NCBI GenBank assembly: GCA_049509515.1
Contig: JBEKZV010000011.1
Span: 63,737 to 127,736 of the forward strand
Source: Thermoguttaceae bacterium
GTDB taxonomy: Bacteria; Planctomycetota; Planctomycetia; Pirellulales; Thermoguttaceae
Length of the DNA stretch: 64,000 bases
Reading direction: 5' to 3'
In this document: positions 1 to 64,000 of the stretch, in pieces
Layout: the number at the start of each line of letters is the position of its first letter
Numbering within the stretch: position 1 is the stretch's first letter
Position numbers and translations under genes: made by a program
The notes under the pieces: generated by a model
Told to the model about the DNA's origin: nothing
Database searches by the model: none
What the model saw: the letters and a program-made list of their open reading frames with translations, nothing else

Positions 1-1256
1 TCCGGCACCGAGAACTTCTCGTGAATCTCGTGAAACTGCAGGATCGCGCGGTCCAGGACGTTGCGGAGCCCCGTCTGAAAATGGCTGTTCAGATAGGCCA
101 GCGCCAGGACCCCTTCATCCTCGTGGCGGACGACGTCGCAATGCCGCTCCAGGATCACCCGGTCCAGCGTGAGCGTGCCGGTCTTGTCCGTACAGAGCAC
201 GTCCATGGCGCCGAGATTCTGAATCGAGTTCAGCCGCTTGACGATCACCTTCTTCCGCGACATGCCGATCGCGCCGCGGGAGAGGCACACCGAGACGATC
301 ATCGGCAGCATCTCGGGCGTGAGGCCCACGGCCACGGCCAGTGCGAAGAAGAAGGCGTCCTTCCAGTTGCCCTTCGTCAGCCCGTTGATGAGGAACACCA
401 GGGGCACCATCACCGACATGAAATAGATCATCAGCCAGGTGAAGCGGGTCACGCCCTTGTCGAAGCTGGTGGGCACCACCTGCCCGACGATTGTCTGGGC
501 CATGGTGCCCAGGTAGGTCTTGAACCCCGTCTCGACGATCACTCCGGTGGCCGCGCCGCTTTCCACGCTGGTGCCGAGAAAACAGGTGTTCTTGAGTTCC
601 AGCACCGGCTTGGGGCCGCCGTCTTCCCTGGCGTCGAACTTCTCCACGGGCAGCGATTCCCCCGTGAGGCTCGACTGGATGACGAACAGGTCCTTGCAGG
701 ATACGATGCGGAGATCGGCCGGGATCATGTCCCCCGCCGCCAGCCGGACCACGTCGCCGGGCACCAGGTGGCCCAGCGGCAGCTCCCGCGGCTGCCCGTC
801 GCGAACCACCGTCGCCGTGACGCTGATCATGGCCTTGAGCTTGGCCGCGGCGTTGCCGGCCCGCGATTCCTGGATGAAGCGCAGGCCCACTCCCAGGACG
901 ACCATGGCCAGCATGACGGTTGGCCCCCCGGGATCGTGATCGGGGTCGCTCCACCAGGTAACGGCCGCCAACGCCAACAGCAGGATCACCAGGGGGTTGG
1001 CGCAGGCCCGGGCCAACAGTCTGACCTGTCGATACCGCTGTTCCTGCGCGACCACGTTGGGGCCGTGCTGCTGCAGGCGGCCGGCCGCATCGTCCTCGCT
1101 GAGGCCGTTGTCGCTCGTCTCCAGCCGGCGAAACACCTGCTGGGCATCACACCCGGCGACCTCCGCCAGCAGAGGTGAAACCTGAATGTGGTTCGGCGAC
1201 CTCCGCAGAGCGGTCAAGATGTTCTTCGGCAGGATGAAGGTCGGCAGGATCGACAT
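1..1256 (-). CDS. mgtA: Mg2+-transporting P-type ATPase (MgtA-like, type IIIB). The N-terminal ~418 aa lie in the window; the C-terminus runs past position 1.
   Basis: Minus-strand translation from ATG at 1256 (frame n=2 mod 3) reads MSILPTFILPKNILTALRRSP...LSEDDAAGRLQQHGPNVV...TGESLPVEK...PEMLPMIVSVCLSRGAIGMSRKKVIVKRLNSIQNLGAMDVLCTDKTGTLTLDRVILERH...LNSHFQTGLRNVLDRAIL. DKTGTLT is the P-type phosphorylation motif, and the flanking motifs follow the MgtA pattern. The ORF track omits it because its stop lies outside the window. Confidence 0.85.
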   Translation of the reverse strand, partial: MSILPTFILPKNILTALRRSPNHIQVSPLLAEVAGCDAQQVFRRLETSDNGLSEDDAAGRLQQHGPNVVAQEQRYRQVRLLARACANPLVILLLALAAVTWWSDPDHDPGGPTVMLAMVVLGVGLRFIQESRAGNAAAKLKAMISVTATVVRDGQPRELPLGHLVPGDVVRLAAGDMIPADLRIVSCKDLFVIQSSLTGESLPVEKFDAREDGGPKPVLELKNTCFLGTSVESGAATGVIVETGFKTYLGTMAQTIVGQVVPTSFDKGVTRFTWLMIYFMSVMVPLVFLINGLTKGNWKDAFFFALAVAVGLTPEMLPMIVSVCLSRGAIGMSRKKVIVKRLNSIQNLGAMDVLCTDKTGTLTLDRVILERHCDVVRHEDEGVLALAYLNSHFQTGLRNVLDRAILQFHEIHEKFSVP

Positions 1257-1450
1257 GTTCCGCTCGCAGGGAATCGCCGTTCGGCTCGCCGTCGCCCGAA
1301 TGACAGCACCGACCACAGCCCATTATAGAAGGCAAGAGCCGGCTTGCCAACCGCGGGCGGCGGGAGCGTGCGGTGGCCCGCCGACTCCGTGCTCGTGCAG
1401 GCGTGGGCATGGCGCCTGCCTGGAAGCGGACTGCGGACCGCAGTCCCCCA

Positions 1451-3073
1451 TCAGAAGATGATTTGGAACCGCGTGTAGAGCGCGTCTTCTCTGCTGAACG
1501 GGTTCACGACGTTGCCGATTTTCACCGGGCTTGCGAACGTGGCATGTTCCCAGTTGAATTGCGCCCGGGCCCACTTGTTCAAGTACCAGTTGAAGCCCAA
1601 GGTCGTCTCCGCGGCTTCGGGGCTCGAGCGGTTGGAGCTGCCCGCGGTCTCGGTGGCGAGTCTCGCCGTAAACGCCTCCTGGCCGACTTCCAGCCTTTCG
1701 ACGCGGAATACCAGTTCCCAGGCCCCCGGCGAAGTGATCGGCGCGCAAGGGTTGAAGGGACGGATCGGATCGATCTGTTGGGTGTAGTCGGTCCGCTGCT
1801 CCCCCGTCAGGAGATAAGTCACCATAAGGTAATAACCGTCGGTGGGCACCTCCACGATGGGCTTCGTGGCCGAGAGTTGCAGCATCTGGTCCTCTTGATA
1901 GTACTGCCAAGCCATCCCCAACGAGTGGTAGAAGTATACCACTTCCGGACTGATGCGATCGCGAACTCCGTTTTCCAACACGCCGGTATTGTAGGCGAAC
2001 CAGGTCACGGTAGCCGGCGTGGTTATGATGGACGGGTTCGTTGTGGGGCCGAGCGCCTCCTTCTCGACGCCCACGCCGCCGGATATCCCGACCCCGAAAC
2101 CGCGCAGAATCTCCCACCCTTCCGGATCGTTGAAAGGACGGCAGGCGATGCGACCGTTGAAGTTCTTGTGGTTGCTTGTATCGATCGTGCTGTCGTTTTG
2201 GTCGCCATTGGAAACGGCGACCCCATACTCGAACCGGTCGTCAAACAGCTTATGGCCGTGGATCATGACTCCTTCATCCCGCTGCGGCACCAGTTGATCG
2301 ATCATCGAGCGTTCCATGGTCGGCACGTAACGGTCCTGGATCAGTTGTTCGTAGCTGAACGGCTGCTTGAACTTGCCCACTTCGAATTGAAGTGCATCCC
2401 AGTAATGGACGTTCATATAGGCGTCGGTGATCGATTTGGATATCGTGCTCCCGGCGAAATCCGGCAACAAGCGAAACTCGTAGTAATCGAGCATCGTCGC
2501 CTCGATACCGAGCCGCGCGCGGCGGATGAGGAACGTATCCGGGCTGCCCGTGACCGGACTGCCCGCCACCAGCGGATTCGCGGTTGTGGACGTGTCGACG
2601 GGAGTAAGAAATCCGCGAAAATCGGCCTGGAGTTGGCCCGTGATGCGCAACAGGAACGCCTTATCGGCGGACTGCACGAAAAAGCCCTCATTCCAGCCGG
2701 CAGAACTCGTAGCGGAGGGGATGACCTCGCCGCCGGCCGGCGCAAGGGAAGCGTTCGCAGTGAACTGCTCGGCGGCCCCGCTGGGCAACATTGCGGCCGG
2801 CGCCGCGGCGGGAGCGGCCGGATCGCCCGCCGGCCATGAGACCGGCCCGGTTGGCGGCGGATTGGGGTTGCGTGCGTCTCGCAATTGCCGGACGACCGCT
2901 TCCAGATCCTGGACGCGTTGTTGGAGTTCCGCCACGGAAGCCGTGTTCGCATCCTGGCCGAGCGCATAGCCGGGCGCCGGCGCCTCCTGGCCGCGTGCCC
3001 CTGCCGGGGCCAGCACGGCAGCCAGGGCTGCGGCCCACAAGGAGAGACTCGTCTTGAAAACCCGCCCGCACAT
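1451..3073 (-). CDS. OprO/OprP-like (phosphate-selective porin O/P family) outer-membrane beta-barrel
   Basis: The 591-aa ORF is 1451..3226. The likely start is the internal Met at 3073, which gives a signal peptide MCGRVFKTSLSLWAAALAAVLAPAGA. A coiled-coil segment follows the signal, the body is aromatic-rich with alternating residues, and the C-terminus is ...YTRFQIIF (terminal Phe, typical of outer-membrane proteins). Confidence 0.7.
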   Translation of the reverse strand: MCGRVFKTSLSLWAAALAAVLAPAGARGQEAPAPGYALGQDANTASVAELQQRVQDLEAVVRQLRDARNPNPPPTGPVSWPAGDPAAPAAAPAAMLPSGAAEQFTANASLAPAGGEVIPSATSSAGWNEGFFVQSADKAFLLRITGQLQADFRGFLTPVDTSTTANPLVAGSPVTGSPDTFLIRRARLGIEATMLDYYEFRLLPDFAGSTISKSITDAYMNVHYWDALQFEVGKFKQPFSYEQLIQDRYVPTMERSMIDQLVPQRDEGVMIHGHKLFDDRFEYGVAVSNGDQNDSTIDTSNHKNFNGRIACRPFNDPEGWEILRGFGVGISGGVGVEKEALGPTTNPSIITTPATVTWFAYNTGVLENGVRDRISPEVVYFYHSLGMAWQYYQEDQMLQLSATKPIVEVPTDGYYLMVTYLLTGEQRTDYTQQIDPIRPFNPCAPITSPGAWELVFRVERLEVGQEAFTARLATETAGSSNRSSPEAAETTLGFNWYLNKWARAQFNWEHATFASPVKIGNVVNPFSREDALYTRFQIIF

Positions 3074-3496
3074 CTTTCCCCTCCGAGAAGGATGCAACGC
3101 TCCGTCGCTCCCCGCCTGAAGGAAATACAGTCCTCCCCGGCATAGCCCGCAGCAGCGGCGCCCGCAGTCCTCCACGTTTCTTTGATCGAAACGGCAAATG
3201 CGTGAACTTCGCTGTTTCAATGACAAACGGCGCGTCTGGACCCTGCGCCGCGCGGCACTTTCAGTACATCGCGAACCATCCGATTCCTCCGCGATTCCGG
3301 CCTTTCCGGCAATGCGGGTTGTGTCGATCGCGCGGCCGCTACAAGCGGCAGAGAGCGTTCTTTCGCAACCGGCGTGCCGACCCGCAAGAAAGCACCGCGC
3401 CGGCCACCCCCGCGGAGAGTGGGTAATCTGTGCCGAAGGTATCGCCGGTGCGCGGCGATCCGCCGCCCGCAGGCCGTCGGCCTTGAAGGCCGGCCG

Positions 3497-5548
3497 TCAC
3501 CGCGGATGGTCGGCCGTGCCGGGCAACGGGGCGCTCTTCCCGCTCTGTGCTTCGACGTTGGTGCCGACGGGCGAAAGGACCGACGCGATCGACTCGACCA
3601 GGCGTTCGCGGGGGACGGGCTTCGTCAGGTGGACGGCAAAGCCCGCTTCCTGGCTCCGCAAGATGTCCTCCGCCTGCCCGTAGCCGCTCAGCGCAATTCC
3701 GGGAAACTTGCGCCCTTGCGAGCGCAACTGGCGCATCAGGTCGTGCCCGCTGCCGTCCGGCAATCCCAAATCGCTGACGAGCAGGTCAAAGGGGTGCCGG
3801 TCGGCCAGCTCCAGTGCCGTGGCCACGTCGCCCGCCGTTTCGACCTCGTGCCCGTCCGCGGTCAACACCTGGCACATCAACTTCGCCGTGACGCCGTGGT
3901 CTTCGACCAGCAGGATTCGTAGCGGGCCGACGGCGGGTTTGCGGGACGCGCCTGCGGGCGCCCCGGCGGGGGCGAGCGTTTCGGCCTGGCCGGGGGCCGC
4001 AGCCAACGGCAGCAGGACGCGGAACGTCGCGCCCTTGCCCCGGCCCTCGCTGCTGGCCTCGATGCTGCCGCCGTGCATCTGGACCATCGCTTTGCTGATC
4101 GCCAGGCCCAATCCCAACCCGCCGAACTGCCGGCTGATGGATCGCTCCGCCTGCTCGAAGGCGTTGAACAGCCGCGGCAGCGCCTGCGGGTCGATGCCGA
4201 TGCCGCTGTCGCTGACTTCCACAGCCACGCGCCCCTGCCCGTCGAGGCGGCAGCGGACGCCCACGCAGCCCTCGCGCGGCGTGAACTTGATGGCGTTCTT
4301 CAAGAGATTCCAGAACACCTGCTGGAGACGGGTGATGTCGGCTTCCACCCAGTACGGCGCGTCCGGCCCCATTTCCACGCCGAACTTCAGTTTTCGCGCT
4401 TCGATGTCGGGCCGGCACACCTCGACGGCATAGTCGATCACCATGCCGAGGTCCACTCGCTGTTTGTAGAGCTCGACCGTGCCCCGCGAAATCCGCGTAA
4501 TGTCCAACAGGTCGTCGATCAGCCGGGCTTCCATCTCGGCGCTGCGGCGGACGATCTGCAGCGTCTCGCGCATGTCCCGGTCCAAGTCCTTTCGGTCTTG
4601 GAGCATCGACACGCCCATCACCACGGGCGCCAGCGGCGTGCGCAGCTCGTGGCTCAGGACGGCCAGGAAATAATCCTTGGCGCGGTTGGCGAGCTCGGCG
4701 ACGGCCTTGGCCCGCTCGGCCGAATCCTTCGCTGCGCGGAGCTCGGCCTCCATTTGCTTCCGCTCGCTGATGTCCTGGACCAGGACCAGAATGCAATCCA
4801 GCGTACCATCGTCCCTCCTCATGCACTGTGCCGAGAGGCTGGCGTAGACGATCTTGCCTTTCTTGCAGACGAAGCGTCGATCCGCGACATAGCCTTTGAT
4901 GACGCCGCCCAGCATCCGCTGGAACTGCGCCTCGTCGCCGGGCAAGTCGTCGGGATAGGTCAAGTCGGTCCAGGCTTTCTTGGTCAGTTCCTCTTCCGCA
5001 TAGCCGAGCATCCGGCACAGGCGATGGTTGACCTCGATCCAATCCTTGTCCGCCGACAACATCGCCATGCCCACCAATCCTTGCTCGAAATACCCGCGGA
5101 ACCGCTGCTCGCTTTCGAGCAGCCATTGCTCGGCCCGCTGGCGATCGGCAATCTCCTTTTGCAGCCCGCGATTGGCGTCCGCCAGCTCGGCATGCGCGGC
5201 CTCGGTCCGGCGACGGCTCGCGTGCAGCGATTCGCTCAGCAGGGCCACGACGACGCCCACGAAAAGATACAGCCCGAGGCTGACCTGGTGTTCCAGATCG
5301 TGGATCACGAACGATCCCCGCGGCTGGATGAACAAGTAGGTCGCCAACAGGGCGCCGGACACGAGGGCCAGCAAGGAAGGGCCAAGACCGCCGTACCAGG
5401 CGGTCAACATGATGGCCACGAAATACGCGGAGAAAGGCGCCGCATCCTCCAGCGCCGGGTCGAGCATCTTCCGCAGCAGCGTCGCCAGCACGGTGGCGAC
5501 GACGGCCACCCCGTATCGCAACAGCAGCGAACGCCGGGTTCTCGACAT
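3497..5548 (-). CDS. Hybrid sensor histidine kinase / response regulator (N-terminal membrane sensor, PAS, HisKA, HATPase_c, C-terminal receiver)
   Basis: 683 aa. Contains an N-terminal KdpD-like membrane sensor segment and a PAS-like region. HisKA H-box LSHELRTPL. HATPase motifs NLLKNAIKFT and GGLGLGLAISK. C-terminal REC domain ILLVEDHGV...LLVSDLGLPDGSG...HLTKP. Only 42 bp separate it from the upstream membrane-fusion gene. Confidence 0.85.
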   Translation of the reverse strand: MSRTRRSLLLRYGVAVVATVLATLLRKMLDPALEDAAPFSAYFVAIMLTAWYGGLGPSLLALVSGALLATYLFIQPRGSFVIHDLEHQVSLGLYLFVGVVVALLSESLHASRRRTEAAHAELADANRGLQKEIADRQRAEQWLLESEQRFRGYFEQGLVGMAMLSADKDWIEVNHRLCRMLGYAEEELTKKAWTDLTYPDDLPGDEAQFQRMLGGVIKGYVADRRFVCKKGKIVYASLSAQCMRRDDGTLDCILVLVQDISERKQMEAELRAAKDSAERAKAVAELANRAKDYFLAVLSHELRTPLAPVVMGVSMLQDRKDLDRDMRETLQIVRRSAEMEARLIDDLLDITRISRGTVELYKQRVDLGMVIDYAVEVCRPDIEARKLKFGVEMGPDAPYWVEADITRLQQVFWNLLKNAIKFTPREGCVGVRCRLDGQGRVAVEVSDSGIGIDPQALPRLFNAFEQAERSISRQFGGLGLGLAISKAMVQMHGGSIEASSEGRGKGATFRVLLPLAAAPGQAETLAPAGAPAGASRKPAVGPLRILLVEDHGVTAKLMCQVLTADGHEVETAGDVATALELADRHPFDLLVSDLGLPDGSGHDLMRQLRSQGRKFPGIALSGYGQAEDILRSQEAGFAVHLTKPVPRERLVESIASVLSPVGTNVEAQSGKSAPLPGTADHPR

Positions 5549-5590
5549 CGGCTTCCTCCCAATCCTCGACGGAGGTTCCCGGCAGCGGGA

Positions 5591-7000
5591 TCATTGAGCT
5601 GCTTTCTGGGCGACCTGTACGGTTTGGCCGTCCGTCAGCTCGCTGAGGTCGGCCAGGATGACCTGCTCATCGCCCGTAACCTTCCGCCAGGAATCGCCGG
5701 TCTTAACGCGGTCGATCTCGATCCACGTTCCGTCGCTGACGCCCACCTGCACCGAGGTCTTGACGGCCTTTGTGCCGCGGAGCAGGTAGCAATAGGTCTG
5801 ATTGCCCGACCCCATTGTCGCTTGTTGCGGCACGGCGTACACGTTGGACCGCTGGACGAGCACCTTGGCGTAGACGTACAGTCCGGGCCGCAGGCCATCC
5901 TTGACGGGCAAGTCGATCTCCGCCCGCAGCGTATGGTTCTTCTCTCGTATCGCCCATGAGGTGCGGGTCACGGTGGCGGGTATCTGCAAGCCGCTCAACG
6001 CTTGGGCCCGCACCACGGCCTTGGTCCCCGGCTGCACGTAACGGGCCTTCTCCTCGGGAACGTCCACGAAAACCCGCACCAGGTCGTTGCGCACCACCAC
6101 GAAGATCGCGGAGGGATTGGCGGTCGATTTGTCGCCCATGACCGCCTGCACGTAGTCCTGGGTGTTGGCGTTGCGGTCCGTCACCACGCCGTCGTAGGGG
6201 GCGGTCACTTTGGTATAGGCCAGCATGGCGGCCGCCATGCGCTCGTCGGCCTTGGACACCTTGACCTTGGCCTTTTGGGTCTCCACGTCGATCTTGGCCT
6301 TTCCCAGGTTGGCCTCGGCGGTCACTCGATCCGCTTCCCGCGCGGCCACGGCGGCCACCGCGGCGTCGCGGGCGGCTTTGCTCGAATCGAGTTGCCTCTG
6401 CGTCTCGGCGAGCACCTGCCTGTCCACAACCTTCTCCATGACCATCTGGGTCAGGCGTTGCACCTCGGACTCCCAGCGGACGACCTCGGCCTGGAACTTG
6501 CCCACGTTGGCTTTGGCCTCGGTCACCTGGGCGATCGCCGTCTGCACGTTGCTCTCGGCCACCTTCACCAACTGCCCGGTCTGCTCGAGCCGCGTTTCGT
6601 CCCACTCGACCTGTGCCGCCTTCCGCTGGTGGTCTTCGTCCAGCTCGGGAACGTCTATCTCCACCAGGAGATCGTCCTTTTTCACCGCGTCCCCGATGTC
6701 CACGTAGAAATGCTTGATGAACCCGGAGACCTTGGCAAAAATCGCGGTTCGCTCGAAGGCCTCCACGGATCCGGGGTTGTCGATGGCGTAGTCGATGGTC
6801 CGCAGCTCGGGTTTGACGACGTGTACCACGGCGGCGCCGTTGCCGGAACGCCCTGCCTCCGCCTGCCCGTAATCGCCTTTGCGGCAACCTATCGCCAGGG
6901 CGGCCAGGACCGCCAGGCCCAAGACACCGCCGGCCGCAACGCCGCATGAGGCTCGCCGCGCGTGGGCGGGCGTTCGCTCGGTCGAAGGCAAATTCCGCAT
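5591..7000 (-). CDS. RND efflux periplasmic adaptor (membrane fusion protein, HlyD/AcrA family)
   Basis: 469 aa with an N-terminal TM or signal segment, a biotinyl/lipoyl-like segment (KVSGFIKHFYVDIGDAVKKDDLL), long coiled coils and a beta-barrel C-terminus. Its ATG overlaps the stop of the upstream RND permease at position 7000 (ATGnTGA-style overlap). Confidence 0.85.
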   Translation of the reverse strand: MRNLPSTERTPAHARRASCGVAAGGVLGLAVLAALAIGCRKGDYGQAEAGRSGNGAAVVHVVKPELRTIDYAIDNPGSVEAFERTAIFAKVSGFIKHFYVDIGDAVKKDDLLVEIDVPELDEDHQRKAAQVEWDETRLEQTGQLVKVAESNVQTAIAQVTEAKANVGKFQAEVVRWESEVQRLTQMVMEKVVDRQVLAETQRQLDSSKAARDAAVAAVAAREADRVTAEANLGKAKIDVETQKAKVKVSKADERMAAAMLAYTKVTAPYDGVVTDRNANTQDYVQAVMGDKSTANPSAIFVVVRNDLVRVFVDVPEEKARYVQPGTKAVVRAQALSGLQIPATVTRTSWAIREKNHTLRAEIDLPVKDGLRPGLYVYAKVLVQRSNVYAVPQQATMGSGNQTYCYLLRGTKAVKTSVQVGVSDGTWIEIDRVKTGDSWRKVTGDEQVILADLSELTDGQTVQVAQKAAQ

Positions 7001-10000
7001 CAGTAATAGTCTCCGCCAAGTACGGTTCGACGCTCATCGGGCTGGGGGCCTCCGTGGGCGGCCCCCGCCGCGTGCTCGCCGGTATCATAATGCCGGCTGG
7101 AAGAATCGTCGGGATCGATCGACGGCGAGACCTTCTTCTTGTCGCCCATCACCAGGGCGAAGATGGCCGGCACGACCAGGAGCGTGGCGAAGGTCGAGAC
7201 CAACAGCCCGCCGATCACGGCCCGCCCCAGCGGGGCGGTCATTTCGCTGCCCTCTTCCAGCGCCAAGGCCATGGGCAGCGTGCCCAGCAGCATGGCGATG
7301 GCCGTCATCAGCACCGGGCGGAGCCGGTCGCGAGCCCCTTCGACCGCCGCCTGCCGGACCGTCGCGCCGGCCCGCCAGTGATCGTCCATGAAGGTGGAGA
7401 GCAGCACCGAGTTGGAGACGGAGACCCCGACGCACATGATCGAGCCCATGAACGACTCGATGTTCAGCGTCGTGCCGGTCAGCAACAGGATGCTCGCCAC
7501 GCCGCACACCACGCCCGGCACCGCCCCGATGGACACCAGCCCCAGCCGGAACGACTGGAAGTAGCCGGTCAACATGACCAGGATCACCACGACGGACAGG
7601 GCCAGGCCGAAGGCCAGCGACTGGAACATCTCCGTCATGGGGGCGACCTGGCCGCGGACCTGGACCCGCACCCCGCGGGGCATCTCCCCGGCATCGGCGA
7701 TGGCCTGGGCCTCGGCAGCCTCGATGGCCTCGGCGATCTCGACCGACGCCCGCCCCAGGTCTTCCCCCTCGACGTTGGCCGTGATGCTCAGGTAGCGCTG
7801 CATGGAGCTGCGATCGATCTGGCCGGGCGTGGTGCCGGTGCGCACGCTGGCCACGTCGCGGACCACCAGGTTGCTGCTGTCGGTGACCTTTTCGATGGGC
7901 AACGTCTCCACCTGTTGGGCCCGGTTCATGCGCTGCAAAGGCACCTGGACCTGGACCTGGTAATCCACGCCGGTGTGCGGGTCGCGCCAGTAGTTTTTGG
8001 CCACGTAGCGGCTGGAGGAAGTGCCCACCAGAAGCGCGTCGGTAACGTCCTTGATCGTCACGCCGCTCAGTCCCGCCTTCTCGCGGTCGATGTCCACCTG
8101 CACGGTCGGGTAATCGAGTTGCTGGTAAAGCTGCACGTCTTTGAGGCTGGGAATGTTCTGCATCTCGTGGAGGACCCGCAGCGCGTGCCGGCGCACGTCG
8201 GCCAGCTCCGGGCCGACCACCATGACCTCGACCGGGGTCGGCGAGCCGAAGCTCATCACCTCGCTGACGATGTCGCCCGGCTCGAAACTGAAGGAAATCT
8301 TCGCGGCCATCGACTGCGCTTCCGCGGCCGAGTACCCGTTCCGCTGCAATTCCTCTTTCAGCCACGGGACCAGCTCGTCGGGCAACGCCTTGCGCAGGCG
8401 CTGGCGCAGGTCCGCAAGGTGCAGCTCCGTCCCCGGCGCCAACCGCACGCGCATCTGCCCGTCGTCCGGGCCGCGCATGAAGAGCAGCATGTTGTTCGTG
8501 GCGGTGTTGGTGGCCGCCATGCCGACGTAGCCCATCGAGATCGCCACCTGGTGCTCGGTTTGCTCGTCGAAGACCTCCAGCATTTTGAGCGCCAACTTCC
8601 GCGTGACTTCGTAGTCGGAGCCCGGGGGCGCGCGGAAGCGGATCACGAACTGGCCCGCGTCCACCTGCGGAAACAGCTCGGTGCCCACCCGGATGCCGAC
8701 TTGCCAGAAGAGCAGGCCGCACGCCGCGAGGTAGGCCGGGACGGCGATCCACCGCAGCCGCACCACGGCCCCGACCAGCACCGCGAAGGGGGGCAGAACG
8801 CGGTCGAAAAGGCCCTCCTTGTGGGCCGCCTCGCCCCCGTGTTTCATGAGCCAAACCGAGAGCACCGGCACGAGGGTGCTGGAGAGCAGGTAGGACGCGA
8901 CCATCGAGAATCCCACCGCCAGGGTCAGCGGCATGAACAGCGAGCGGACCGGCTCGTTCAAGATGAACGTGGGAATGAACACCGACAGGATGCAGAGCAT
9001 GGCCAACAGCCGCGCCGTGGCCGTGGCCGCAGCGGCCCGCCGCGCCGCGCGGGCCACGGAGTCCGTGCGCTTCATCTGCGCATGGGTATTCTCGATGGTG
9101 ACCACGGCCTCGTCCACGAGAATCCCGATCGCCAGTGCCAACCCGCCCAGCGACATGATGTTCAGCGTGTTCCCGGTAAGCCGCAGGCCGATCAAGGCCG
9201 AGGTCAGCGAGCAGGGAATGCTCACCAGCACCACGACCACGCTCCGCACGTCCTGGAGAAACAGCAGGATCATCAGCCCCGTCAGCCCGGCGCCGATCAG
9301 GCCCTCGGTGCCCACGCTCCAGATCGCCGCCTTCACTGTCGGCGATTCGTCGAACTCGTAACGCACGCGGACGTCCGGGGGCACCACGTCTTGGAAAAGG
9401 TGCATCGACTTGTGGATCAGGTTCACCACGGTCAGCGTCGAAGCGGTGTCTTTCTTCACCACCGGGATGTAGATCGACTTGCGGCCGTTCACCAGCGCGC
9501 AGCCGTAGTTGATGTCCGTGCCGTCCAGAATGCCGTTGTGGGCGGTGACCACGTCGCGAATGTAGACGTTGCTGCCGGGATGAATGGGAATGTCGCCCAG
9601 GGTCTGCGGATCGGCGACCATCGCGTTGGTGGGCACCAGCGGCATTTGCGCCGGCAAGTACAAATTGCCGGAAGGCGTGACCACGTTGCCGGTCCCCAAG
9701 GCATTCACCACGTCCTCGGGCGAGAAGTTGTGCGCCCGCAACCGATCGGGATCGACCGTAATCACGATCGCCCGCGTATTGCTGCCGAAGGGCGCGAACG
9801 AGATCGTGCCCGGCAACTGGGCAATCAGCATCGGCCGGATCTTTTGCATCCCCAGGTCGGCCAACTCCCCCAGCGGGCGGCTCTTGCTCTCCAGCACGAT
9901 GTAGCCGATGGGCACGTTCGCGGCGTCGAAACGCATTACGAAAGGCGGCAACACGCTGGGGGGCATCTGCCCGCGGGCACGGTTCGCCAGGCTGACCACC

Positions 10001-10320
10001 TGGGACATCGCCGCCGACATGTCCGTCTCCGGGTAAAAGGTCAGCTTCAACAGAACCATATTCTGAATGTTCTTGGATTCGATCCCCTTCAGCCCGTCCA
10101 CGTACTGGAAGTTCAACTCGTAGACGTTGGTGATGATCCCCTCGATCTGCGAGGGGTCCATCCCCGCGAAGTTGTTCAGCACATAGATTTGCGGGGCGTT
10201 GATGGCGGGGAAGATGTCCACCCGCATCTTGGTCAGGGCCAGTCCGCCCGCTCCCAGGACGGCCACGATAATCATGACCAGCGTGACCGGCCGCCGCATT
10301 GCGAACACGGTAAGGTTCAT
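7000..10320 (-). CDS. RND superfamily efflux permease (AcrB/CzcA/CusA superfamily)
   Basis: 1106 aa and predicted 12 TM segments. Begins MNLTVFAMRRPVTLVMIIVAVLGAGG. Contains the TM4 motif ALAIGILVDEAVVTIEN and two large periplasmic loops. Translationally coupled to the downstream adaptor gene. Confidence 0.9.
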   Translation of the reverse strand: MNLTVFAMRRPVTLVMIIVAVLGAGGLALTKMRVDIFPAINAPQIYVLNNFAGMDPSQIEGIITNVYELNFQYVDGLKGIESKNIQNMVLLKLTFYPETDMSAAMSQVVSLANRARGQMPPSVLPPFVMRFDAANVPIGYIVLESKSRPLGELADLGMQKIRPMLIAQLPGTISFAPFGSNTRAIVITVDPDRLRAHNFSPEDVVNALGTGNVVTPSGNLYLPAQMPLVPTNAMVADPQTLGDIPIHPGSNVYIRDVVTAHNGILDGTDINYGCALVNGRKSIYIPVVKKDTASTLTVVNLIHKSMHLFQDVVPPDVRVRYEFDESPTVKAAIWSVGTEGLIGAGLTGLMILLFLQDVRSVVVVLVSIPCSLTSALIGLRLTGNTLNIMSLGGLALAIGILVDEAVVTIENTHAQMKRTDSVARAARRAAAATATARLLAMLCILSVFIPTFILNEPVRSLFMPLTLAVGFSMVASYLLSSTLVPVLSVWLMKHGGEAAHKEGLFDRVLPPFAVLVGAVVRLRWIAVPAYLAACGLLFWQVGIRVGTELFPQVDAGQFVIRFRAPPGSDYEVTRKLALKMLEVFDEQTEHQVAISMGYVGMAATNTATNNMLLFMRGPDDGQMRVRLAPGTELHLADLRQRLRKALPDELVPWLKEELQRNGYSAAEAQSMAAKISFSFEPGDIVSEVMSFGSPTPVEVMVVGPELADVRRHALRVLHEMQNIPSLKDVQLYQQLDYPTVQVDIDREKAGLSGVTIKDVTDALLVGTSSSRYVAKNYWRDPHTGVDYQVQVQVPLQRMNRAQQVETLPIEKVTDSSNLVVRDVASVRTGTTPGQIDRSSMQRYLSITANVEGEDLGRASVEIAEAIEAAEAQAIADAGEMPRGVRVQVRGQVAPMTEMFQSLAFGLALSVVVILVMLTGYFQSFRLGLVSIGAVPGVVCGVASILLLTGTTLNIESFMGSIMCVGVSVSNSVLLSTFMDDHWRAGATVRQAAVEGARDRLRPVLMTAIAMLLGTLPMALALEEGSEMTAPLGRAVIGGLLVSTFATLLVVPAIFALVMGDKKKVSPSIDPDDSSSRHYDTGEHAAGAAHGGPQPDERRTVLGGDYY

Positions 10321-10761
10321 GCCGGCCCACCTTCAGATCAGCCCAAGGAATCGGTCACTTTCAATCAATTATATGTGTCCGCACACGCCTGTCGCCAGGC
10401 ACCCGAAGACCGCCGGCTGCGGAACCTCCGGATGTGCGCCCCATTAAACCGTTCCGCTCTAACGAGTTGGCACCCCAGAGAGGCAAGCTCGCGGTGCCTC
10501 GGGTTTGCAAGCCGGCGGCACGCTCGACAATCATACGCCTGGCGAGATGGGTAATTTGGGAGATGTGTATCGAGGGCTGTTGGGGGTTGCCAGCGGGATC
10601 AACTCTAGGGGCCATGCCGTTACAACCGATACGATTGATAGGCTCTAGCAGTTCGTCAGAGTCGTTGCACCGTCACCATTGTCGCATTCTCCCAACAGTA
10701 GCACACTCGGCCCGGTTTGGGGAGGCGGACGCGGTGGCGGCGGCCCGTGGGGGGAGCGGTA

Positions 10762-12411
10762 ATGACGGCCACGATGCTGCCAAGACTGGCATTGCAGATT
10801 GCCATTCTGCTCGTGCTGAATGAAATCTGTGGTCTGGCCGCGCCCCCCTACGTGCCGGAACCTCCCGAGGCCATTGCGGCCCCCCCGCCACAGGCGCCCT
10901 TGCCGCCAAGACCGCTTCCGGGTGATGCCCAGCCCGACCAAATCTTCACATCGCCCGTCCTCAGCGAGAATTCACAGCCGCCGCCGATTCCGCCGGCCCA
11001 ACCCGCCAGATCGGACCAGCCTCTGCCGATCAACCTGGCCACGGCGCTGGGCTTGTCGAACGCGCGGCCGCTGGTGATCGCCTTCGCCCAGGCAAGCGTG
11101 GAAGAAGCGGCTGCCCGGCTACAGGGCGCCCAAGTCCTCTGGTTGCCGGACATCAATGCCGGCACGGAGTACTACCGTCACTCCGGAACGGATCAGTCGA
11201 CCGACGGCACGGTGATCCTCGACAACAAGCACTCCTTTTTTGCGGGCGGCGGGGTGACTCTCAACTTTGGAATCACCGACGCCATTTTCAGGCCGCTGGC
11301 CGACCGCCAGGAATTGGCCGCCCGCGAGTCGGACCTTCAGGCGGCGCAGAATGATGCGCTGCTGTCGGTTGCCCTGGCGTATTTCGACGTGCAGCAGGCC
11401 CGCGGCACCTTGGCCGGCACGCTGGACGCGGCGGCCAGGGCCGACGCGCTGGTCCGCAAGACCGCCGGCCTTGCCAAGGGGTTGGTGGCGGAAATCGAAG
11501 TGGACCGCGCCCGCGACCTGGCGTTCGATTTGCGACAGCAAATCGCCGCAGCGCGGGCCAATTGGCGGGTCACGAGCGCCCGGCTGACCCGCGTGCTCCG
11601 CTTGAACCCCGCCGCGGTGGTCGTTCCCCTGGAGCCGCCGCATCTTCAAGTGTCGCTGATCGCGCCCGGATTCAAGGTTGCCGATCTGCTCCCTGTCGGC
11701 TTGGCAAACCGCCCGGAGCTGGCCGCGCAGCGCGCCCTGGTGCAGGCCAGCTATGAGCGGGTGCGGCAGGAGCGGTTCCGCCCCTTTCTTCCCAGTGTGG
11801 TCGTGGGGGGGGAAAACGGACCCGGCGGCGCCTTCAACGGCGGCCTGTTCGGCGGTGGCACCGACAGCGGCCCGCAACTCTACGGCGGTCGCTTCGACGT
11901 GGACGTGGGAGTCGTCTGGACGCTCGACAACCTGGGCGCGGGCAACAGGTCCCTGGTCCGCCAGCGGATCGCTCAAGAACAGCGAGCCGCAATCGACTTC
12001 GCCAACGTCCAAGACCAGGTGGCCCAGGAAGTGGTCCAGGCGCACGCCCAAATGGAGGCGACGGCCGCCGAGGTCGATTACGCCATGACCGTCGTGAAAG
12101 AAGCGGTCATCACCTACAACGGCACGTTGCGGGGCCTCGATCCCCACCAGGTCGGCGACCTGCTGCAACTGGTCAGTCGCCCGCAGGAAGCCGTGGCGGC
12201 GCTCGAGCAGTTGAATCGGGCCTATGGCATCTATTTCGCCGCCGTCAACGGCTACAATCGCGCTCAATTCCAGCTCTATCAGGCCTTGGGCTTTCCCGCC
12301 CGAATTCTCGTGTGCGACCACCCGGTGGGAAAGGTGCAATCGCTGGACACGTCTCGGCCGCCGGGCATGGCCCCCGTCGGCCCCTTCATCCGTTCTTGCC
12401 CCTGCCCGTAA
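10762..12411 (+). CDS. TolC-like outer-membrane efflux protein (OEP family)
   Basis: Listed as an ORF from 10717. The internal Met at 10762 gives a signal peptide MTATMLPRLALQIAILLVL. Two OEP repeats with long helical segments. Transcribed divergently from the RND/adaptor operon, so the 10321-10761 spacer probably holds both promoters. Confidence 0.8.
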   Translation: MTATMLPRLALQIAILLVLNEICGLAAPPYVPEPPEAIAAPPPQAPLPPRPLPGDAQPDQIFTSPVLSENSQPPPIPPAQPARSDQPLPINLATALGLSNARPLVIAFAQASVEEAAARLQGAQVLWLPDINAGTEYYRHSGTDQSTDGTVILDNKHSFFAGGGVTLNFGITDAIFRPLADRQELAARESDLQAAQNDALLSVALAYFDVQQARGTLAGTLDAAARADALVRKTAGLAKGLVAEIEVDRARDLAFDLRQQIAAARANWRVTSARLTRVLRLNPAAVVVPLEPPHLQVSLIAPGFKVADLLPVGLANRPELAAQRALVQASYERVRQERFRPFLPSVVVGGENGPGGAFNGGLFGGGTDSGPQLYGGRFDVDVGVVWTLDNLGAGNRSLVRQRIAQEQRAAIDFANVQDQVAQEVVQAHAQMEATAAEVDYAMTVVKEAVITYNGTLRGLDPHQVGDLLQLVSRPQEAVAALEQLNRAYGIYFAAVNGYNRAQFQLYQALGFPARILVCDHPVGKVQSLDTSRPPGMAPVGPFIRSCPCP

Positions 12412-12506
12412 CGGATCGCTAACATCTTCCCAGGTCCGATTTGCCGGGGCGGCCCGCGAGATTGGCGTCTTGGCCGGAAGTCGGCCGGGCAACGGATGTA
12501 GCGGAT

Positions 12507-12527
12507 GCGCGGGTTTCCCGCTTTCTG
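12507..12527 (+). terminator. Candidate intrinsic terminator downstream of the TolC-like gene
   Basis: Stem gcggg, loop ttt, stem cccgc, followed by tttctg, about 100 nt after the stop at 12411. Confidence 0.3.
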
Positions 12528-12782
12528 CCGCTGACGCCGGCCGCGCGGCCTGTTCTCCGGGTCCGCTTCTGCGGGCTGCGCCGGTGGTGCCGGTGCCCGG
12601 GCCGGCACACTCGTGAATTCGGCTAGCTTTCGCACGGAGCTAACAATTGTCGCCAAAGGCGAGGCCGATACAACCACTGCCCGCCTCAAAACGGTGCCTC
12701 GCGGCTTTTTCCGTGCCGCTGTTCCACCAGGAATTTGCGGCAGCGTCTCGCCCGGGAACTTGTAACAAGGGAGCGGAAAACA

Positions 12783-14516
12783 ATGAAATGGATTTCCACC
12801 GCGGCCATACTCGCGGCTTTGGGCATCGGCATGTCCGGAAGCCCGGCGATGGCCCAGCAAGGAAGCGACCCGCAGAACTTCGACTACCTGCGGGCGCGCA
12901 TGGACCAGCAGGATGCGGAAATTCGCCACCTCCACGAGGAGTTGGCGGCGGCGCTAGGGGGCACGCCCGCCACCCCGGCCGCCTATGCGAATCCGGACGG
13001 CACCATGCCGGCGCCAGTTGCCGCCGACCCGGTGGGCCAGTGGCCTCCCGGGGCCGCGGTGGTCGGCAGCGACATGCACGTCACGGCCAGCATGAAAGAC
13101 GGCTTGTTCTTGTGGCTGGAAACGCCCAACAAGGACTTCACCATGCACATCGGCTACTGGATGCAACTGGACAACGTCTACTGGAAAGAGTCGCCGGATC
13201 TGAAGACCGCCGCGACTGCCCGGACAGGCGCCCCGTTCGGAGCGATTAGCGGTCCCGCGAGCGGCGGCATCGGCGAGCTGGAAGACGGCGAGTACTTCCG
13301 CCGCATCCGCCCGTTCCTCGAGGGCACCTTCTGGGAAACCGGCGAGTATCGCCTCATTCTGGCCCTGGAAAACGACCAGTACAGCGACACCGGGTTTGAT
13401 GAATTCTGGGTCGGCGAAACGAAGATCCCCGTGATCGGGAGCTGCCGCATCGGGCACGTCAAGGACCCGATGGGCCTGGAAGGCGATATGACGGCCTCCA
13501 GCCGCTGCATGACCTTCATGGAACGCTCGTCCTACTCCGAGGCCATCGAGCTGAACCAGAACTTCCTCACCGGCATCTGGATGAGCAACAATTACCTCGA
13601 CGAGCACGTGACGTGGGAGTTCTGCGCCGCTCGTCCCGATCAAGGCGCCTCCAGCGGGAGTTACTTCGGCGACGGCCAGTCGGCCGTGCAAGGCCGCATC
13701 ACGGCCCTGCCTATCTATGAGGACGAAGGCCGGCAGTTGCTGCACTTTGGCGTCTCGGCCGGGTGGCGCGATGGAGCGACCAATGGAACGATAGCCGATC
13801 ACCTGTTCCAGTTGCGGGCCCGGCCAGAGTTGCGCGACGACGACCCAGCCGGCTCCCCGTCCGGCGGCCAGGCCCTCCCGAATGCCGACAGCAACCGCAT
13901 GGTCGACACCGGGGCAATCGCGGCCAAGGAAGAATACCTGATGGGCCTCGAAGCCTTGTACATCCGCGGGCCCCTCTCGATCCAGGCCGAGTATGGCTGG
14001 AACTGGATCGACGGCGCCTATGGCATCGCGTATAGCAAGAGCGCGGTCACGCATTTTGCCAACGGCGCTACCGAGGACTACGTGTTCAACGGCGGTTACG
14101 TCCAGTTGGCGTATACCCTGACCGGCGAGAACCGCGCCTACGACAGGCGGATCGGCACCCTCGCCCGCGAGTACTACGGCCATAGCGGCCCGTACGAGAA
14201 TGCCTGGCTCACCCGTGATGCCGACGGCAACTTCATCTGGGGCCGCGGCGCGTGGGAAATCGCCGCCCGCTACTCCTACGTAGACCTCAACTCCGGCAGC
14301 AGCCCCAACAACATCCAGGGGGGCATGATGAACGGCTTCACCCTCGGCCTGAACTGGTATCTGAACAACAACCTGAACATCATGCTCGATTGGGTCTACG
14401 ACGACCGTTACGACCTGCCCGCCACAGAGACGAACGCCAAGGGCGTCGTCATCAACCCGGGCACCAACCCCGGCCACACCAACGGCCTGGGGATCGAGGT
14501 CCAGTTCCAACTCTAA
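12783..14516 (+). CDS. Second OprO/OprP-like porin, paralogous to the 1451..3073 gene
   Basis: Listed as an ORF from 12735. The likely start MKWISTAAILAALGIGMSGSPAMAQQ (signal peptide) is at 12783 and is preceded by agggag. Same architecture as the first porin: signal peptide, coiled coil, then beta-barrel. C-terminus ...GIEVQFQL. Confidence 0.7.
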   Translation: MKWISTAAILAALGIGMSGSPAMAQQGSDPQNFDYLRARMDQQDAEIRHLHEELAAALGGTPATPAAYANPDGTMPAPVAADPVGQWPPGAAVVGSDMHVTASMKDGLFLWLETPNKDFTMHIGYWMQLDNVYWKESPDLKTAATARTGAPFGAISGPASGGIGELEDGEYFRRIRPFLEGTFWETGEYRLILALENDQYSDTGFDEFWVGETKIPVIGSCRIGHVKDPMGLEGDMTASSRCMTFMERSSYSEAIELNQNFLTGIWMSNNYLDEHVTWEFCAARPDQGASSGSYFGDGQSAVQGRITALPIYEDEGRQLLHFGVSAGWRDGATNGTIADHLFQLRARPELRDDDPAGSPSGGQALPNADSNRMVDTGAIAAKEEYLMGLEALYIRGPLSIQAEYGWNWIDGAYGIAYSKSAVTHFANGATEDYVFNGGYVQLAYTLTGENRAYDRRIGTLAREYYGHSGPYENAWLTRDADGNFIWGRGAWEIAARYSYVDLNSGSSPNNIQGGMMNGFTLGLNWYLNNNLNIMLDWVYDDRYDLPATETNAKGVVINPGTNPGHTNGLGIEVQFQL

Positions 14517-14569
14517 CCATCGAGCGCGCGTGACATCACCGCGCTTGGTTTTCACGGGAGACAATCGCA

Positions 14570-15226
14570 ATGAACAAGTATCTTGTCGGATTTCTCGGAC
14601 TCGCCGTGCTGGGCGGCCTGCTCGCGGGGCAAGCCGCCGCGGACCCGGCGGCCTGCGGCACGGCGGCCTGCGGCGCAGCGACGTGCGGCGCAGGGGGCTG
14701 TGGCACGTGCGGCGCCACCTGCGGCTGCGGCGCACACTGCGGCTGCGGCGCCCAAGGCGGCTGCTGCCCGCACTGCGGCTGCTGCCTGGTCCCGGTGTGC
14801 CACGTGTACTGCACCACCAAGCAGGTCACGGAGCACAGGTACCTTTGCACCTGCGAAGAGAAGTGTGTCCCTCGTCCCGTGTGCCCCTGCCACAAGTGCG
14901 GCGACTGCGGCACTTGCGGCGGCTGCGGCGGCGACGCCTGCAACAACGGCTGCCAGGAATCCTGCGGCAAATGCTGCATTCACGAGGTACGCAAGCTGGT
15001 GGTGTACCCGTGCGTCAAGGAAGTGCCGGTCCGCAAGTGCTGGATCGAGTGGGTCTGCCCGAAGTGCGGCGATTGCTGCAACGGTCAGCCGGCCGCGACC
15101 CCGGCGCAACCGACGCCGGCGCCGACTCCCACCGCCCCGGCCCCGGCCGTCAGGCTGCCGGGCCCGCCGCAGGCGACGGGCGTGACGCCTTTGTTTTCGG
15201 TAAGCGGCCTCGTTCAGACACCCTGA
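14570..15226 (+). CDS. Secreted cysteine-rich repeat protein (~35 Cys in 218 aa) with a Pro/Thr/Ala-rich C-terminal tail
   Basis: Signal peptide MNKYLVGFLGLAVLGGLLAGQAAA. The mature region is made of C-G-x-x repeats (ACGTAACGAATCGAGGCGTCGATCGCGAHCGCG...CPHCGCC...CPCHKCGDCGTCGGCGGDACNNGC...) encoded by tandem tgcggc units. Tail QPAATPAQPTPAPTPTAPAPA. An RBS precedes the gene (gggagacaatcgcaATG) and a terminator hairpin follows it. Confidence 0.6.
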   Translation: MNKYLVGFLGLAVLGGLLAGQAAADPAACGTAACGAATCGAGGCGTCGATCGCGAHCGCGAQGGCCPHCGCCLVPVCHVYCTTKQVTEHRYLCTCEEKCVPRPVCPCHKCGDCGTCGGCGGDACNNGCQESCGKCCIHEVRKLVVYPCVKEVPVRKCWIEWVCPKCGDCCNGQPAATPAQPTPAPTPTAPAPAVRLPGPPQATGVTPLFSVSGLVQTP

Positions 15227-15263
15227 GTGACGTTAGTTCCCTAGTTCCCTGAAGTCCACGGCC

Positions 15264-15305
15264 ACCGGCCGCCGGCGTCTTCGTCGGCGGCCGGTCGCTT
15301 TTCTT
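15264..15305 (+). terminator. Intrinsic terminator after the Cys-rich gene (perfect 10-bp stem followed by a T-run)
   Basis: Stem ccggccgccg, loop gcgtcttcgt, stem cggcggccgg, followed by tcgcttttctt. It lies in the gap between the two convergent genes ending at 15226 and 15327. Confidence 0.45.
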
Positions 15306-15326
15306 GGGGAGTCGCGACAACACCAA

Positions 15327-16823
15327 TTACCTGGCCGGGTTGGCCTCGCTGGGGATGGGGCAGCCCAAGGCGCGGTACAGCCGGAACTGCCACTCGTCGT
15401 AGTCGCCGACCGCCCGCAGGTACTCCCGCCGGCTCTGGTCCAGGGCCTGGATCGACTGCAGCACCTCCAGCGGCAGGCCCTGCCCGCCCCGGATCCGCTG
15501 CAGGTTCCGCCGATACGACGCGGCGGCGACGTCGATCGCCGCGGTGGCCACGGCGATCTGGCCGCGGAGCGATTCCGCTTGGGCGTGCGCCTCGACGATC
15601 TCGCGGGCGACCTGGTCGGCGATGCGCGTTTCCAGGATCTTGGCCTGCTCGAGCCGCGAGCGCGCCGCCTTGCGGGCCGCCAGATCCCCGGCCCCGAAGT
15701 TGCGAAGCTGCCAATAGGCGGTGGCATCCAGGTCGAAGCGGCTGTGGAAATCGGCCAGGGTGTCGCCCGGGCCGCCGCCGTACCCGCCCTGGCTGATCCC
15801 CAGGACCACGCTCGGCAGGAGCGGCGCGTACTGCTCGCGGTCCAGATCGGCACTGGCCTGGACGATGCGGTCGCGGCTCTCGGTCAGCTCCGGCCGCCGC
15901 GACAGCCCGTCGGCGACCAGTTGCGGCCCCGACCTCTCCGCCGAAACCAGCTCGATCGGGCCCACGCCCGGCTCCTCCGGCACCAGCACGCGGTCCGGCG
16001 GCAAACTGAGCAATTGCACGAGGCGGGCCGACGCGATGCGAGTCTGCACCACGGCCTGCGCGAGGGCGTTCTTCCGTAAGGCAAGCTCCGTTTCCGCGCG
16101 ATCCGCGTCCGCCTGGTTTCCCTGGCCGGTACGGGCAAAGGCGGCCGTCGTTTCGGCGAGCTGCCTGGTGTGGTCCAGCGTGTCTTGTGCAATGGCGTGC
16201 TGCTGGCACGCCCGCAGGAGATCGAGATAAGCCACCGCCGCAAACAGCAGGATGTCGTGGGTGGCGGCCGTGGCCGCCTGCCGCCGGGCGGCCACCTCCT
16301 GGCCGGCGATCCGCGGCTGGAAGACCGCGTCGGTCATGCGGAAGTTGGCCGCCACGCCGGGGATGGCCGGCGAGCCGCCGCCGACCGCCGCCATCCCCAT
16401 GCCGGCCTCCAACGTCGAGCGGTGGCTCTCCACGATCGTGCCGTCGTCGGCCTGAAAGGGACCGTCGTGGTTGCCGTAATACACCCCGGCCCGAAGCGAA
16501 GGCAGCCACAGGGCCTGCGCTCCCCTCAACTGCGCGAAGGCCTCGTGGATCTGCTCGTTGGCGAAGGCGACTTGCGGATTCTGCCCCGCCGCCAGGGCCA
16601 ACACCCTGGGGAAATTGATGGAATCGCGGTTCTCTGCGGCCGCGGCCTGGCGGGCGGCCTCGCCGGGCGGCGCAGGCACGCTCTCGCGCGGGGGGTTATC
16701 GGGGGGCTGCCCGCGGGCCACGTGATTGGCGGAGCCGGCATAGACGAGCACCAACAGGAAAAGCCCCGCGGCCAACCATGCGGGACCGCTGCCGCCGGGC
16801 ATCCATGCGTGCTTGCTTGTCAT
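15327..16823 (-). CDS. TolC-like outer-membrane efflux protein (second copy)
   Basis: 498 aa with an N-terminal TM or signal segment AWLAAGLFLLVLVYAGSA and paired OEP helical repeats. Paralogous to the 10762..12411 gene. It is the last gene of the minus-strand efflux cluster. Confidence 0.8.
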   Translation of the reverse strand: MTSKHAWMPGGSGPAWLAAGLFLLVLVYAGSANHVARGQPPDNPPRESVPAPPGEAARQAAAAENRDSINFPRVLALAAGQNPQVAFANEQIHEAFAQLRGAQALWLPSLRAGVYYGNHDGPFQADDGTIVESHRSTLEAGMGMAAVGGGSPAIPGVAANFRMTDAVFQPRIAGQEVAARRQAATAATHDILLFAAVAYLDLLRACQQHAIAQDTLDHTRQLAETTAAFARTGQGNQADADRAETELALRKNALAQAVVQTRIASARLVQLLSLPPDRVLVPEEPGVGPIELVSAERSGPQLVADGLSRRPELTESRDRIVQASADLDREQYAPLLPSVVLGISQGGYGGGPGDTLADFHSRFDLDATAYWQLRNFGAGDLAARKAARSRLEQAKILETRIADQVAREIVEAHAQAESLRGQIAVATAAIDVAAASYRRNLQRIRGGQGLPLEVLQSIQALDQSRREYLRAVGDYDEWQFRLYRALGCPIPSEANPAR

Positions 16824-17126
16824 GGGCCGGGATTCGGGAACAGGGCCGAGGCGGTTGCGCGGTCTGCGCAGCCTGCCCCCTATGGCCGATGGCGCCTCCC
16901 TTCAGTTTTCGGCAGCCGCCCACTTTGCCCATCAGGAAAAACCGGCAGAATCGTCAAGACCGGAAAAGTTTCACCGGCTTACGCGGCCGTTCAAGAACGG
17001 CTACCCCTCTCCCCCCGGGAGAGGGCAGGGTGAGGGCCGCTCGCCCCTCCACTCTCACTTCGTCGCTTGCCATCTGCCACTCCTTTATGGGGGAGCGCTT
17101 GCTATAATCCAGATATCGCTTCGTAA

Positions 17127-17444
17127 ATGGCGGGGACGGGCTTTCCGGGAAAGGGCAACCCGATGTCGGCAGGTGGTTTCGATCAGGTCGTCGATCTGGC
17201 TTCGCGGCTCTCTCCCCGCGAACAGTTGGAACTCGTAGCGCAAATCGGCCAGAAGTTGAGCGGCAAGCTGGGGCCGGCAGCGATAGTGGAGCCCGCCGCC
17301 GGCTCTTCCGCTGCCGTGCTGCAGGCAATGCGCGCCCCGCCACACTTGGATGGCGCCGACGTGGACGAGCTGGAGCGTGCGGTGCAGGCAGGCCGAGTAC
17401 CGGCGCGGTTCGACGGCATCTTCGAGCGAGGAAACGCCGAGTGA
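17127..17444 (+). CDS. Hypothetical small protein (possibly addiction-module-antitoxin-like)
   Basis: 105 aa with GC-rich third codon positions. The segment LSPREQLELVAQIGQKL...DVDELERAVQAG resembles helix-rich antitoxin components. It is convergent with vapC. Weak call. Confidence 0.25.
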   Translation: MAGTGFPGKGNPMSAGGFDQVVDLASRLSPREQLELVAQIGQKLSGKLGPAAIVEPAAGSSAAVLQAMRAPPHLDGADVDELERAVQAGRVPARFDGIFERGNAE

Positions 17445-17456
17445 TATTGCCAGCGG

Positions 17457-17861
17457 TCACGGCTGCTGCCAGTCCTCAAGCGGCAGTCCTGGGATGCGGC
17501 TGAACTCCTCCGTATTATGCGTCACCAGGGTGCATCCGCTGGCCAGGGCGATGGCCGCAACCTGGAGGTCGTAGGGTCCGATCGGCGCGCCCAGGGTCTC
17601 CAAGCGACGACGAACACCGGCATACTGCTCGGCCGCCGCATCGTCAAAAGGAAGGCTGCGGTAGGGCCGCACCAAGGCTTCGACCTTGCCCCGGTTGGCA
17701 GCCGGGTTCGCACTGCGGAGGCAGCCGTAATACAGTTCCGCCACGACCACGGAACAGACGCACACGTCCCCGGGCTGCCCCGCGCGAAGCCGGGCCACGA
17801 CCGGCGAGCTCGGGTTGCGCAGGAACGCCACCCAGACGTTCGTGTCCAGCAGGTACGTCAC
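17457..17861 (-). CDS. vapC: PIN-domain toxin VapC (type II toxin-antitoxin)
   Basis: 134 aa beginning MTYLLDTNVWVAFLRN. Carries the conserved PIN acidic residues (D5, E, D, ...THNTEEF). Its start overlaps the stop of the upstream antitoxin gene by 4 nt. Confidence 0.85.
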   Translation of the reverse strand: MTYLLDTNVWVAFLRNPSSPVVARLRAGQPGDVCVCSVVVAELYYGCLRSANPAANRGKVEALVRPYRSLPFDDAAAEQYAGVRRRLETLGAPIGPYDLQVAAIALASGCTLVTHNTEEFSRIPGLPLEDWQQP

Positions 17862-18112
17862 GCCATCCCCACGGGCTTGGGCAACTCGCCCTGTGGCGGG
17901 CGGACGAAGGTCTCGTCGTCGATGGAGCCGGCCAGACTAAAGTAGTCGGGCGACCAGCCGGGCTGGTCGGGCGCTCCTGGCGAGGGCCCAGTCGCTTTCG
18001 GCTGAACGACCAGCACCACCTCGAAATCCGCCTCGGGCGCTCCCAGCGGAATGCTGACGTGCAGCACGCCGTCCTTCCCGGTGCGCTGGGTCACTCGCAA
18101 GGTCTGCCCCAT
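17858..18112 (-). CDS. vapB: VapB-family antitoxin partner of VapC
   Basis: The 117-aa ORF is 17858..18211. The likely start is ATG at 18112 (MGQTLRVTQRTGKDGVLHVSIPLG...), which has a GGAGG Shine-Dalgarno upstream. C-terminal motif WSPDYFSLAGSIDDETFVRPPQGELP, typical of a cyanobacterial/planctomycete VapB family. Overlap with vapC indicates translational coupling. Confidence 0.6.
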   Translation of the reverse strand: MGQTLRVTQRTGKDGVLHVSIPLGAPEADFEVVLVVQPKATGPSPGAPDQPGWSPDYFSLAGSIDDETFVRPPQGELPKPVGMA

Positions 18113-18313
18113 AGCGCCTCCCTCGTTGGAATGAGCTTGCTCCGCCCGTTCTGCCGCTGTATCCTGCGTTGCCGCCTTCCCTTTCTCCCCATCCGCTTCG
18201 GTTCGGGACACCCGCCCGCGACACCCTATAGTCTATGCCCAGGGGCAGAGAGCCGCAAGGCGGGTCGCACCTTTGTTTCCGGGAGCACAAAACCTTCAAG
18301 GCGGGCGGGCTAT

Positions 18314-19720
18314 TCACCGACTCTCCAGCGGTGGTGCCGCCACGGCCTGGCCGTCTTGGAGGGACTGGCCCGGGGCCTGGATCACGGCTTCCTCGCCCTT
18401 CAGACCGGAGACGACCTCGACCTCATTGCCGACTTGGAGCCCGAGGCTGAGCGGGGCCCGCACGGCCCGGCCGTCTTGAACCGTCCAGCAAAAGGCCTGC
18501 TTGCCCTCGCGGACGATGGCGGAGAGTGGCAGCACCCACGCGTCGGGACGCTCTTGGAGAACGATGTGCGCGGTGGCATACATTCCCGGCCGCAGCAGGC
18601 CGTCGGAATTGGCAAGGTCCAGCTCCGTCCGCAGGGTGCGGTTGGCGCCTAGGGCCCAACTGGTCCGGGCCACCTTGCCCACGATCCGGTCGGGGAGGGC
18701 CTGCACGCTGACGTACCCGCTCCGGCCCGCCTCGACCCACGGGGACTCCATCTCGGGGACGTCCACGAAGATGCGGACGATATCGGCCCGGGCGACGCTG
18801 AGGAGCGGCCTGGCGGTCATGGTGCTGGCCGGCTGCACGAAATCCCCGCGGTTCACGTTCCGCTCGGTCACGACGCCGGCATAGGGGGCGCGGATTTTCG
18901 TGTACCGCAGGAGGGCCTTGACGCGCGATCGGTCGGCCTTCGTGTTTCCAGTGCGGGCGCGGGCCACTGTCTCGGCGGCCTTGGCCTTCGCCAGGTCAGC
19001 CTGGCTTTGCACAGCGGTCGCCTTGGCCGCTTCCACCTTGGCGAGGGCCTCTCCACGCGCCGCCTCGGCGGCCTTGAGCGAGTCCCGCGTCTCGTCTTCC
19101 AGTTTCCGGTCCAGCGAGCCGCCGGCCACCAGTTGGCTGATCCGCGCGTACTGGGATTGCCAGCGGGTGACATCCGCCTCGGCGCGGATGTTGCCGGCCT
19201 CCATCAGGCGGACGTTGGCTTGGGCCGTCGCCACCGCGGCCTCGGCCGCACGGACCGCCGCCGCGGCCAGCTCGATCTCCGCCTGCGCCTGGGCCACCGC
19301 CGCCTCTTTCTGACGGAGTTCGTCCCTGAGCTCGGGGAGGAACAAATCCACGAGGATCTGCCCGGCCTCGACGCGGTCGCCGATGTCCACGTGGAGCTTC
19401 TCGACGTAGGCGGGCAGCTTGGCGAAAAGCGGCGTCTGCTCGAACGCCTCGATCTGGCCCGGCTGGACGCTCTCCAGGCGGAGCGTCTTCCGCGCCGGCC
19501 GGGCGGCAGCAACTGGGACCGCGGCTTGCTCCGCCTCCAGCGAAGTGGACGGATGACAGCCCGCGAGCGAACCCAACGCCGCGGCAGCCACGGCCAGGCC
19601 GGCGATACCAATCAGTTTCCGTTGCGGAAGGATGCCGATTCGTAGGGTGGGACGAGGTACGAGTCCCACCCTACTGTTGTTCCGGCAACAGAAACTAATG
19701 AGACTGGGCACGCGATTCAT
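18314..19720 (-). CDS. RND efflux periplasmic adaptor (membrane fusion protein), second system
   Basis: Listed as an ORF to 19774. The probable start is ATG at 19720 (MNRVPS...LIGIAGLAVAAAALGSLAGC, signal plus lipobox-like), which lies 1 nt from the RND stop. Biotinyl/lipoyl-like segment, coiled coils, beta-barrel. Paralogous to the 5591..7000 gene. Confidence 0.85.
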   Translation of the reverse strand: MNRVPSLISFCCRNNSRVGLVPRPTLRIGILPQRKLIGIAGLAVAAAALGSLAGCHPSTSLEAEQAAVPVAAARPARKTLRLESVQPGQIEAFEQTPLFAKLPAYVEKLHVDIGDRVEAGQILVDLFLPELRDELRQKEAAVAQAQAEIELAAAAVRAAEAAVATAQANVRLMEAGNIRAEADVTRWQSQYARISQLVAGGSLDRKLEDETRDSLKAAEAARGEALAKVEAAKATAVQSQADLAKAKAAETVARARTGNTKADRSRVKALLRYTKIRAPYAGVVTERNVNRGDFVQPASTMTARPLLSVARADIVRIFVDVPEMESPWVEAGRSGYVSVQALPDRIVGKVARTSWALGANRTLRTELDLANSDGLLRPGMYATAHIVLQERPDAWVLPLSAIVREGKQAFCWTVQDGRAVRAPLSLGLQVGNEVEVVSGLKGEEAVIQAPGQSLQDGQAVAAPPLESR

Positions 19721-19721
19721 G

Positions 19722-22700
19722 TCAGGGCGATCCTGGGGCAGCGGAAGGTGCATGGTAAATGCTCTGGGGGTCATCGGGGTCGAGAGAGGCCGACTCGGTA
19801 GTCGCGCGCGACTGCACCAGGGCGAAAACCGCGGGCAGGACCAGCAGCGTGGCGGTGGTGGCCGCCGCCAGGCCGCCGATCACTGCTCGACCCAAGGGCG
19901 CGTTCTGTTGGCCGGACTCACCCCACGCCAGGGCCATGGGCAGCATACCCGCCATCATGGCGCAGGTGGTCATCAGGATGGGACGCAGCCGGCTGCCCGC
20001 GCCCTCGACCGCCGCGTCCGTCCCGGCCGCGCCGCGGCCGGATGTTTGCGCCAGTGCCCGCCGCCGGCTCTCGGCGAAAGTGACCAAGAGGATCGCGTTG
20101 GCCATCGCCACGCCGACGGCCATGATGGCGCCGATCAAGGATTGGATGTTCAACGTCGTGCGGGTCAGGTAGAGCATCGCCACCACCCCGGCAATGGCCG
20201 CGGGGGCCGTGGAGACGGCAACCAGCGACAGCCGCACGGATTGAAAATTCGCGGCCAGCAGGAGGAAAATAACGACCACGGCCAGCGCCAGTCCCAGGGC
20301 CAGCCCGCTGAGCATGTCGCGCATCAGCGGAATCTGCCCGCGGGCCTCGACCTTGACGCCGGGCGGGGGCTCGCCCGCCTGTTCCAGGGCCGCAGCGACT
20401 TCCCGCGAGACGCTGCCGAGGTCCGTGCCGGCGATGTTCGCCGCCATGCTCACCTGCCGCTTCATGTTGTAGCGGTCGATTTCGCCGGGCATGGTTCCGC
20501 TGGAAACCGTGGCCACGTCCCGGACCAGGACCTGGCCGGCGGCGTTGTGCTTGACGGGGACCATCTTCAAGTCGCCGATCGAGCCGATCGGCCGCATGCC
20601 CTTGGGAGACCGCACCACCGGCCGCGGCACTTCCACCTGCACCTGGTAGCCGATGCCGGTCTTGGGATCGGCCCAGAAGTTCGGCACCGTGAAGCGGCTG
20701 GAGGAGGTGGCCTCGGCCAGCGACCTTGCCACGTCGCTGGGCGTGACGTACACGGTTCCCGCTTTCTTGCGGTCCACGTCGACCCGGACCACCGGGTAGT
20801 CCAGCGATTGGACGATCTGGAGATCCCGCAGGCCGGCAATCCGGCCCAGCCCGTCCATGAGTTTGTCGGCGTAGGGGCGGGTCTCCGCGAAATCCGGTCC
20901 GTTGACGGCCACCTCCACCGGCGTGGGCGAGCCGAAGCTCATCACCTCGTTGATGATGTCGGCCGGCTCGAAGGAAAAATGCACGCCCGGCAGGGCGTCC
21001 GCGAGTTTGTCGCGGAGTTCCTCTTTCAGCGGCTCGACGTGAATGCCGCTCTGCCTCTTCAAGGCCACCCACATCAACGCCTCTTCCGGCCCGCGCATCC
21101 ATTGAAACACGCCGTTGATCGGGTAGCTGGAGCCGATCGTGCCGAGATAGCCCAGGCTCGTCTGGACGTTGTCCGCCCCCGCGGCGTCGCGGATGACCTC
21201 CAGGGTCTTCAGGGCAATCTGTTCGGTCCGGTTGATGTCCGTTCCGTCCGGGGCGCGGATCCGCAGGCGGAATTGGCCGGTGTCGATGGTCGGGAAAATC
21301 TCCGTGCCCAGCCGCGCGCCCAGCCCCCAGATGATCGCCAACGATACGGCGAGATAGGCGGCCACGATCCCCCACCGCAAGCGGACGATCCGCGCCAAGA
21401 CCCGCTCGTACCCTTGCCGGAAGCGATCGAAGGGGACCCCGCGCAGCCAACCGAGCGGCAAGGTGCCGCGGCCGGACGCAGGGCCGGCCGCGGGCGGGGC
21501 GGCAGGCGGCCCGTCGCCCAGGTGTACGTGACGCAAGAGCCAGACGGAGAGCACGGGCACGAACGTGCTCGACAGCAGATACGAGGCCACCATCGCGAAC
21601 CCGACGGCCAGCGACAAGGGCACGAACATCGCCCGCGGCGCACCCTGCATGAAAAACGAGGAAATGAACACGGCCAGGATGCAGACCATCGCCAAGAGCC
21701 GCGGGACGGCGGTCTGCGCATTTCCCAGCCGCACGGCCCGGGCAATCGAGGGGGCGTGGCCCATCTGGGTGTGGATGTTCTCGATCTCCACGGTCGCCTC
21801 GTCCACCAGAATCCCGATGGCCAGCGCCAGTCCGCCCAAGGTCATCACGTTGATCGTCTGTCCGCTAAGCCACAGCGCGAGCACGGCCGCCATCAACGCC
21901 AGCGGAATGTTCAACAAGACGATGATCGCGCTCCGCCAGTCCCGCAGGAACACGAGAATCATCAGGCCCACCAGCACGGCCCCCAGCGCCCCTTCGCTCA
22001 CGACGCCCCAAATGGCCCGGGTCACGTAGGGCAACTGGTCGAACTCGTAACTGACGTGAATGTCCCGCGGCAGGACGGCCTGCATCTCGGGCAACGCCGC
22101 CTGCACCGCGTGGACCACGCTGTAGGTCGAGGCGTCGGCACGCTTGGTGACCAGGATGTAGACCGCCCGGCGACCGTCGGCCAGCGCATAGCCCGTGGGA
22201 GCGTCCGTCGTGTCCTGGACGTATCCCACGTTGTGAATATAGACCGGCGCCTTGGGGCCGGTCCGCAGCGGGATCGTTTCCAGGTCCTTTACCTCGCGGA
22301 CCACCGAGTTCACCGGAACGAAAGGGTACTTGCCCTCCAGGGGAAGGTTGCCCGACGGGCTGATCGCGTTGCCTTCGGCCAGGGCATTGACGATATCCTC
22401 CGGGGTCATGTCGTAGGCCCGCAGCCGCTCGGGATCGACCGTAACGACCACCGTCCGCTGGTTGCCGCCGAAGGGAGGCGGCGCGGAGACGCCCGGCAGG
22501 CTGGCGAACATCGGCCGCACCCGGAACAACGCCAGGTCCTGGATCTCGCCGATACTGCGGGTCTCGCTGGAGAGGACGAGGTAGCCGACCGGCACGCTGC
22601 CCGTATCGAAGCGCATCACGAATGGCGATACCGTGCCCGGCGGCATGAACGCCCGGGCACGATTGACGTAGCCGACCGTTTCCGCCATCGCCTGGGCCAT

Positions 22701-23000
22701 GTTCGTGCCCGGATGGAAGAACAACTTCATCAGGGAAAGGCCCTGGATGTTCCGCGACTCGACGTGGTGGATGCCGGTGACGTACAGGAAGTGATACTCG
22801 TAGTAATTGGCGAGGAACCCTTCCATCTGCGCCGGGTCCATGCCGCCGTAGGGCTGGCAGACGTAGATCACCGGCAGGTTCAGGCTGGGGAAAACGTCGA
22901 TCGGCATCCGGCGGATTGCCAGAATGCACCCCAGCGTGACACCCACCAGCGCCACCATGACGGTGAAAGGGCGCCGAAGTGCGAATCGGATCAGCCACAT
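19722..23000 (-). CDS. RND superfamily efflux permease, second system
   Basis: 1092 aa and predicted 12 TM segments. Motif ALAIGILVDEATVEIEN. Roughly 50% identical by eye to the 7000..10320 permease. Confidence 0.9.
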   Translation of the reverse strand: MWLIRFALRRPFTVMVALVGVTLGCILAIRRMPIDVFPSLNLPVIYVCQPYGGMDPAQMEGFLANYYEYHFLYVTGIHHVESRNIQGLSLMKLFFHPGTNMAQAMAETVGYVNRARAFMPPGTVSPFVMRFDTGSVPVGYLVLSSETRSIGEIQDLALFRVRPMFASLPGVSAPPPFGGNQRTVVVTVDPERLRAYDMTPEDIVNALAEGNAISPSGNLPLEGKYPFVPVNSVVREVKDLETIPLRTGPKAPVYIHNVGYVQDTTDAPTGYALADGRRAVYILVTKRADASTYSVVHAVQAALPEMQAVLPRDIHVSYEFDQLPYVTRAIWGVVSEGALGAVLVGLMILVFLRDWRSAIIVLLNIPLALMAAVLALWLSGQTINVMTLGGLALAIGILVDEATVEIENIHTQMGHAPSIARAVRLGNAQTAVPRLLAMVCILAVFISSFFMQGAPRAMFVPLSLAVGFAMVASYLLSSTFVPVLSVWLLRHVHLGDGPPAAPPAAGPASGRGTLPLGWLRGVPFDRFRQGYERVLARIVRLRWGIVAAYLAVSLAIIWGLGARLGTEIFPTIDTGQFRLRIRAPDGTDINRTEQIALKTLEVIRDAAGADNVQTSLGYLGTIGSSYPINGVFQWMRGPEEALMWVALKRQSGIHVEPLKEELRDKLADALPGVHFSFEPADIINEVMSFGSPTPVEVAVNGPDFAETRPYADKLMDGLGRIAGLRDLQIVQSLDYPVVRVDVDRKKAGTVYVTPSDVARSLAEATSSSRFTVPNFWADPKTGIGYQVQVEVPRPVVRSPKGMRPIGSIGDLKMVPVKHNAAGQVLVRDVATVSSGTMPGEIDRYNMKRQVSMAANIAGTDLGSVSREVAAALEQAGEPPPGVKVEARGQIPLMRDMLSGLALGLALAVVVIFLLLAANFQSVRLSLVAVSTAPAAIAGVVAMLYLTRTTLNIQSLIGAIMAVGVAMANAILLVTFAESRRRALAQTSGRGAAGTDAAVEGAGSRLRPILMTTCAMMAGMLPMALAWGESGQQNAPLGRAVIGGLAAATTATLLVLPAVFALVQSRATTESASLDPDDPQSIYHAPSAAPGSP

Positions 23001-23874
23001 GGTCCGACCTCAAGGCGGCGGGGCGGGCCGCGACATTTTCCGCGGAAAAAGATGCCACGGAATAATACGTCGCGGCGGCGGCGACGGCCAGTTCACCCCC
23101 GCAGAGGGGGTGCGCTGAGCGTCGGCGGCCGTGCCCTGAAGTATGGATCGCAACCGCCGACGGCATGGAAGGTAGCAGGCACGCTCCGTGTGCCGTCCGC
23201 GGAAGCCGAGGAGGGCGTGGAAGAACTCGGCCTCTGTCGACGAAAAGCGGCTGCAAGTAGGAGGGTGATTTCGTTCCGGGGTATTTCGCCGATGTTCGGG
23301 CCGAAGGCCCAGCCGTTCTCTCAGCCCCGGGCATCGCCCAGGGTGACGAAGCGCGGCGATTTCCTGTCGGCCCAACCGGCCAACCGTTCTTCGGGTTGAA
23401 GGCCTGGCCCGTCGGGCCGCAATCTTTGCCCGCCGCGACGCCTCGCGCGCCCTGAATCGGGACTGGGGAAGCGTCGACCAGAAAACGCGGGCAGCCGCTC
23501 CCGACAGCCGCGATTGACACATCATGCCTCGTAATCCAATTCCAGAGGCACGCAAGAGGAGTCGGGAGTCGCCGGCGGGGTAGCGGAGCTTAAAGACTCC
23601 CGCCCCCCTTGTGCAGTCTCCTTTTCCAAGCTTCTTGGCACAGTCCCGCTTGCTCGCTCACCTGACGCTTCAGGATCACGTGTCCGGCCTCGTTGCGAAG
23701 ATTCACGGTCAACTGCTTGCGGTGCTGGTCGTTGGCAAGGTACAACATACTCGGCCCTACTGTCTGTGCTTTGGTGAGTGAAACAAACCACTACACCGTG
23801 TATAGCACCGGGAGGACCGCTCTTTCATAGAATCAGAATCCCCCCGAATCCCCCCGCAGGGGTTCGCTGCCGAC

Positions 23875-24072
23875 CTATCGTTCGGTCGCTGACTTGACGA
23901 CCCGCCTCAGAATGAACGCGCACCAGAACGACGCGATGCACACAGCGGCGGCCTGTATTTCCGTCGATGCCAGCGTGGGGAAGGACCAGATCAGGTCCGG
24001 CGCCGCGGCCACGATCAGGAGGTTCCCGATCATGGCGAACCAACACAACGCCAGAACAAGTCGCCGTCGCAT
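23875..24072 (-). CDS. Hypothetical small two-TM membrane protein
   Basis: 65 aa, MRRRLVLALCWFAMIGNLLIVAAAPDLIWSFPTLASTEIQAAAVCIASFWCAFILRR, with an ATG start. It lies in a lower-GC spacer. Low confidence. Confidence 0.3.
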   Translation of the reverse strand: MRRRLVLALCWFAMIGNLLIVAAAPDLIWSFPTLASTEIQAAAVCIASFWCAFILRRVVKSATER

Positions 24073-24261
24073 TTTGGGGCCTGCAAATGGGGTCGGGAGT
24101 CTTTAATCTCTGTCAGGGCCATGCGAAGCCAACCCCCGTCGCCCCCAATATAGCGGCCCCCCGCGGGGCGCCAAGGCGGGTAGCTGCCAATCCCTCTCCC
24201 CTATCCCCCCGGCAAGCCGGCCCGATTCCAGCTATTGAACACACGTCGACTATCCGCTATC

Positions 24262-24606
24262 ATGGAGGGCGTCAAAACCAAGCCCAAAACCCGGCGGGCA
24301 ACCAGGAACAGGCCGGCGGCCGGCAAGGCCCGCGGGCCGAAACGGCCCGCCGCCAATCGGCGGAAGAGGAAAGCGCCCCGCCCCGAGCCGGCCCCGCCGC
24401 CCGGCCCCGACCGTGCCGTACCGGATCCCAAGAGGCTCCGGCTGGGCGGCTCTCTGCCGGACGACCCGGCAGAGGCCGTAGCCCAAGTCCTGGCCCCCGC
24501 TCACAGGCAGCTCGTCCTGGAGGTCCAGGGGCACGTGGGGCGCGCCGTGGGCATCACGCTCGCCCATCTGATGTGGCTCGATCCCCTGGCTGCCTCCCCC
24601 GGATGA
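24262..24606 (+). CDS. Hypothetical basic protein with a Lys/Arg-rich N-terminus
   Basis: ATG at 24262 (MEGVKTKPKTRRATRNRPAAGKARGPKRPAANRRKRK...). GC3-rich codons. Convergent with the glycosyltransferase gene. Uncertain. Confidence 0.3.
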   Translation: MEGVKTKPKTRRATRNRPAAGKARGPKRPAANRRKRKAPRPEPAPPPGPDRAVPDPKRLRLGGSLPDDPAEAVAQVLAPAHRQLVLEVQGHVGRAVGITLAHLMWLDPLAASPG

Positions 24607-24912
24607 AGGGGGAGGAGGGGAACAAGATATCGGAAAATCGCAAAAGCGCTGACCAACACACGCATCCTGCCCTGGCACTGCTCGCAGCGCGGCCGGAGCT
24701 GTTCGCGCGGCAAGGATCGGTCGTCGCTTCCTGGCGCCGCCGCGGGACGAAGACCTATGGGCCTTATTCACGTCTCGTTCCCACCGGGCACCGCCGGGCA
24801 CCATCGACAGATGGTCGGCGTGGTCGCCGCGGGAACGCACCGAGATTCGCCCGGACGTTCACGTCTGGGGCCAACGAGCGACCCCGGCCGATTTCCTATT
24901 TCGTTCCGCCCG

Positions 24913-26046
24913 TTACGGTTGGCCCCACGCCAGGGCGAACCGCGCCACGTCGAACGCCGCCTGCGGCCTTCCCAGGCGCCGGGCATTGGCCTTCATGCCG
25001 GCCAGGCGGGCCGGGTCGTCCAGGAGCTTCGCCAGCTTGTAGGGCAGCGTGGCGATGTTGTTCACCTTGATCGCCGCCCCGTTCTCCAGCAGAAAGTCGC
25101 TGTTGCGGGCCTCCTGCCCGGGGATCGGGTTGGCAATCATCAGCGCCGCGCCCCGGGCGAGCACCTCGGAGGTGGTCAGCCCGCCCGGTTTCGAGAGCAC
25201 CACGTCGGCGGCGGCCATCAATTCGTCCATCTGCGTGGTAAAGCCGAGGATCTTGACCTGGTGCCGCGGAGGGACCTCGATCTGCTCCAGCCGCCGTTGC
25301 AGCTCCTCGTTCCGGCCCGACACGACAATTACCGCCAGCGGCCCGGCCATGGAGAGCAATCCCTGAAAGAGCTTTTCCACCGGCCCCAGGCCGAATCCGC
25401 CGGCAAGCTGGAGGATCACCGGCCGGTCGTCCGCGAGGCCAAGCCCCGCGCGGCACTCGCGGCCGCTCTTCGCCTCGCTGAAGACCGGATGGATGGGGAT
25501 TCCGCTGACCGTGATCTGGCCGGGGGGAACGCCCCAGTGTGCCAGGTACGCGGCCCCTTCTTCCGTGGCCGTGAAGTAATGCTCGCACGGTTGGTTGACC
25601 CACAGGCGGTGGGTCTCGAAATCCGTGGTCACGGTGAGCTGCCCGGTGGCGATTTCGTCACGTCGCCGCATCGCGGCGATGATTTCGGCCGGCAGGAAAT
25701 GCGTGTTGACGATCACGTCCCAGCTCTCCGACCGCAAGAGCCGCGAGAACCGCCTGAGGTTCAGCCGCTCGACCAACAGCCGCAGGCGGTCCGCCTTGCG
25801 CCGGGCCGACGGCGGCTGATCGAGCAGGTCGTACACATAGCCCAGCACGTGCGGGGCCTTGTTCACCAGCTCGAAGTACGTCCGGCTGTACACGCGGCGA
25901 AAGGCCGCGTTGGTGAGCTCCAGCACGTCGAGGTTCTTCACGACGGCGTCGGGCGCCACCTGCCGCAGGGCGGCCTCGACGGCCTCGGCCGCCCGCAAGT
26001 GCCCCGCCCCAACCGAGGCGGACAAGACCAGAATGCGTCGGGACAT
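24913..26046 (-). CDS. Monogalactosyldiacylglycerol-synthase-like glycosyltransferase (GT28 family, MGDG_synth N-terminal domain plus Glyco_tran_28 C-terminal domain)
   Basis: 377 aa beginning MSRRILVLSASVGAGHLRAAEAVEAAL. Also contains VIVNTHFLPAEI, a nucleotide-sugar-binding C-terminal half, and GLTTSEVLARGAALM. Confidence 0.8.
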   Translation of the reverse strand: MSRRILVLSASVGAGHLRAAEAVEAALRQVAPDAVVKNLDVLELTNAAFRRVYSRTYFELVNKAPHVLGYVYDLLDQPPSARRKADRLRLLVERLNLRRFSRLLRSESWDVIVNTHFLPAEIIAAMRRRDEIATGQLTVTTDFETHRLWVNQPCEHYFTATEEGAAYLAHWGVPPGQITVSGIPIHPVFSEAKSGRECRAGLGLADDRPVILQLAGGFGLGPVEKLFQGLLSMAGPLAVIVVSGRNEELQRRLEQIEVPPRHQVKILGFTTQMDELMAAADVVLSKPGGLTTSEVLARGAALMIANPIPGQEARNSDFLLENGAAIKVNNIATLPYKLAKLLDDPARLAGMKANARRLGRPQAAFDVARFALAWGQP

Positions 26047-26062
26047 GGAATGTCACCCGGCC

Positions 26063-27238
26063 TCACTGCAAATCCAGGCAGACCAATTCTCCCGCATGAC
26101 TGCGGCAGTACACGCGGCCGTTGGCCACCATCGGCATCGTCCAGCACTGGCCGTCGAGGATTTTGGCCCGGGCCAACTCCTTGAAGGCATTGGGCGACGC
26201 CTCGGCCACCAGCAGGGTGCCGCCGTCGAGCATGACGAACAGCTTGCCGTCGGCCAGGGTCAGGCCGCCGCCGACCGGCAGGCCCTTCTGGCCCCACTGG
26301 ACCTTGCCCGTCTCGAAGTCCAGGCACTTGAGGCTGGCTTTCTGGCCCTGCTGGCCGTCGACGCCGTACAGGTAGCCGCCCGCGAGCACGCAGGTCTGGC
26401 AGTGGTTGCACATCTCCTTGTTTTCCCAGACCTTGGTGAGGCTGTCGTCCTGGAGCTGCAAGAGGGCGCAGCCGCGGCCGTAGCCGCTGGAGATGAAAAT
26501 CTTGCCGCCGGAGACGATCGGCGTGGCCGCATTCACGCCGTAGGCTGTTTCCCAGTGGTGCTTGGCGATCGGCTCGCCTTTGGCCAGGTTGTAGACCGCC
26601 AGGCCGGCGCCGTTGAACGAAGTGACGAGTTTTTGGCCGGCGTGGTTGAAGACGACGGCCGAGGCATAGCCGGCGGTTTCCGAGCCGGCCTTCCAGACCA
26701 GCTCACCGGTCTTGGCCTCCAGCACGAAGACCACGCCGAGGTCCATGATCACCTGGCCACCCAGCACCAACGGCGAGGCGGACAGTGCCCAGCCGCCCTG
26801 TTTCACTCCGAAGGCGTCGACTTTTTTCGACCACTGGAGCTTGCCCTTGGCCGCGTCGAGGCACACGAGCGTGTGGTCGTTGCCGAGCGCGAAGACCATC
26901 TCTCCCGCGACAGCCGGCGTGGCGGTGGTCTCGCCGCCTTTGCCCTTGCCGGCCGGGTAGTTCCACACGCTGTCGCCCGTCTCGGCATCCAGGCAGCGGA
27001 CGGCGCCCTCGCCTTGCGTGTACAGCCGCTTGCCGACCGCGACCATGCACGAATGCCCGCTGCCCACGTTCTTCTTCCAGAGCACCTTCGGGCCGTCCTC
27101 GGCCCAGAGCTTGAGGCCCTTGTCGGCCGAAGTATTGTTGCGACTGGCGCCGAGGTAACACGGCCAGTCGGCCGCTTGGCCCGCGGCCCCCCAAAGTACC
27201 GTGCACAGAGTCAGGGCGAGCATGTGTCGTGTGGTCAT
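26063..27238 (-). CDS. Secreted PQQ-like beta-propeller repeat protein
   Basis: Listed as an ORF to 27310. The signal-peptide start MTTRHMLALTLCTVLWGAAGQAA is at 27238. Repeated WxxxxGG...Y/LY propeller blades (LWKKNVGSGHS...RLYTQ, VWNYPAG..., LQWSKKVD..., LVWKAGS..., VQWGQKG...). Only 16 bp upstream of the glycosyltransferase gene, so probably in the same operon. Confidence 0.75.
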   Translation of the reverse strand: MTTRHMLALTLCTVLWGAAGQAADWPCYLGASRNNTSADKGLKLWAEDGPKVLWKKNVGSGHSCMVAVGKRLYTQGEGAVRCLDAETGDSVWNYPAGKGKGGETTATPAVAGEMVFALGNDHTLVCLDAAKGKLQWSKKVDAFGVKQGGWALSASPLVLGGQVIMDLGVVFVLEAKTGELVWKAGSETAGYASAVVFNHAGQKLVTSFNGAGLAVYNLAKGEPIAKHHWETAYGVNAATPIVSGGKIFISSGYGRGCALLQLQDDSLTKVWENKEMCNHCQTCVLAGGYLYGVDGQQGQKASLKCLDFETGKVQWGQKGLPVGGGLTLADGKLFVMLDGGTLLVAEASPNAFKELARAKILDGQCWTMPMVANGRVYCRSHAGELVCLDLQ

Positions 27239-27638
27239 CGGATAGCTCCCTTGGTGTTGGAATGGACGGACAACCTGGCGGCATTTTACCGCGCCGCGCG
27301 GCCCGCACAAGATGGGGCGAGGGGACGATGCGCCGCGGGCCGGCAGAACTCACGGCCCCCCAGTTGAACGCCTTCCCGACTGGTGCTACAACCGTCTGGA
27401 GGTCGGTATCCAAGCGGACCGTGAGGACCGTGACAACCGCCTGGTACGCTACTGCCGACGACCTCCAGCCGGATACGATCAGCACGTTTTGAACGTCGGC
27501 CGCCTCGGTGGAACCTCGCATGGGTTCGGGGCCCTCATGGCGAGCGACGAAATACTCCCAACCTGGCGGCAGCGTGTTATATTGACCGTTGCACTTCGCC
27601 ATTTCAGGGGGGGGCGTTTGGCCGATCCCCAAGGCAAA

Positions 27639-29006
27639 ATGGCTTCAATACCCGGTTGCCGTCCCATGAGCATCCCGATCGACGACCTCCTGTTTGGACT
27701 CCGGCCCGCCCGTTGGGCCTGGAAGCCGCTGCTGAAGCGTTTGGTGACCGGCAGCTTCGCTCCGCTGGCCATGGGGCCGGGCGAAACGGAGGTGCCGGCG
27801 GGACTGCAACGGCTGGGGCTCTACCTGCATGTCCCTTTCTGCCACAACCTTTGCCCGTATTGCCCCTACCATCGGGTGAAGTTCGACGAAGGACTCTACC
27901 GCCGCTACGAGGCGGCAGCCCACCAGGAAATCGACCTCCGCGCGCGGCAGATGGCCGGGAGCCTCGCCAGGAGCGGCGGCCAGCGGCCGCGGATCGTCTC
28001 CGTGTACGTTGGCGGCGGCACGCCTACGGTTGTGCCGGAGGGGCTCTCGCGGCTTCTGGCCCATCTGGCCGAGGCCTTCGGGCCGGCCGGCGACGTGTGC
28101 GTCGAGCTGCACCCTGCCGCCATGGACGACGGCTGCCTGGCACTCCTGCGGGCCTCGCGCGTCACCATGCTCTCGGTGGGTGTCGAGAGCCTTTCGGATC
28201 GGCTCCTGGGACTCGTCGGCCGATCTCACGATGCCGCCGCGGCCGAGGACGCCGTCCGCCGGGCGGTAGCGCGCGGCTTTGAGGCGGTCAACGTCGATTT
28301 GATGTTCGCACTGCCCACGCAGACGGTCGACGAGCTGGACCAAGACCTCCGCCGCGTGCTGGCCTTGGGAGTCGATCAGGTCTCGACGTACCCGATCTTC
28401 GGCTTTCCTTATACCGAATGGGGGCAGGAGTTGGGGCTGGCCAGGATCGGCCGTCCGCGCGGCGACGTGATCCGCCGGATGCTGGACTTGATCCGCCGGC
28501 GGTGCCGCGAGCACGGCCTGGAACAGTGCGCCGTCTGGTCCTTCCTGCGGCCGAGCAAGAAGAAGTTCAGCTCCATCACCCGGCATCACTACCTGGGCTT
28601 CGGCCCAAGCGCGGCCTCGATGACCGGCAGGCAGTTCTGCGTCAACACGTTCTCGGTCGACGAGTATGCGGCCGCACTGCCGGGACGCTCCCCCGTCGCC
28701 CTGGTCCTGCCGGTGGACCGGCGGCTGGAAATGGCCTATTGGCTGTACTGGCGGGTCTATGAAATGAAGCTCGGCTGCGCCGATTTCCGGGAGCTGTTCG
28801 GTGAAGAGCTGGAGGTGGTCTACGGCAGGCTGCTGAGGGCACTGGTGCGCCTGGGCATGATGGAGCGACACAACGGCTCCTACCGGGTCGCCCAGGGCGC
28901 CGCCTACTGGGTCCATCGCTTCCAGAACGAATACTCGCTCAACTACATCAATCGCCTCTGGGGCCGCTGCCGCCGGGAGGCCTGGCCGCCCGAGGTGAGG
29001 CTGTAA
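27639..29006 (+). CDS. HemN-family radical SAM protein (coproporphyrinogen-III-oxidase-like, HemW-like or class C rSAM methyltransferase-like)
   Basis: ORF frame 27312..29006. ATG candidates at 27639 and 27666. CxxxCxxC cluster HVPFCHNLCPYCPY. HemN hallmark VYVGGGTPT. Stop overlaps the next gene's start (TAATG). Confidence 0.8.
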   Translation: MASIPGCRPMSIPIDDLLFGLRPARWAWKPLLKRLVTGSFAPLAMGPGETEVPAGLQRLGLYLHVPFCHNLCPYCPYHRVKFDEGLYRRYEAAAHQEIDLRARQMAGSLARSGGQRPRIVSVYVGGGTPTVVPEGLSRLLAHLAEAFGPAGDVCVELHPAAMDDGCLALLRASRVTMLSVGVESLSDRLLGLVGRSHDAAAAEDAVRRAVARGFEAVNVDLMFALPTQTVDELDQDLRRVLALGVDQVSTYPIFGFPYTEWGQELGLARIGRPRGDVIRRMLDLIRRRCREHGLEQCAVWSFLRPSKKKFSSITRHHYLGFGPSAASMTGRQFCVNTFSVDEYAAALPGRSPVALVLPVDRRLEMAYWLYWRVYEMKLGCADFRELFGEELEVVYGRLLRALVRLGMMERHNGSYRVAQGAAYWVHRFQNEYSLNYINRLWGRCRREAWPPEVRL

Positions 29007-29926
29007 TGGGACGTACTCGCGGCTCTCCGGGCCGAAAAGCCTGGTACTTCCTGCGTCTCGCCGGGAGCCTGGCCCGCGGCACGCCCCGTCCGGTCGTGGG
29101 CGGCATTTCGCTGACCGACGTGTGCAACCTCGACTGCGTCCACTGTTGGCGAAAGAACCAGGGGGCGGGCCACGTTCCCCTGGGGCAAGTGCTGACAAGC
29201 CTGCGCACCTTGTACGCGATGGGCGCCCGGTATCTGTACATTCAAGGAGGCGAGCCCTTCACTTGGCAGGATGGCAGCCGGCGGCTCGACCACGTTGTCG
29301 ACGAGGCCAAGGGGATCGGTTTCTTCCACGTCGCCGTGTGCACCAACGGCACCTTTCCCCTGGACGCCGAGCCGGATTCGTTTTCCGTGAGCCTGGAGGG
29401 GCGGCCCGGCTCCCACGACGCGATCCGCAGCGGCTCGTTCGAGCGGGTGATCGGCAACGTCGCGGCGAGCCGCCACCCGAACATCTTCGCCAACGCGACG
29501 TTCAACCGGCAGAATCAGGAGGATCTGGCCTTCTTGGCCGAGTTCGCGGCCTCTTCCCGCCAGTTGCGCGGAATCCTGGTCAACTTCCACATTCCTTATC
29601 CGGGCGTCGAACACCTGGCCCTGAGCATGGAGGAGCGGGCACGGCTGGCCCGGCAGGCCATGGAACTCAAACGCCGCGGCTACCCGATCCTCAATACGTA
29701 CGGCGGGCTGCGGGCGCTGGCCCGAAACAACTGGCGGCGTCCGCTGGACCTTTCCGTCGTGACCGACTGTCGCACGTACTACTCCTGCTGCCGCGCCCGG
29801 GGCAACGACCGCATCTGCCGGGAGTGTGGATACGCCGGCTGGGCGGAGTTGGCCCAGGTCTTCGCGTGGGACATACGCAGCGTCTTCGAGGTGCTCGGCA
29901 AGCTCCATCGGCGGCCGAAGCGATGA
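29006..29926 (+). CDS. Radical SAM protein with a C-terminal auxiliary Cys cluster (SPASM/twitch-like)
   Basis: 306 aa. The segment GISLTDVCNLDCVHCW is the CxxxCxxC cluster. C-terminal cysteines CRTYYSCCRARGNDRICRECGYAGW. Overlaps the upstream stop and the downstream start (ATGA at 29923-29926). Confidence 0.8.
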   Translation: MGRTRGSPGRKAWYFLRLAGSLARGTPRPVVGGISLTDVCNLDCVHCWRKNQGAGHVPLGQVLTSLRTLYAMGARYLYIQGGEPFTWQDGSRRLDHVVDEAKGIGFFHVAVCTNGTFPLDAEPDSFSVSLEGRPGSHDAIRSGSFERVIGNVAASRHPNIFANATFNRQNQEDLAFLAEFAASSRQLRGILVNFHIPYPGVEHLALSMEERARLARQAMELKRRGYPILNTYGGLRALARNNWRRPLDLSVVTDCRTYYSCCRARGNDRICRECGYAGWAELAQVFAWDIRSVFEVLGKLHRRPKR

Positions 29927-30765
29927 CCCCGAGCCATCTCCCCAGCACAGGCGGCCCCGATCGGCCACGGATCGGATTGGTGGTCGTGGACGACGGCCTC
30001 TATGCACACCGCTGGGTGGCATCCGTGCTGGACCAGGAGAGCATCCGGCCGATCTGTGTGGCTTGCCTGAGCCCCTTTCGGGCCGTGAACCTCAATCCCG
30101 GCGGGGCCCGCGGCTTTTGGGCGGTCAGCCGGGCGAGACTGGCCTACTATGGACGTGTTGCCACATTGAAATTCGGCTGGAAGGCGGCCGGGGCGGTAAT
30201 CGGCGGGCTACGCTTTCGGCTGGGGCTGGGAGGCGAGCCTCGCAGCGTGGCTGCGTTGGCCCGCGCCCGCGGAATCGAGGTGCTGCGGCCGGCCCGCAGC
30301 GACATCGACGACCCCGCCTTTCGCTCCAGGCTGAAAGGCCTTCGCCCGGACCTGCTGGTCTGTGCGTTTTCCCAGAGGGCGAACCGGGATTTTCTGGAGG
30401 TGCCGCGGCTCGGCTGCCTGAACGTCCATTTCTCGCGGCTGCCCGAGCATCGCGGCCGGGAGCCCCTGTTCCACGCTATGCTCGCCGGCCACGGCGCGGG
30501 CGTCTCGGTGCACTGGATGGCCCCCAGGCTGGACGCCGGTCGTATTGTCCTGCAAGAGCCGCTGGACGCAACCGGCCACTGCACGCTTCACGGGCTGATC
30601 CTCGCGGCCTGCGACTTGGCCGCCCGGGTTGTACCGGCGGCGATCGAGAGGGCGATTGCCGGGCCTCCGGCGGAAACCGATACTGGGCCGGTGCCTCCCA
30701 TGGCCGGGTGGCCAGGGCGGGCAGAGGTCGCACGGTTCAGGTCGCGAGGATTCCGCTTTGTGTGA
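29923..30765 (+). CDS. Formyltransferase-domain protein (Fmt/ArnA N-formyltransferase-like)
   Basis: This is the C-terminal, in-frame part of the 547-aa ORF 29122..30765. The true start is ATG at 29923 (MTPSHLPSTGGPDRPRIGLVVVDDGL...). Formyl_trans_N motifs: LLVCAFSQ..., NVHFSRLPEHRGREP (HxSLLPxxRG-like) and VHWMAPRLDAGRIVLQEP. Confidence 0.75.
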   Translation: MTPSHLPSTGGPDRPRIGLVVVDDGLYAHRWVASVLDQESIRPICVACLSPFRAVNLNPGGARGFWAVSRARLAYYGRVATLKFGWKAAGAVIGGLRFRLGLGGEPRSVAALARARGIEVLRPARSDIDDPAFRSRLKGLRPDLLVCAFSQRANRDFLEVPRLGCLNVHFSRLPEHRGREPLFHAMLAGHGAGVSVHWMAPRLDAGRIVLQEPLDATGHCTLHGLILAACDLAARVVPAAIERAIAGPPAETDTGPVPPMAGWPGRAEVARFRSRGFRFV

Positions 30766-30884
30766 TGGACCGCGTTGCCAAGGACAGAGTTGCCCTGGCG
30801 AAGCCACCAATGTCCTTACCCGCATCAGGCCGGCCAGTTACGGCCAATCGTCGCGAGCCGCATCGCCGCGCCCCGATCCGGCGG

Positions 30885-31757
30885 TCACCATTCGAGCGAT
30901 TCGAGGAACTGCAAACTTCGCGGAATCTGCTGGAGAACGGCGGGTGATTCATCCTCGATGAAGTAGTACTTGATGCCGGCCTTCTGCGCGGCGCGGAACA
31001 GGGCGGGCCACTGGACCTGGCCGCTGCCCAGCGCGACGTCGTTGGTGAGCGCGGTGCCGCCCGACAGGCTGCCCGTGGGCACGCCCTTCTTCAGGTCCTT
31101 CAAGTGCATCAGGAGCCAGCGGCTCGGGTACTTCTCGATCAACTGGACGGGGTCCTGGCCGGGCAGCACGGTCCAGAGCACGTCCATCTGGAAGAAGACC
31201 GTCTTGGGATCGGTCTCGCTTGCCAGCAGGTCGAACAGGGTCCCCTGGCCATACGGCTGGAACTCGTAGCCGTGATTGTGATAGTAGAACTTGATCCCGT
31301 GCTTGGCCAGCGCGGCGCCGGCCCGGTTGAACACGCGAGCCGCCTCGCGGCACTGCTCCGGGGTGAACGGGTCCTTGTGGGGAATCCACGCGCAGCCGAC
31401 GTACGGGATTCCCAGGACCTTGGCGTCGCGGGCCACGCCTTCCACGTTGTCGCGGAGCTGATCGAAAGGGAAATGGCGCCCGATGGGGATAAGGCCCCGG
31501 CGGTCGAGCTGTTCCTTGAACTCCGCCGGTGAAAACTTGCCGAGGGCCGCCACCTCGACGTACTTGAAGCCCAGGGCGACGGCCTTGTCGAGCGCGGCCT
31601 CGACACCCTGGGCGCTCTGCATGTCGCGCAGGCTGTAGAGCTGAAGGCCGGTCGGCCCGTGATAGCTCTTGCTCGTGCCCACTTCGCCCGCCGCGGCAAC
31701 GCCGCAGGCGAGCACCAGGGACACCCACACCGCCACGAGTTGCGACTGCTTCTTCAT
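30885..31757 (-). CDS. Secreted sugar phosphate isomerase/epimerase (xylose-isomerase-like TIM barrel)
   Basis: 290 aa. Signal peptide MKKQSQLVAVWVSLVLACGVAAA. AP_endonuc_2/TIM-barrel signatures (LGFKYVEVA, YHNHGYEF, DVLW). Its start overlaps the flotillin stop. Confidence 0.75.
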   Translation of the reverse strand: MKKQSQLVAVWVSLVLACGVAAAGEVGTSKSYHGPTGLQLYSLRDMQSAQGVEAALDKAVALGFKYVEVAALGKFSPAEFKEQLDRRGLIPIGRHFPFDQLRDNVEGVARDAKVLGIPYVGCAWIPHKDPFTPEQCREAARVFNRAGAALAKHGIKFYYHNHGYEFQPYGQGTLFDLLASETDPKTVFFQMDVLWTVLPGQDPVQLIEKYPSRWLLMHLKDLKKGVPTGSLSGGTALTNDVALGSGQVQWPALFRAAQKAGIKYYFIEDESPAVLQQIPRSLQFLESLEW

Positions 31758-33793
31758 CGTGTATCTCCCATTTTCCCGGGCTTGACCTCGATTCCCAGTT
31801 TCTCCGTAGTCAGGATGCTCAACAAGGCCCCCAGCATACTGCTCGCTTGGCCTTGGCTTTCGCCGCCGGCGCCGAAGTTGATCAACTGCGACGGCACCAG
31901 CGGCTGCTGGCTTTGACGGAGCTCGCCGGCGACAATGGCCATCGCATACAGCTTCGGATCGCCGTAGGAGTTGATTTTCAATTGCAGGACCTGCGCCTCG
32001 GCGTTGCCGACGGCGGCAATCGCCTTGGCGTCGCCTTCACCGATCAAGGCGGCTTTCTGGCCCTCGCCCTGGCCGATCAATTGGGCCTGTTTCGCCTGGG
32101 CCTCGGCCAGCACGAGCAGCTTGCCAGCCTCGCCTTCGCCCTGCAATTTGGCTTGCTTGGCTTGGGCCTCGGCCTGCACGACCGTGGTTTCGGCTTTCTT
32201 CCTGGCCTGCGCCAATTCCGCCTCGCCCATGTTTTCGGAAATCCTGATCTGCACCTGGGATTTCGTCAGCTCGGCCTGCAATTGGGCTTGGGCTTGCGCC
32301 TCGTTGAACGACTTCTGGCGGACCGCCGCCTCCTGTTGCTTCTGGAAGGTTTCGACCTGCTCGATGGCAAACTGCCGCAGACGCAGCTGTTCGAGCAGGT
32401 TCTCGATCTTGGTATCGCCCTGCTTGCTCTCGGGCCGGCCGATCAGCACGTCCACGCACTCGATGTCGAAGTGAGTGAACTTCTGCCGCAGCTCATCCCG
32501 CGCCTGCTGCTGGATGTCGTCGCGGTCGTGGATCAGCTGCAACATCGACTTCTTGTGCGCCACGTCGCGGAAATACGCAGAGAGCAGCGGATCGAGCGTC
32601 TGCGTAATGAGTTGTTTCACGTCGCCGAACCGCTGAATGACCGACGGGGCCTTCTGGTAGTCGATGTGTACGACGACCGACAGGGGCAGCGTCGGCTCGT
32701 AGGCGTCGGCGGTGATCAACTCGATGGATTTCAGGGTCTCGTCGTAGTGGTGCTGTTCGGTCCGCCCTGTGATCCAGTGCAGCACGAAGTTGGTGGTCGG
32801 CACAAGGACAATTTGGCCGCTGGCCGTATTGAAGGCGTATTTGCCGGGGCCGAGGGCAACGTCCCAAACGCCCTTCTCGCCCTCCTTGACGCGCTCGCCG
32901 TGCCGGAACTCCTTGCCCGAGGTGTCGGCTCCCTTCTTCCCGTAGTAGCTGACCACGACGCCCACGAAACCGATGGGAACGACTTGCTTCGGAATCAATT
33001 CCACCGTGCAGAACCAGCGGTTGAGGAAATAGGTGCCGTCGATCAGCGGCATGTATTGCAGGCCGCGACGGCCGCCGGCAGCCAGGAACGCCTCGATATC
33101 CTGGTAGTTGTTGTGGAAGTTCGCCTGATCCTTGTCGGTTCCCACGGCCGGGGCGATCAGCTCGCCGGGGGGCAAGGTCGGGCCTTCGTGTACGGTCACG
33201 ATTCCGATTTCATCGGACTTGCCGCCGATTATCAGCGGGCTGAAGCCGTGCAACTCCCTGAGCTGGTGTTGCCACTCTTCCAGACTCTTCGCCCACTCCA
33301 ATGTGAATACGTGGTCCTCGGTAATCACGTTGAACAGAGCGATGTTCACCGCGTATACGCCTTCACGCAGGATGCCGCGCTGCCGGCCTTTTTGCCCGCC
33401 GTTGGCGAGAAACTTCCGCGCGTCTTGGAAGTTGTTGCAGTCGACAATCTTGGCCAAGGTCTGCGACGGCATCAACTGTGTGCCGCCCCGAGAGAAGGCG
33501 TAGCCGATTCTACCCTGCTTGATGGTCACCAACGGGAACTTGTGGAGCGCGTATTGCCACCGCCAGAGACCGAAGTGCAGACCGCCGCGGAGAATGTCCG
33601 CCTGGTAGCCTGCCTCGCGGCTAAGCGCAATGACCGCACCTTCCTTGAGGGAACCTCTGAACGACCATAACTTCTCCACAATGCCGATGCGGTCGTTGGG
33701 AATGTACCTCAGGGTGAGCCAGGCAAGGACCAATACGCCGGCAACGATTTCTGCGGCAAGAAGCATGGGAAACCCTTTCGCAAGTCCCGTCAC
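31754..33793 (-). CDS. Flotillin / SPFH (band 7) domain protein
   Basis: 679 aa with an N-terminal TM segment, an SPFH domain and a long coiled coil with Ala/Glu/Gln repeats (AEAQAKQAKLQGEGEAGKLLVLAEAQAKQAQLIG), typical of flotillins. Confidence 0.85.
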   Translation of the reverse strand: MTGLAKGFPMLLAAEIVAGVLVLAWLTLRYIPNDRIGIVEKLWSFRGSLKEGAVIALSREAGYQADILRGGLHFGLWRWQYALHKFPLVTIKQGRIGYAFSRGGTQLMPSQTLAKIVDCNNFQDARKFLANGGQKGRQRGILREGVYAVNIALFNVITEDHVFTLEWAKSLEEWQHQLRELHGFSPLIIGGKSDEIGIVTVHEGPTLPPGELIAPAVGTDKDQANFHNNYQDIEAFLAAGGRRGLQYMPLIDGTYFLNRWFCTVELIPKQVVPIGFVGVVVSYYGKKGADTSGKEFRHGERVKEGEKGVWDVALGPGKYAFNTASGQIVLVPTTNFVLHWITGRTEQHHYDETLKSIELITADAYEPTLPLSVVVHIDYQKAPSVIQRFGDVKQLITQTLDPLLSAYFRDVAHKKSMLQLIHDRDDIQQQARDELRQKFTHFDIECVDVLIGRPESKQGDTKIENLLEQLRLRQFAIEQVETFQKQQEAAVRQKSFNEAQAQAQLQAELTKSQVQIRISENMGEAELAQARKKAETTVVQAEAQAKQAKLQGEGEAGKLLVLAEAQAKQAQLIGQGEGQKAALIGEGDAKAIAAVGNAEAQVLQLKINSYGDPKLYAMAIVAGELRQSQQPLVPSQLINFGAGGESQGQASSMLGALLSILTTEKLGIEVKPGKMGDTR

Positions 33794-34238
33794 AACCAGG
33801 ATCTGCCCCCCGGAGCGTCTATCCCAGTTTACCTTATGGCATGGGTGTGGCCAGCCCCTTGTGCCTCGCTTTCCGGCGGCCGGCTGCGATCCCCAGCAAC
33901 GCGCATCCCCCCCAAGCGAGTGTCAGAAAGACGGCAGACTGCCCGCTCGCGAATCTCGTCTACGGGATGAAGGACGACCTTCTCAACGGTGCCGCCGGTG
34001 GCCACGGTACCCATGACATGCCCGACCTCGTGACGGCCATCCCGGGCTTCGACCCGGCAATTCCGGAGGCCGTGACCTCGATGGCACCGGCAATTTCGTG
34101 GTGGGCGGGCCTGAAGGGGATAACGGTCCGAGCGGCAAGAAACTTGACAGCCGAGTTTCCAGGGGAGAGAATCGTGTGCTGGAAGCGTACCCGGCCAGAC
34201 TACAAATGGGCAATCTCGATTGAAAGGAAGTCGGCATC

Positions 34239-35582
34239 ATGCGCAAGAGTTACTCGCGACGCGGGTTTATCAAGGGTTCTGCGGCTGCGGCCGGCGTTGC
34301 CGCGCTGACCGGCGTTTCCGGCGGCCCCTTCGTGCTGGCCCAACAGTCGCCGGGCGACAAGCTGCGTGTGGCCGTGATCGGCGCAGCGGGCATGGGCGGC
34401 TACAGCGTGGGCTGCGCCCTCGCCGAGAAGCTGGTCGCGTTGGTTGACGTGGATGAGAACAACATCGCCAAGGTCATGGCGGAGAGCGTCAAGGACACGG
34501 CCAAGCCCAAGATATTCCACGACTATCGGAAGATGCTCGACGAGTGCCACAAGGATCTCGACGTGGTCCTGATCGCCACTCCCGATCACAACCATGCTCC
34601 GGCTGCCATCCGCGCCATCAACTACGGCAAGCACGTCTTCTGCCAGAAACCCCTGGCCCACAATATCGCCGAGTGCTATGCCCTGGCCAAGGCCGCCCGG
34701 GAGAAGAAGGTCCTCACGCAGATGGGCAACCAGGGCTATTGCGGCGAGGCGATCCGCCGCGTGGCGGAATATATTGCCGCCGGGGCCATCGGCACCGTCA
34801 CCGAAACCCACACGCTCTTGGACCGGAACTTTGGCGGCACGGGTGGCCGGCCTCCCTCCAAGCCTGTTCCGGCCGGCCTGCACTGGGACGAGTGGATCGG
34901 CCCGGCGCCCTACCGCGACTACCACGACGGCCTGCACCCCTTCTCGTGGCGCGACTGGAAGGCTTTCGGCACCGGTACCATCGGCGACATGGCCTGCCAT
35001 CGCCTGTGCTTCCCCTTCATGGCGCTGCGGTTGTGGGAGGTCAAGAAGTTCACCGTCGAGTGCATCCATACGAAGAACGGTAGCGACGAGAAGTATCCGC
35101 AGGACAACGTCGTCTGCTACCACATCCCGGCCCGCGACGCTTTCCCGGCCTGCAAGTGCTACGTCTACGACCACGAGGCGCTCCGGCCCGACGTGATGAA
35201 GGAGTTGGAGAGGAAGTATGCGGTCAGGTGGTCCGAGGCCACGCTGTTCGTCGGCACGAAAGGCTATCTGAACAACCACTCGCGGATCATTCCCGAGTCG
35301 GAGCACCGCAAGGTTCCGGTGCCGCCCAAGACGCTGGTGCGTCCCAAGGCCGGCGGCCCCGTCGAGGACCTCTGCGCCTGCATCCGCACCGGGGGCGCCC
35401 CGGTTTCCAATTTCACCGACGCTGCTGGCCCGCTCACGGCCATGGCCCTGACGGGGCACCTCGCCCAGTACGCCGGTATCGGCGGCAAGGTCGAGTGGGA
35501 CGTCGAGAAGATGCAATGCACCAACAAGCCGGAGCTGAACAAGTTTGTCCGCCGCGAGTACCGCCGCGGATGGGAAATGTAG
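34239..35582 (+). CDS. Gfo/Idh/MocA-family oxidoreductase with a TAT signal
   Basis: 447 aa. Begins MRKSYSRRGFIKGSAAAAGVAALTG (twin-arginine). Rossmann motif VAVIGAAGMGG. Ends with the planctomycete-type C-terminal domain ...FVRREYRRGWEM. Confidence 0.85.
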   Translation: MRKSYSRRGFIKGSAAAAGVAALTGVSGGPFVLAQQSPGDKLRVAVIGAAGMGGYSVGCALAEKLVALVDVDENNIAKVMAESVKDTAKPKIFHDYRKMLDECHKDLDVVLIATPDHNHAPAAIRAINYGKHVFCQKPLAHNIAECYALAKAAREKKVLTQMGNQGYCGEAIRRVAEYIAAGAIGTVTETHTLLDRNFGGTGGRPPSKPVPAGLHWDEWIGPAPYRDYHDGLHPFSWRDWKAFGTGTIGDMACHRLCFPFMALRLWEVKKFTVECIHTKNGSDEKYPQDNVVCYHIPARDAFPACKCYVYDHEALRPDVMKELERKYAVRWSEATLFVGTKGYLNNHSRIIPESEHRKVPVPPKTLVRPKAGGPVEDLCACIRTGGAPVSNFTDAAGPLTAMALTGHLAQYAGIGGKVEWDVEKMQCTNKPELNKFVRREYRRGWEM

Positions 35583-35605
35583 TACGACGGGTCGCTGCGC
35601 ACGCG

Positions 35606-36349
35606 TTACGGCTTGACAGAATACTCGATCCCGTCACCCAACGGCAGTGTGGCCGTGACGAGGCCGTTGGCGGGATGGCGGACGAACTCCAAGTAGCCCG
35701 CCACGTCGTCTGGGAAAAGGGTCACGTCGTCGGCCAGGACCACGGCCCCCTGGCGAAGATTGGGCATGACGAGCTTCAGCACGTCGGGGTACATGAGCTT
35801 CCAACCGTCGAGGAACAGCAAATCCACCGTTCCGCCGACATTCCGCAAGGTGCGGAGGGCATCGCCCGCGCGAATGTCGGCAAATTGGGAAAGCCCGGCC
35901 TCGGCAAGATGCCGGTTCGCCTTGGCGACCTTGCTCCCCTCGAGTTCGGAGCCGATCACCACGCCGCCGCCGTTGTCCCGTAGAGCTGCGGCGAAGTAGA
36001 TTGTGGACACCCCGAACGACGTGCCGAACTCCACAATCCGTTTTGCGGAAATGGAACGGGCCACGGCGTAGAGGAATCTCCCGGCATCCCGCGAAACGGG
36101 GAGCAGTGCGTCCTGCAACATCGCCGCCTTCTGCTCCGACGTGGCGGCATTCCAGGCTGCGTCGTCACCGCGCACCTGCCGAACCAGTGCCTCGTCACGG
36201 GCGTCGGCCAGGGCGTGGAGCCGTTCGAGCACGTTCTGCACGCTGGGGAGCAATAGGGAGTTTGTCATAGGGTTTCCCACCGACTGGATGCTACCGCTGG
36301 CGGTCGAGGCGTAAAGTTGCCGCAATGCTTGTTCACGGGTGAGGGGCAT
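35606..36349 (-). CDS. Class I SAM-dependent O-methyltransferase (family 3, caffeoyl-CoA-OMT-like)
   Basis: Listed as a 438-aa ORF to 36922. The credible start is ATG at 36349 (MPLTREQALRQLY...). SAM-binding motif RIVEFGTSFGVST, then DLLFLDGWKLMYPDVLKL. The upstream ORF extension is Arg/Gly-rich junk. Confidence 0.7.
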   Translation of the reverse strand: MPLTREQALRQLYASTASGSIQSVGNPMTNSLLLPSVQNVLERLHALADARDEALVRQVRGDDAAWNAATSEQKAAMLQDALLPVSRDAGRFLYAVARSISAKRIVEFGTSFGVSTIYFAAALRDNGGGVVIGSELEGSKVAKANRHLAEAGLSQFADIRAGDALRTLRNVGGTVDLLFLDGWKLMYPDVLKLVMPNLRQGAVVLADDVTLFPDDVAGYLEFVRHPANGLVTATLPLGDGIEYSVKP

Positions 36350-36420
36350 GGCGAGACTCTGCTCCCCGATTGCGGCACTCCAGGTAGTATTTCTGTTGGC
36401 GATGATCCTCTTGCTCGTTG

Positions 36421-36759
36421 CTAATGAAGCCTCTCCAATTGCCGCAACGGTGCCAACGCCTGGTTCAGCACATACCACACTTGCCAGAGAAAGAACAGGC
36501 TGATGCCCACCACGATGACCGAGAGTGCAAGCTTCCAGGGGCGTGTGAACAGGCGACTCCGCCACAACAGCGGCAACGCGAACGGCCCCAATATCAGAAA
36601 GAGCAGCGGCAACACCACCCACGGGCTTTCCCACCACGCCGCCAAGCCGGCCAGTCCCGCTGCCGTTGGCGTACCACATTGGGGACAGTAGTTGTCCGAT
36701 GCGCCAATCGCGGCCTTGCAGTTGCGGCAGACGACTTGTGGGGTGCTGGGGTTGCTCAT
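36421..36759 (-). CDS. Zinc-ribbon membrane protein
   Basis: Starts at ATG 36759 (MSNPSTPQVVCRNCKAAIGASDNYCPQCGTP). CxxC...CxxC ribbon followed by three hydrophobic helices. Immediately upstream of the methyltransferase gene. Confidence 0.45.
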   Translation of the reverse strand: MSNPSTPQVVCRNCKAAIGASDNYCPQCGTPTAAGLAGLAAWWESPWVVLPLLFLILGPFALPLLWRSRLFTRPWKLALSVIVVGISLFFLWQVWYVLNQALAPLRQLERLH

Positions 36760-37075
36760 GTGGGCTGAGTAGAGAATAAACCGACATTTCCCATTTACGG
36801 TGAGCCCGGAAGCCCTCCAGGCGCACACAACCTCTCATCTTATAACGGCGTGCCTCGCGTGCCCAGCCCCCGAGCGGCGTTTCTCCGCCTGGCCGCCATT
36901 CTCGTTCGCCTCGAAGCCGCATTCCATACCCCCGCCGGAGGAATCCCGGCAGTTCCTGGCGACTGGCGGGCGCCGCTTGCCTCGTCGGGGTATAATGGGG
37001 AGGGCCAGCCGATTCGCAGCGCTGCCCTCAATTCGTCCACGGTCCCCGTCCTTCCTGGCCCCAGGAGACCAGGCG

Positions 37076-39013
37076 ATGCACTTCCGCGTATGCCCGGTTG
37101 TGAGTATGGGGTTTTGCATGGGGGTGTGGGCGGCGGTTTTCGCCGCCGAGCCGCCGGCCGCGGTGCCTCAGACCTTCGACGCCGTTGTGCTGCCGTTCGT
37201 CAAGCGGTATTGCCTGAATTGCCATCGGGGGGCCGACGCCAGACGAGGTGTCCAATTGGACAAATACCGCACGGTCGCGGCCGTGTCGGAGGATCGGGCG
37301 ACGTGGAGCAGGGTGCGTAGCATGCTCCGCGCCCGCAAGATGCCGCCCGAGGACAGCCGCCGCCCGAAAGACGAGGAGTACGACGCGGTCGGCGCCTGGC
37401 TCGCAGCCACGCTCGGCCCGGCCGACCGGGCCGGCCCCCCCGATCCCGGCCGGGTGACGATCAGGCGCCTGAACCGTGCGGAATACTCGAACACCATCCG
37501 CGACCTGCTGGGCGTCGAGTTCAACGCAGCCGCCGATTTCCCCTCCGACGACGTGGGCTACGGGTTCGACAACATCGGCGACGTGCTCACGCTCCCGCCG
37601 CTGCTGCTGGAGAAGTACCTGGCTGCAGCCGAGCAAATCGCTGCGAAGGCAATTGCCGCGGACAAACCGGGCGACAAACTTGCGGACCACCCGGAATCGC
37701 ATCGCCGCATCTTTTTCGTCGCACCGGGGGGGAAATCGTCGCCCGAAGAGGCCGCCGAGCAGATTCTTCGCCGGCTCGCCACGCGGGCTTACCGCCGCCC
37801 GGTCAGCGACCAGGAACTCGCGCGGCTGCTGAAACTCGTCGCAGCCGCTCGTGCGCAAAACGACGGGTTCGAGGCGGGCATCCAACTGGCGCTCGAAGCG
37901 ATCCTCGTCTCGCCGCACTTCCTGTTCCGCGTGGAACTCGACCCGGAACCGAACGGCGTCGGGCGGATCCGCACGCTGAACGAGTACGAATTGGCGTCGC
38001 GGCTCTCCTATTTCCTCTGGAGCAGCATGCCCGACGACGAGTTGTTCGAGCTGGCGGCCCGCGGCAAGCTCCACGAGAACCTCGACCGCCAGGTGCGGCG
38101 GATGCTCGGCGATCCGAGGTCCAAGGCGCTCGTGGAGAACTTCGCCGGGCAGTGGCTGCAACTGCGGAACCTCGACCGGGCCGCGCCCGACAAATCGCAA
38201 TTCCCGGCCTTCGACGACGACTTGCGCCGCGCGATGCGAACCGAGTCCGAGATGTTCTTCGAGACCATCGTGCGCGAGGACCGCAGCGTGCTGGAGCTGC
38301 TCGACGCCGACTTCACGTTCGTCAACGCGCGGCTGGCGCGGCACTACGGGCTGGACGGCGTCGAGGGAGACCGGTTCCGCCGGGTATCGCTCCCGGCCGG
38401 CGGCGGCCAAGATGCCCTGCACGCCCGCGGCGGCGTGCTCACGCAGGCCGCGATCCTCACGGTGACGTCGAATCCCGCGCGGACCTCGCCCGTGAAACGC
38501 GGCAAGTGGGTGCTGGACAACATCCTCGGCACGCCGCCCCCCGATCCGCCGCCGAGTGTTCCCAGGTTGCAGGACGATGCCAAGGCGGTGGCCGCCGGCA
38601 CGGTGCGGCAGCGGATGGAGCAGCACCGCAAAGACCCCGACTGTGCCGTGTGCCACAAGGAAATGGACGCCTTGGGCTTCGCCCTGGAGAACTTCGACGC
38701 CGTGGGCGCCTGGCGGACCAAGGACGGCAACTTCCCCATCGACGCCGCCGCGCAGTTGCCCGACGGCCGGTCGTTCAACGGCCCGCGGGAGCTGAAGGCC
38801 GTGCTCCGCGGCAGCAAGGAACAGTTCGCCCGCTGCCTGACCGAGAAGCTGCTGACCTACGCCGTCGGCCGCGGCGTGGAGCCCTACGATAGGCCGGCAG
38901 TCGAGGGAATCGTCAGTGCCGCGAAGGCCGGCGACTACAAGTTCTCGACGTTGGTCCTGGGCATCGTGCACAGCGACCCCTTCCAGAAACGCCGCGGCAA
39001 GAACAAGGAGTGA
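37076..39013 (+). CDS. DUF1592/DUF1587/DUF1585/DUF1588/DUF1595 multidomain protein, typical of Planctomycetes
   Basis: Listed as an ORF from 36800. Probable start ATG 37076, preceded by aggaga, giving signal MHFRVCPVVSMGFCMGVWAAVFAAE. Contains CLNCH, CAVCH and the conserved blocks of this family. Confidence 0.85.
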   Translation: MHFRVCPVVSMGFCMGVWAAVFAAEPPAAVPQTFDAVVLPFVKRYCLNCHRGADARRGVQLDKYRTVAAVSEDRATWSRVRSMLRARKMPPEDSRRPKDEEYDAVGAWLAATLGPADRAGPPDPGRVTIRRLNRAEYSNTIRDLLGVEFNAAADFPSDDVGYGFDNIGDVLTLPPLLLEKYLAAAEQIAAKAIAADKPGDKLADHPESHRRIFFVAPGGKSSPEEAAEQILRRLATRAYRRPVSDQELARLLKLVAAARAQNDGFEAGIQLALEAILVSPHFLFRVELDPEPNGVGRIRTLNEYELASRLSYFLWSSMPDDELFELAARGKLHENLDRQVRRMLGDPRSKALVENFAGQWLQLRNLDRAAPDKSQFPAFDDDLRRAMRTESEMFFETIVREDRSVLELLDADFTFVNARLARHYGLDGVEGDRFRRVSLPAGGGQDALHARGGVLTQAAILTVTSNPARTSPVKRGKWVLDNILGTPPPDPPPSVPRLQDDAKAVAAGTVRQRMEQHRKDPDCAVCHKEMDALGFALENFDAVGAWRTKDGNFPIDAAAQLPDGRSFNGPRELKAVLRGSKEQFARCLTEKLLTYAVGRGVEPYDRPAVEGIVSAAKAGDYKFSTLVLGIVHSDPFQKRRGKNKE

Positions 39014-39016
39014 GCC

Positions 39017-40351
39017 ATGGGCAAGAACCGGCAGATTTCCCGGCGGACCGTCCTGCGGGGCGTCGGCACGGCGATCGCGTTGCCGTGGTTGGAGTCGATC
39101 ATGCCCCGGCTGTCGCAGGCGGCGGACGGCGGACCGCCGCGGCGGATGGCCTTCTTCTCGGTTCCCAACGGCATGCACATGCCCGACTGGACGCCGAAGG
39201 AAGAAGGCCCGCTCGATGTCCTGCCCCCGATCCTCGCGCCGCTGGAGCCGCTCAAGTCGAGCGTCACGGTCCTGAGCGGGCTGACGCTCGACGGCGGCCG
39301 GCCGCAACGCGACGGTCCCGGCGATCACGCCCGCTCGGCCGCCTCGTTCCTCACGGGGGCCCATCCGTACAAGACCAACGGCAAGGACATCCGCAACGGC
39401 GTTTCCGTGGATCAGGCGGCCGCGGAGAACATCGGCCGCCTGACCCGTTTCGCGTCGCTCGAACTGGGCTGCGAGCCCAGCGCGCAGGCGGGCAACTGCG
39501 ATTCGGGCTACAGTTGCGCCTATACGTCCAACATCTCCTGGCGCACTCCGACCTCGCCCCTCGGGAAAGAGGTCAACCCGCGGGCCGTGTTCGACCGCCT
39601 CTTCGGCCCGGCGGAGCCGACTGCGGAAGACCGCGCACGCCGCGGCCAACAAGAACGCCGGCGCATGAGCATTCTGGACTTCGCGGCCGAGGATGCCGCC
39701 GAGTTGCGTCGCAAACTCGACCGGAGCGACGGCCGCAAGCTCGACGAGTACCTGTACGCCGTGCGCGAGATCGAGCGCAGAGTGCAGGCGGCCGAAGGGG
39801 TGGCGGCCTCGGTGCCCGCGAGTGCGCGACCTGCCGGCACGCCCAAGGAATTCGCCGAACACGCGCGTCTGATGATGGACATGATCGTCCTGGCCTTTCG
39901 GACCGATTCCACGCGGATCGCCACCTGCATGTACCTGAACGAGGGCAGCAACCGCAGCTATCCCGAGATCGGCGTGCGGGCCGGCCACCACGAGTTGTCG
40001 CACCACGGCCGCGACCCGGCGAAGCAGGCACAGATCAGCAAGATCAACCGCCATCACCTCGGCCTGTTGGCCGAGTTCTTGCAGAAGCTCAACGCCGCGA
40101 AGGAAGGCGACGGCACCTTGTTACACGGCGCAATGATCCTGTACGGCAGCGGACTGAGCGACGGCGACCGCCACAATCACGACGACCTGCCGATCCTGCT
40201 GGCCGGCCGCGGCGGCGGAACGATCGCCGCCGGCCGCCACCTCCGTTATCCCAAGGAGACTCCGTTGACGAACCTTTACCTGGCGATGCTCGACCGTGTG
40301 GGCGCCGCGATGCCGAAGTTCGGCGACAGCACGGGCAAACTCGAGTTGTAA
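39017..40351 (+). CDS. DUF1552 protein with a TAT signal, the canonical partner of the DUF1592 gene
   Basis: 444 aa. Begins MGKNRQISRRTVLRGVGTAIALPWL. Starts 4 nt after the previous stop. Confidence 0.85.
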   Translation: MGKNRQISRRTVLRGVGTAIALPWLESIMPRLSQAADGGPPRRMAFFSVPNGMHMPDWTPKEEGPLDVLPPILAPLEPLKSSVTVLSGLTLDGGRPQRDGPGDHARSAASFLTGAHPYKTNGKDIRNGVSVDQAAAENIGRLTRFASLELGCEPSAQAGNCDSGYSCAYTSNISWRTPTSPLGKEVNPRAVFDRLFGPAEPTAEDRARRGQQERRRMSILDFAAEDAAELRRKLDRSDGRKLDEYLYAVREIERRVQAAEGVAASVPASARPAGTPKEFAEHARLMMDMIVLAFRTDSTRIATCMYLNEGSNRSYPEIGVRAGHHELSHHGRDPAKQAQISKINRHHLGLLAEFLQKLNAAKEGDGTLLHGAMILYGSGLSDGDRHNHDDLPILLAGRGGGTIAAGRHLRYPKETPLTNLYLAMLDRVGAAMPKFGDSTGKLEL

Positions 40352-41007
40352 CCGCTGTCATCGTCCGGCAAGGCTTGAAAACCAAGATTAGCGAGTATCG
40401 GCCGCACGTCCCTACCGGGAATCTCGTACTCGTTTCCTACGGGCGTCGGCAACGAGTTGTGGCGGGCGGGCGGCGAGTTGCTCTGCCACCGGCTCCCGGA
40501 CCGTGCCGGCGATTCCCGGCTTCTTCGACCTCAAGAGCCTTACCGGGCGGCTTGTCCACATGCCGGCCTTTGAAGACGAGGCGGCTGCCCACCCAGCTTG
40601 CTATGTAGCACACGGCTTATCTTCCAAGTAATCATGCCGGCGAAACCAGAATAGGCGTTACATTCGGCAGTTTATGGCAAGACAGTTGGCGACAAACGTG
40701 ACGTTCTTGTCGAAAAATCTGACCCTTTCGGGTCAATCTTGGCGACTAAACGAATAAAATGCTACAAGCCGAGCAAGACACATAACGGTTGCAAACCCTA
40801 CCCAATGATTCCCCGACAAGTCCCGACCGGCCCCAGTCGAAAGACGTGACTGTTGCAGTAACGCCTTTAAGGCGAGGCCGGCCGGAAACACCCCCCAAGC
40901 GATCCCGCCAGTAGAAACGAAGGGAAACAGCAGATCGATCTCGGTGGAGGATCCCGCCGAGAGCATCCATGTCCACCCGACGGGGTGGCCCACAAGGAGG
41001 TGGCACT

Positions 41008-42516
41008 GTGCGCACGATCAGGCACACCAGAGGCGAGTTTCGGGGCTGTCGCGCGGGTCTAGTCGTGCTGGGGGTTTTGTGCCTCGGGCTCGGCGCGTGC
41101 CGGTCGTCCAGCAACGACTGCCCGCCGCGGCGGATGGAACCCCGATTGGACCCCGGTTGGCCCAGGGCCAATAACTTCTTCACGCAGGTCTCGTACCAGG
41201 AGGTCCGCGCGGCGCTGCCGAAGATCGCGGGGGCGGAGTACGTCAACGACGCCGAGATCTGCGCCACATGCCACGAGACGTACACGAAGTCGTTTGCCGA
41301 CAACGTACACCGCCGCGACAACTGCGAGTCGTGCCACGGCCCGGCCAGCCGCCACGTCGAGACCCGCGGCAAGGAGCCGGGGCTGATCTTCAGCTTCAAG
41401 CAGGGGGATCCCTACGTGCGGGCGGAGGCCTGCCTGCGGTGTCATGAGGAGAACCAGTGCACCCAGGGGGCCCAGTGGCGGACCTCGAAGCACGCGCACT
41501 GCGGCGTGACTTGCGTCGATTGCCACCGCGGCCACTACAACGTGCCTTACGGCACCCCGGCCACCACCGCGCCCGGCGAGGCCCGCGGTCCGCTGGGCGA
41601 GATAACCCAGTTCGCCTCGTTGCGGCTTGCCGCCGAGCCTGCCCCGCCCAAGACGGAGCTGCCTTCGCTCCGCGGGTCGTCGCGGCACCTCGGCGCGGTG
41701 GCGCCGAACGTCTGCTACCGTTGCCACTGCGACATGCAGGACATGCAGCAGATCGCGGGACCGCACCAGGTTTGCGGGCCCAACGGATTCAATTGCACCA
41801 CGTGCCATGATCCGCACGGCGTGCTGAAGGAGTCCTCCAGGAAGGACCTCTGTCTGTGCTGCCACGCGCAGCATGCGCCCACGATGGCCTGGCACTCCTC
41901 GATCCACGCCAATAACGGAGTGGCGTGTACCGACTGCCACAATCCGCACCCGCGGGCCTGCGTCCCGCGGTTCGTCGAGATCGACCACTACCAGGTGAAG
42001 CGGCCCAAGCGGATGCCGATGTCCGTCCAGGAGCCCGAGGCGTGCTACAAATGCCATGCGAAGATGTACGGCCTGAACGCGATGCCTTCGCACCATCCGA
42101 TCAAGGAAGGGAAGATGGTCTGCTCGGACTGCCACGACCCGCACGGCCAGTACCTCGGCAACCTCAAGGACGAAACGATCAACCTGGTGTGCTACCGCTG
42201 CCATGCCGAGAAGCAAGGGCCGTTCGCCTACGAGCACCCGCCGGTGACCGAGAACTGCTGCATCTGCCACGAGCCGCACGGGGCCGTGGCCAAGGACTTG
42301 TTGCGGCAGCCGGTGACCTTCCTGTGCATGCGGTGCCACCCCGGCCACGCCAACAACTCGCATGCCAACATCCTCGTCGGTACGAAAAGCGGCGCCGTTA
42401 CCACCAGCGCCGCGCAATACCAGAAGGGCTTCTACACCGACTGCACCGCCTGCCACGCCGACATCCACGGCAGCAACAGCGCGTCGGTCAGCGGCCACGG
42501 AACCTTAACGCGTTAA
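41008..42516 (+). CDS. Multiheme c-type cytochrome lipoprotein (~14 CxxCH motifs)
   Basis: Listed as an ORF from ATG 40969. GTG at 41008 has a perfect AGGAGG 7 nt upstream and gives a lipoprotein signal ...AGLVVLGVLCLGLGAC. Heme motifs: CATCH, CESCH, CLRCH, CVDCH, CYRCH, CTTCH, CLCCH, CTDCH, CYKCH, CSDCH, CYRCH, CICH, CMRCH, CTACH. Confidence 0.85.
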   Translation: MRTIRHTRGEFRGCRAGLVVLGVLCLGLGACRSSSNDCPPRRMEPRLDPGWPRANNFFTQVSYQEVRAALPKIAGAEYVNDAEICATCHETYTKSFADNVHRRDNCESCHGPASRHVETRGKEPGLIFSFKQGDPYVRAEACLRCHEENQCTQGAQWRTSKHAHCGVTCVDCHRGHYNVPYGTPATTAPGEARGPLGEITQFASLRLAAEPAPPKTELPSLRGSSRHLGAVAPNVCYRCHCDMQDMQQIAGPHQVCGPNGFNCTTCHDPHGVLKESSRKDLCLCCHAQHAPTMAWHSSIHANNGVACTDCHNPHPRACVPRFVEIDHYQVKRPKRMPMSVQEPEACYKCHAKMYGLNAMPSHHPIKEGKMVCSDCHDPHGQYLGNLKDETINLVCYRCHAEKQGPFAYEHPPVTENCCICHEPHGAVAKDLLRQPVTFLCMRCHPGHANNSHANILVGTKSGAVTTSAAQYQKGFYTDCTACHADIHGSNSASVSGHGTLTR

Positions 42517-42589
42517 CCGAGGTTTTACCGCCCGCGGGCGCGCCGACCCGCGGGCTTCTTGATCACCGTTCGCGGCAGGGGGGCTGCTC

Positions 42590-44911
42590 ATGTTTCGGAA
42601 ATACGTGCTCTGCGCCTTCGGGGCGATCACCTGTGCCACGGCTCTGGCCGTGGCGGCCCGCGCCCAGGACGTTCAGGACCCTTACCTGGCCGGGCCGAGC
42701 TGCGGCGTCGTGTCGGACCTGGATGTCCGCATGGGCTACTGGGCGTCGCACACCACGGGCAGCCCGGTCAAGGTCGGCGAGTACCAGGACTTGGCGTCCT
42801 CCCTGTTCTACGACGTGGACATGCTCCGCAGCAACGGTACCCGCACGTTGGACTTCACCGCCAACGGCACCGACCCCGACGCCAACAACGTGTACCTGCA
42901 CTACTTCGGCCCGGGGCTGGCGGGCCAGGGGCTGGAGGCCAACGTCAACTACCAGAGCTTCATACACAACCTCGGCCACGACAATCTGGGCCAGTTCACC
43001 GACTCGGGCGGAACCAACAACAACACCGACAACGGCGCCACCGGCGCCAACATCCGCGGCCAGCAGTTCCTCAGGCAGGACTTCAACCCCGGCGAGGACT
43101 ACGCCATTCGCGTGCAGGAGTTCAAGGCGAACTTCAAGGCCGAGTTGACCCCGGACCTCCGGATCCGGTTGGACGTGTGGGGCATCGACAAGGAGGGGAC
43201 CCGCCAGGTCAACTCGATGCAGGAGTGCTACCCGCACACGTACGCCACCATCGACCCCACCACCACCAGCCTGCCGGCGCAGAGTGCCGGCGGAACCAAC
43301 CACTGCCACATCCTCAGCCAGTCGCAGCACATCGATTGGCAAACCACCGAGGTCAAGCCGGTCGTCGAATGGAACCTCGGCCCGGTCGTCATCGAGTATT
43401 CCCGGCCGATGCGGACCTTCACCCAGGACGATCAGACCGTCTACCGCTTCTATGACTTCGAAGGCGTGACGCCGGGTTCCAAGCCGTACAGCCTCGTCCC
43501 CGACAACACCACGCAGATCGACCAGTTCAAGCTGAATGTGCTGGTGAACGAGGACAACCGCTTCTACGGATTCTTCTACACCGGCAACACCCGCAGCGAG
43601 GGAGAAGCGGTGCTGCCGAGCGGGGAACTGGCCGACGAGGTCAACAACCGCCGCATGACTGGCGCCGACATCCGCTGGACCAACACGACCATCGACAACG
43701 TGACGATCACCCCCTATGCCCGCTACGTGAAGGAAACCAACCTGTTCAGCGAAGAGGCGGATACCACCTTCCCCATCAACTACGAGCGCTCGCAAGCGGG
43801 CGTGCGAACCCTCTGGCGGCCTTTCGGCGGCGGTTTCGGGCTGGGAGGGCTGGCCATCAAGGCCGAGTACGAGTACGGCGATCTGCACCGCGCCAACCTG
43901 GACTTCCCGCAAGACGGCATCGGCCCCGCGGGTGGCCCCGGCCCCAGCATCGCCGCCGGTGAGATCGACGAAGAGCACACCCGTAGCAACATCTTCTCCA
44001 TCGGTCCTACGGTGCGGTGGTCGCCGCAGTTCGACACGTACCTCAAGTACAAGTATTACGATACCCAGGACGCGTTGTACGCCGTGGCTTACCACAACCC
44101 CAGCAGCCGCGACAGCCCCCCCTACTCCTACGCCGGCCTGTCGACCAACAGCGCCCTGCCCGAGTACGACAACATCATCGAGCTCGGCGGCACCTGGCTC
44201 CCCAACGACCGCTTCATGCTCAACGGCTGGATCGGCTTCGACATGCAGAGCCAGAGCGAAGGCCAGTTGGTGATCAACAATACCTTCGCGCCCAGCGCGT
44301 CGCGGACGGAAGCCCTGACTTCCAAGACCGACAACTACCCGTGCGGCCTGAACGGCTCCTACCGGGCCGGCGACAAGTGGACGCTCAACTTCGGCGCCGC
44401 CTATTTCACCAACTGGATCGATCAAGACGTGACCTTCAGCCCCGGCTCGGATCACGGCTTCGGCGGCACGGTCACTCCGCCTTTCCCCGCCGGACCCAAC
44501 CAGTACGGGGCGCTGCTGAACCGCCTCGCCTATGGGGGCCGGGCCGGGGTGTTCAACCTGGGCGCCACCTATCGCCTCAGCCCCAGGCTGCGATTCCAAG
44601 CCCAAGGCGAGTATGTCCACGGCATCGACTCCGCGTACCAACTCTCCGGCGATCCCAACTTCCCGCAGACCAACGCGGCGACCGCGAGCATCCCCGGCAT
44701 CTTCCGCGACGACGTGGTCATTACGCGGGTCTCCGCGGGGATCGATTACCTGGTCTCGAAGCGGTGTACCGCTTACTTCCGCTACGTGCTGTTCGACTAC
44801 CAGGACAGCGCAGACAAGACGCAGTTGGCCGCCTCCACACTGCCGGTCGACGGCCTGCCGCTCTCCGGCACGTCCAACCTGTTCCTCACCGGACTGAACG
44901 CGACGTTCTAG
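42590..44911 (+). CDS. Large outer-membrane beta-barrel protein (773 aa), candidate porin partner of the upstream multiheme cytochrome
   Basis: Signal peptide MFRKYVLCAFGAITCATALAVAARAQD. Aromatic-rich body with alternating hydrophobic residues and many Y/F/W-G-N motifs. C-terminus ...LFLTGLNATF (terminal Phe). No CxxCH motifs. Starts 73 nt after the cytochrome gene. Confidence 0.7.
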   Translation: MFRKYVLCAFGAITCATALAVAARAQDVQDPYLAGPSCGVVSDLDVRMGYWASHTTGSPVKVGEYQDLASSLFYDVDMLRSNGTRTLDFTANGTDPDANNVYLHYFGPGLAGQGLEANVNYQSFIHNLGHDNLGQFTDSGGTNNNTDNGATGANIRGQQFLRQDFNPGEDYAIRVQEFKANFKAELTPDLRIRLDVWGIDKEGTRQVNSMQECYPHTYATIDPTTTSLPAQSAGGTNHCHILSQSQHIDWQTTEVKPVVEWNLGPVVIEYSRPMRTFTQDDQTVYRFYDFEGVTPGSKPYSLVPDNTTQIDQFKLNVLVNEDNRFYGFFYTGNTRSEGEAVLPSGELADEVNNRRMTGADIRWTNTTIDNVTITPYARYVKETNLFSEEADTTFPINYERSQAGVRTLWRPFGGGFGLGGLAIKAEYEYGDLHRANLDFPQDGIGPAGGPGPSIAAGEIDEEHTRSNIFSIGPTVRWSPQFDTYLKYKYYDTQDALYAVAYHNPSSRDSPPYSYAGLSTNSALPEYDNIIELGGTWLPNDRFMLNGWIGFDMQSQSEGQLVINNTFAPSASRTEALTSKTDNYPCGLNGSYRAGDKWTLNFGAAYFTNWIDQDVTFSPGSDHGFGGTVTPPFPAGPNQYGALLNRLAYGGRAGVFNLGATYRLSPRLRFQAQGEYVHGIDSAYQLSGDPNFPQTNAATASIPGIFRDDVVITRVSAGIDYLVSKRCTAYFRYVLFDYQDSADKTQLAASTLPVDGLPLSGTSNLFLTGLNATF

Positions 44912-46383
44912 GGCGTGATCCCGATTGCTTGCGACGGCTTCTGCGCCGAAGTTCGCTCGGCGGGCAGTGGCGGGAGGTCGACCTTCGGCTCGGCCAGGCC
45001 CAGCTCGCGGCAGAGGGCGGAGATGCGATCGGCCACGGCGTGGTTGAGCGTCGTGGCATAGTGCATGTTGTGCACGTCGTTGCCCGTGCGCAGAAAATCC
45101 AGGTCGTGCTCCACGTTCTCCAGCTCGGTGCGGAGCGCGGCCGCGCGGCCGGCGGCGAGATGGGCCGCGGGGACCGCCGCGCGGATCCGCGCCAGGGCGG
45201 AGGCCAGCTCGGGCAGCGACGCGCGGAGCTGGGCGTGGTAGACCTGGAACTGCTTCACGGCGGCCGCGTCGTGGCACATCGAGCAAACGGCCGGCGAGCC
45301 TCGCACGAGCACCGTCCCGGTGGACGAGACCTCTTTCTGCAGATGGCAGGTGCGGCATTCGAGGCGGACGACCGCCATGCCGCCGGACTGGGCGGCGATG
45401 GTCCGGCCGCCGCTTCCCCGGAGCATCTGCACCTGCTCCCCGTGGTGGTTCGGGTGGCAGGATTGGCAATTCGCCGCGGCGTGTTCCAGCTTGCGGCGGT
45501 CCAGCGAGTGCTCGATGGGATTGTGGCAGTGCAGGCAGTCGATCTTGTGCTCGGTGACGTGCTTGGCGTGCATGAACAGCGGGTCGTGGATGCGTTCCAG
45601 GTCGCCCGGGCGGTTGTGGCAGGAGAGGCAGCGCTCGGGGGCCACCTGGCCGTCGCCGCGGATCACGTCGCCGTGGCAGTTGGCGCAGTCGACGCCCTTC
45701 TCGTACGCCAGGTCGTGGGTGAAGGTGACGCCGCCGCCCAGGTCGAACTTCGTGTCGGGGATCTGGTGGCAGTGGGTGCAGGCGCCGAGGCCCTCGTTGA
45801 GCGGCTCGTCCTTGAAGTGGCACAGGAAGCAGGTCGAGGTGGTCACGGTCATGTGGCTGCCCTGGACGATCTGGCTGTGGCAGCTCGTACAGCGGAGCTG
45901 CTTGCCGCGGCGGGTTTCCTTGAGGTGCGGCGTGTGATCGAAGGGCACGCCGTGGAAATCGACCCGCCCGACCAGGAGCCGCGTCTCGTGGCACCCCGAC
46001 CGCAGGCAGCTTGCGTCGGGGATTTCCGCGGTGGGGCGGGTGCCCGCGCTCTGCGTCACGTACTTGGCCAGTTGCACCAGGCCGAGCATCTTGCCGCGGA
46101 GTTTCCCGCCGAGGCCCGGCGGGAAATGGCACTCGATGCAACTCACGTCCTTGTGCGTCGAGGCCTGCCACGACTTGTAGTAGGGCTCCATGATGTGGCA
46201 GCTATTGCAGAACTCAGGGCGCGAGGTGTACCAGCCGGCGCAGGCCACCAGCAGCACCACCAACAGCGCCAGCGAGCCGGCCAGCGCCGCTCCGCGGGCA
46301 GCCAGGCGGCGGAGCGTCCGCCAGGCCGGGCTGGATCGGGCGGCGGCCAGGAACCGGACCAACCGTTGCCATGTTCCGCGCAC
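44908..46383 (-). CDS. Membrane-anchored multiheme c-type cytochrome (~12 hemes, NapC/NirT/NrfH-like N-terminus; ImcH-like architecture)
   Basis: GTG start at 46383. N-terminal TM anchor AALAGSLALLVVLLVACAGWY, then CNSCH, CIECH, CLRSGCH, CTSCH, CFLCH, CTHCH, CANCH, CLSCH, CLHCH, CQSCH, CRTCH, CSMCH. Its stop overlaps the barrel gene's stop at ctag 44908-44911. The start lies 1 nt from the stop of the upstream cytochrome gene. Confidence 0.8.
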   Translation of the reverse strand: MRGTWQRLVRFLAAARSSPAWRTLRRLAARGAALAGSLALLVVLLVACAGWYTSRPEFCNSCHIMEPYYKSWQASTHKDVSCIECHFPPGLGGKLRGKMLGLVQLAKYVTQSAGTRPTAEIPDASCLRSGCHETRLLVGRVDFHGVPFDHTPHLKETRRGKQLRCTSCHSQIVQGSHMTVTTSTCFLCHFKDEPLNEGLGACTHCHQIPDTKFDLGGGVTFTHDLAYEKGVDCANCHGDVIRGDGQVAPERCLSCHNRPGDLERIHDPLFMHAKHVTEHKIDCLHCHNPIEHSLDRRKLEHAAANCQSCHPNHHGEQVQMLRGSGGRTIAAQSGGMAVVRLECRTCHLQKEVSSTGTVLVRGSPAVCSMCHDAAAVKQFQVYHAQLRASLPELASALARIRAAVPAAHLAAGRAAALRTELENVEHDLDFLRTGNDVHNMHYATTLNHAVADRISALCRELGLAEPKVDLPPLPAERTSAQKPSQAIGITP

Positions 46384-46384
46384 G

Positions 46385-48733
46385 TCAGCCCCCCAACCCG
46401 GCGTAGATCATGCCCGCCAACAGCGCCAGCCCCACGCCCAGGGCCCCGTAGCCCAGGGCCGTCACGAGCCACAGCGTCGCGCGGCCCGGGGCGGTCGTCC
46501 GCAGCCCCTCCAATTGCCCCTCGCGGCGGAGCCGCTCGAAGAGCACCGGGCGCGTGTCCTGGAACTCCTCTTCGCTCACCAGGCCGGTCAGTACCGAGCG
46601 GTCCACGGGGAAGACGTCCGGGCGGAGGTGCGTGTTGAAGAAGTGTACGGCGAACACGAAACCGGTGGCCAGCAGGGCCTGCGTGGAGTGGATCACCTGG
46701 GCCACGTTCACGCCGATGCCCGGCAGAAAACGGCAGAAGAAGTTGGGGAACCACAGCACCAGCCCGGTCGAGCCGATGATCACGATGTCGGCGGCCGCGC
46801 CCCAGAAATCGAACTTCTCCCAGTAACCCCAGCGATCGAAGGTCGGCTTGGGCCCCAGGCCGACGAACCACCGCAGCATGGCACAGACATCTTTGACGTC
46901 TTGGAGATTGGGGATGGGAGAATCCGGGCCGAACACCAGCGCGGTCCTCCGCGTGCCGCGGCGGCGGCCCTGCACGTAGAGGCACACCAGCCGCACCAGG
47001 TACGCCGTGAAACAGCCGAAAGTGACCAGGGCGAAGACCCGGTGCCAGAAACTGGTCGAGGCGAAGCCGCCCATGGCCTGTGCCACTCGCTGGGCCCACT
47101 CCATGGAGCTGTACTTCATCGGCAGGCCGGTCAAGGCGAGCCCCAGGAAGGCCAGCAGCATGACGGCGTGTCCGATGCGGTGGAAGCGGGGAAAACGGAC
47201 GTAGGCCGGCCCCAACGGCTGGAGGCGCCGCGGGCGGCCGCCGTGGAACACGTCCACCAAGCCCCGCACGAACCACAGGACCGAGTGCACCCCGAACAGC
47301 CCGAACGTCGTCAACAACACCGTCAGCAGGACCACGTAGACGCCATGCACGATCGGGCTGCGCTGGGGATCGGTATAGTCCGTGTGCGGATCGAAGGCCA
47401 GGAAATTGCCCGAGGCGTTGGCATGGCACTGCCGGCAGGTCTCGGCGCGATTTTCCGCCGACAGCCGCGAGCCGGCCTCGGAGGCCGGCAGGATGTCGTG
47501 GGCCCCGTGGCAGTCCGAGCACTTGGCGGCCGGGGCGTACCCCAACTCCGTCAGGTGGCCGTGGGCGCTCAGGGCGTACTGGCTCTCGAGGTCGGCGTGA
47601 CAGCTTCCGCAGCGGGTTGGCGACTGCAGCCGGAACGCCGCAGAAGTCGGCTGTGCCAAATCGTGCCCCACGTGGCAGGAGGTGCAAGTAGGTCTCTGGT
47701 TAGCCAGTTCGCCCGGCGCGTGCCGGGCACCCGGGGCTTCCCGGGCGGCCGGGCCGCCCGGCGCGCCGCCCCGGCCGTGTACGCTGGCCGCCAGCCACTC
47801 TTCGATAAACCGGTGGCACTTGCCGCAGGTCGCAGCGACCCGCGTGCTGCTGAGCGTGGACCGCTTATCGGGAGCGCGGTAGACCCCGTGGGCCCCGTGG
47901 CAGTCCGCGCAGGCCGGCACCACCAACAGGCCCATCTTGTGCAGCCCCCGCCCGTGCACGCTCTGCATGTACGTTTCGAGGTGCTCCGCATGGCACTCGC
48001 CGCAGACCTTCAATTGGTGGTCGAGGAACACGGGCGACGCCGGGTCGCGGACCCCCAGCAATTGATGTGCGACCGGGCCGTGGCACTGGTCGCACGCCAG
48101 CGGGGTGCCCCGGCCGCGGTCGTCCTTGGCCCCCGCCTTGTCATGCACCCCCTTGACCAGGTCGATCGCCTGCTCTTTGTGACAGGCCGCGCAGAACTTC
48201 TTCACCTCGGCCGGCTTGGAGCGGAAGCCGTCCTCGGCGGCGTGCGGCGTCTGCTTGATGTCCTCCGCCCGGACATTCCCGCCGTGGCAGTCGTGGCAGT
48301 TCACGCCGGCCAGCCAATGCACGTCGCGTTTCAGCCCTTCGCGGGAGATGAACAGCCGCTTCTTGTCGCCCTCCCACAGGTCCGGCTCGCCGTGGCAGAC
48401 GATGCAGTTATTCTTGTCCGGGGGGACGTGGGAGCCTTTTGGCGGCGGCAGGACGATCGCTGCGGGGGCTGCGGCGGCCGGGGCGGTTACGGCGGGAGCC
48501 GGAGTGGCGACCGGAGCCGAGACGGCGCCGGGAGCCGAAGTGGCGATGGGCGCCGGGGGAGCATGCGGGCCGCCCGGTTGGAGAACCGGGGTGGATGCCG
48601 GCGACGGCTGGGCATCGGCCTCGGCCGCCTGGGCCACATAGCCGGGGACCGCTGCCTGCCAGGCAGGCACGGCGCTACCCGCTACCGCCAGGAGGATCGC
48701 TGCCGGCAGCAACCACGCGAAAAACCGTTTCAT
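46385..48733 (-). CDS. Fusion of an ~11-heme c-type cytochrome domain with a multi-TM b-type cytochrome domain (CbcL-like architecture)
   Basis: Listed as an ORF to 48805. Start at ATG 48733 (MKRFFAWLLPAAILLAVAGSAVPA, signal). Heme motifs: CIVCH, CHDCH, CAACH, CDQCH, CGECH, CADCH, CGKCH, CTSCH, CGSCH, CSDCH, CRQCH. The C-terminal ~300 aa has at least 6 TM helices with conserved His residues (RFHRIGHAVM, VIHSTQALL, AVHFFNTHLRP), similar to HydC/FdnI-type diheme cytochrome b. Confidence 0.85.
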   Translation of the reverse strand: MKRFFAWLLPAAILLAVAGSAVPAWQAAVPGYVAQAAEADAQPSPASTPVLQPGGPHAPPAPIATSAPGAVSAPVATPAPAVTAPAAAAPAAIVLPPPKGSHVPPDKNNCIVCHGEPDLWEGDKKRLFISREGLKRDVHWLAGVNCHDCHGGNVRAEDIKQTPHAAEDGFRSKPAEVKKFCAACHKEQAIDLVKGVHDKAGAKDDRGRGTPLACDQCHGPVAHQLLGVRDPASPVFLDHQLKVCGECHAEHLETYMQSVHGRGLHKMGLLVVPACADCHGAHGVYRAPDKRSTLSSTRVAATCGKCHRFIEEWLAASVHGRGGAPGGPAAREAPGARHAPGELANQRPTCTSCHVGHDLAQPTSAAFRLQSPTRCGSCHADLESQYALSAHGHLTELGYAPAAKCSDCHGAHDILPASEAGSRLSAENRAETCRQCHANASGNFLAFDPHTDYTDPQRSPIVHGVYVVLLTVLLTTFGLFGVHSVLWFVRGLVDVFHGGRPRRLQPLGPAYVRFPRFHRIGHAVMLLAFLGLALTGLPMKYSSMEWAQRVAQAMGGFASTSFWHRVFALVTFGCFTAYLVRLVCLYVQGRRRGTRRTALVFGPDSPIPNLQDVKDVCAMLRWFVGLGPKPTFDRWGYWEKFDFWGAAADIVIIGSTGLVLWFPNFFCRFLPGIGVNVAQVIHSTQALLATGFVFAVHFFNTHLRPDVFPVDRSVLTGLVSEEEFQDTRPVLFERLRREGQLEGLRTTAPGRATLWLVTALGYGALGVGLALLAGMIYAGLGG

Positions 48734-48744
48734 GCGTCGCTGGC

Positions 48745-49281
48745 CTACTGCTTGTCGTAAGCCGGGTGCGGCTTGTGCTGCTGGTCGATGTGGCAGCGGA
48801 CGCAAACGTTCTGCGGCGCGATCTTATAGATCGATCCCCGCACTTCCTTGTCCTGGTCCGGCGAGAGGACTTTCACGTTTTCGTATTTCTTGGCGATGAC
48901 GGCGTGCTGGCTGCCCGGGCCGTGGCAGGCCTCGCACGTGGTGCCGGCGAGGTTGGGGGTCGAGGTCGCATCCTTGAAACCGGTGGCGGCCCCGTAGCCC
49001 GTGGAGTGGCAAATCAGGCACTCGGCGGTGCCGCGATACTTGGCCGGCACGCTCTCGAATGCCTCTTTGGCGTGCTTGGTCTTCTTCCATGCCATGTAGG
49101 CCTTCAGGTGGCAGGCGGCGCACTGCTTGGTTCCCGTGTAGGTCTGGTCCGCCGGGGGATGGACCTCCGTGACCGGTTCCGCCGGCGGCTGCGACCGCGC
49201 CGGCAGCCCCCACAGCATCCAAATTGCAGCCAACGTCCCTGCCCCAAGCAGTGCCAACCAATCACACCTCGGCCTGACCAT
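48745..49281 (-). CDS. Periplasmic tetraheme c-type cytochrome
   Basis: 178 aa with a signal peptide. Heme motifs CAACH, CLICH, CEACH, CVRCH. It is the first gene of the minus-strand cytochrome operon; 11 nt separate it from the next gene. Confidence 0.8.
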   Translation of the reverse strand: MVRPRCDWLALLGAGTLAAIWMLWGLPARSQPPAEPVTEVHPPADQTYTGTKQCAACHLKAYMAWKKTKHAKEAFESVPAKYRGTAECLICHSTGYGAATGFKDATSTPNLAGTTCEACHGPGSQHAVIAKKYENVKVLSPDQDKEVRGSIYKIAPQNVCVRCHIDQQHKPHPAYDKQ

Positions 49282-49712
49282 GTTCTTTCTCCTGACTACA
49301 CGGGAAGGTATGGCCTCGGCTTCGACGGCACACCCGCTGTTACGCCGAATCGAGGTACTCGAATCAGTTTAATTTAGTCTGGCGTAGCAATCAATAAGTG
49401 GGTCTCATAATTTTTCGTTTTGAGGCCGTGGTTGACGGGATTGTTGAAACACGTTTTGATTTAAGAACTTATATCGTTTGGAAAGCCTCCGCAAGCAAAC
49501 GAAGCGGCCGATAGATTATCATGCTACTTGTCTTTATGGCTAGACTAGGAATGATTTCCAAACACCCCATGCTAGACAACCACCCCGTCAGGTGGTTCAT
49601 AACCATGCTCAGTTGGCTTTTCCGTCTGAACCCCTTTGACAAGACGCATATGAACCTGGTATAGACATTCCATGAGAGACGTGCCTGCGGTTCACTTCAA
49701 GGAGGCCGGTCG
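49282..49712. promoter_or_regulatory. AT-rich divergent promoter/regulatory region between the two cytochrome operons
   Basis: About 430 bp at roughly 40-45% GC within a ~68% GC context. Contains a sigma70-like ttgaca-17 nt-gtatag candidate, three catgcta repeats, a ctagactag element, and AAGGAGG 7 nt before the Rieske ATG. Confidence 0.5.
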
Positions 49713-50177
49713 ATGACCGAATCCGTTGCCCGGCGCAATTGGTTGCTGCGGTGCCTGGAGGCCGGGATCGCCATGACCGTGGCAGCGATCTTCTACCCGG
49801 TGGCCCGGTTCCTTCGGCCCAGGACGGCGACACGGTCGGGCGGACTGGAGATCGTCGCTCCATACCGCATGGATCAGCTCAAGCCGGACGCCGAAGGTCG
49901 CTGGCCGCCACCGTTCGACTTCGGCGGCAAGCCGTGCCTGCTGATCCTGGTGGACGGCCAACCCAGGGCGCTGAATGCCGTGTGTACGCACCTGGACTGC
50001 ACGGTCGAGTATCGCCCCACCCCGGGCGATATCTTCTGCAACTGCCACAACGGCCTGTACGACCTGAACGGCCGCAACATTTCCGGCCCGCCGCCGCGGC
50101 CGCTGGAACTCTACAAGGCCGTCAAGGGCAAGGGGAATCCCGGCCAGGAGGAGATCCTTGTCTCGCGCATCGTCTGA
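49713..50177 (+). CDS. Rieske [2Fe-2S] subunit of a cytochrome bc-type complex
   Basis: TAT-type N-terminus [19 protein letters not shown]. Cluster ligands CTHLDC...CNCHNGLYD (CxH...CxxH). Confidence 0.9.
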
Positions 50178-51531
50178 AATCGCGTCGGGGAACCGGGGCT
50201 GGCTGGGGCGCCTCGGGGAGTTCTTCTACCAGCGGTTGGGCCTGGACAGCGCCGCGGCCCTGGCCGCCAAGAAACACGTCCCCGTCCACCGCACCACTTT
50301 CTTCTATTTTCTCGGCGGGATGGCGCTATTCTTGTTCGGCGTCCAGGTGGCCACCGGCATCCTGCTCTCGCTCTACTACAAGCCTTCGCCCGACCAGGCC
50401 TTCGAGAGCGTCCGCGCGATCATGACCGAAGTGGACTTCGGCTGGCTCTTCCGCTCGATCCACTCCTGGAGCGCCAACCTGCTGATCGGGATCCTGTTTC
50501 TGCACCTGTTGACGACGTACATGATGCGGGCGTACCGGCGGCCCCGTGAACTCACCTGGATGACCGGCGTCGTCCTGCTGGGCGTCTTCCTGGCCTTCGG
50601 CTTCAGCGGCTACCTGCTGCCGTGGAACCAGCTTTCCTTCTTCGCCACCCGGGTGGGCACGGCCATCGCCGGCGCGGTGCCCGGCATCGGCAAGTACGCC
50701 TTGCTCATGGCCCGGGGGGGAGAAGAAATCACCGGCGACACCTTGGCCCGCTTCTATGCCCTGCACGTCGTGATCCTGCCGCTGGCGACAATCGGCCTTA
50801 TCGGGCTGCACCTGTTCCTGGTGCAGAAGCACGAGATCAGCATCCCGGAGGGAGCGATCCGCGAGCACGGCGGTGTGGACAAGGTTCCCCACATGCCCTT
50901 CGTGCCGCATTTCCTGCTCCACGACATGGTCGGCTGGTATCTGGCGCTGGGAATCCTGGCCGCCCTGGCCGCCCTGTTCCCGTGGGAGCTCGGGCAGAAG
51001 GCCGACCCCTTCGGCTCCGCCCCGGCGGGAATCAAGCCGGAGTGGTACTTCCTGTTCATGTTCCAGGCGCTCAAGCAACTCCCCGCCAACCTCTGGGGGA
51101 TCGAATGGCTGGAGGGGGACATGGTCGGGGTGCTGTTCTTCGGGTTCTGCGGCGCGGTGGTATTCTTAGTGCCATACCTGGACGCGGACGTCACGCGGGA
51201 GCGATCCCGCCGCCTTCTGACCTTGTTGACGGCCCTGCTCGCGGCATTCCTTGCGGCGGTGGTCTTCTGGTTCCTGTGCAATGCGGCCGGCGCGCTCGTG
51301 GTGTACCGGTTCACCGATCCGTCGCAAGCGCGAGACCTCGACCGGGAAGCATCGGTGGCCTGGTGGCTGCAATACGTGGCCTACCCGGCGTGTTGCGGCG
51401 CGGCGATGATCCTCATCGCCCTGGCGACGTTCGGACGCCCCCGCCGGCAGCCGCGGTTGAACGTCAACCTCATGGCCGCCTTGGCCGTGTTGTTCTTCAT
51501 CGTCATGACCGCCTGGGGGCTGGCCAAATGA
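50158..51531 (+). CDS. Cytochrome b subunit of a bc/b6f-type complex (fused b6 plus subunit-IV-like, 457 aa)
   Basis: TTG start at 50158 with AGGAGGAG upstream; it overlaps the Rieske gene by 20 nt. Cytochrome-b signatures: [22 protein letters not shown], His ligands in [14 protein letters not shown] and [12 protein letters not shown], and [13 protein letters not shown]. The stop overlaps the next gene's start (ATGA). Confidence 0.9.
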
Positions 51532-52901
51532 GAACGATCCGAGCGTTGTCCCTGGCGATCATGCTTGCGGCGGCGTCCGCAGCCGCGGCGGCGGAGCCCA
51601 AGGTCCAGGCCGGCCAGGCCCCGCCGGGACCGAACAACTGCATCCTCTGCCACAGTAACAAGGACCTGTGGGAGGGCGAGCAAGCGAAATTGCTCGTCAC
51701 CGAGGCCGATCTGGCCGGCGACATCCATTGGCAGAGCGGACTGCGCTGCCAGGACTGCCACGGCGGCAACCCCCGGGCGGAGGACATCAAGCAGGCGCCA
51801 CACGCCGCCGAGGACGGGTTCCGCAAGGTTGGGTCGCCCAAAGACGTTCCCGAGTTCTGCGGGAAGTGCCATGCCGACATCGAGTACATGCGCCGCTACC
51901 GCCCCTCGCCGCGGACCGACCAGCTTGCCGAATACTGGACCAGTGACCACGGCCGGCAGCTCAAGACCGCCGGCGATTTGAAGGTGGCCACGTGCATCTC
52001 CTGCCACGACCGGCCGCACGGGTCCGGCGCCGAGCGGCACCCGCACGGGATACGGCCCGTCAGCGACCCGGCCTCCTTCGTCTATCGCACCCGCGTGGCC
52101 AAGACCTGCGCCACCTGCCACGCGGACAAGAAGCTGATGGCCGGCCGGCAGTATCACGGCCAGCCCCTGCCGTGCAACCAGTACGAGCAGTGGAAGGAGA
52201 GCGTCCACGGCAAGGCCATGATGGAGAAAGGCGACCTCAGCGCTCCGACCTGCAACAACTGCCACGGGAACCACGGGGCGGTCCCCCCGCAGGTCGACAG
52301 CGTGGCCAACGCCTGCGGCGCCTGCCACGGCAAAGTGGCCAAGCTGTTTGCCGAGACCCGCATGAGGCACAAGTTCGAGTTGGTGGGCCTGCCGGGATGC
52401 GCGACCTGCCACGGCAGCCACGAGATCCGCCAACCCACCGATGCGATGCTGGGCATGCAGACCGGGGCCGTCTGCGCCCGCTGCCACGAGCAAGGCAAGT
52501 TCGGGGCCACGCTGGCCGGGGCGGCGACCGCCAGGAAGCTCCGCGCCGGCCTCGAACGGCTCAAGCGTGGCATCGGCAAGGCGCAGGACACCCTCAGCGA
52601 GGCGGAGCAACTGGGCATGGAGGTCAGTCAGCCGCAATTCACCCTCCGCAAGGCCTCCGACGCCCTGACCAACGCCCGCTCCCTGATCCACGCCTTCCAG
52701 CCCGACCCGGTCGAAAAGGCCCTGGCTACCGGCCAAGAAGTCGTCGAGGAGGTCCAGGAGCAGGGCGACCATGCCCTCCAGGAGCACACCGCGCGGCGGA
52801 TCTGGCTGGCGGCCTCCCTGGCGCCGATCCTGCTGGTGATTCTCTTGCTGCTGCTCTACATCCGCAGCCTGCCGGCGCCGACGGACGGCGCGGACAGTTG
52901 A
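51528..52901 (+). CDS. Nonaheme c-type cytochrome with a C-terminal TM anchor (the c-type subunit of the bc complex)
   Basis: True start ATG 51528 ([22 protein letters not shown], signal), inside the spurious 759-aa ORF 50622..52901. Heme motifs CILCH, CQDCH, CGKCH, CISCH, CATCH, CNNCH, CGACH, CATCH, CARCH. C-terminal anchor [21 protein letters not shown]. The N-terminal ~90 aa are paralogous to the N-terminus of the 46385..48733 protein. Confidence 0.85.
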
Positions 52902-53038
52902 TCCATCCTGCCCAGTCTCTCTGCCCCGCGGCATTTTCCCGAAAGTCACATTGACAGGGTTGCCCGTGCGGGATTATCGTTAGCGGCCCAAAAAGTTGGG
53001 CGATCGCGGCTCCAAACCTTGGCTGCCAACGCACCGCC

Positions 53039-55030
53039 ATGACAACTCTCGGCCAGCTCTGCTTGTTGATCGCGCTGGTGGGCTCGGGGTATGCGGCCTT
53101 TGCGTGCATCGTGGGGTGGCGGGGCGGGCACGGCGCGGTCCTGAAAGGCGGCTTGGCGGCGGCATGGGCCGCGCTGGCCGGGCTGTGCGGAGCGGCGGTG
53201 ATCCTTGCCCATGCACTGTTGATCAAGGACTTCCGTTTCGACTACGTCGCCCGCTACTCCGACGCCCTCCTGCCGGTACATTACTCGCTGTCGGCATTCT
53301 GGGTCGGCCAGGAAGGATCGCTCTTGTTGTGGGCCTGGTTGGTCGCCCTGGTGGCGATCAGTTACCGCTTCACCGCGGGCAAACAAGCCGACGGGCTGCG
53401 CGAGCTGGCCTTCGGCGTGCTGATGGCCTACGCCTGTTTCTTGGTGGCGATCATGGTGTTTGCCGCGGATCCGATGCGGCCCGGCCTGACCGCCCGGACG
53501 AGCGGTGAGGGACTGTCGCCCCTCTTGCAGCATCCGGCGATGCTGGTTCACCCGCCGATCGTCTTCCTCGGTTACTCGCTGTGGGGCGTCCCGTTTGCGC
53601 TGGCCGTGGCCTGCCTGGTCAGCGGCCGGTTCGAAGCCGCGTGGCTTCGCCAGGCGCGGGCTTGGGCCCTGGTGGCCTGGGCAGTGCTGGGCGGCGGCAT
53701 CCTGTGGGGTGCCGAGTGGGCTTATGAAGAACTCGGCTGGGGCGGCTACTGGAGCTGGGACCCCGTCGAAAACGGATCGCTCATGCCGTGGCTGGCAGGA
53801 ACCGCCCTGATCCACGGCCTGCTGGCCTGGCAGCATTCCGGCGGCCTGAAGAAGACCACCCTGGGGTTGGCGGTGGCGACGTTCGCGCTGTGCAACTTCG
53901 CCGCCTTCCTCACCCGCAGCGGCATCTTCAGCAGCCTGCACGCCTTCAGCCGGTCGCCGATCGGCTGGATGTTCCTGGCGTTGATGTTGTTTCTGGTGAT
54001 CGGAGGGGCCGCGCTGCTCTTGGCCCGCAGGAGCCGGCTGGCGGCCGAGCGGCCCATCGCCGGCCTCTGGAGCCGCGAGGCCCTTGTGCGGCTGGGAGTA
54101 CTGGCGCTGGTGCTCCTGGCTGCCGTCACTCTGGCGGGCACCTTGGTCGTGCCCGTGGCCAGTATCCTCTGCGGTCCGCGAATCGTCCTGGGCGCCGGTT
54201 TCTACAATTGCGCCTTGATCCCCGCGGGATTCGTGCTCTTGGCGGCCATGGTGGCGACGCCGTTGTGCCGGTGGCGGGGTTCTCCGACGGCCGCGGGGAA
54301 GCAGTGGCTCACGGCCGCCGCCGGCGCGGGGGGCATCGCTGCAGCGACGGCCTTCCTGCGCGGTGCGCGGCATCCGGTCACCTTGGCCGTGGCCGGGCTG
54401 GCCGCCTCCGCCGCAGTCGCGACGGTGGCCGCCTGGATCCTCGACGCGCGCCGGCTCTCGTCGGCGCGGCCCTGGCTCCGACCGCTCCGCGCACTCGCCC
54501 TCCGCCGCAGGCAGTACGCCGCCCTGGGCATCCACCTGGGCTTCGTCGCGCTGGCGATCGGCGTGACGGGCTCCTCGCTGGCCGTGCGATCTCACGACGC
54601 CACCCTGGCGCAGGGCGACGTGCTCCACTGGGCCGGCTACTCGATCCGCTGCCTTGCCGTGCGAGCGCGCGACCTGCCGGACCGCTCGATCCTGGCCGCG
54701 GAACTTGAGGTGTCCGAAGGCGGGGCGACGCCCTACCAAGTCACGCCCAGCAGGGCCTGGCACCGGCCGCTGAACCAGTGGACCACGCGCGTCGCCATCC
54801 GCTCCCGCTGGGACGGCGACTTCTACGCGATACTGCGGGGCGAGGTCGAGCCGGGCAAGGCCGATTTGACGTTCCAGGACAACCCCATGATGCGATGGCT
54901 GTGGGCCTCGGGGTGGATCGCGGCCGCCGGCGCCGCGATCGGACTGGGGCCAGCGAGACGGCGCGGCCGGCGCCTGCCGGAAGCACGGCCGGCACTCCTG
55001 CCCCACGCCGCGCGTTCGAACCGCCATTGA
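53039..55030 (+). CDS. ccmF: Cytochrome c-type biogenesis heme lyase, CcmF/NrfE family
   Basis: 663 aa and polytopic. WWD motif WAYEELGWGGYWSWDPVENGSLMPWLAGTALIHG, with conserved His residues in the flanking TM segments. Confidence 0.85.
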   Translation: MTTLGQLCLLIALVGSGYAAFACIVGWRGGHGAVLKGGLAAAWAALAGLCGAAVILAHALLIKDFRFDYVARYSDALLPVHYSLSAFWVGQEGSLLLWAWLVALVAISYRFTAGKQADGLRELAFGVLMAYACFLVAIMVFAADPMRPGLTARTSGEGLSPLLQHPAMLVHPPIVFLGYSLWGVPFALAVACLVSGRFEAAWLRQARAWALVAWAVLGGGILWGAEWAYEELGWGGYWSWDPVENGSLMPWLAGTALIHGLLAWQHSGGLKKTTLGLAVATFALCNFAAFLTRSGIFSSLHAFSRSPIGWMFLALMLFLVIGGAALLLARRSRLAAERPIAGLWSREALVRLGVLALVLLAAVTLAGTLVVPVASILCGPRIVLGAGFYNCALIPAGFVLLAAMVATPLCRWRGSPTAAGKQWLTAAAGAGGIAAATAFLRGARHPVTLAVAGLAASAAVATVAAWILDARRLSSARPWLRPLRALALRRRQYAALGIHLGFVALAIGVTGSSLAVRSHDATLAQGDVLHWAGYSIRCLAVRARDLPDRSILAAELEVSEGGATPYQVTPSRAWHRPLNQWTTRVAIRSRWDGDFYAILRGEVEPGKADLTFQDNPMMRWLWASGWIAAAGAAIGLGPARRRGRRLPEARPALLPHAARSNRH

Positions 55031-55040
55031 GGAGGTTGCC

Positions 55041-56027
55041 GTGGGAATGGTTCAAGCACTGCTGGTGATCGGCGCGGTCCTGTCGGGCCCGCTGCCGGGG
55101 AGTAACGGCACGATCCGCGGCACCGTCGTGAACCGGTCAGCCACGAGGCCCGTGCCGTGCCAGGCCACCGTGGTCCTGAGGATTGAATCGGGCGGCCAGT
55201 TCGTCCCGCTACGCCAGTTGGAAAGCGATTCGCAGGGACGGTTCCGCTTCGACCGATTGCCGGTCGGGGCCATTTACCGGTACTTGGTTGGGGCCAACCG
55301 GGACGAGGTGCACTACCCCGGGCCGCGAATCGTCCTGACGGACGGGCGGCCTGAGGCCGAGGTCGAGTTGGGCGTCCGCGACGCGGTTGCCCGGCCCAAC
55401 CCCCTCCTGATTCGCAGCCTGGAAATTGTGATCGTGCCGGAGCCCGGCGCGCTTCGGGTGTCCGAGTCCCTGCGCATCGAGAACCCTTCTTCCACGTGTT
55501 ACGTGGGCGAGCCGCCCCCGGGAGGCGGCACCCCGGTAACGCTTGCCCTGGGCATCCCTGCCGACTTCGAGCGCACGACGTTCGAGAAGGAGTTCTACGG
55601 GCGGCGGTTCGCGGTGGCTGACGGCAAGGTGGTAACAAGCCTTCCGTGGCCGCCCGGCCGGCGGGAACTCCGCTATACGTATGTGCTCCGCAACGACCAT
55701 GCCTACCGGTGCTGGGAGCGGCCGCTTGACCTGCCGTGCTCCCACGTGCGGGTCCGCGTCCGCACGTCCAAACCCAACGACGTGCGGTGTAATCTGCCTT
55801 GGCTGCCCGCCGAATGTGACGGCGAGATCCTTTTCCAATCCGACGATCCGATCCTGCCGGCCGGGCACGTCCTGCGCGTCGAATTGGGCCGCCTGCCGCT
55901 CGGCTGGATGGACTATGCCAGGCCCGCCGCCCTCCTGAGCCTGATCGGGCTGATCGCCGCCACGAGCTGCGTGCTGGTCCGACGACGACACACGCACCCC
56001 AAACCCGTTCGCGGCTCCAAGCCATAG
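55041..56027 (+). CDS. Membrane-anchored protein with an N-terminal carboxypeptidase-regulatory-like (transthyretin-like) domain
   Basis: 328 aa. Signal or anchor, then GTIRGTVVNRSATRPVPCQATVVL...DSQGRFRFDRLPVGAIYRY. C-terminal TM helix LLSLIGLIAATSCVLV. Starts 11 nt after ccmF. Confidence 0.5.
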   Translation: MGMVQALLVIGAVLSGPLPGSNGTIRGTVVNRSATRPVPCQATVVLRIESGGQFVPLRQLESDSQGRFRFDRLPVGAIYRYLVGANRDEVHYPGPRIVLTDGRPEAEVELGVRDAVARPNPLLIRSLEIVIVPEPGALRVSESLRIENPSSTCYVGEPPPGGGTPVTLALGIPADFERTTFEKEFYGRRFAVADGKVVTSLPWPPGRRELRYTYVLRNDHAYRCWERPLDLPCSHVRVRVRTSKPNDVRCNLPWLPAECDGEILFQSDDPILPAGHVLRVELGRLPLGWMDYARPAALLSLIGLIAATSCVLVRRRHTHPKPVRGSKP

Positions 56028-56058
56028 TGCCGGACATTTCTTGATCGCCGGCAGACGC

Positions 56059-57414
56059 CTATTCCACCTTTGGAGAACCGCCAGTCACAGCGGTCCCTTG
56101 CGATGTACCCTCACCCCTCTCCCTGTTCCTTGCCGGCCTCGCCGCGTTGTTGGCGATCTCAACGCTGCCTTTGCTGTTGTTGGCGATCTGCGCCGGGCCG
56201 GCGAAGACGTTGCCGGTGATCACCGCCCGGTCCACGGCCTCGCCCAGTCGGATCTGGGGCCGGTTGGCGCGGAACTCGCAGCCGCGCACCAGTACCGTGC
56301 CGCTCTCCGCCTGCACGGCGTGGCGTCCTTCGCCCTTGGAGTCCCACTGGACGAACGTGCAATCGCTGAATCCCACCGTCCCCCGCCCGGCGATCTTGGC
56401 AATTTGCCGGCACGGACCCCAGAAAGCGCAATTCACGAACCGCACGCTCCCCGTGTGGCCCTGGTCGATCTCGACCATGGTCGGGTCCGGCCCGTGGAAG
56501 GAAACGAATTCGCCGTTGGTAATCAGGAGTCCGAACGGGGCGCTCTCCTTGACCATTACCGCCCGCCGGCAATCGTCGGCTCCCAGGCCGAGGAAGTTGC
56601 CGTTGCACGACCCCGTGCCGCTTGTGATGAACTTGTATCCCACGTTGTAGCCGAAGCAGAACGTGTTGAACATGTACTGCCAATCGCTGCGGGCCAAGAT
56701 GAATGCCTCGCCGTTTGCCATCTGCCACGCCATGAGTTTGGGCTGGTTGCTCCACCAGGGATTGAAATGGACGTTCTCGATCCGGCCGACATCGTAGATC
56801 GCGTCGACGAAGACGCCGCGGCGGAGAGGCTGGCCCTGGACGTTGCGGATCAGGTGGCGCTCGTTGCGCGAAGCGTCGATCCCGGAGTAGGGATTGAGCA
56901 TTTCAACGTCGAGCACCGCCGGATTCTTGCCCCGCATGGCGATGGCATAGGGATAGGGGCTGGGCACCTCGTCCGGCTTCTGCTGCGGGTAGTAGAGCGC
57001 GACGCCCTTGAGCGTGCTGTTGGTGTTGAGCGTGATGAAGGCCGGCCCAGTCTCGCTCCCGGCTCCCTCGGTGACCAGGAAGGTCGTGCCGTCGTCGGTC
57101 GGCTTCGGGAGTCCCCGGTCGCGGAGGCCGTTGTGGGCGGGGACCGATTCCCAGATGCCCGCAAGCGTGACGGCCGCCGGCACGTTCAAGTGTCCTGCGA
57201 AGAAGTACGCGCCCTGCGGGGCCATGACCTTGCCGCCGCCGGTCTTGGCCGAGGCATCCAGCGCCCTCTGGAACGCGGCCGTGTCGTCGGTCTTCCCGTC
57301 CCCTTTCGCCCCAAAATCCCGGACGTTGAGCATGCCGGGAGTACTTTGTCCCCACGCCACTGGGCTGAGCAGCAACAAGACCAACGGAAGCACGGTAGGA
57401 GTGAGCCGTCGCAT
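56059..57414 (-). CDS. Secreted right-handed beta-helix protein of the pectate-lyase superfamily (GH55/GH28-like)
   Basis: Signal MRRLTPTVLPLVLLLLSPVAWGQ. The Pectate_lyase_3 N-terminal motif NVRDFGAKGDGKTDDTAAFQRALDA. Confidence 0.7.
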   Translation of the reverse strand: MRRLTPTVLPLVLLLLSPVAWGQSTPGMLNVRDFGAKGDGKTDDTAAFQRALDASAKTGGGKVMAPQGAYFFAGHLNVPAAVTLAGIWESVPAHNGLRDRGLPKPTDDGTTFLVTEGAGSETGPAFITLNTNSTLKGVALYYPQQKPDEVPSPYPYAIAMRGKNPAVLDVEMLNPYSGIDASRNERHLIRNVQGQPLRRGVFVDAIYDVGRIENVHFNPWWSNQPKLMAWQMANGEAFILARSDWQYMFNTFCFGYNVGYKFITSGTGSCNGNFLGLGADDCRRAVMVKESAPFGLLITNGEFVSFHGPDPTMVEIDQGHTGSVRFVNCAFWGPCRQIAKIAGRGTVGFSDCTFVQWDSKGEGRHAVQAESGTVLVRGCEFRANRPQIRLGEAVDRAVITGNVFAGPAQIANNSKGSVEIANNAARPARNRERGEGTSQGTAVTGGSPKVE

Positions 57415-57492
57415 CGCCTAAGTCTCCTTTCGCGTAGTGTGGAACGACAGGGCTGGCAGTCGTTGGCGGCGCAAACAAAGCTTAGTATCGGC

Positions 57493-60039
57493 CTAGGGCT
57501 GAGGGTACGGCTTCTCGGAGATCGGCAGCGGCCCGCGGGGCGTGATTGCCAGCCCCAAGAGCCCGCCTGCCGTGGTCTCGACGGGCTGCGGCTCGCCCTG
57601 CGGGGCGCCGCGGGCATCCATGCGCGCGAGTCTCCGGCTCCCGGTGAACAGGGCCCACACCGAACCGCGGGTGTCGGCACGGAGGATCACCGGGAGCGGG
57701 GACCCGGCGGGCAGCCGGGCGCCCGCGGCGGCCGCAGGCGGCGAGCCGGCCACGTCGAACTGCTTTACGCCGCGGGAGCTGTAACAGGCCGCGTGGCCCG
57801 CCACGTCGGCCAGCCATACCCGGCCCGACGGATCGACCGTGACCGAGCCGGCCGGCGCCTTGATCTCGCTAATCCGTGCCGCATCGGCCACTCGCACGAG
57901 CATCACGCCTTCACGGACCTGCGCCCCGTGGTACTGCGAGACGTTGCGATAAGACGCTAGCAGGACCGGTGTAGCGTCGGCCCGGGCCATCACGAGGTCC
58001 AGCGGGGCGTCCAGGAGGCTGACGGCCCCGAGGAGCCGGCCGTCGGGCGAGAACTTCTTCAGCGCCCCCTTGGCCCCCACGACGCTCTCCTCGTAGGGCG
58101 ATCCGTCCTGGTTGAGCCGGAAAGCGCTGGTTGCGCCCCAGGCATTGGTGGTCACCCAGAGGTTGCCCTGGCGGTCGACGGCCAACGCGCGGCAGTCGCT
58201 CCCCAGGGTGTCGTCGTTCTCGGCCGGCTGCTCGGAGAAGCGGCCGAACCGCTTGACGACGCCCGACTGGCCGAGCCGCACAACGTCGCTCCGCTGCCTG
58301 GCCGGATCGACCACCAGCGCGACCAATCCCTTGCCGTCGGCCGCGGGGGCGACGTTGCGGAGCCGGGCTCGGTCGGCCCCCAGCGCGGCGAGCAGCTGTT
58401 CGGGGTTCTCCGGCCAAGCAGCCGGCACGTCGGGCAACAGGGCCTTGATCGCGGGCGACTCCTTTTCCTTCCAGAGCCCTAGCACGCGAACGCTCGCCGG
58501 GGCGTGGCCCAAAACGGCCCCGCCGGCCGGCCGGTCCGGCCAGACAGTTCGATCGTGGAAACTCAGCAGCAGATCGGCGCCGCTCATCCACATCATGTCG
58601 AGCCTGTGGGATTCGTCGTTCTTCTCGTTGAGTTTCTTGTTGACTTCCGCCAACTGGACACGGAGTTGCGCGGTCGCCCGTGCCGTCTGCCGCTTGGCCT
58701 GCTCCTCGGGCGGGACGACCTCGAACTTGCCGGTGGCGATCTCTCGGCCGCCCGCCTCGGTCATCTTCCAGGTGTAGACGCCCTTAACCGCGGCAGGGAT
58801 CTTGGCCTCGGCGCTAAGCTCGGCGAAAGCGAACGGCTGTACCAGGCCGCCCAGCTTCTTCGAGAGCAGCTTTTCCCCCCTGGGGTCCTTGACCTCCAGC
58901 AGGGCGCCGAGCGGCTCGGGCTGGCTGCGGACGGTCGTGGCGCGAGTCCGGATACGCAGTGCGGCGTCCGGGACCATCTCCTCGGGGACGGTCGGACGCT
59001 CGTAAGCGATCGTCGGCGAGTGGAACGGAACGTCATTGCTGTCGTAGGCCAGCGTGAACGAGCAGCTCAGCGCGTCGCCCGGCTTCAGGTCGACCGGCCT
59101 GGTGTGCGGTTCCCAGGTGAGGTGCCACTCGGCGTCGCCGCCGAACCAGTACTGGATGAAATCGAACAGCTTGGGATCGTAGTACATGAAAACGGGGCCG
59201 GCGGAGGTAAGGCCCGCCGCCCAGCCAGCGGCCTCGTAGCGGGGCTTGTCGGCCTGTCGGCCCGGCGTGAAGCGGCTGAAGGGGTGGCCCAGCGGCGCGC
59301 CGCCGCCGGCGACCCCCATCTCCCGCTCCCCGCGGGCCGAGTCGAAGAACTCGACCCCCGCGGGCGTCGGCAGGAACCAGAAGGCCCGGCCACCGGGCAT
59401 GGCAGGCACCTGGCCGAACACCGCATGGACCATGTACCGCAGGCTCGGCGCCACGTCCCGGCCCGCATTGCCGAGATCGACCTCGATCTTCAGCCGGCTG
59501 GAATCGGCGTCGATCGACACGGTGCGGCGGATGGTCAAATCCAGCGGGTTGGGAATCTCGATGCCCAGCACGTCGCGGACCAGCCCGACGGACACCTTCC
59601 CGCCGCCGGAGACGGTCACGGCCGCGCGCTGGGGCCCCCGGGCGTCGATCCGGCTGGTGAACGGTTTGCCTTCCCATCGTCCGCCGTAGTGATACGGGCA
59701 GTCGTCCAACCACTCGAAGGCCGAGATGGTCTTGGTTTTGTCGACGTACCGCGAGACGCGGCCTTCGAGCTCGGGGACGACCTCCACCAGGATCCGGTCG
59801 TTGTCCAGGACGATAATCTTGCGATCGGCCCCTTCGAACTTGCGGACAACCGTCGTGAGGCGGCACGCGGCGTCCGCCGCGGCTGCGGCCCAGCACGATG
59901 CCAGCAGGCAGCCGCAGACCGCGGCGAAGAAGGGGACAGGTCCATGTTTTCGGACCAGGCATTCCCCAGGAGCGGCGCCTCTCGGCCGAAAAATGGACAA
60001 GTCCCCGGTCGGCACGAGGAATCTTGGGCGTCGGTTCAT
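57493..60039 (-). CDS. Large hypothetical secreted protein with a beta-propeller-like C-terminal region
   Basis: Listed as an ORF to 60216. The plausible start is ATG 60039 (MNRRPRFLVPTG...FFAAVCGCLLASCWAAAAA, signal). No confident family assignment. Confidence 0.5.
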   Translation of the reverse strand: MNRRPRFLVPTGDLSIFRPRGAAPGECLVRKHGPVPFFAAVCGCLLASCWAAAAADAACRLTTVVRKFEGADRKIIVLDNDRILVEVVPELEGRVSRYVDKTKTISAFEWLDDCPYHYGGRWEGKPFTSRIDARGPQRAAVTVSGGGKVSVGLVRDVLGIEIPNPLDLTIRRTVSIDADSSRLKIEVDLGNAGRDVAPSLRYMVHAVFGQVPAMPGGRAFWFLPTPAGVEFFDSARGEREMGVAGGGAPLGHPFSRFTPGRQADKPRYEAAGWAAGLTSAGPVFMYYDPKLFDFIQYWFGGDAEWHLTWEPHTRPVDLKPGDALSCSFTLAYDSNDVPFHSPTIAYERPTVPEEMVPDAALRIRTRATTVRSQPEPLGALLEVKDPRGEKLLSKKLGGLVQPFAFAELSAEAKIPAAVKGVYTWKMTEAGGREIATGKFEVVPPEEQAKRQTARATAQLRVQLAEVNKKLNEKNDESHRLDMMWMSGADLLLSFHDRTVWPDRPAGGAVLGHAPASVRVLGLWKEKESPAIKALLPDVPAAWPENPEQLLAALGADRARLRNVAPAADGKGLVALVVDPARQRSDVVRLGQSGVVKRFGRFSEQPAENDDTLGSDCRALAVDRQGNLWVTTNAWGATSAFRLNQDGSPYEESVVGAKGALKKFSPDGRLLGAVSLLDAPLDLVMARADATPVLLASYRNVSQYHGAQVREGVMLVRVADAARISEIKAPAGSVTVDPSGRVWLADVAGHAACYSSRGVKQFDVAGSPPAAAAGARLPAGSPLPVILRADTRGSVWALFTGSRRLARMDARGAPQGEPQPVETTAGGLLGLAITPRGPLPISEKPYPQP

Positions 60040-60184
60040 CGTTTCACTCCTTCTGCGGGCGGCGCCGCAACTACGGCGGGGGACAGGAGGATCAGGCCCT
60101 GGAGTCCGCCGTGCGTCGTATAGTCGGCCCGGATCGATATCCGCTCCCGCAGCGGCGGCGACTCCGCGACGGGCACCAGGATGG

Positions 60185-61156
60185 TCATGGCGGCAGCGGC
60201 AGGCCCATGACGCCACCGCTGGTGGCGCGGACGGTCATCTCGACTTCCGCCTTTCCCGCCGCCGGCAGCGGCTTTGCCAGCGGCAGCCAATGGGGAAACT
60301 CGTCCCCGTCGGCAATGAGCAGGAGCCGCTTGCGCTCGTTCTCCGGGCCCTTGAACGGGCAATGGAACTCGACCCAGTGCGTCAGGACGGCCACGTCCTC
60401 CGCCGGCGAGGTTTCGCCGACGTCCATGCCGTTGACGCGGACGCGGGCGCTGTCCGAGGCGCCCCATACGCCTACCCCGCGCGGCTGCAAATCGCCGCTT
60501 GCGTTCCACGAGATCGCCCGCTTGAGCGTGACCCAGCCGCGAAATCCCTCGTCCAACGGCAAGCGGCCGGGCTGGACGATCCGGGCCGGAAGTGCGGGGG
60601 CCTTCCAATCCTTGGCACGTCGCGGCATCTCGCCCGGAAGGACTTCCGTCCCCGCCACGTTCCAGAGACCGGCCAAGTCCACTCGCTTGCGGACCCCGAC
60701 GGCCACCTCGCGGCTTGCCGTGGCCGAGCCCGGAGACCCGCCGGGCACGACCTCCGCCTCGACCTGGACCGTGCCGAACAGCATGTCGCCGAGGCTCGCC
60801 GCGAACGGCACCTCGGCCGTTTGCGCCGCGATCGGGCGGTTGAATATCTCCTCGGTGCGCCACCCCGGCGTCTGGCGACGACCGCCCGCAACGTCGATCC
60901 GCCGCGTCAGAACGACGTGCAGCCTGGCCCCCGGCAGCACCCGGGGCGGCAGGTCGAGTTTCACGACGCCGCGGGCCACTTCACCGGCCGCAAAATAGGC
61001 CTTCTCGAATTCCACGCAGCGGATCGCCGGGTAAGCGGCAAGCGAGGTCGGCGGAGGAGCACCGCCCGCCGCGCTCTGGGCCGCTGCCAGGCCCGCCACG
61101 CCCATCCACAGCCAAGACACGAGCAACAACAGTTTCTCGCACCATCGAGTACACAT
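60185..61156 (-). CDS. Hypothetical secreted protein
   Basis: Listed as an ORF to 61492. The signal-peptide start MCTRWCEKLLLLVSWLWMGVAGLAAAQSA is at 61156. The ORF upstream of that start is Arg/Pro-rich junk. Confidence 0.45.
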   Translation of the reverse strand: MCTRWCEKLLLLVSWLWMGVAGLAAAQSAAGGAPPPTSLAAYPAIRCVEFEKAYFAAGEVARGVVKLDLPPRVLPGARLHVVLTRRIDVAGGRRQTPGWRTEEIFNRPIAAQTAEVPFAASLGDMLFGTVQVEAEVVPGGSPGSATASREVAVGVRKRVDLAGLWNVAGTEVLPGEMPRRAKDWKAPALPARIVQPGRLPLDEGFRGWVTLKRAISWNASGDLQPRGVGVWGASDSARVRVNGMDVGETSPAEDVAVLTHWVEFHCPFKGPENERKRLLLIADGDEFPHWLPLAKPLPAAGKAEVEMTVRATSGGVMGLPLPP

Positions 61157-61284
61157 GCCGGGCGCTCCTGGTCGGATGGGGGGCGGGCGCCTCGGTGCCC
61201 GTCGCGTCAAGGGGGGACCGCTCGGAGGGAGGACACACACAGCCGACTGGCCCCCCATCATAGTTCCTCGCGGCGCGACTATGC

Positions 61285-61638
61285 TCAGACGATTTCCCAG
61301 CCCTTGCGGCGAGACTCGTTGATTAGCGTGTCGGCGTCGGCGATGCCCGGGACCCGAAGGTTGCCCGGGTCCCAGGCGATTCGCTTGCCAAGTCGCAAGG
61401 CGAGGACTCCCAGCAGCACCAGTTCGGTAAGCCCGGCGCCGTACTGGAAATTGGAACTCGCGGCCGGCCCGCCTTTGCAGGCGTCGAGCCAATCGCGGTG
61501 ATGTCCCTTGGAACGGGGCAGGGTTTTCGGCGGCTTCTTATAGGCATGGGTCTTCTCGTACGGCAGCGGTCGCTGCCGGCCGGCCCAGCCTTCGGTGAGC
61601 AACTTCCCCTCAAGGCCCCACAACAACGCAGTTTTCAT
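61285..61638 (-). pseudogene. Remnant encoding only the C-terminal ~115 aa of a Gfo/Idh/MocA-family oxidoreductase
   Basis: MKTALLWGLEGKLLTEGW...GGPAASSNFQYGAGLTELVLLGVLALRLGKRIAWDPGNLRVPGIADADTLINESRRKGWEIV matches the C-terminal domain of planctomycete Gfo/Idh/MocA proteins (compare ...FVRREYRRGWEM of the 34239 gene). The N-terminal Rossmann part is absent, and that space is occupied by the next gene. Confidence 0.45.
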
Positions 61639-61654
61639 GTCGGATCGCAATGCT

Positions 61655-63613
61655 TCACGGGGACTGTCCCGATTTTCCTTGTGCCGCGGGCGACGGGCGC
61701 AGATCATAGCAAGCCAGCAGATCCCCGTGGCGCAGATAGAGCTGGCCCTGATGCACGACCGGGTAAGGCCATGCGGGACCGTCGGCGGTCAGGGGGGCCA
61801 GCCGGCCCTTGGCCCGAAACGCCGCCGGATTGGCTTCCACCAGGACGATCGTGCCGCGGTCGTAGCGAAACAGCAGGTGGCCGTCGGCATAGAGCACGGC
61901 CGCCGAGCCCGGCGCCGGGGCCTTGGCTTTCCAGCAAATTCGCCCCGTGGCGAACTCGATACACACGGGGTCGCCGTGGTTCAAGCCATGTCCGCCGAAG
62001 AGATAGTCTCCCACCAGGACCATGCCGCCGTGGTGGTTTTGGAACTTGTCGGGCGTGAGGAAATAGCACTCCTCGGCCCGGAACGAGTCGCCGTCCCGAA
62101 CGACCTTCACCAGCGCGCTGCCCATGTTGTACGCCGTGGAGGCGAAGACGCAATCGCCGCGCACCACCGGCGTGGCGGCATTGCAGATGGTGTTGGCAAT
62201 CGCATTGTATCCCCAGAGAAAGCGGCCGGTGCGGGCCTCGACGCCCGCCAACCCGCGTCCCAGCAACTGCACGTACTGCCGAACGCCGGCGATTTCCGCA
62301 ACCATCGCGGAAGCATAGGAGGCACCGTCGTTTCCGCGCGGGCCCAGCGGCGGCACGGCACACTTCCAGATCAGCTTGCCGGTCCGCTTCTCCAGGGCGA
62401 TCATCGTCGCTTCCTTGCCGCCGGGCGTGCAGACCAGGCGGTCGCCGTCCACCAGCGGCGATTCGCTGAACCTCCAGCGCGACATCACCTGACCGCCGAA
62501 GTCGCGCACGAAGTGCTTCCACCACAAGACCCGGCCGCTGGACGTCTCCAGGCACACCAAGTCGCCATCGGTCCCGATCGCATACAGCCGGTCGCCATCC
62601 AGAGTTGGGGTGCAGCGAGGGCCGTCTCCCTGGGCCGGTCCGATTGTGGCGGCCCATAGCTCGCGGCGCGTCGCCAGGTCGAAAGCCAGCACCAATTGGA
62701 CCTCGGTTTGGCCCTCGCCCGGCCGGTCGCCCATGGTGTAGAGTTTCCCGCCGGAAATGGCGACTGACGAATACCCCTTGCCCAGCCCGGACATGCGCCA
62801 CACGAGCTTTGGCTGGCTGTCCGACCAATCTTGCAAGAGTCCGGTTTCCATGCACACGCCATCCCGGCGGGGTCCGCGAAACTGCGGCCATTCCTTGGCG
62901 CCCTGCGCGGTCCAGGGGGTCGGGTGCAACAGCCGGCTGCCGTGGGGGCTCGCCGCGGGTTGGTCGCCGGCGTGAACCGCGGGCACCACGGGCTTTGCTT
63001 GGATCTGTGCCAAGGTCGAGTTGATTCGGTCCCGCAAGCCGGGCGGGGCCGACCGGGCGGCCTTTTCGAGCGTGGCAGCCGCGGCCGCCGCATCGGGACC
63101 GATCGCCCCCAGCACCCGGCAGATCAACATCCGCGTGTCGCTCGAGCCCTTGTCGAAACCCTCGATCAAGTGCGGCACGGCGGCGCGGCCCAAGCCGCTC
63201 AGGACTTCCGCCGCCGCCGTGGCGACCCACATTTGGTCGTCGAGCCGGTGGACCAAGGCTGCCGCGGCGGGCTGTGCGTCGGGCCCCAGCGATCCCAGGG
63301 TATCGACCGCGGTTACGCGCACCGCCGCGACCTTGCTCTCCAGCGCCTGGCTCAAGGCTGCGACGATCCTGGGCTTGGGTTCCGCCGGATTCTCGGCGGC
63401 AGCTTGCTTGAGCCAGTACGTGATCTTCTTGCCAAGATAGAGAGCATCGTCTGCGGCCAGCGCGCCGGCGTCGACTTCGCGCCTCGCCGGAGTTCCCGCC
63501 GCACCTTCGCCCGCCGCCACGGCGACTTGCAAGGGCGGGAACGGATTAGTGCCCCCAATCGCCGTCAGGAAAACCGCTCCGCAAACACCAGCTACGCAAG
63601 ACCATTTGCACAT
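61655..63613 (-). CDS. Secreted protein with an N-terminal HEAT-repeat domain and a C-terminal PQQ-like beta-propeller domain
   Basis: Listed as an ORF to 63721. Signal start MCKWSCVAGVCGAVFLTAIGG at 63613. HEAT-like repeats (VRVTAVDTLGSLGPDAQPAAAALVHRLDD..., RMLICRVLGAIGPDAAAAA). Propeller blades (LVWRMSG..., LWAATIG..., VLWWKHF..., LIWKCAV..., FLWGYNA..., ICWKAKA...). Confidence 0.7.
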   Translation of the reverse strand: MCKWSCVAGVCGAVFLTAIGGTNPFPPLQVAVAAGEGAAGTPARREVDAGALAADDALYLGKKITYWLKQAAAENPAEPKPRIVAALSQALESKVAAVRVTAVDTLGSLGPDAQPAAAALVHRLDDQMWVATAAAEVLSGLGRAAVPHLIEGFDKGSSDTRMLICRVLGAIGPDAAAAAATLEKAARSAPPGLRDRINSTLAQIQAKPVVPAVHAGDQPAASPHGSRLLHPTPWTAQGAKEWPQFRGPRRDGVCMETGLLQDWSDSQPKLVWRMSGLGKGYSSVAISGGKLYTMGDRPGEGQTEVQLVLAFDLATRRELWAATIGPAQGDGPRCTPTLDGDRLYAIGTDGDLVCLETSSGRVLWWKHFVRDFGGQVMSRWRFSESPLVDGDRLVCTPGGKEATMIALEKRTGKLIWKCAVPPLGPRGNDGASYASAMVAEIAGVRQYVQLLGRGLAGVEARTGRFLWGYNAIANTICNAATPVVRGDCVFASTAYNMGSALVKVVRDGDSFRAEECYFLTPDKFQNHHGGMVLVGDYLFGGHGLNHGDPVCIEFATGRICWKAKAPAPGSAAVLYADGHLLFRYDRGTIVLVEANPAAFRAKGRLAPLTADGPAWPYPVVHQGQLYLRHGDLLACYDLRPSPAAQGKSGQSP

Positions 63614-64000
63614 GGGAAGCCAGTCCAGATTCACGGGGTCCGTGCGTCTGTCGTGGCCACCCGGACCCCACGACGGTGGCGCGATGAGGTTTAGTTTCGT
63701 CGCGGTTCTCGGCGTTGTCAAGCGCCGCCGAGAATTCTGGAGATTGCCCGGGCGGGATCGTCAAGGCTGCGGCAAGAAAAAGCCGCTGCCGTGGCAGGAC
63801 CAAGCTCGGGAAAGCACAAGTGCCAGTGTGTCGTAGGGTCGGTCTGGCACGGAGAGAGCCCCCGGAGAGGCCTTCCCAGTGTATCTGCCTGCCACGGCAG
63901 CATGTTTCCAAGGATGAAGCCGAACCCAGGCGTAGGCCCGGGACTCATTCTCCAATCCCTAATCTCTAATCCCTAATCCCTTCCTCCGCCGCCAGGCGGC

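Follow-up and report, generated by a model that had tools for sequence, protein, structure and literature searches.

The question raised by this locus is whether a reading frame rich in cysteine-glycine repeats is a gene at all and, if it is, what a secreted product of such composition would do beside an outer-membrane porin. The locus lies in a 64,000-nucleotide stretch of contig JBEKZV010000011.1 (assembly GCA_049509515.1) from a Thermoguttaceae bacterium of the Planctomycetota, referred to here as the window.

The reading frame and its putative transcription unit

The frame (14570..15226, forward strand) runs exactly from an ATG to a stop codon and specifies 218 residues, among which we count 36 cysteines, the initial annotation having put the number at about 35. 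The product further contains 32 glycines, 16 CG dipeptides, 4 CC pairs and 10 CxxC motifs. Its cysteine fraction of 16.5%, as against a mean of 1.7% over the 33 genes called in the window, is the highest among all 172 six-frame reading frames of at least 150 residues in it. Cysteine is encoded by TGC in 34 of 36 cases, and the gene contains 15 TGCGGC hexamers. Its earlier description as a near-tandem tgcggc array is hence fair as wording, though the repeats are degenerate: Tandem Repeats Finder recovers only imperfect arrays with periods of 15, 18 and 9 nt and 73-81% matches. Two of these (14646-14713 and 14708-14782) fall in an N-terminal repeat segment of the protein, and the 9-nt array (14897-14930) falls within a loop between two predicted hairpins (see below). 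The initial annotation had also held the tgcggc repeat to be prone to slippage that could drive length variation. Across seven contigs from independent samples, six agree at every position over 857 bp, and the seventh departs from them by one synonymous change without any indel; repeat length does vary between species, as seen in the alignment of homologues. With no repeat-length variation over the seven contigs, slippage is unsupported, and we reject the notion of a slippage-driven contingency locus.

The gene is easily overlooked. A GC3-based gene caller missed it, and on one contig a public pipeline called only a 115-residue fragment, while the identical product has been called on 19 public contigs from independent metagenomes. 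A profile hidden Markov model of the family described below matches the window only in the frame of 14570..15226. A Shine-Dalgarno-like GGGAG, read from the sequence at 14556..14560 on the forward strand, stands 9 nt before the ATG. The gene is co-oriented with the preceding porin gene across a spacer of 53 nt, and a single strong terminator follows the pair: a terminator-like scan places an intrinsic-terminator-like stem-loop with a T-rich run at 15264..15305 (forward strand), closing the putative porin/Cys-protein transcription unit. Its stem (15264..15295; 14 bp, 12 of them GC pairs) is the best terminator-like site of the region, which bears out the earlier claim that the gene has its own ribosome-binding site and a strong terminator. 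The same scan marks a weak 5-bp hairpin within the spacer (14528..14544, forward strand), which could be a partial attenuator or be without significance. The region 12300-15600 yielded no sigma-70-like promoter, and scanning against Rfam revealed no regulatory RNA in the operon region or anywhere else in the window.

A conserved core between variable segments

The protein begins with a Sec-type signal peptide (residues 1-24; 14570..14641, forward strand), recognized from sequence features and conserved at the N-terminus across the homologue alignment. The stretch MNKYLVGFLGLAVLGGLLAGQAAA, followed by DP, has by eye the n/h/c layout of such a peptide with an AxA site, and cleavage probably occurs between AAA and DP; the earlier reading of a secreted protein is upheld. 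A lipoprotein is rejected for lack of a lipobox in the N-terminus, and Tat export for lack of a twin-arginine motif there. The signal peptide is followed by a Cys/Gly/Ala/Thr repeat segment (residues 25-61, 9 cysteines; 14642..14752, forward strand), delimited by the homologue alignment, the AlphaFold2 model and the tandem-repeat arrays. It resembles metallothioneins in composition, is modeled at pLDDT <50, is hypervariable in length among the homologues (~10 to 70 residues) and is missing in distant relatives. The first part of the conserved core (residues 62-104; 14753..14881, forward strand) holds a CCPHCGC knuckle (C65/C66/C69/G70/C71) and a long β-hairpin (residues 74-101) that includes C77, C81, C93, C95, C99, K84, Y91 and P101. 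An inter-hairpin loop (residues 105-131; 14882..14962, forward strand; pLDDT ~50) combines conserved C107/C110/C113 with a lineage-specific CG(D/T/G)CG expansion, and column occupancy in the alignment falls to 0.23-0.6 at residues 115-128. The second part of the core (residues 132-170; 14963..15079, forward strand) comprises C132, a second hairpin (residues 135-162, with L143, E151, W161 and the pair C135-C157) and a second knuckle, C163-P-K-C166-G. Both core parts were delimited by conservation over 154 sequences and by the model. The remainder (residues 171-218; 15080..15223, forward strand) is by composition, alignment and model a Cys-free, Pro/Ala/Thr-rich tail that is predicted to be disordered. 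With 13 prolines, 8 alanines, 7 threonines and no cysteine, it fits its earlier description as PT-rich; it carries the subfamily motif region PGPPQATGVTPL, ends in GLVQTP and is entirely missing from some close homologues.

We recovered 31 homologues at E-values from 1e-64 to 1e-8, and a profile search against 1.84 billion proteins yielded 409 cluster representatives at E<=1e-3, 99 of them at E<=1e-10, so that the family numbers 409 or more clusters at 50% identity. The 11 genome loci, like the single homologue that bears a name, all come from Planctomycetota metagenome-assembled genomes; judged on its taxonomically labelled members, the family is so far restricted to that phylum. The initial annotation recognized no named family, and neither do the databases: the window protein has no Pfam or NCBIfam match at E<=1, and no Pfam-A family is consistently matched by 115 members at E<=10. 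A profile search of PDB sequences gave only noise (E ~0.8), and the weak matches below significance are to rubredoxin (E=0.77 in the PDB profile search) and, in a few members, to zinc-ribbon Pfam models. The Foldseek comparison that had been proposed for an AlphaFold model likewise gave no significant match in the PDB, every hit having E >1 and involving no more than the long hairpins, of a generic kind, in pore-forming toxins.

The family has in common a core of ~105 residues with 10 near-invariant and 6 semi-conserved cysteines, two CxxCG knuckles and two long β-hairpins. C66, C69, C71, C77, C95, C99, C113, C132, C163 and C166 each occur in at least 88% of the 154 sequences, and each knuckle (C66-P-H-C69-G and C163-P-K-C166-G) in ~95% of the members. 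AlphaFold2, run on 115 sequences, predicts the hairpins 74-101 and 135-162 at pLDDT 92-97 and leaves repeats and tail at low confidence; a model from 25 sequences agrees with it. The open ends of the predicted hairpins bear clusters of cysteines, namely the two knuckles and C107/C110/C113/C132. The CG repeats, which had been taken as the defining feature, are confined to the two hypervariable segments and are absent from distant relatives; they are lineage-specific expansions around a non-repetitive two-hairpin core. As for the concern that homologues might lack a conserved cysteine spacing and so betray an artefact, the spacing is strongly conserved, and the gene is hence no artefact. On the evidence of conservation, the frame 14570..15226 is a real gene of an unnamed family of secreted, Cys-rich proteins.

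The state of the cysteines can be approached through their pattern of loss. C135 and C157 co-vary, being both present in 64 sequences and both absent in 51, and where lost they are replaced by Ala/Gly plus Trp. This pair behaves like a disulfide, suggesting that the family has at least one; it gives the only clear signal in the co-loss analysis, the remainder being mostly subfamily structure. The number of cysteines per member ranges from 9 to 46, with 87 even and 67 odd counts among the 154 sequences. Such random parity does not suit an all-intramolecular disulfide pattern, and accords equally well with free thiols, intermolecular bonds or metal ligation. Haem binding is rejected: CxxCH is not conserved, no canonical copy of it occurs in the window protein, the Cys-adjacent histidines H78 and H108 are not conserved, and no cytochrome model of Pfam is matched.

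Pairing with an OprO/P-type porin and the efflux neighborhood

The gene upstream (12735..14516, forward strand) codes for an OprO/P-type outer-membrane porin, matching Pfam Porin_O_P (PF07396) at E=1.8e-33 and 116.7 bits, above the Pfam gathering score of 20.9. Our reading frame begins with TTG at 12735; public calls (JGI/ENA) begin with ATG at 12783 and give 577 residues (MKWIS...). An N-terminal signal peptide, a short coiled-coil-like helix and a Pro/Ala linker precede the β-barrel. The initial annotation had noted the porin and the efflux systems nearby and proposed that the neighborhoods of homologues be compared. The comparison makes the porin link the key feature of the family: the Cys-protein gene stands directly behind a porin homologue in 11 of 11 genome loci. 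Among the 25 family members with genomic context, 21 immediately follow an OprO/P-type porin gene in the same orientation; two are adjacent to a divergent one, and two (at loci L024 and L015) have no porin nearby. Four loci (L004, L007, L009 and L012) each carry two complete porin/Cys-protein pairs. The partnered porins, that of the window included, form a clade of their own apart from five of six unpartnered paralogues. A mirror-tree comparison of the porins with the Cys proteins gives r=0.76 (Mantel p~2e-4), and where one genome holds paralogous pairs, the two partners of each take corresponding places in the two trees. The comparison of gene order and trees shows that the pairing was kept over deep divergence, duplicated as a unit and co-diverged. 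Being encoded almost constantly right behind its own porin, the protein is probably a porin partner in the envelope and not a repeat artefact.

An alignment of 13 partner porins with the window's unpartnered porin contains no conserved cysteine column, making a conserved covalent link to the porin unlikely. A search for systematic indels between partnered and unpartnered porins found only differences of 4-13 residues, which are uninformative. We found no specific report in the literature of a planctomycete porin with a Cys-rich partner.

Genes for RND permeases, membrane-fusion proteins (MFP) and outer-membrane factors (OMF) lie on both sides of the pair. Upstream of the porin and co-oriented with it is a TolC-like outer-membrane factor, OMF1 (10717..12411, forward strand), supported by an NCBIfam TolC match, synteny in tblastn and PF02321 (OEP) in public calls; it belongs to an RND1 gene set found again at homologous loci. 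Divergent from it, on the reverse strand, is the RND1 pump (5591..10320), with the MFP at 5591-7000 and the permease at 7000-10320. By tblastn, ~8 of 11 close loci have RND1 homologues no more than 10 kb from the pair, and one locus (L014) presents a single co-oriented run of porin, Cys protein, CzcB_C-type MFP, RND and OEP genes. Multidrug-type models outscore CusA/CzcA on the pumps; all NCBIfam scores are below the curated cut-offs, for which reason we assign no substrate class. The neighbors of the pair are confined to porin, OMF, RND, MFP and toxin-antitoxin genes. Neither a metal ATPase nor a metal sensor nor a riboswitch adjoins the pair, and there is no maturase, cyclase or protease/peptidase among its neighbors.

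A proposed partner of the porin and the competing readings

We propose that the Cys-rich family consists of dedicated partners of one clade of OprO/P-type porins, probably clamped by disulfides, a reading to which we give a probability of about 0.5. After export, the core would fold into a rigid, largely disulfide-stabilized domain, which would then dock non-covalently on the cognate porin, whether on its periplasmic side or inside its lumen. With their additional cysteines, the repeat segments might, together with the Pro-rich tail, serve to cross-link or tether the porin in a protein-rich, cystine-rich envelope; planctomycete cell-wall preparations do contain Cys-rich proteins (PMC8567305, PMC12673574). 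Given that some close homologues have no tail, tethering through it is not universal. The pair may often work with an RND efflux system as a single envelope module. Going further, and more tentatively, one could envisage an obligate two-component outer-membrane complex, in which the hairpin domain plugs, gates or stabilizes the barrel and the Cys-rich segments and tail stitch the porin into the envelope; this possible but doubtful extension would make the family an unrecognized class of porin accessory subunit, so far in Planctomycetes only. Barrels with a small soluble partner in or through them, often co-encoded, are seen in LptD-LptE, MtrA-MtrB and RcsF-OmpA/C/F. The present pair shares only the concept with these, there being no homology, and its small partner is neither a lipoprotein nor a cytochrome.

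Of the three protein-level options that had been listed for the gene (a metal-binding protein, a disulfide-knotted structural protein and a precursor of Cys-rich peptides), the structural one fits best. Metal binding is a live rival, albeit one that we hold to be somewhat unlikely: the protein would be a periplasmic thiolate buffer, metallothionein-like or CusF-like in role, with Cu(I), Zn, Cd or Ag entering via the porin and being held by the cysteine clusters, especially the CG repeats, or passed to the RND pump. Metallothioneins are exemplified by SmtA and BmtA, and CusF is a periplasmic metal chaperone encoded in cusCFBA. The likeness lies in the Cys/Gly/Ala/Thr-rich repeats with their CxC, CxxC and CC motifs, in the small size and periplasmic location of a protein encoded beside RND genes, as in most of the close loci and in the co-oriented run at L014, and in cysteine numbers without a bias to even counts. 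Yet the repeats are dispensable, most members lacking them but retaining the link to a porin, and the conserved part is a confidently predicted β-hairpin fold unlike apo-metallothioneins. No metallothionein or CusF model is matched among the 115 members at E<=10 or by the window protein at E<=1, the histidines are not conserved among the 154 sequences, and the RND pumps are not identifiable as a heavy-metal type, scoring higher on multidrug-type models. The lack of an adjoining metal ATPase, sensor or riboswitch also speaks against metal handling. The two CxxCG knuckles recall the metal sites of rubredoxins and zinc ribbons, although the model matches are far below significance, and the knuckles here lie at the open ends of two ~28-residue hairpins rather than at the turns of a compact ribbon, with ~12 further cysteines conserved. 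Sec export is unusual for Cys4 metal sites and usually brings oxidation, with which the disulfide-like behavior of C135-C157 agrees. The closest labelled relative (locus L002) is annotated as a SPRUCE metagenome-assembled genome; if this label denotes the peatland site of that name, conditions there may be reducing, which would suit metal binding.

An unlikely alternative is that the protein is a general disulfide cross-linked wall component and that its adjacency to the porin reflects co-expression only. Cys-rich proteins, among them the YTV proteins, whose cysteines are thought to rigidify the wall, abound in preparations of planctomycete walls (PMC8567305, PMC10632474, PMC12673574), and in the chlamydial outer-membrane complex, from the same PVC superphylum, the porin MOMP and the Cys-rich OmcA and OmcB form a structural assemblage (PMC2811131). 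Variable cysteine numbers with random parity would fit intermolecular networks, and the Pro-rich tail would be in keeping with a wall protein. YTV proteins (PF07639) and the new family are indeed alike in being planctomycete-restricted, Cys-rich, Pro-containing envelope proteins with a signal peptide. Yet the YTV model is matched by none of the 115 family members, nor by the window protein, even at E<=10; YTV proteins are built of multiple YTV repeats, whereas the new family has a single two-hairpin core and is defined by its pairing with a porin gene, of which the three YTV papers make no mention. It is also a small family, often single-copy per locus, and not repeat-rich as YTV is. OmcA and OmcB (PF03503/PF03504) likewise lack sequence or Pfam similarity to it at E<=10, and OmcA is a lipoprotein, unlike the window protein. 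With no conserved cysteine in the partner porins, one would not expect these to be disulfide-linked in the manner of MOMP, and the porin and Cys-rich genes here lie side by side and co-evolve. That the Cys-rich gene has been duplicated and has diverged together with one particular porin clade is more than could be expected from co-expression by itself.

It is more doubtful still that the Cys-rich protein is a cargo or threaded client, with the "porin" acting as a dedicated outer-membrane translocon or scaffold that exports it to the cell surface or threads its disordered tail. Two-partner-like systems, FapF/FapC and RcsF-OmpA/C/F offer analogies. The order of a barrel gene followed by one for a small secreted protein is that of such systems; the partner porins bear the N-terminal coiled-coil-like segment and linker; the disordered tail of ~48 residues has short conserved motifs at its end; and what weak fold resemblance there is points to the long hairpins of oligomeric β-pores. 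That resemblance is not significant, the barrels match an ordinary diffusion-porin family, several close homologues are tailless, and neither hairpin face, read from the sequence, is uniformly hydrophobic. Finally, the odd composition and the lapses of the gene callers might suggest a low-complexity artefact of GC-rich repeats or a RiPP precursor of small Cys-rich peptides, the last of the options listed earlier, but this is effectively refuted by the conservation of a non-repetitive, folded core and its cysteine spacing in frame over hundreds of clusters, by the conserved synteny, by a sole population substitution that is synonymous, by the lack of neighboring maturases, cyclases or peptidases and by a leader that is a Sec signal peptide and not a RiPP leader.

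It has long been known that planctomycete envelopes contain unusually large amounts of protein, cystine and proline and, to our knowledge, few components of this Cys/Pro-rich envelope have been identified. What is new here is a sizeable unannotated family with a genomic rule, that of pairing and co-evolving with its own OprO/P-type porin. As the gene is easily missed or truncated by gene callers, a model of the family would improve annotation. Dedicated partnership with the porin offers a testable hypothesis on outer-membrane organization in a phylum with few genetic models, and may account for the frequent RND efflux neighbors. Were the metal-binding alternative to hold, the family would represent a rare Sec-exported, metallothionein-like periplasmic protein. 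If the two-component complex is real, it would provide a handle on the composition of the planctomycete wall and on the anchoring of the outer membrane.

The cysteine-rich gene and its conserved core

The ORF at 14570..15226 (+) opens with an ATG and specifies 218 residues, with 36 Cys, 32 Gly, 16 CG dipeptides, 4 CC pairs and 10 CxxC motifs. Its Cys share of 16.5%, against a mean of 1.7% over the window's 33 called genes, is the highest among the 172 long six-frame ORFs of the window. The observation made in the initial annotation, a secreted hyper-Cys protein with its own RBS, a strong terminator and a PT-rich tail, encoded behind an OprO/P-like porin and among efflux genes, is confirmed: the N-terminus (MNKYLVGFLGLAVLGGLLAGQAAA, followed by DP) reads as a putative n/h/c-type Sec signal peptide, a GGGAG motif lies 9 nt before the ATG, a stem-loop with a 14-bp stem (12 GC) and a T-run occupies 15264..15295, and residues 171-218 are a Pro/Ala/Thr tail devoid of Cys. 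Its interpretation is partly supported. The near-tandem tgcggc array exists inasmuch as the gene has 15 TGCGGC hexamers, but the arrays are degenerate, with imperfect repeats of 15-, 18- and 9-nt periods (73-81% matches). No indels were seen within the population in 7 contigs from independent samples, and rapid, phase-variation-like slippage as a source of length variation is not supported. Between species the length of the repeats differs greatly, in support of arrays that slowly expand and contract in the course of evolution.

A word-indexed search recovered 31 homologues (E 1e-64 to 1e-8); when 1.84 billion cluster representatives were searched exhaustively with a profile, 409 matched at E<=1e-3, of which 99 also passed E<=1e-10. 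Gene calls in 19 contigs from several independent metagenomes give an identical 218-aa protein, in the same context in all; seven of these contigs agree throughout an 857-bp stretch around the gene except at one synonymous site (GTA to GTG). The ORF is a gene and no repeat artefact, and its family, previously unannotated, has so far been found only in planctomycetes. Gene callers under-call it: a simple GC3-minus-GC2 caller skipped the window ORF, misled by the GC that TGC and GGC codons add at second codon positions, and in one public contig (L023, 466-813) the call covers no more than the C-terminal 115 aa although the DNA is intact. In long-read MAGs (L025, with database entry P0184 and a frameshifted porin, and P0013), frameshifted or over-extended calls run the C-terminal end of the porin into the Cys protein; such calls gave rise to the spurious porin-Cys "fusion" proteins of 281-405 aa in public databases.

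The conserved part of the family is not the CG repeat, initially taken as its defining trait, but a core at residues 62-170. Two stretches are of hypervariable length, the repeat segment near the N-terminus (residues 25-61) and the mid-part of the loop between the hairpins (~residues 115-128), and both are entirely missing from distant relatives. An artefact had been foreseen should homologues lack the Cys spacing; in our alignment of 154 members, each of C66, C69, C71, C77, C95, C99, C113, C132, C163 and C166 is retained by 88% or more of the sequences; retention is 71-79% for C65, C81, C93, C107 and C110, and 62% for C157. Other conserved core positions are G70, K84, Y91, P101, L143, E151 and W161, and a CxxCG knuckle stands near either end of the core (66-70 and 163-167). 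In the AlphaFold2 model, residues 74-101 and 135-162 form long β-hairpins, whose pLDDT was 86-93 with 25 sequences and 92-97 with 115; confidence is low for the repeat segments and tail. The model shows a folded two-hairpin core that Cys clusters would clamp, with variable Cys-rich decorations. Family proteins have 9 to 46 Cys (median ~20), placing the 36 of the window protein at the high end. The tail bears a PPPK(T/S)T..APLPP motif in the close subfamily, ends in a hydrophobic-basic peptide (e.g. ILGRLFRR) in the distant one and is wholly missing from some close homologues.

Pfam scans of family members gave no sequence match to the planctomycete YTV wall proteins or to the chlamydial Cys-rich proteins OmcA/OmcB, no metallothionein model was matched, and tests for membership among cytochromes and RiPP precursors were negative. 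For zinc-ribbon and rubredoxin-type proteins, the two CxxCG knuckles are a point of resemblance, but matches to such models were weak. Hence, the family is new in both sequence and fold.

Pairing with a distinct porin clade

Immediately upstream of the Cys gene, at 12735..14516 (+), lies a Porin_O_P gene (E=1.8e-33). The two are separated by 53 nt, the Cys gene has its own RBS and a single strong terminator follows the pair, an arrangement that looks bicistronic. In all 11 loci from species-representative genomes, all Planctomycetota MAGs labelled Thermoguttaceae, Pirellulales, Planctomycetaceae or Planctomycetia, a Porin_O_P homologue in the same orientation immediately precedes the Cys gene. 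Of the 25 family members that HMM scans covered across the loci, 21 lie directly downstream of a co-oriented porin and two beside a divergent one (L016, L026/L027); for the remaining two no porin was seen (L015, a short contig, and L024). Four loci (L004, L007, L009 and L012) have two full pairs apiece, with L012, a locus of distant members, showing a family member after each porin; among other distant loci, L013 has the order porin C-terminus, Cys gene, further porin, and L014 a single co-oriented run of porin, Cys gene, MFP, RND and OEP. The gap shrinks to 24 bp in the P0174 contig, also of a distant member, and L025, where the gene call merges the frameshifted porin with the Cys protein, is a further distant case of the pairing. 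This obligate-looking pairing is the hallmark of the family.

In a tree of the barrel domain, partnered porins form one super-clade, and five of six unpartnered paralogues form a separate one, including the window's second Porin_O_P gene (1451..3226, -; E=6.6e-21), which has no Cys-rich partner downstream. The lone unpartnered porin inside the partnered clade is in L008, where a group II intron reverse-transcriptase-like ORF (~4800-6150, -) lies directly downstream, suggesting that a mobile element displaced or disrupted the partner gene. Distance matrices of the Cys-protein core and cognate porin are correlated (r=0.76, Mantel p~2e-4) and paralogous pairs of one genome sort alike in both trees; therefore, the pair was duplicated as a unit and co-diverged.

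Several loci depart from the common layout. In the L016 and L026/L027 sub-lineage, ~500-590 bp separate the divergently transcribed porin and Cys genes; rhodanese genes recur nearby, L026 has an ArsR-type HTH regulator, and both L026 and L027 encode a large MACPF/Laminin_G protein. L024 has a solo member (8001-8513) between acyl-CoA dehydrogenase and esterase genes, with no porin within 8 kb and an upstream stop-to-stop ORF giving a second, partial family-HMM match. In L012, a 48-aa lipoprotein-like ORF (4477-4623, +) sits between a porin and its partner and shares the C-terminal motif YPNRD with a nearby 135-aa secreted ORF (5259-5666, -). A PHO4 phosphate transporter and a metallophosphatase (1-2050) adjoin one pair there, and L012 is alone among the loci in hinting that these OprO/P-type porins might have a role related to phosphate.

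Efflux and cytochrome genes of the window

On either side of the pair are RND, MFP and OMF genes. RND efflux genes also accompany it, in variable order, in ~8 of the 11 close loci, as well as in L014 and in L007 (an RND2-type pump). A hybrid histidine kinase (3497..5548, -; DUF4118, PAS, HisKA, HATPase and receiver domains), immediately beside MFP/RND1, may regulate the efflux/porin module. Between OMF2 and MFP/RND2 of the second efflux system lies a PIN-domain (VapC-like) toxin gene (17457..18211, -), with a small upstream ORF as its likely antitoxin; public contigs carry the same insertion. Farther along, a cluster of multihaem c-type cytochromes (40969..48805) comprises one with 39 Cys and paired CXXCH motifs (40969-42516, +), a NapC/NirT-type protein (44908-46383, -) and one with MtrC/MtrF-like and cytochrome b561 domains (46385-48805, -), which flank a 773-aa signal-peptide protein lacking a Pfam match (42590-44911, +). 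The cluster may encode a module for extracellular electron transfer of the porin-cytochrome type.

Possible roles at the envelope

It is very likely that the Cys protein is functionally coupled to its porin. As to what it does there, we infer that it is exported via Sec, after which its core would be stabilized mainly by disulfides and dock non-covalently onto the cognate porin; extra cysteines and the Pro-rich tail could then serve to cross-link the complex, or to tether it, within the planctomycete envelope, which is rich in cystine and proline and whose wall components already include Cys-rich YTV proteins (PMC8567305, PMC10632474, PMC12673574). We give this composite picture a probability of about 0.5; that the protein is a physical, disulfide-stabilized accessory subunit is a tentative proposal, a shade less secure. 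C135 and C157 are gained and lost jointly, with Ala/Gly plus Trp in their stead in 51 sequences, the classic behavior of a cross-strand disulfide. Spacing is also compatible with C77/C99, C81/C95, C132/C166 and C135/C163 as putative hairpin ladders. The porin alignment reveals no conserved Cys in the partner porins, evidence against covalent linkage as a conserved trait.

A role in binding or buffering metals in the periplasm, tied to the RND pump, is an unlikely but serious competitor, given the metallothionein-like repeat composition, rubredoxin-like knuckles, association with RND genes and random parity of Cys counts (87 even, 67 odd among 154 members). However, the repeats are missing from most family members, the His residues show no conservation, metallothionein models were unmatched and at least one Cys pair acts like a disulfide; nor are the pumps identifiable as heavy-metal types, NCBIfam-model scoring of those near the pair having assigned no substrate class. 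A general wall cross-linker merely co-expressed with the porin is improbable, as it leaves the co-duplication and co-divergence with one porin clade unexplained. Marginally less probable still is that the protein is cargo of the barrel or a client threaded through it: the gene order and disordered tail are compatible with this, but the barrels resemble ordinary porins and some members lack the tail. An artefact or a precursor of Cys-rich (RiPP) peptides, the latter among the initial suggestions, is effectively refuted by conservation and context.

For the docked, disulfide-stabilized porin partner, the closest analogs in role would be the YTV proteins and the chlamydial MOMP/OmcA/OmcB complex (PMC2811131), although MOMP-style cross-linking needs a Cys that the planctomycete porin lacks. 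That the family represents a new class of porin accessory subunit organizing the planctomycete envelope is a doubtful, more far-reaching reading; its probable role, that of a Cys-rich protein partnering a porin in the envelope, is a variant of a known theme of the PVC superphylum.

Follow-up and report, generated by a model that had tools for sequence, protein, structure and literature searches.

A rare three-gene cassette of a HemN-like protein, a twitch-type radical-SAM protein and a predicted N-formyltransferase in anaerobic bacteria

We analysed a 64,000-nucleotide stretch of DNA from a Thermoguttaceae bacterium (assembly GCA_049509515.1, contig JBEKZV010000011.1; the whole stretch is called the window below) that carries adjoining genes for a HemN-like radical-SAM (rSAM) protein, a second rSAM protein and a formyltransferase. 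Judged by its gene order in other genomes, this cassette appears to be a rare and self-contained unit, with the same three-gene order in several anaerobic bacterial phyla. Its core appears to be a wider, uncharacterised pair of HemN-like and twitch rSAM genes that is widespread in anaerobes, to which, on the best reading, a folate-dependent N-formyltransferase of predicted function was added in a Planctomycetota/Elusimicrobia clade. Family membership and gene neighbourhood lead us to propose, tentatively, that the cassette would carry out an anaerobic two-component rSAM tailoring of a lipid-like substrate, with N-formylation in this clade. It does not appear to serve canonical anaerobic heme synthesis, nor to be tied functionally to the GT28/PQQ operon that diverges from it.

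Results

The three genes overlap and have a promoter-like leader

The cassette lies on the + strand, in three reading frames that end at 29006, 29926 and 30765. Gene 1 (27666..29006) encodes the HemN-like protein, HemNL, of 446 amino acids; gene 2 (29006..29926) encodes the small twitch-type protein, rSAM2, of 306; and gene 3 (29923..30765) encodes a formyltransferase of 280 amino acids that consists of the N-domain only. A translationally coupled operon had been called in the first-pass annotation, and the start-to-stop overlaps are present at both junctions: TAATG at 29004-29008 (GCTGTAATGGGA; TAA 29004-29006, ATG 29006-29008) and ATGA at 29923-29926 (GCGATGACC; ATG 29923-29925, with TGA ending at 29926). 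Gene calls made independently at other loci show the same overlaps (1 nt and 4 nt in L001 and in L098, 4 nt and 4 nt in L099), indicating that the coupling is conserved and not a chance arrangement. An alternative ATG for gene 1 lies upstream at 27639; the start is more likely at 27666, since homologues are 444-446 amino acids long and begin to align at residue 10, the gene caller picks the 446-residue form, and L011 lacks the upstream ATG.

A promoter-like 5' leader (27556..27665, + strand) travels with the cassette. Alignment of the upstream DNA to that of L011 is confined to this segment, and the genes further upstream differ in L011. The leader contains an extended -10-like element, TGTTATATT, at 27575-27583 and a conserved CGATCCCCAAGGCAA immediately 5' of the start codon. 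The exact 12-mer TGTTATATTGAC is restricted to L011 and the window's own copies, while a related GCGTGTTATAT...TTCGCC is found upstream of a stand-alone homologue in L006. Neither a match in Rfam nor a hit in a sigma-70 scan was obtained for the leader. We infer that the cassette is self-contained, with a leader of its own whose function is predicted.

The cassette recurs across phyla without its window neighbours

The three-gene order was found at 11 other loci in Planctomycetota, Elusimicrobia and a 'Myxococcales' MAG, namely in nine species-representative genomes (185,579 scanned), in L018 and in the distant L019. Conservation across the Planctomycetes had been put forward as a check on the block, and its order extends beyond them. 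The gene-called contexts of these loci are all different. In the window a PQQ_2/BamB-like propeller gene (26063-27310 or 27223) lies directly across a divergent spacer, and a GT28/MGDG-synthase-like gene (24913-26046), resembling a diacylglycerol glycosyltransferase, lies behind it. The spacer, described earlier as 400 bp, measures about 355-440 bp, and on its far side it is bordered by the propeller gene. None of the window neighbours, these two genes included, stands beside the block in the other loci, even in L011, which is 81-89% identical, so the proposed link to the GT28/PQQ operon is unsupported. The suggestion of a route feeding the cytochrome island is likewise unsupported: at other loci the block shows no link to genes for heme or cytochromes.

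Of 61 informative metagenome loci with a relative of rSAM2, 54 have a HemN-like gene adjoining it, on the same strand in 53, and the pair is also present in Anaerotalea alkaliphila, a Dojkabacteria MAG and Thermoanaerobaculaceae. The formyltransferase gene is missing from most pairs and is one of several lineage-specific accessories; the others are a gene for a signal-peptide protein of ~200 amino acids, a complete OleABCD-like olefin operon and an Aas/LplT-like lysophospholipid gene.

HemNL appears to belong to a distinct HemN-like clade

The domain content assigned earlier was recovered in all three proteins, with PF04055 in HemNL (69.5 bits) and rSAM2 (48 bits) and PF00551 (Formyl_trans_N) in the third (57.8 bits against a gathering score of 26.1). 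HemNL carries LYLHVPFCHNLCPYCPY, VGGGTP, QVSTYPI and NTFSVDEY. Its best NCBIfam matches all belong to the HemN-like group, and no equivalog cut-off is reached (bits/cut-off: PRK08629 166/355, STM4012 124/380, HemW 121/205, ChuW/HutW 114/400, HemN 90/325). Among proteins of solved structure it is closest to NocN (87.8 bits over ~280 residues) and HemN (76.4 bits over ~200). The best 120 homologues listed share 53-93% identity and belong to Planctomycetota, Elusimicrobia, NC10, Nitrospirota and Acidobacteria; several close homologues have a detectable HemN_C domain, and stand-alone genes occur among them at 55-62% identity.

As the first-pass annotation had anticipated, gene 1 is not a canonical HemN or HemW. 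The HemN/CgdH model TIGR00538 gives 90.1 bits against a cut-off of 324.95 and covers only the N-terminal 195 residues, and the fourth cysteine of CX3CX2CXC (CHKLCYFCGC in E. coli) is a tyrosine in the CHNLCPYCPY of HemNL; none of 115 close homologues has this cysteine. For HemW, TIGR00539 gives 121.3 bits against 205.4, and the HemW motif HNxxYW (PMC10320005) is absent from HemNL and all 115 homologues. The heme-degrading methyltransferase ChuW/HutW (TIGR04107) was rejected at 114 bits against 400. Membership of MenK/MqnK/MenK2 was assessed with the six menaquinone-methyltransferase (MKMT) signature motifs of Wilkens et al. 2021, tabulated in PMC10320005. One of the six is exact in HemNL (NxFxxxxY) and two are approximate (QVSTYPI for QxTxYPL, and the cluster motif with a final Y for F), whereas YFxxxRxE, GxxFxxxYxGGGT and RxSxGxQxFxxxxL are absent; HemNL has GVES in place of GxQxF, that is, Q replaced by E. 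These scores and motifs place HemNL in what appears to be a distinct HemN-like clade with the hallmarks CxxxCP[YF]CPY and NTFxxxxY. The label 'class C methyltransferase', for enzymes that bind two SAM molecules and pass a C1 unit to an sp2 carbon, would be a putative one, based on sequence kinship to NocN and HemN.

The motif pattern bears on whether the cassette might tailor quinones, HemNL being a relative of the MenK/MqnK-type C-methyltransferases and rSAM2 making a second anaerobic quinone modification. NxFxxxxY is found in 95% of MKMTs against 2% of HemW (PMC10320005), Qx[ST]xYP[LI] is nearly matched, with QxTxYPL exact in 10 of 48 pair-associated homologues, genes for polyprenyl synthase, NrfD, TatC and FdhE-like proteins lie near a few loci, and stand-alone homologues exist, as for MenK. 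We nevertheless regard this as very improbable, given the three missing MKMT motifs and the finding that men or mqn genes are adjacent nowhere. The NrfD/FdhE contexts, moreover, probably derive mainly from rSAM2 relatives that have no HemN-like partner, and the formyltransferase would be left without a role.

rSAM2 has a conserved C-terminal cysteine cluster

In rSAM2, CNLDCVHC close to the N-terminus provides the CX3CX2C cluster motif; this and its partial TIM-barrel core place the protein in the radical-SAM superfamily. The C-terminal cysteine cluster noticed in the first reading is real: C262, C271 and C274, spaced CX8CX2C, show little or no variation across 22-28 homologues. The top fold matches are twitch/SPASM enzymes, consistent with a predicted auxiliary Fe-S cluster, and BlsE ranks marginally above Tes, which is second, and SkfB and SuiB. 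Among models of known anti-phage systems (PADLOC), rSAM2 is weakly similar to the pVip core (29 bits), and nothing was found for HemNL or the formyltransferase. In L062 and related loci, an rSAM2 relative that lacks the HemN-like partner is followed by an FdhE-like gene.

With both rSAM proteins described, a tetrapyrrole substrate can be considered; HemNL might then act as a heme chaperone (HemW/CgdH2-like) or ChuW-like methyltransferase, and rSAM2 as a side-chain processor resembling AhbC, AhbD or NirJ. The best NCBIfam matches of gene 1 are all heme-related, some homologues are named 'Fe-coproporphyrin III synthase' by JGI, and C. jejuni CgdH2 binds heme although it falls in the MenK clade with QxTxYPL and NxFxxxxY (PMC10320005). 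The matches of rSAM2 to AhbC, AhbD and NirJ, however, are weak (24.2, 23.7 and 33.6 bits against 650, 500 and 515) and, like the ChuW score, far under the cut-offs; HemNL lacks the fourth cysteine and HNxxYW; and the formyltransferase has no obvious tetrapyrrole amine as its target. The block is without heme genes in every locus, and the pair is present in a genome of the Dojkabacteria (CPR), a group not known to have heme synthesis or respiration, although the gene there is split. A tetrapyrrole role is accordingly very unlikely, and the earlier view that this is unlikely to be canonical heme synthesis holds, HemNL being below the HemN and HemW cut-offs.

Maturation of a ribosomal peptide, by a twitch rSAM and a class C methyltransferase as with NosN and TbtI in thiopeptide pathways, was also weighed, as the nearest solved relative of HemNL, NocN, is a thiopeptide enzyme, SkfB and SuiB are high-ranking fold matches of rSAM2, and in L099 genes for an M28 peptidase and a MATE exporter lie ahead of the cassette. 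We judge it highly improbable: a search of 1.5 kb around the cassette in 12 loci revealed no conserved small ORF (18-110 aa), rSAM2 at 306 residues is too short for a peptide-recognition (RRE) domain, and no recurring YcaO, lanthipeptide or protease/transporter set was found.

Gene 3 is a formyltransferase outside the Fmt and ArnA families

The Fmt/ArnA-type motif reported for gene 3 proved correct, in that NVHFSRLPEHRGREP aligns with the catalytic N-x-H of Fmt (as NVH in the alignment to B. anthracis Fmt) and the LDAG Asp is present too. In an alignment of 20 family sequences (the P0157 row of which looks frameshifted) the Asp is invariant, the His is kept in ~19 and the Asn in ~17. The Asn-His-Asp triad and the domain score place the protein in the formyltransferase superfamily, although no NCBIfam cut-off is reached (PRK06988 64/316, and Fmt and ArnA as follows). 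Fmt was rejected at 77.3 bits against 201.5 (TIGR00460), and the tRNA-binding PF02911, which true Fmt matches carry, is missing in the protein and its orthologues. ArnA was rejected at 53.6 bits against 777 (PRK08125), the protein being a single domain with no fused dehydrogenase. A two-helix insertion of ~35 residues (65-99) follows strand 2, with no strong signal of amphipathicity, and the C-terminal tail WP..E...F..GFRF is conserved. The AF2 model has a pLDDT of 91.3, its nearest folds being Fmt, ArnA-FT and WbkC (TM 0.5-0.63). The close family is very small, with only 24 cluster representatives at E<=1e-30 among 1.84 billion.

The closest of the wider relatives include GT2 fusions such as P0391, a pointer to amino-sugar substrates. 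Together with the ArnA-FT, Fmt and WbkC folds, and with GT-C, GT28 and Wzx-like genes near some cassettes, they bring up nucleotide-sugar or glycan tailoring. A BlsE-like rSAM2 would then decarboxylate or epimerise, by radical chemistry, a uronic or amino sugar linked to a nucleotide or nucleoside, the resulting amino sugar would be formylated by an ArnA/WbkC-like enzyme, and the product would pass to a polyprenyl-linked glycoconjugate. We consider this unlikely, because aminotransferase, dehydratase and nucleotidyltransferase genes are absent in or near any cassette, a sugar substrate is known for no HemN-like enzyme, and the BlsE score barely exceeds those of Tes, SkfB and SuiB. It also fits poorly with the absence of the formyltransferase from most pairs and with the Ole context described below.

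Gene contexts of related loci give indirect pointers to lipids

Genes that are OleB-like, OleA/FabH-like (two), OleC-like (614 bits, above the PRK09274 cut-off) and OleD-like (349 bits) immediately precede the pair, on its own strand, in L079, L061, L093 and L097. Because these loci are 66-85% identical and of one lineage, they count as one observation, and OleABCD genes were found in these four loci only, not in the window or any formyltransferase-clade locus. The ~200-residue signal-peptide protein, whose SRPBCC matches are sub-threshold (E 0.02-1.4), is encoded between the two genes of the pair or next to them in 13 loci, including L019, which has the formyltransferase. A mycolate-reductase-like SDR occurs near the pair in L085, and a lipid-type B12-rSAM and a GT2 in L059. 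Within the formyltransferase clade, an AMP-binding/ACP/PlsC/MFS (Aas-LplT-like) fusion lies just upstream in L014, two TMEM260-type GT-C genes lie in the same run in L001, and L100 has a polyprenyl synthase. In L099 a folate enzyme (FTCD_C) is within the same-strand run. Tes, the second-best fold match of rSAM2, is a lipid-coupling enzyme. A census of 135 same-strand neighbours contained no Pfam family more than three times, and an enrichment of lipid genes is not statistically established, since such genes are common in genomes. The earlier idea of a lipid or glycolipid modification is plausible, with indirect pointers that come from related loci and not from the window.

Discussion

In the lipid-tailoring scheme that we tentatively favour, both rSAM enzymes would act on one hydrophobic, membrane-associated small molecule, for which fatty-acid-derived, olefinic or polyprenyl/glyco-lipid compounds are candidates. 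HemNL may add a SAM-derived methylene to an sp2 carbon (class C type) or catalyse a HemN-type oxidative decarboxylation, and rSAM2 would activate a second C-H bond, leading to decarboxylation, dehydrogenation or C-C coupling. The formyltransferase would then use 10-formyl-tetrahydrofolate to give a formylated amine on the substrate or its head group; no formyltransferase is known to act directly on lipids. It is rather doubtful, though worth stating, that the pair is an unrecognised but widespread two-component rSAM system modifying long-chain lipids or olefins in anaerobes, for example by O2-free C1 addition to C=C or decarboxylative C=C formation, and that the cassette yields an undescribed N-formylated amino-lipid or glycolipid.

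Mis-annotation of HemN-like proteins as coproporphyrinogen oxidases is routine, and several of their clades still lack characterisation (PMC10114718). One of these can now be defined by CxxxCP[YF]CPY, NTFxxxxY and an almost obligatory small twitch rSAM partner, in a pair that turns up in many lineages of anaerobes with accessory genes that differ between them. Should the lipid reading be right, it would represent a new oxygen-independent route to hydrocarbon-chain modification, which would matter for lipid biomarkers in anoxic settings as well as for radical-SAM enzymology. Even if it is wrong, an erroneous heme annotation is corrected, an erroneous link to the neighbouring glycosyltransferase operon is dropped, and a compact three-gene target for heterologous expression remains.

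HemNL shares the LYxHxPFCxxxCxxC radical-SAM core, GGGTP and overall length with the HemN-like family (CgdH/HemN, HemW, NosN/NocN, TbtI, MenK/MqnK, ChuW/HutW and C10P/Jaw5), and NxFxxxxY and a near-QxTxYPL with the menaquinone methyltransferases. Unlike the HemNL clade, none of the characterised members is almost always found beside a dedicated small twitch rSAM. The STM4012 family of Salmonella, the second-best NCBIfam match, presumably has a second rSAM, STM4011, as its gene neighbour and would then show the two-rSAM arrangement seen here; the STM4011 model was not among the matches of rSAM2, a literature search on this pair found nothing, and we offer the resemblance as a lead only. The C10P/C10Q cyclopropanase (PMC6050322) also combines a HemN-like rSAM with an obligate, adjacently encoded partner in tailoring a small molecule. 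There the partner is a conventional methyltransferase, whereas here it is a second radical-SAM enzyme, and the cassette has no natural-product gene cluster around it.

rSAM2 itself is only 17% identical to the twitch/SPASM-class enzymes BlsE and Tes/GDGT-MAS, and differs from them in its three conserved auxiliary cysteines, CX8CX2C. The BlsE NCBIfam model gives 28.9 bits of 400 with the rSAM2 of L002, and the Tes model 23-37 of 450 with those of the window, L016, L017 and L002. The cassette formyltransferase has the Formyl_trans_N fold, the N-x-H...D triad and a loop of the HxSxLPxxRG type in common with the ArnA N-terminal domain, Fmt and WbkC, but it lacks the C-terminal OB-type domain and is set apart by its two-helix insertion and WP..E...F..GFRF tail. 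Where PurN and Fmt have a Gly-rich N-terminal loop, it carries the acidic DDGLYxHRW.

Three overlapping genes encode two radical-SAM proteins and a formyltransferase

Three open reading frames lie on the forward strand between 27.6 and 30.8 kb of the window, ending at 29006, 29926 and 30765. The first two meet in TAATG, with the stop codon at 29004–29006 and the next start at 29006–29008, and the second and third meet in ATGA (start 29923–29925, stop 29924–29926), exactly as the first-pass annotation had described. The same 1-nt or 4-nt overlaps are present in the gene calls of three other cassette loci (L001, L098 and L099). The start of gene 1 was placed at 27666, giving a protein of 446 amino acids rather than the 455 read from 27639, because its homologues are 444–446 amino acids long and begin to align at residue 10 of the longer reading, gene calls made independently on identical contigs chose the 446-residue start, and the closest relative does not keep the ATG at 27639. 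Pfam and NCBIfam find a radical-SAM core in gene 1 (hereafter HemNL), with only HemN-like proteins among its best full-length relatives, a second radical-SAM core in gene 2 (29006–29926; rSAM2), and a Formyl_trans_N domain in gene 3 (29923–30765). In L098, a Planctomycetota MAG, a predicted lipoprotein of 340 amino acids (11339–12361) without a family match stands between the HemN-like gene, which it adjoins, and rSAM2, which it overlaps by 1 nt.

HemNL scored below the NCBIfam cut-off of every curated relative (bits/cut-off: PRK08629 166/355, STM4012 124/380, HemW 121/205, ChuW/HutW 114/400, HemN 90/325), and it has neither the fourth cysteine that marks HemN nor the HNxxYW motif that marks HemW. 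Identity with HemN, HemW, HemZ or ChuW was therefore rejected on curated scores and motifs, and the earlier suggestion that canonical heme synthesis is unlikely is borne out. A tetrapyrrole function meets the same failure of scores and motifs; moreover, no heme genes are neighbours, and HemNL and rSAM2 occur as a pair in a CPR genome. For quinone methylation the motifs agree only in part: one of six menaquinone-methyltransferase motifs was exact, two were near and three were absent, and men or mqn genes are not adjacent. Among solved relatives, HemNL is nearest to the class C methylase NocN and to HemN, and pair-associated HemNL proteins have CxxxCP[YF]CPY and NTFxxxxY in common. Given the sub-cut-off scores, the missing HemN and HemW motifs, the partial menaquinone-methyltransferase motifs and the kinship with NocN and HemN, we conclude that HemNL belongs to the HemN-like family, within a clade of which no representative has been characterised. 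This clade is consistent with the 'unknown subclades' of the family noted previously (PMC10114718).

rSAM2 (306 amino acids) reaches no NCBIfam equivalog. Three cysteines are conserved in its C-terminal part, in keeping with the auxiliary Cys cluster noted on first reading. PADLOC returned weak similarity to the viperin core and nothing more, so that a defence system was discarded, and this negative result also speaks against antiviral nucleotide chemistry as the role of the cassette.

The Fmt/ArnA-type motif noted in the third gene also held: the 280-residue protein retains the catalytic N-x-H and Asp residues of the Formyl_trans_N domain. It lacks the Fmt C-domain, carries a two-helix insertion and a distinctive tail, and has Fmt, ArnA-FT and WbkC as its closest folds. 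A membrane-binding amphipathic helix in the insertion was considered and dropped, as the hydrophobic moment does not stand out. The tight family has very few members and grades into a large family of formyltransferase-like proteins of ~260 amino acids, some of them fused to GT2 glycosyltransferases. These fusions, together with the resemblance of rSAM2 to BlsE and of the formyltransferase to ArnA-FT, would fit the tailoring of a nucleotide sugar or glycan, but neither an aminotransferase nor a dehydratase is found near the cassettes.

The cassette is conserved independently of its surroundings

A formyltransferase profile scan of one genome per species (185,579 species) recovered nine loci, all of them in MAGs assigned to Planctomycetota, Elusimicrobia and one 'Myxococcales' bin, and every one carries the three genes in identical order. 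The block thus recurs within Planctomycetes, a point that the first-pass annotation had marked for checking, and also in the other two groups. Metagenomes supplied two further cassettes, L018 and the distant L019, in which the three genes are 44%, 41% and 31% identical.

The gene divergent from the cassette encodes a signal-peptide PQQ_2/BamB-type propeller and is followed by a GT28 gene resembling MGDG-synthase and diglucosyl-DAG-synthase. These neighbours had been tied functionally to the cassette at first reading, a link that did not survive comparison. By tblastn, nine window neighbour proteins (GT28, PQQ propeller, TIM-barrel, SPFH, GFO, RND and others) are absent from all other loci, even from L011, whose cassette is 81–89% identical, and all-versus-all ORF clustering grouped nothing across loci beyond the three cassette genes with their shadow ORFs. 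A functional link with the GT28/PQQ operon, or with other window neighbours, was accordingly rejected. Maturation of a RiPP, with the radical-SAM proteins acting on a peptide, would call for a precursor, but no conserved small ORF was found next to the cassette and this candidate was set aside. Elsewhere in the window, a second PQQ_2/BamB-like propeller (61697–63004, reverse strand) shares 32% identity with the cassette's neighbouring propeller, and two RND (ACR_tran) efflux pump paralogues (19722–23000 and about 7045–10320, both reverse strand) are 46% identical over their full length.

Directly 5' of gene 1, ~90–100 nt are conserved between the window (27556–27637) and L011 (7630–7715), while the DNA beyond is unrelated and the flanking genes differ. 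The leader includes an extended -10-like element, TGTTATATT, and the conserved block contains GCGTGTTATATTGACCGTT...TTCGCCAT; a related GCGTGTTATAT...TTCGCC lies 5' of a stand-alone HemN-like homologue at about 7905–7935 of L006. The block resembles an extended -10 promoter with a leader, and from its conservation against differing DNA beyond, the cassette seems to have a promoter of its own and to move, or be kept, independently of its surroundings. Neither a sigma-70 consensus nor a terminator signal in the 5' spacer exceeded shuffled sequences, and a riboswitch there was rejected for lack of any Rfam match at E≤1. Public gene calls place a 54-residue ORF in the divergent spacer (window 27328–27492, forward strand; L101 8323–8487); neither L011 nor any other cassette locus keeps it on that strand. 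That the cassette is conserved, autonomous and distinct from canonical heme synthesis is, in our judgement, highly likely.

HemNL and rSAM2 form the core gene pair

HemNL has 1,691 homologue matches, the best 120 of which are at least 53% identical, and the formyltransferase has far fewer orthologues, about 40. Thermoanaerobaculaceae have HemNL first and an rSAM2 relative second, with no formyltransferase; Anaerotalea alkaliphila and a Dojkabacteria MAG have rSAM2 ahead of HemNL. The HemN-like gene of the latter MAG (L017) is split into a 238-residue core (8923–9639) and a 183-residue C-terminal part (9650–10201); it either encodes an enzyme in two pieces or is decaying.

A scan of metagenomes with an rSAM2 profile gave 80 loci, 19 of them too short to judge for a HemNL neighbour; HemNL adjoins the rSAM2 relative in 54, on the same strand in 53. 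A further seven have room on both sides of the rSAM2 relative, yet no HemNL. Where rSAM2 relatives lack a HemN-like partner, an FdhE-like protein follows in some loci (L062 7858–8745, L070, L082 and L087), which points to a separate subfamily whose role differs and may lie in redox-enzyme maturation. In one low-GC pair lineage rSAM2 is immediately preceded by a conserved protein of 97–100 amino acids that matches no family (L020 6264–6557, and also L022, L023, L027–L029, L032, L036, L037 and L043). A few close HemNL homologues stand alone; one of these, in L004, directly follows an apparent tRNA gene (identified by eye) and a phage-type integrase/primase block (about 7880–7960), which would place it at the border of an integrated element.

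Gene contexts and a possible substrate

Among 135 same-strand neighbours of the wider pair family no Pfam family occurred in more than three. Contexts differ between loci, and several independent ones are lipid-related. One low-GC lineage (L061, L079, L093 and L097, counted once) has a clean Ole-type operon that includes the pair, in the order OleB-like hydrolase, two OleA/FabH-like thiolases, OleC-like beta-lactone synthetase, OleD-like reductase, rSAM2, a ~200-residue protein and HemNL. The ~200-residue protein lies between the pair in L061 and L097, and in L079 a separate 194-residue ORF comes after HemNL. The two adjacent FabH/OleA-like genes of L079 (2293–4234; 349 and 308 amino acids) resemble the heterodimeric thiolases of beta-lactone pathways. 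A ~200-residue signal-peptide protein with weak SRPBCC/START-type hints adjoins the pair in 13 loci, among them L019, which also carries the formyltransferase.

Other pair or cassette loci have a mycolate-reductase-like SDR (L085), a lipid-type B12-rSAM plus GT2 (L059), a polyprenyl synthase (L100), a pair of GT-C genes within the cassette's own run (L001) and, in the formyltransferase clade, an AMP-binding/ACP/PlsC/MFS fusion resembling Aas-LplT lysophospholipid recycling (L014); the GT28 gene of the window belongs with these. In L099 the run containing the cassette has an FTCD_C folate enzyme, a MATE exporter and an M28 peptidase. Drawn from a handful of contexts, the neighbour pattern would favour a hydrophobic, membrane-associated substrate as the candidate.

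The arrangement of the genes, its conservation, the failure of the proteins to fall into named families and their intact catalytic and cluster motifs are established. We infer from these observations a substrate class, a type of chemistry for each radical-SAM protein and an order of steps: HemNL and rSAM2 would form a two-component radical-SAM system tailoring a lipid-like molecule, with N-formylation an extra step specific to the formyltransferase-bearing clade. As a whole this proposal is tentative, and we rate it somewhat below an even chance.

Comparison with known systems

In curated libraries and the searchable literature the pairing of HemN-like and twitch-type radical-SAM proteins, and the cassette with its formyltransferase, have no described counterpart. 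Literature searches found nothing combining HemN-like proteins, a formyltransferase and radical SAM, nothing on STM4012 and nothing tying OleC or OleD to radical SAM, and the paper on the membrane-spanning-lipid synthase has no HemN link. All three proteins belong to known superfamilies, and there is therefore nothing categorically new in them; as read from sequence, the cassette would offer a well-defined, experimentally tractable system plausibly connected with the lipid chemistry of anaerobes.

Follow-up and report, generated by a model that had tools for sequence, protein, structure and literature searches.

Do the two adjacent genes at 41008-44911 of this window, the whole 64-kb stretch of Thermoguttaceae DNA analysed here, provide a route for electrons across the outer membrane? 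The sequence-only reading had proposed that a multihaem cytochrome is held in an outer-membrane sheath, as in MtrAB, PioAB and MtoAB, and this was borne out by family HMMs, the predicted fold and the pairing of the genes in related loci. From these sequence comparisons and structural models, we propose that the gene pair is an MtrAB-type trans-outer-membrane electron conduit, with a probability of about 0.8. The features of the pair are:

40994..41000, plus strand: Shine-Dalgarno AAGGAGG, 7 nt ahead of the cytochrome GTG, predicted from sequence
41008..42516, plus strand: 14-haem c-type cytochrome of 502 aa, an MtrA/DmsE-family relative with 4 extra N-terminal haems
41008..41100, plus strand: lipoprotein signal peptide of the cytochrome, ending in the lipobox L-G-A-C (Cys31)
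42530..42555, plus strand: GC-rich hairpin (9 G-C pairs, -24.7 kcal/mol) within the 73-nt gap, with TTCTTG after it
42590..44911, plus strand: 773-aa outer-membrane beta-barrel, predicted MtrB fold, sister to the GSU2204 family
43226..43309, plus strand: Cys213...Cys239-His240 (CX25CH) of the barrel, flanking a disordered loop; candidate atypical haem site or disulfide

Both open reading frames with their coordinates, the GTG start at 41008, the 14 CxxCH motifs and the lipobox LGAC on the cytochrome were all found as first described. The cytochrome frame (40969/41008..42516, plus strand) contains exactly 14 CxxCH motifs and no CxxxCH, CxxxxCH or CxxCK. GTG 41008 was the best start for this frame, and the Shine-Dalgarno sequence was recognizable in homologous loci as a conserved in-frame 'QGG' just 5' of the start. 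The N-terminus reads MRTIRHTRGEFRGCRAGLVVLGVLCLGLGA followed by C, with a charged n-region leading through a 15-aa hydrophobic core to this Cys. All 40 aligned homologues kept the lipobox Cys, with A, S or G before it; the lipobox pattern fitted 37 of the 40, and a conserved tether of 52-60 residues separated the Cys from the first haem motif in the alignment. The haem motifs did not arise by chance, because all 14 CxxCH motifs and 14 further (distal) His were invariant in 37-40 homologues with 48-85% identity.

Sequence comparison showed that the cytochrome is homologous to MtrA/DmsE, in agreement with the relationship suggested earlier. It scored 231.7 bits against TIGR03508, the DmsE/MtrA decahaem family, above the curated cut-off of 192.2, and the closest solved protein by sequence was MtrA (6r2q_A, E 2.2e-36; second match E 2.6e-4). 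Residues 354-506 aligned with MtrA 178-327, the half of MtrA that touches MtrB (PMC7198977). Public annotation already points to DmsE/MtrA, with the JGI label 'DmsE family decaheme c-type cytochrome' on members of the cytochrome cluster. The protein departs from the ten-CXXCH rule of the TIGR03508 family, having 14 CxxCH motifs that are invariant in 37 homologues, and from the non-lipoprotein signal of the DmsE/MtrA family, having the lipobox LGAC with its fully conserved Cys. Against the GSU2203 family (NF041028) it reached E 3.6e-83 and 279.4 bits, below the cut-off of 325. An AF2 model of the cytochrome alone (40-sequence alignment, no haems) had a pLDDT of 41, as expected without haems, and was therefore left out of the fold search.

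The barrel was found as described, with 773 aa, an N-terminal signal peptide (cleavage between ...AVAARA and QD) and the C-terminus ...LNATF, whose F also ends the family consensus. The structural model showed the MtrB fold, with ~26 strands superposable on MtrB, which was the top structural match by a wide margin and covered 566 of 649 residues at 12% identity. If the barrel were an ordinary porin for solutes, or a secretion channel, and lay beside a periplasmic cytochrome by coincidence, this would agree with the lack of any Pfam match to the window barrel at E < 0.1 and with the weak matches of a few relatives to the generic OMP_b-brl and Porin_4 families. However, TonB-dependent receptors, ushers and porins gave far lower structural scores with partial alignments, and the clear homology to nutrient porins, ushers or autotransporters that had been named beforehand as evidence against a conduit was not seen. 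The barrel was also homologous to the GSU2204 family (NF041027), with E 1.1e-38 and 133.4 bits, below the cut-off of 350 and with a good alignment in the N-terminal third only.

A profile search gave 769 cluster representatives, and an exhaustive search of representatives together with a second search seeded by a CxxCH-type member returned Planctomycetota-type family members only. NF041027 matched 61 of 61 barrel relatives (best E 6e-54), and PF11854 (MtrB_PioB) matched 5 of the same 61 (best 1.1e-8); further relatives carry PF11854 in precomputed annotation, and one is named MtrB/PioB family by NCBI. A profile of the 61 barrels did not find MtrB among PDB sequences, and structure comparison alone found it. 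Given these Pfam and PDB-profile negatives, the membership of the barrel rests on fold, sub-cut-off NCBIfam homology and synteny. Since the scores of both proteins lie under the curated cut-offs, GSU2203 and GSU2204 represent homologous sister families rather than families to which the pair belongs.

The order of cytochrome then barrel and the 73-nt gap (42517-42589) were confirmed. In a tblastn survey, 52 of 55 related loci had a cytochrome gene immediately 5' of the barrel gene and in the same orientation, across families with only ~30% barrel identity, and 37 of 48 upstream cytochromes had exactly 14 haems. This conserved adjacency, added to the MtrB match and the GSU2204 homology, makes a chance neighbourhood of an ordinary porin and a cytochrome scarcely credible. 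Nearly all of the loci are labelled Planctomycetota, and all relatives are MAGs of uncultured organisms. The intergenic hairpin is a possible attenuator or mRNA stabiliser, its role being uncertain because comparable hairpins occur in some homologous loci only. No sigma-70-like promoter was found upstream, a result that is uninformative for Planctomycetes, and no Rfam family or tRNA was found in the window. The presence of an outer membrane is indicated by further genes of the window, which encode TolC-like OEPs, a phosphate porin and BamB-like proteins.

The pair is followed by an island of further redox genes:

44908..46383, minus strand: 491-aa membrane-anchored cytochrome with 11 CxxCH and 1 CxxxxCH and a NapC/NirT/NrfH-type N-terminus
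46385..48805, minus strand: CbcL/MtrH/MtoC-like fusion of an 11-haem cytochrome c with a dihaem cytochrome b membrane domain; start codon uncertain
48745..49281, minus strand: small tetrahaem cytochrome, c554-like, with a counterpart in 15/55 loci
49713..52901, plus strand: bc-type complex of Rieske protein (49713-50177), cytochrome b (50158-51531) and 9-haem cytochrome (51528-52901)
53039..55030, plus strand: CcmF, System I haem lyase

The 491-aa cytochrome probably links the pair to the quinol pool, and 18/55 loci have a NapC/NrfH-like 12-haem cytochrome no more than 7 kb from the barrel. The fusion protein matched Pfam Ni_hydr_CYTB plus multihaem domains and had a counterpart in 16/55 loci; the same cytochrome c and cytochrome b fusion architecture is seen in CbcL, and cbcL/mtrH/mtoC genes adjoining mtrAB/mtoAB are a known arrangement (PMC6295460). 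The tetrahaem cytochrome may act as a periplasmic carrier. In 13-14/55 loci, Rieske and cytochrome b genes were likewise at most 7 kb away from the barrel, and the 9-haem cytochrome of this complex is C-terminally anchored. Near the pair there was no MtrC-like surface cytochrome, nor did the island contain another lipobox cytochrome; the pair therefore appears to be a two-component module, like MtoAB, PioAB and the Kuenenia/Anaeromyxobacter clusters.

Shewanella DmsEF supplies electrons to DMSO reductase, and the MtrAB scaffold serves several terminal modules. It could thus be argued that the conduit feeds a dedicated surface-exposed terminal reductase rather than minerals or humics, the more so as the top-scoring curated family bears the DmsE name. 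This is very improbable, as neither a molybdopterin oxidoreductase nor another candidate for a surface reductase lay beside the pair in the window, and the 55 surveyed loci had only cytochromes and ccm genes as conserved neighbours.

The direction of flow is a separate matter, and we slightly favour outward over inward flow, with Fe(III), humic or particulate organic matter outside the cell as the respiratory acceptor. MtoAB and PioAB are Fe(II)-oxidising two-component conduits. A similar reverse flow, in which Fe(II), reduced humics or minerals outside the cell donate electrons to the bc complex and the quinone pool, would suit a module that, like MtoAB/PioAB (PMC6831781), has two genes and lacks an MtrC-like surface cytochrome, and the Rieske-cytochrome b complex and CbcL/MtoC-type protein that adjoin the pair; CbcL/MtrH/MtoC homologues occur in reducers and oxidisers alike (PMC6295460), and iron-oxidation potential has been reported for Planctomycetota MAGs (PMC10732223). 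Reverse flow nevertheless seems unlikely, although none of the opposing points is decisive: GSU2203/2204 are from Geobacter, an Fe(III) reducer in which iron oxides raised their expression (PMC4070692), a quinol dehydrogenase of the NapC/NrfH type adjoins the pair, and the 64-kb window contains no cyc2, carbon-fixation genes, terminal oxidase or nitrate reductase.

Considering the above results, the crystal structure of MtrCAB suggests a plausible model for the MtrAB-type conduit. In this analogy, the ten C-terminal haems of the cytochrome would be enclosed by the barrel, the last of them lying at the cell surface, and the four extra N-terminal haems would reach further into the periplasm, while the lipid anchor on its ~55-residue tether would keep the N-terminal end at a membrane. 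Exchange with the quinone pool might proceed via the NapC/NrfH-like 12-haem cytochrome, the CbcL-like fusion, the Rieske-cytochrome b complex and the tetrahaem carrier, and the substrate would exchange electrons directly with the exposed terminal haem. The topology may differ from the MtrAB template, because MtrA has 10 haems and is not a lipoprotein, whereas the lipobox is conserved here. Compared with Shewanella MtrAB (MtrCAB, PDB 6R2Q, PMC7198977), the pair has 14 haems instead of 10, no MtrC-like gene nearby and a distant barrel bearing an invariant Cys-Xn-Cys-His.

The layout had also been likened to Geobacter Pcc. Geobacter Pcc comprises the 8-haem periplasmic cytochrome OmaB, the porin-like OmbB and the 12-haem outer-surface lipoprotein cytochrome OmcB, three components in contrast to the single 14-haem cytochrome gene with a barrel here; it is not known to be an Mtr homologue. 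The match to MtrAB/PioAB/MtoAB stands as homology, whereas that to Geobacter Pcc is one of layout only, the homology found being to Mtr and GSU2203/GSU2204. The curated families closest to the two proteins are those of GSU2203 (OmcK) and GSU2204 of Geobacter sulfurreducens; they differ in that GSU2203 is a decahaem cytochrome and some family members carry selenocysteine; the window barrel needs no Sec codon, since its ORF is uninterrupted to the C-terminal Phe. With MtoAB/PioAB the pair shares the two genes, the MtrA/MtrB superfamilies and the lack of a surface cytochrome. It further resembles PioB in barrel size and PioA in its long N-terminal cytochrome extension, but the PioA extension is haem-free and cleaved off (PMC6831781), whereas that found here has four conserved haems and a lipid anchor. 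The pair had been called unusually large; this is true of its haem count, but the protein sizes are ordinary (PioB ~87 kDa, apo-PioA ~54 kDa; PMC6831781).

It had further been stated that no such conduit was described in Planctomycetes, which is contradicted by reports from 2014, 2020 and 2023. Two-gene pcc clusters encoding a porin-like protein and a 12-14-haem cytochrome were identified as Geobacter Pcc relatives in Ca. Kuenenia stuttgartiensis, thus within Planctomycetes, and in Anaeromyxobacter (Shi et al. 2014, PMC4245776), a porin-cytochrome complex was up-regulated in anammox EET (Shaw et al. 2020, PMC7188810), and PCC genes were found in non-anammox Planctomycetota MAGs (Suarez et al. 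2023, PMC10732223). The Kuenenia/Anaeromyxobacter clusters likewise lack an outer-membrane cytochrome gene, and for them too extra haems have been argued to compensate for the missing surface cytochrome; compared by description, their cytochromes have 338-344 aa, in contrast to 502 aa here.

The barrel had also been read as free of haem motifs, which is correct for CxxCH (count 0) but overlooks the invariant Cys239-His240 with its partner Cys213. Cys213 was conserved in at least 90% of relatives, and a Cys-Xn-Cys-His with n = 2-49 was present in 223 of 223 full-length barrels examined, 18 of which had a true CxxCH at this site. The partner Cys was shifted even between two barrels with 80% identity (P0279 and P0282). 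The motif is located between strands 7 and 8, at the tip of a long hairpin that is probably extracellular, and the loop at residues 217-234 had a pLDDT below 50. The CXXCH reported for the GSU2204 family, an MtrB/PioB-family barrel in a 2026 review (PMC13188914), is a parallel by description, the window barrel having CX25CH instead. It is conceivable, though we lean slightly against it, that the barrel is itself a cytochrome, in which Cys-Xn-Cys-His covalently binds haem and forms a surface relay for the 14-haem wire, replacing an MtrC-type cytochrome. If so, this would be an MtrB-type porin with its own haem, whose attachment motif would be non-canonical and expandable. Cyc2 lacks a partner cytochrome and joins an N-terminal monohaem domain to a small barrel of 16 strands. 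The window barrel would resemble it, with no homology claimed, as an outer-membrane barrel with its own covalent haem, but differs in the position of the motif in a ~26-strand barrel and in its 14-haem partner. Dedicated haem lyases are known for MccA and NrfA. The neighbouring CcmF was considered as a dedicated lyase for the atypical motif and rejected; in other loci it belongs to a complete ccmE-F-A-B-C operon directly 3' of the barrel and is thus general maturation machinery.

Planctomycetota are usually regarded as aerobic polysaccharide degraders. The system is widespread in Planctomycetes and is a variant of the known MtrAB/PioAB type, not a new kind. With it, MtrAB-type conduits would extend to large, mostly uncultured groups of Planctomycetota, including Thermoguttaceae, Pirellulaceae, Lacipirellulaceae and others. 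Several MAGs with the module have peat-bog (SPRUCE) isolate names, and another was recovered from a tunnel biofilm rich in iron and manganese. Three features set the system apart from MtrAB: the four extra N-terminal haems, the conserved lipid anchor and the invariant Cys-Xn-Cys-His of the barrel. The lipid-anchored 14-haem MtrA relative, its conserved set of putative quinol-linked partners and, above all, the invariant porin Cys-Xn-Cys-His are of interest because they bear on how two-component conduits work without a surface cytochrome, and in the module Planctomycetota have a concrete gene marker for extracellular electron transfer that can be tested.

In this study, we concluded that the 14-haem cytochrome and the 773-aa barrel form a real MtrAB-type porin-cytochrome module. 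This reading is well supported, and it rests on the MtrA homology of the cytochrome, the MtrB fold of the barrel, the persistent adjacency of the two genes, the export signals on both proteins and the co-located quinol-linked cytochromes. The elements of the module, as located in the window, are as follows.

40994-41000, plus strand: Shine-Dalgarno sequence AAGGAGG, 7 nt 5' of the GTG at 41008
41008-42516 (frame open from 40969), plus strand: 14-haem cytochrome, 502 aa, MtrA/DmsE relative
42530-42555, in the gap between the genes: strong GC hairpin with a weak T-tract, -24.7 kcal/mol
42590-44911, plus strand: outer-membrane barrel, 773 aa, with a signal peptide and C-terminal Phe

Both reading frames are genuine, with exactly 14 CxxCH and no variant haem motifs in the cytochrome frame (40969/41008 to 42516) and no CxxCH in the barrel. 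All 14 motifs and 14 further His were unchanged in an alignment of 37-40 homologues of 48-85% identity, and the count is therefore a conserved property rather than a chance product of a Cys/His-rich sequence. The start proposed by the sequence-only reading, GTG 41008, was correct, as the Shine-Dalgarno sequence lies 7 nt upstream and is visible in many homologous loci as an in-frame "QGG" immediately before the start. The N-terminus starts with positively charged residues, continues with a hydrophobic core of 15 residues and leads into the expected lipobox LGAC. The lipobox Cys is present in 40/40 aligned homologues, always after A, S or G, and a tether whose length is conserved at 52-60 residues separates it from the first haem motif. 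The gene calls of NCBI (456 aa) and JGI (460 aa) both begin 3' of this signal peptide, and we regard them as truncated because of the Shine-Dalgarno-backed GTG and the conserved lipobox (window 40969-41140). Besides the haem motifs and distal His, an unpaired Cys151 (EENQC) and Met338 (502-aa numbering) were invariant and three His nearly so; these residues are potential spare ligands or contacts.

The best solved relative of the cytochrome was MtrA of the Shewanella MtrCAB conduit (PDB 6R2Q chain A, E 2.2e-36; second-best match, E 2.6e-4), with residues 354-506 aligning to the C-terminal half of MtrA (178-327), the part that points out of the cell in the crystal structure and forms hydrogen bonds with MtrB there (PMC7198977). 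The cytochrome scored 231.7 bits against TIGR03508 (DmsE family decahaem), over the cut-off of 192.2, and 279 bits (E 3.6e-83) against the decahaem family of Geobacter sulfurreducens GSU2203, under the cut-off of 325; JGI applies the label "DmsE family decaheme c-type cytochrome" to members of the cytochrome's cluster and to dozens of relatives. From these alignments, the cytochrome reads as an MtrA to which four N-terminal haems and a lipid anchor have been added. The AF2 model of the cytochrome was unusable (pLDDT 41).

The barrel occurs with identical sequence in a Thermoguttaceae MAG (Planctomycetota), annotated as "hypothetical protein ABSG86_06245". Its anticipated export features, a signal peptide (AVAARA|QD) and a terminal NATF, were confirmed, and the family consensus likewise ends in Phe. 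Pfam gave no match for the window barrel, and a 61-sequence barrel profile searched against PDB sequences did not recover MtrB. The NCBIfam family NF041027, "GSU2204 family CXXCH-containing (seleno)protein", matched the barrel at E 1.1e-38 and all 61 of its 61 relatives, five of which also reached Pfam MtrB_PioB (best 1.1e-8); one relative is so named by NCBI. The barrel model combines short first strands with long later ones, a feature common to MtrB (PMC7198977), and as modelled the protein has the MtrB fold. No clear homology to a nutrient porin, usher or autotransporter was found, with TonB-dependent receptors, ushers, LptD and ordinary porins all scoring far lower.

A profile search of 1.84 billion representatives returned 769 family members at E ≤ 1e-3, and a scan limited to one genome per species yielded 55 loci. 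Fifty-four of these are labelled Planctomycetota (Thermoguttaceae, Pirellulaceae, Lacipirellulaceae, Pirellulales, Planctomycetia and "Ca. Anammoximicrobium"), several related MAGs bearing peat-bog (SPRUCE) isolate names. The sole other label is "Solirubrobacterales" (L054, CAVTMP010000007.1), where the barrel is accompanied by frame-shifted cytochrome pieces; actinobacteria of this order have no outer membrane, and the label probably reflects misbinning or a mislabelled MAG. A same-strand cytochrome homologue lies directly upstream of the barrel in 52/55 loci, with exactly 14 CxxCH in 37 of the 48 with intact upstream sequence. At loci L045, L049, L029 and L034 the partner carries 19, 15 or 12 CxxCH, and wire length therefore varies within the family. 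The gap in the window is 73 nt, as originally read, and its hairpin, which has counterparts in some homologous loci only, may tune the ratio of cytochrome to barrel product.

Although the barrel lacks CxxCH, it carries a related arrangement of residues.

43226-43309, plus strand: Cys213 and Cys239-His240 of the barrel (CX25CH), candidate atypical haem site or disulfide

Cys239-His240 is invariant and Cys213 is kept in at least 90% of members. Each of the 223 full-length members has the CH with exactly one upstream partner Cys, none lacking it, at spacings of n = 2-49 (CxxCH in 18, CX4-6CH in 11 and CX8-49CH in 194). Between two members that are 80% identical, P0279 (CX18CH) and P0282, the distal Cys is lost and a Cys at -3 is gained, which on comparison of the sequences is a compensatory relocation preserving two Cys and a His. 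This switch and the invariant His favour c-haem attachment; the CX15CH of MccA and the naming of the sister family NF041027 as "CXXCH-containing" are precedents for an atypical site. In the haem-free barrel model, the two Cys lie at the distal tips of strands 190-215 and 237-262, the longest pair in the barrel, bordering a disordered loop (217-234) that by strand parity would be extracellular loop 4, and this cross-strand geometry argues for the remaining explanation, a Cys213-Cys239 disulfide with His240 in another role. We propose an atypical c-haem attachment site only tentatively, at somewhat less than even odds.

The module is followed by a respiratory island and preceded by genes of other kinds.

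3497-23009: two complete RND efflux systems, each with HlyD-type adaptor, AcrB-type pump and TolC-like OEP; also a hybrid histidine kinase and a phosphate-selective porin
36800-40351, directly upstream of the module: PSCyt/PSD (DUF1585/1587/1588/1592/1595) and DUF1552 pair
44908-46383, minus strand, convergent with the barrel gene: cytochrome with 11 CxxCH and 1 CxxxxCH, an N-terminal anchor and a NapC/NirT/NrfH-type N-terminus
46385-48805, minus strand: 11-haem cytochrome-cytochrome b domain fusion of CbcL/MtrH/MtoC architecture
48745-49281, minus strand: tetrahaem c554-like protein
49713-52901, plus strand: Rieske protein, cytochrome b and membrane-anchored 9-haem cytochrome
53039-55030, plus strand: CcmF

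The three partner cytochromes (NapC-like, CbcL-like and tetrahaem) and the genes for Rieske protein and cytochrome b are found again at most 7 kb away in 13-18 of the 55 loci. The 9-haem and 11-haem proteins have clearly paralogous N-termini (…NNCI[VL]CH…DLWEG…CHGGN…[15 protein letters not shown]). After the island (53039-56027), CcmF is followed by a conserved, uncharacterised ORF of 328 aa. Several Pirellulaceae loci have the whole ccmE-F-A-B-C operon directly 3' of the barrel (L031, 9467-14330; L026, 4957-8495), and System I haem maturation is thus genomically tied to the module; the window ccmF, considered as a dedicated lyase, was rejected as such because it belongs to this full operon elsewhere. 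The PSCyt/PSD and DUF1552 families are Planctomycete hallmarks, and the pair is not kept beside the module in other loci. The RND, TolC-like and phosphate porin genes indicate a conventional outer-membrane protein repertoire. The remainder of the window also encodes BamB-like proteins, a P-type ATPase and unrelated enzymes, with no Rfam matches or tRNAs.

The sequence-only reading held that no such conduit was known in Planctomycetes, which is incorrect. Porin-cytochrome clusters have been reported in Ca. Kuenenia (PMC4245776), in anammox EET transcriptomics (PMC7188810) and, as PCC genes, in Planctomycetota MAGs outside the anammox group (PMC10732223), a study that also reconstructed OFTM39, the MAG from which our locus L015 comes; "novel" multihaem clusters are described from lake Planctomycetota (10.1101/2022.03.26.485925), and CbcL/MtoC homologues occur in the phylum (PMC6295460). 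Nor is the pair unusually large, the protein sizes being ordinary (PioB, ~87 kDa; PMC6831781). A 2026 peat preprint characterised analogous clusters in Acidobacteriota and Verrucomicrobiota only (10.64898/2026.05.27.727921). In the literature we found no description of the barrel's 14-haem partners as a conserved family of lipoprotein MtrA relatives, of a fixed cytochrome-barrel pairing across Pirellulales-type lineages, or of Cys-Xn-Cys-His in the MtrB-type porin of the pair.

Considering the structure of MtrCAB, in which a 26-strand sheath surrounds an 80-Å haem chain crossing a membrane of roughly 40 Å, with the MtrA N-terminus periplasmic and the C-terminus external (PMC7198977), we propose a plausible model for the module. 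The barrel would sheathe the C-terminal ten haems of the cytochrome, the four extra haems would extend the wire on the periplasmic side to a chain of ~110 Å by simple proportion, and the N-terminal lipid anchor would tether the periplasmic end. No MtrC-type gene is present at the locus, which makes this a two-component system, as are MtoAB, PioAB and the Kuenenia/Anaeromyxobacter clusters. In the case of those systems, Shi et al. argued that the lack of a surface cytochrome is made up for by additional haems (PMC4245776). Electron transfer outward is slightly favoured, because a NapC/NrfH-like quinol dehydrogenase adjoins the module and GSU2203/2204, the homologues in Geobacter, are up-regulated with iron oxides (PMC4070692).
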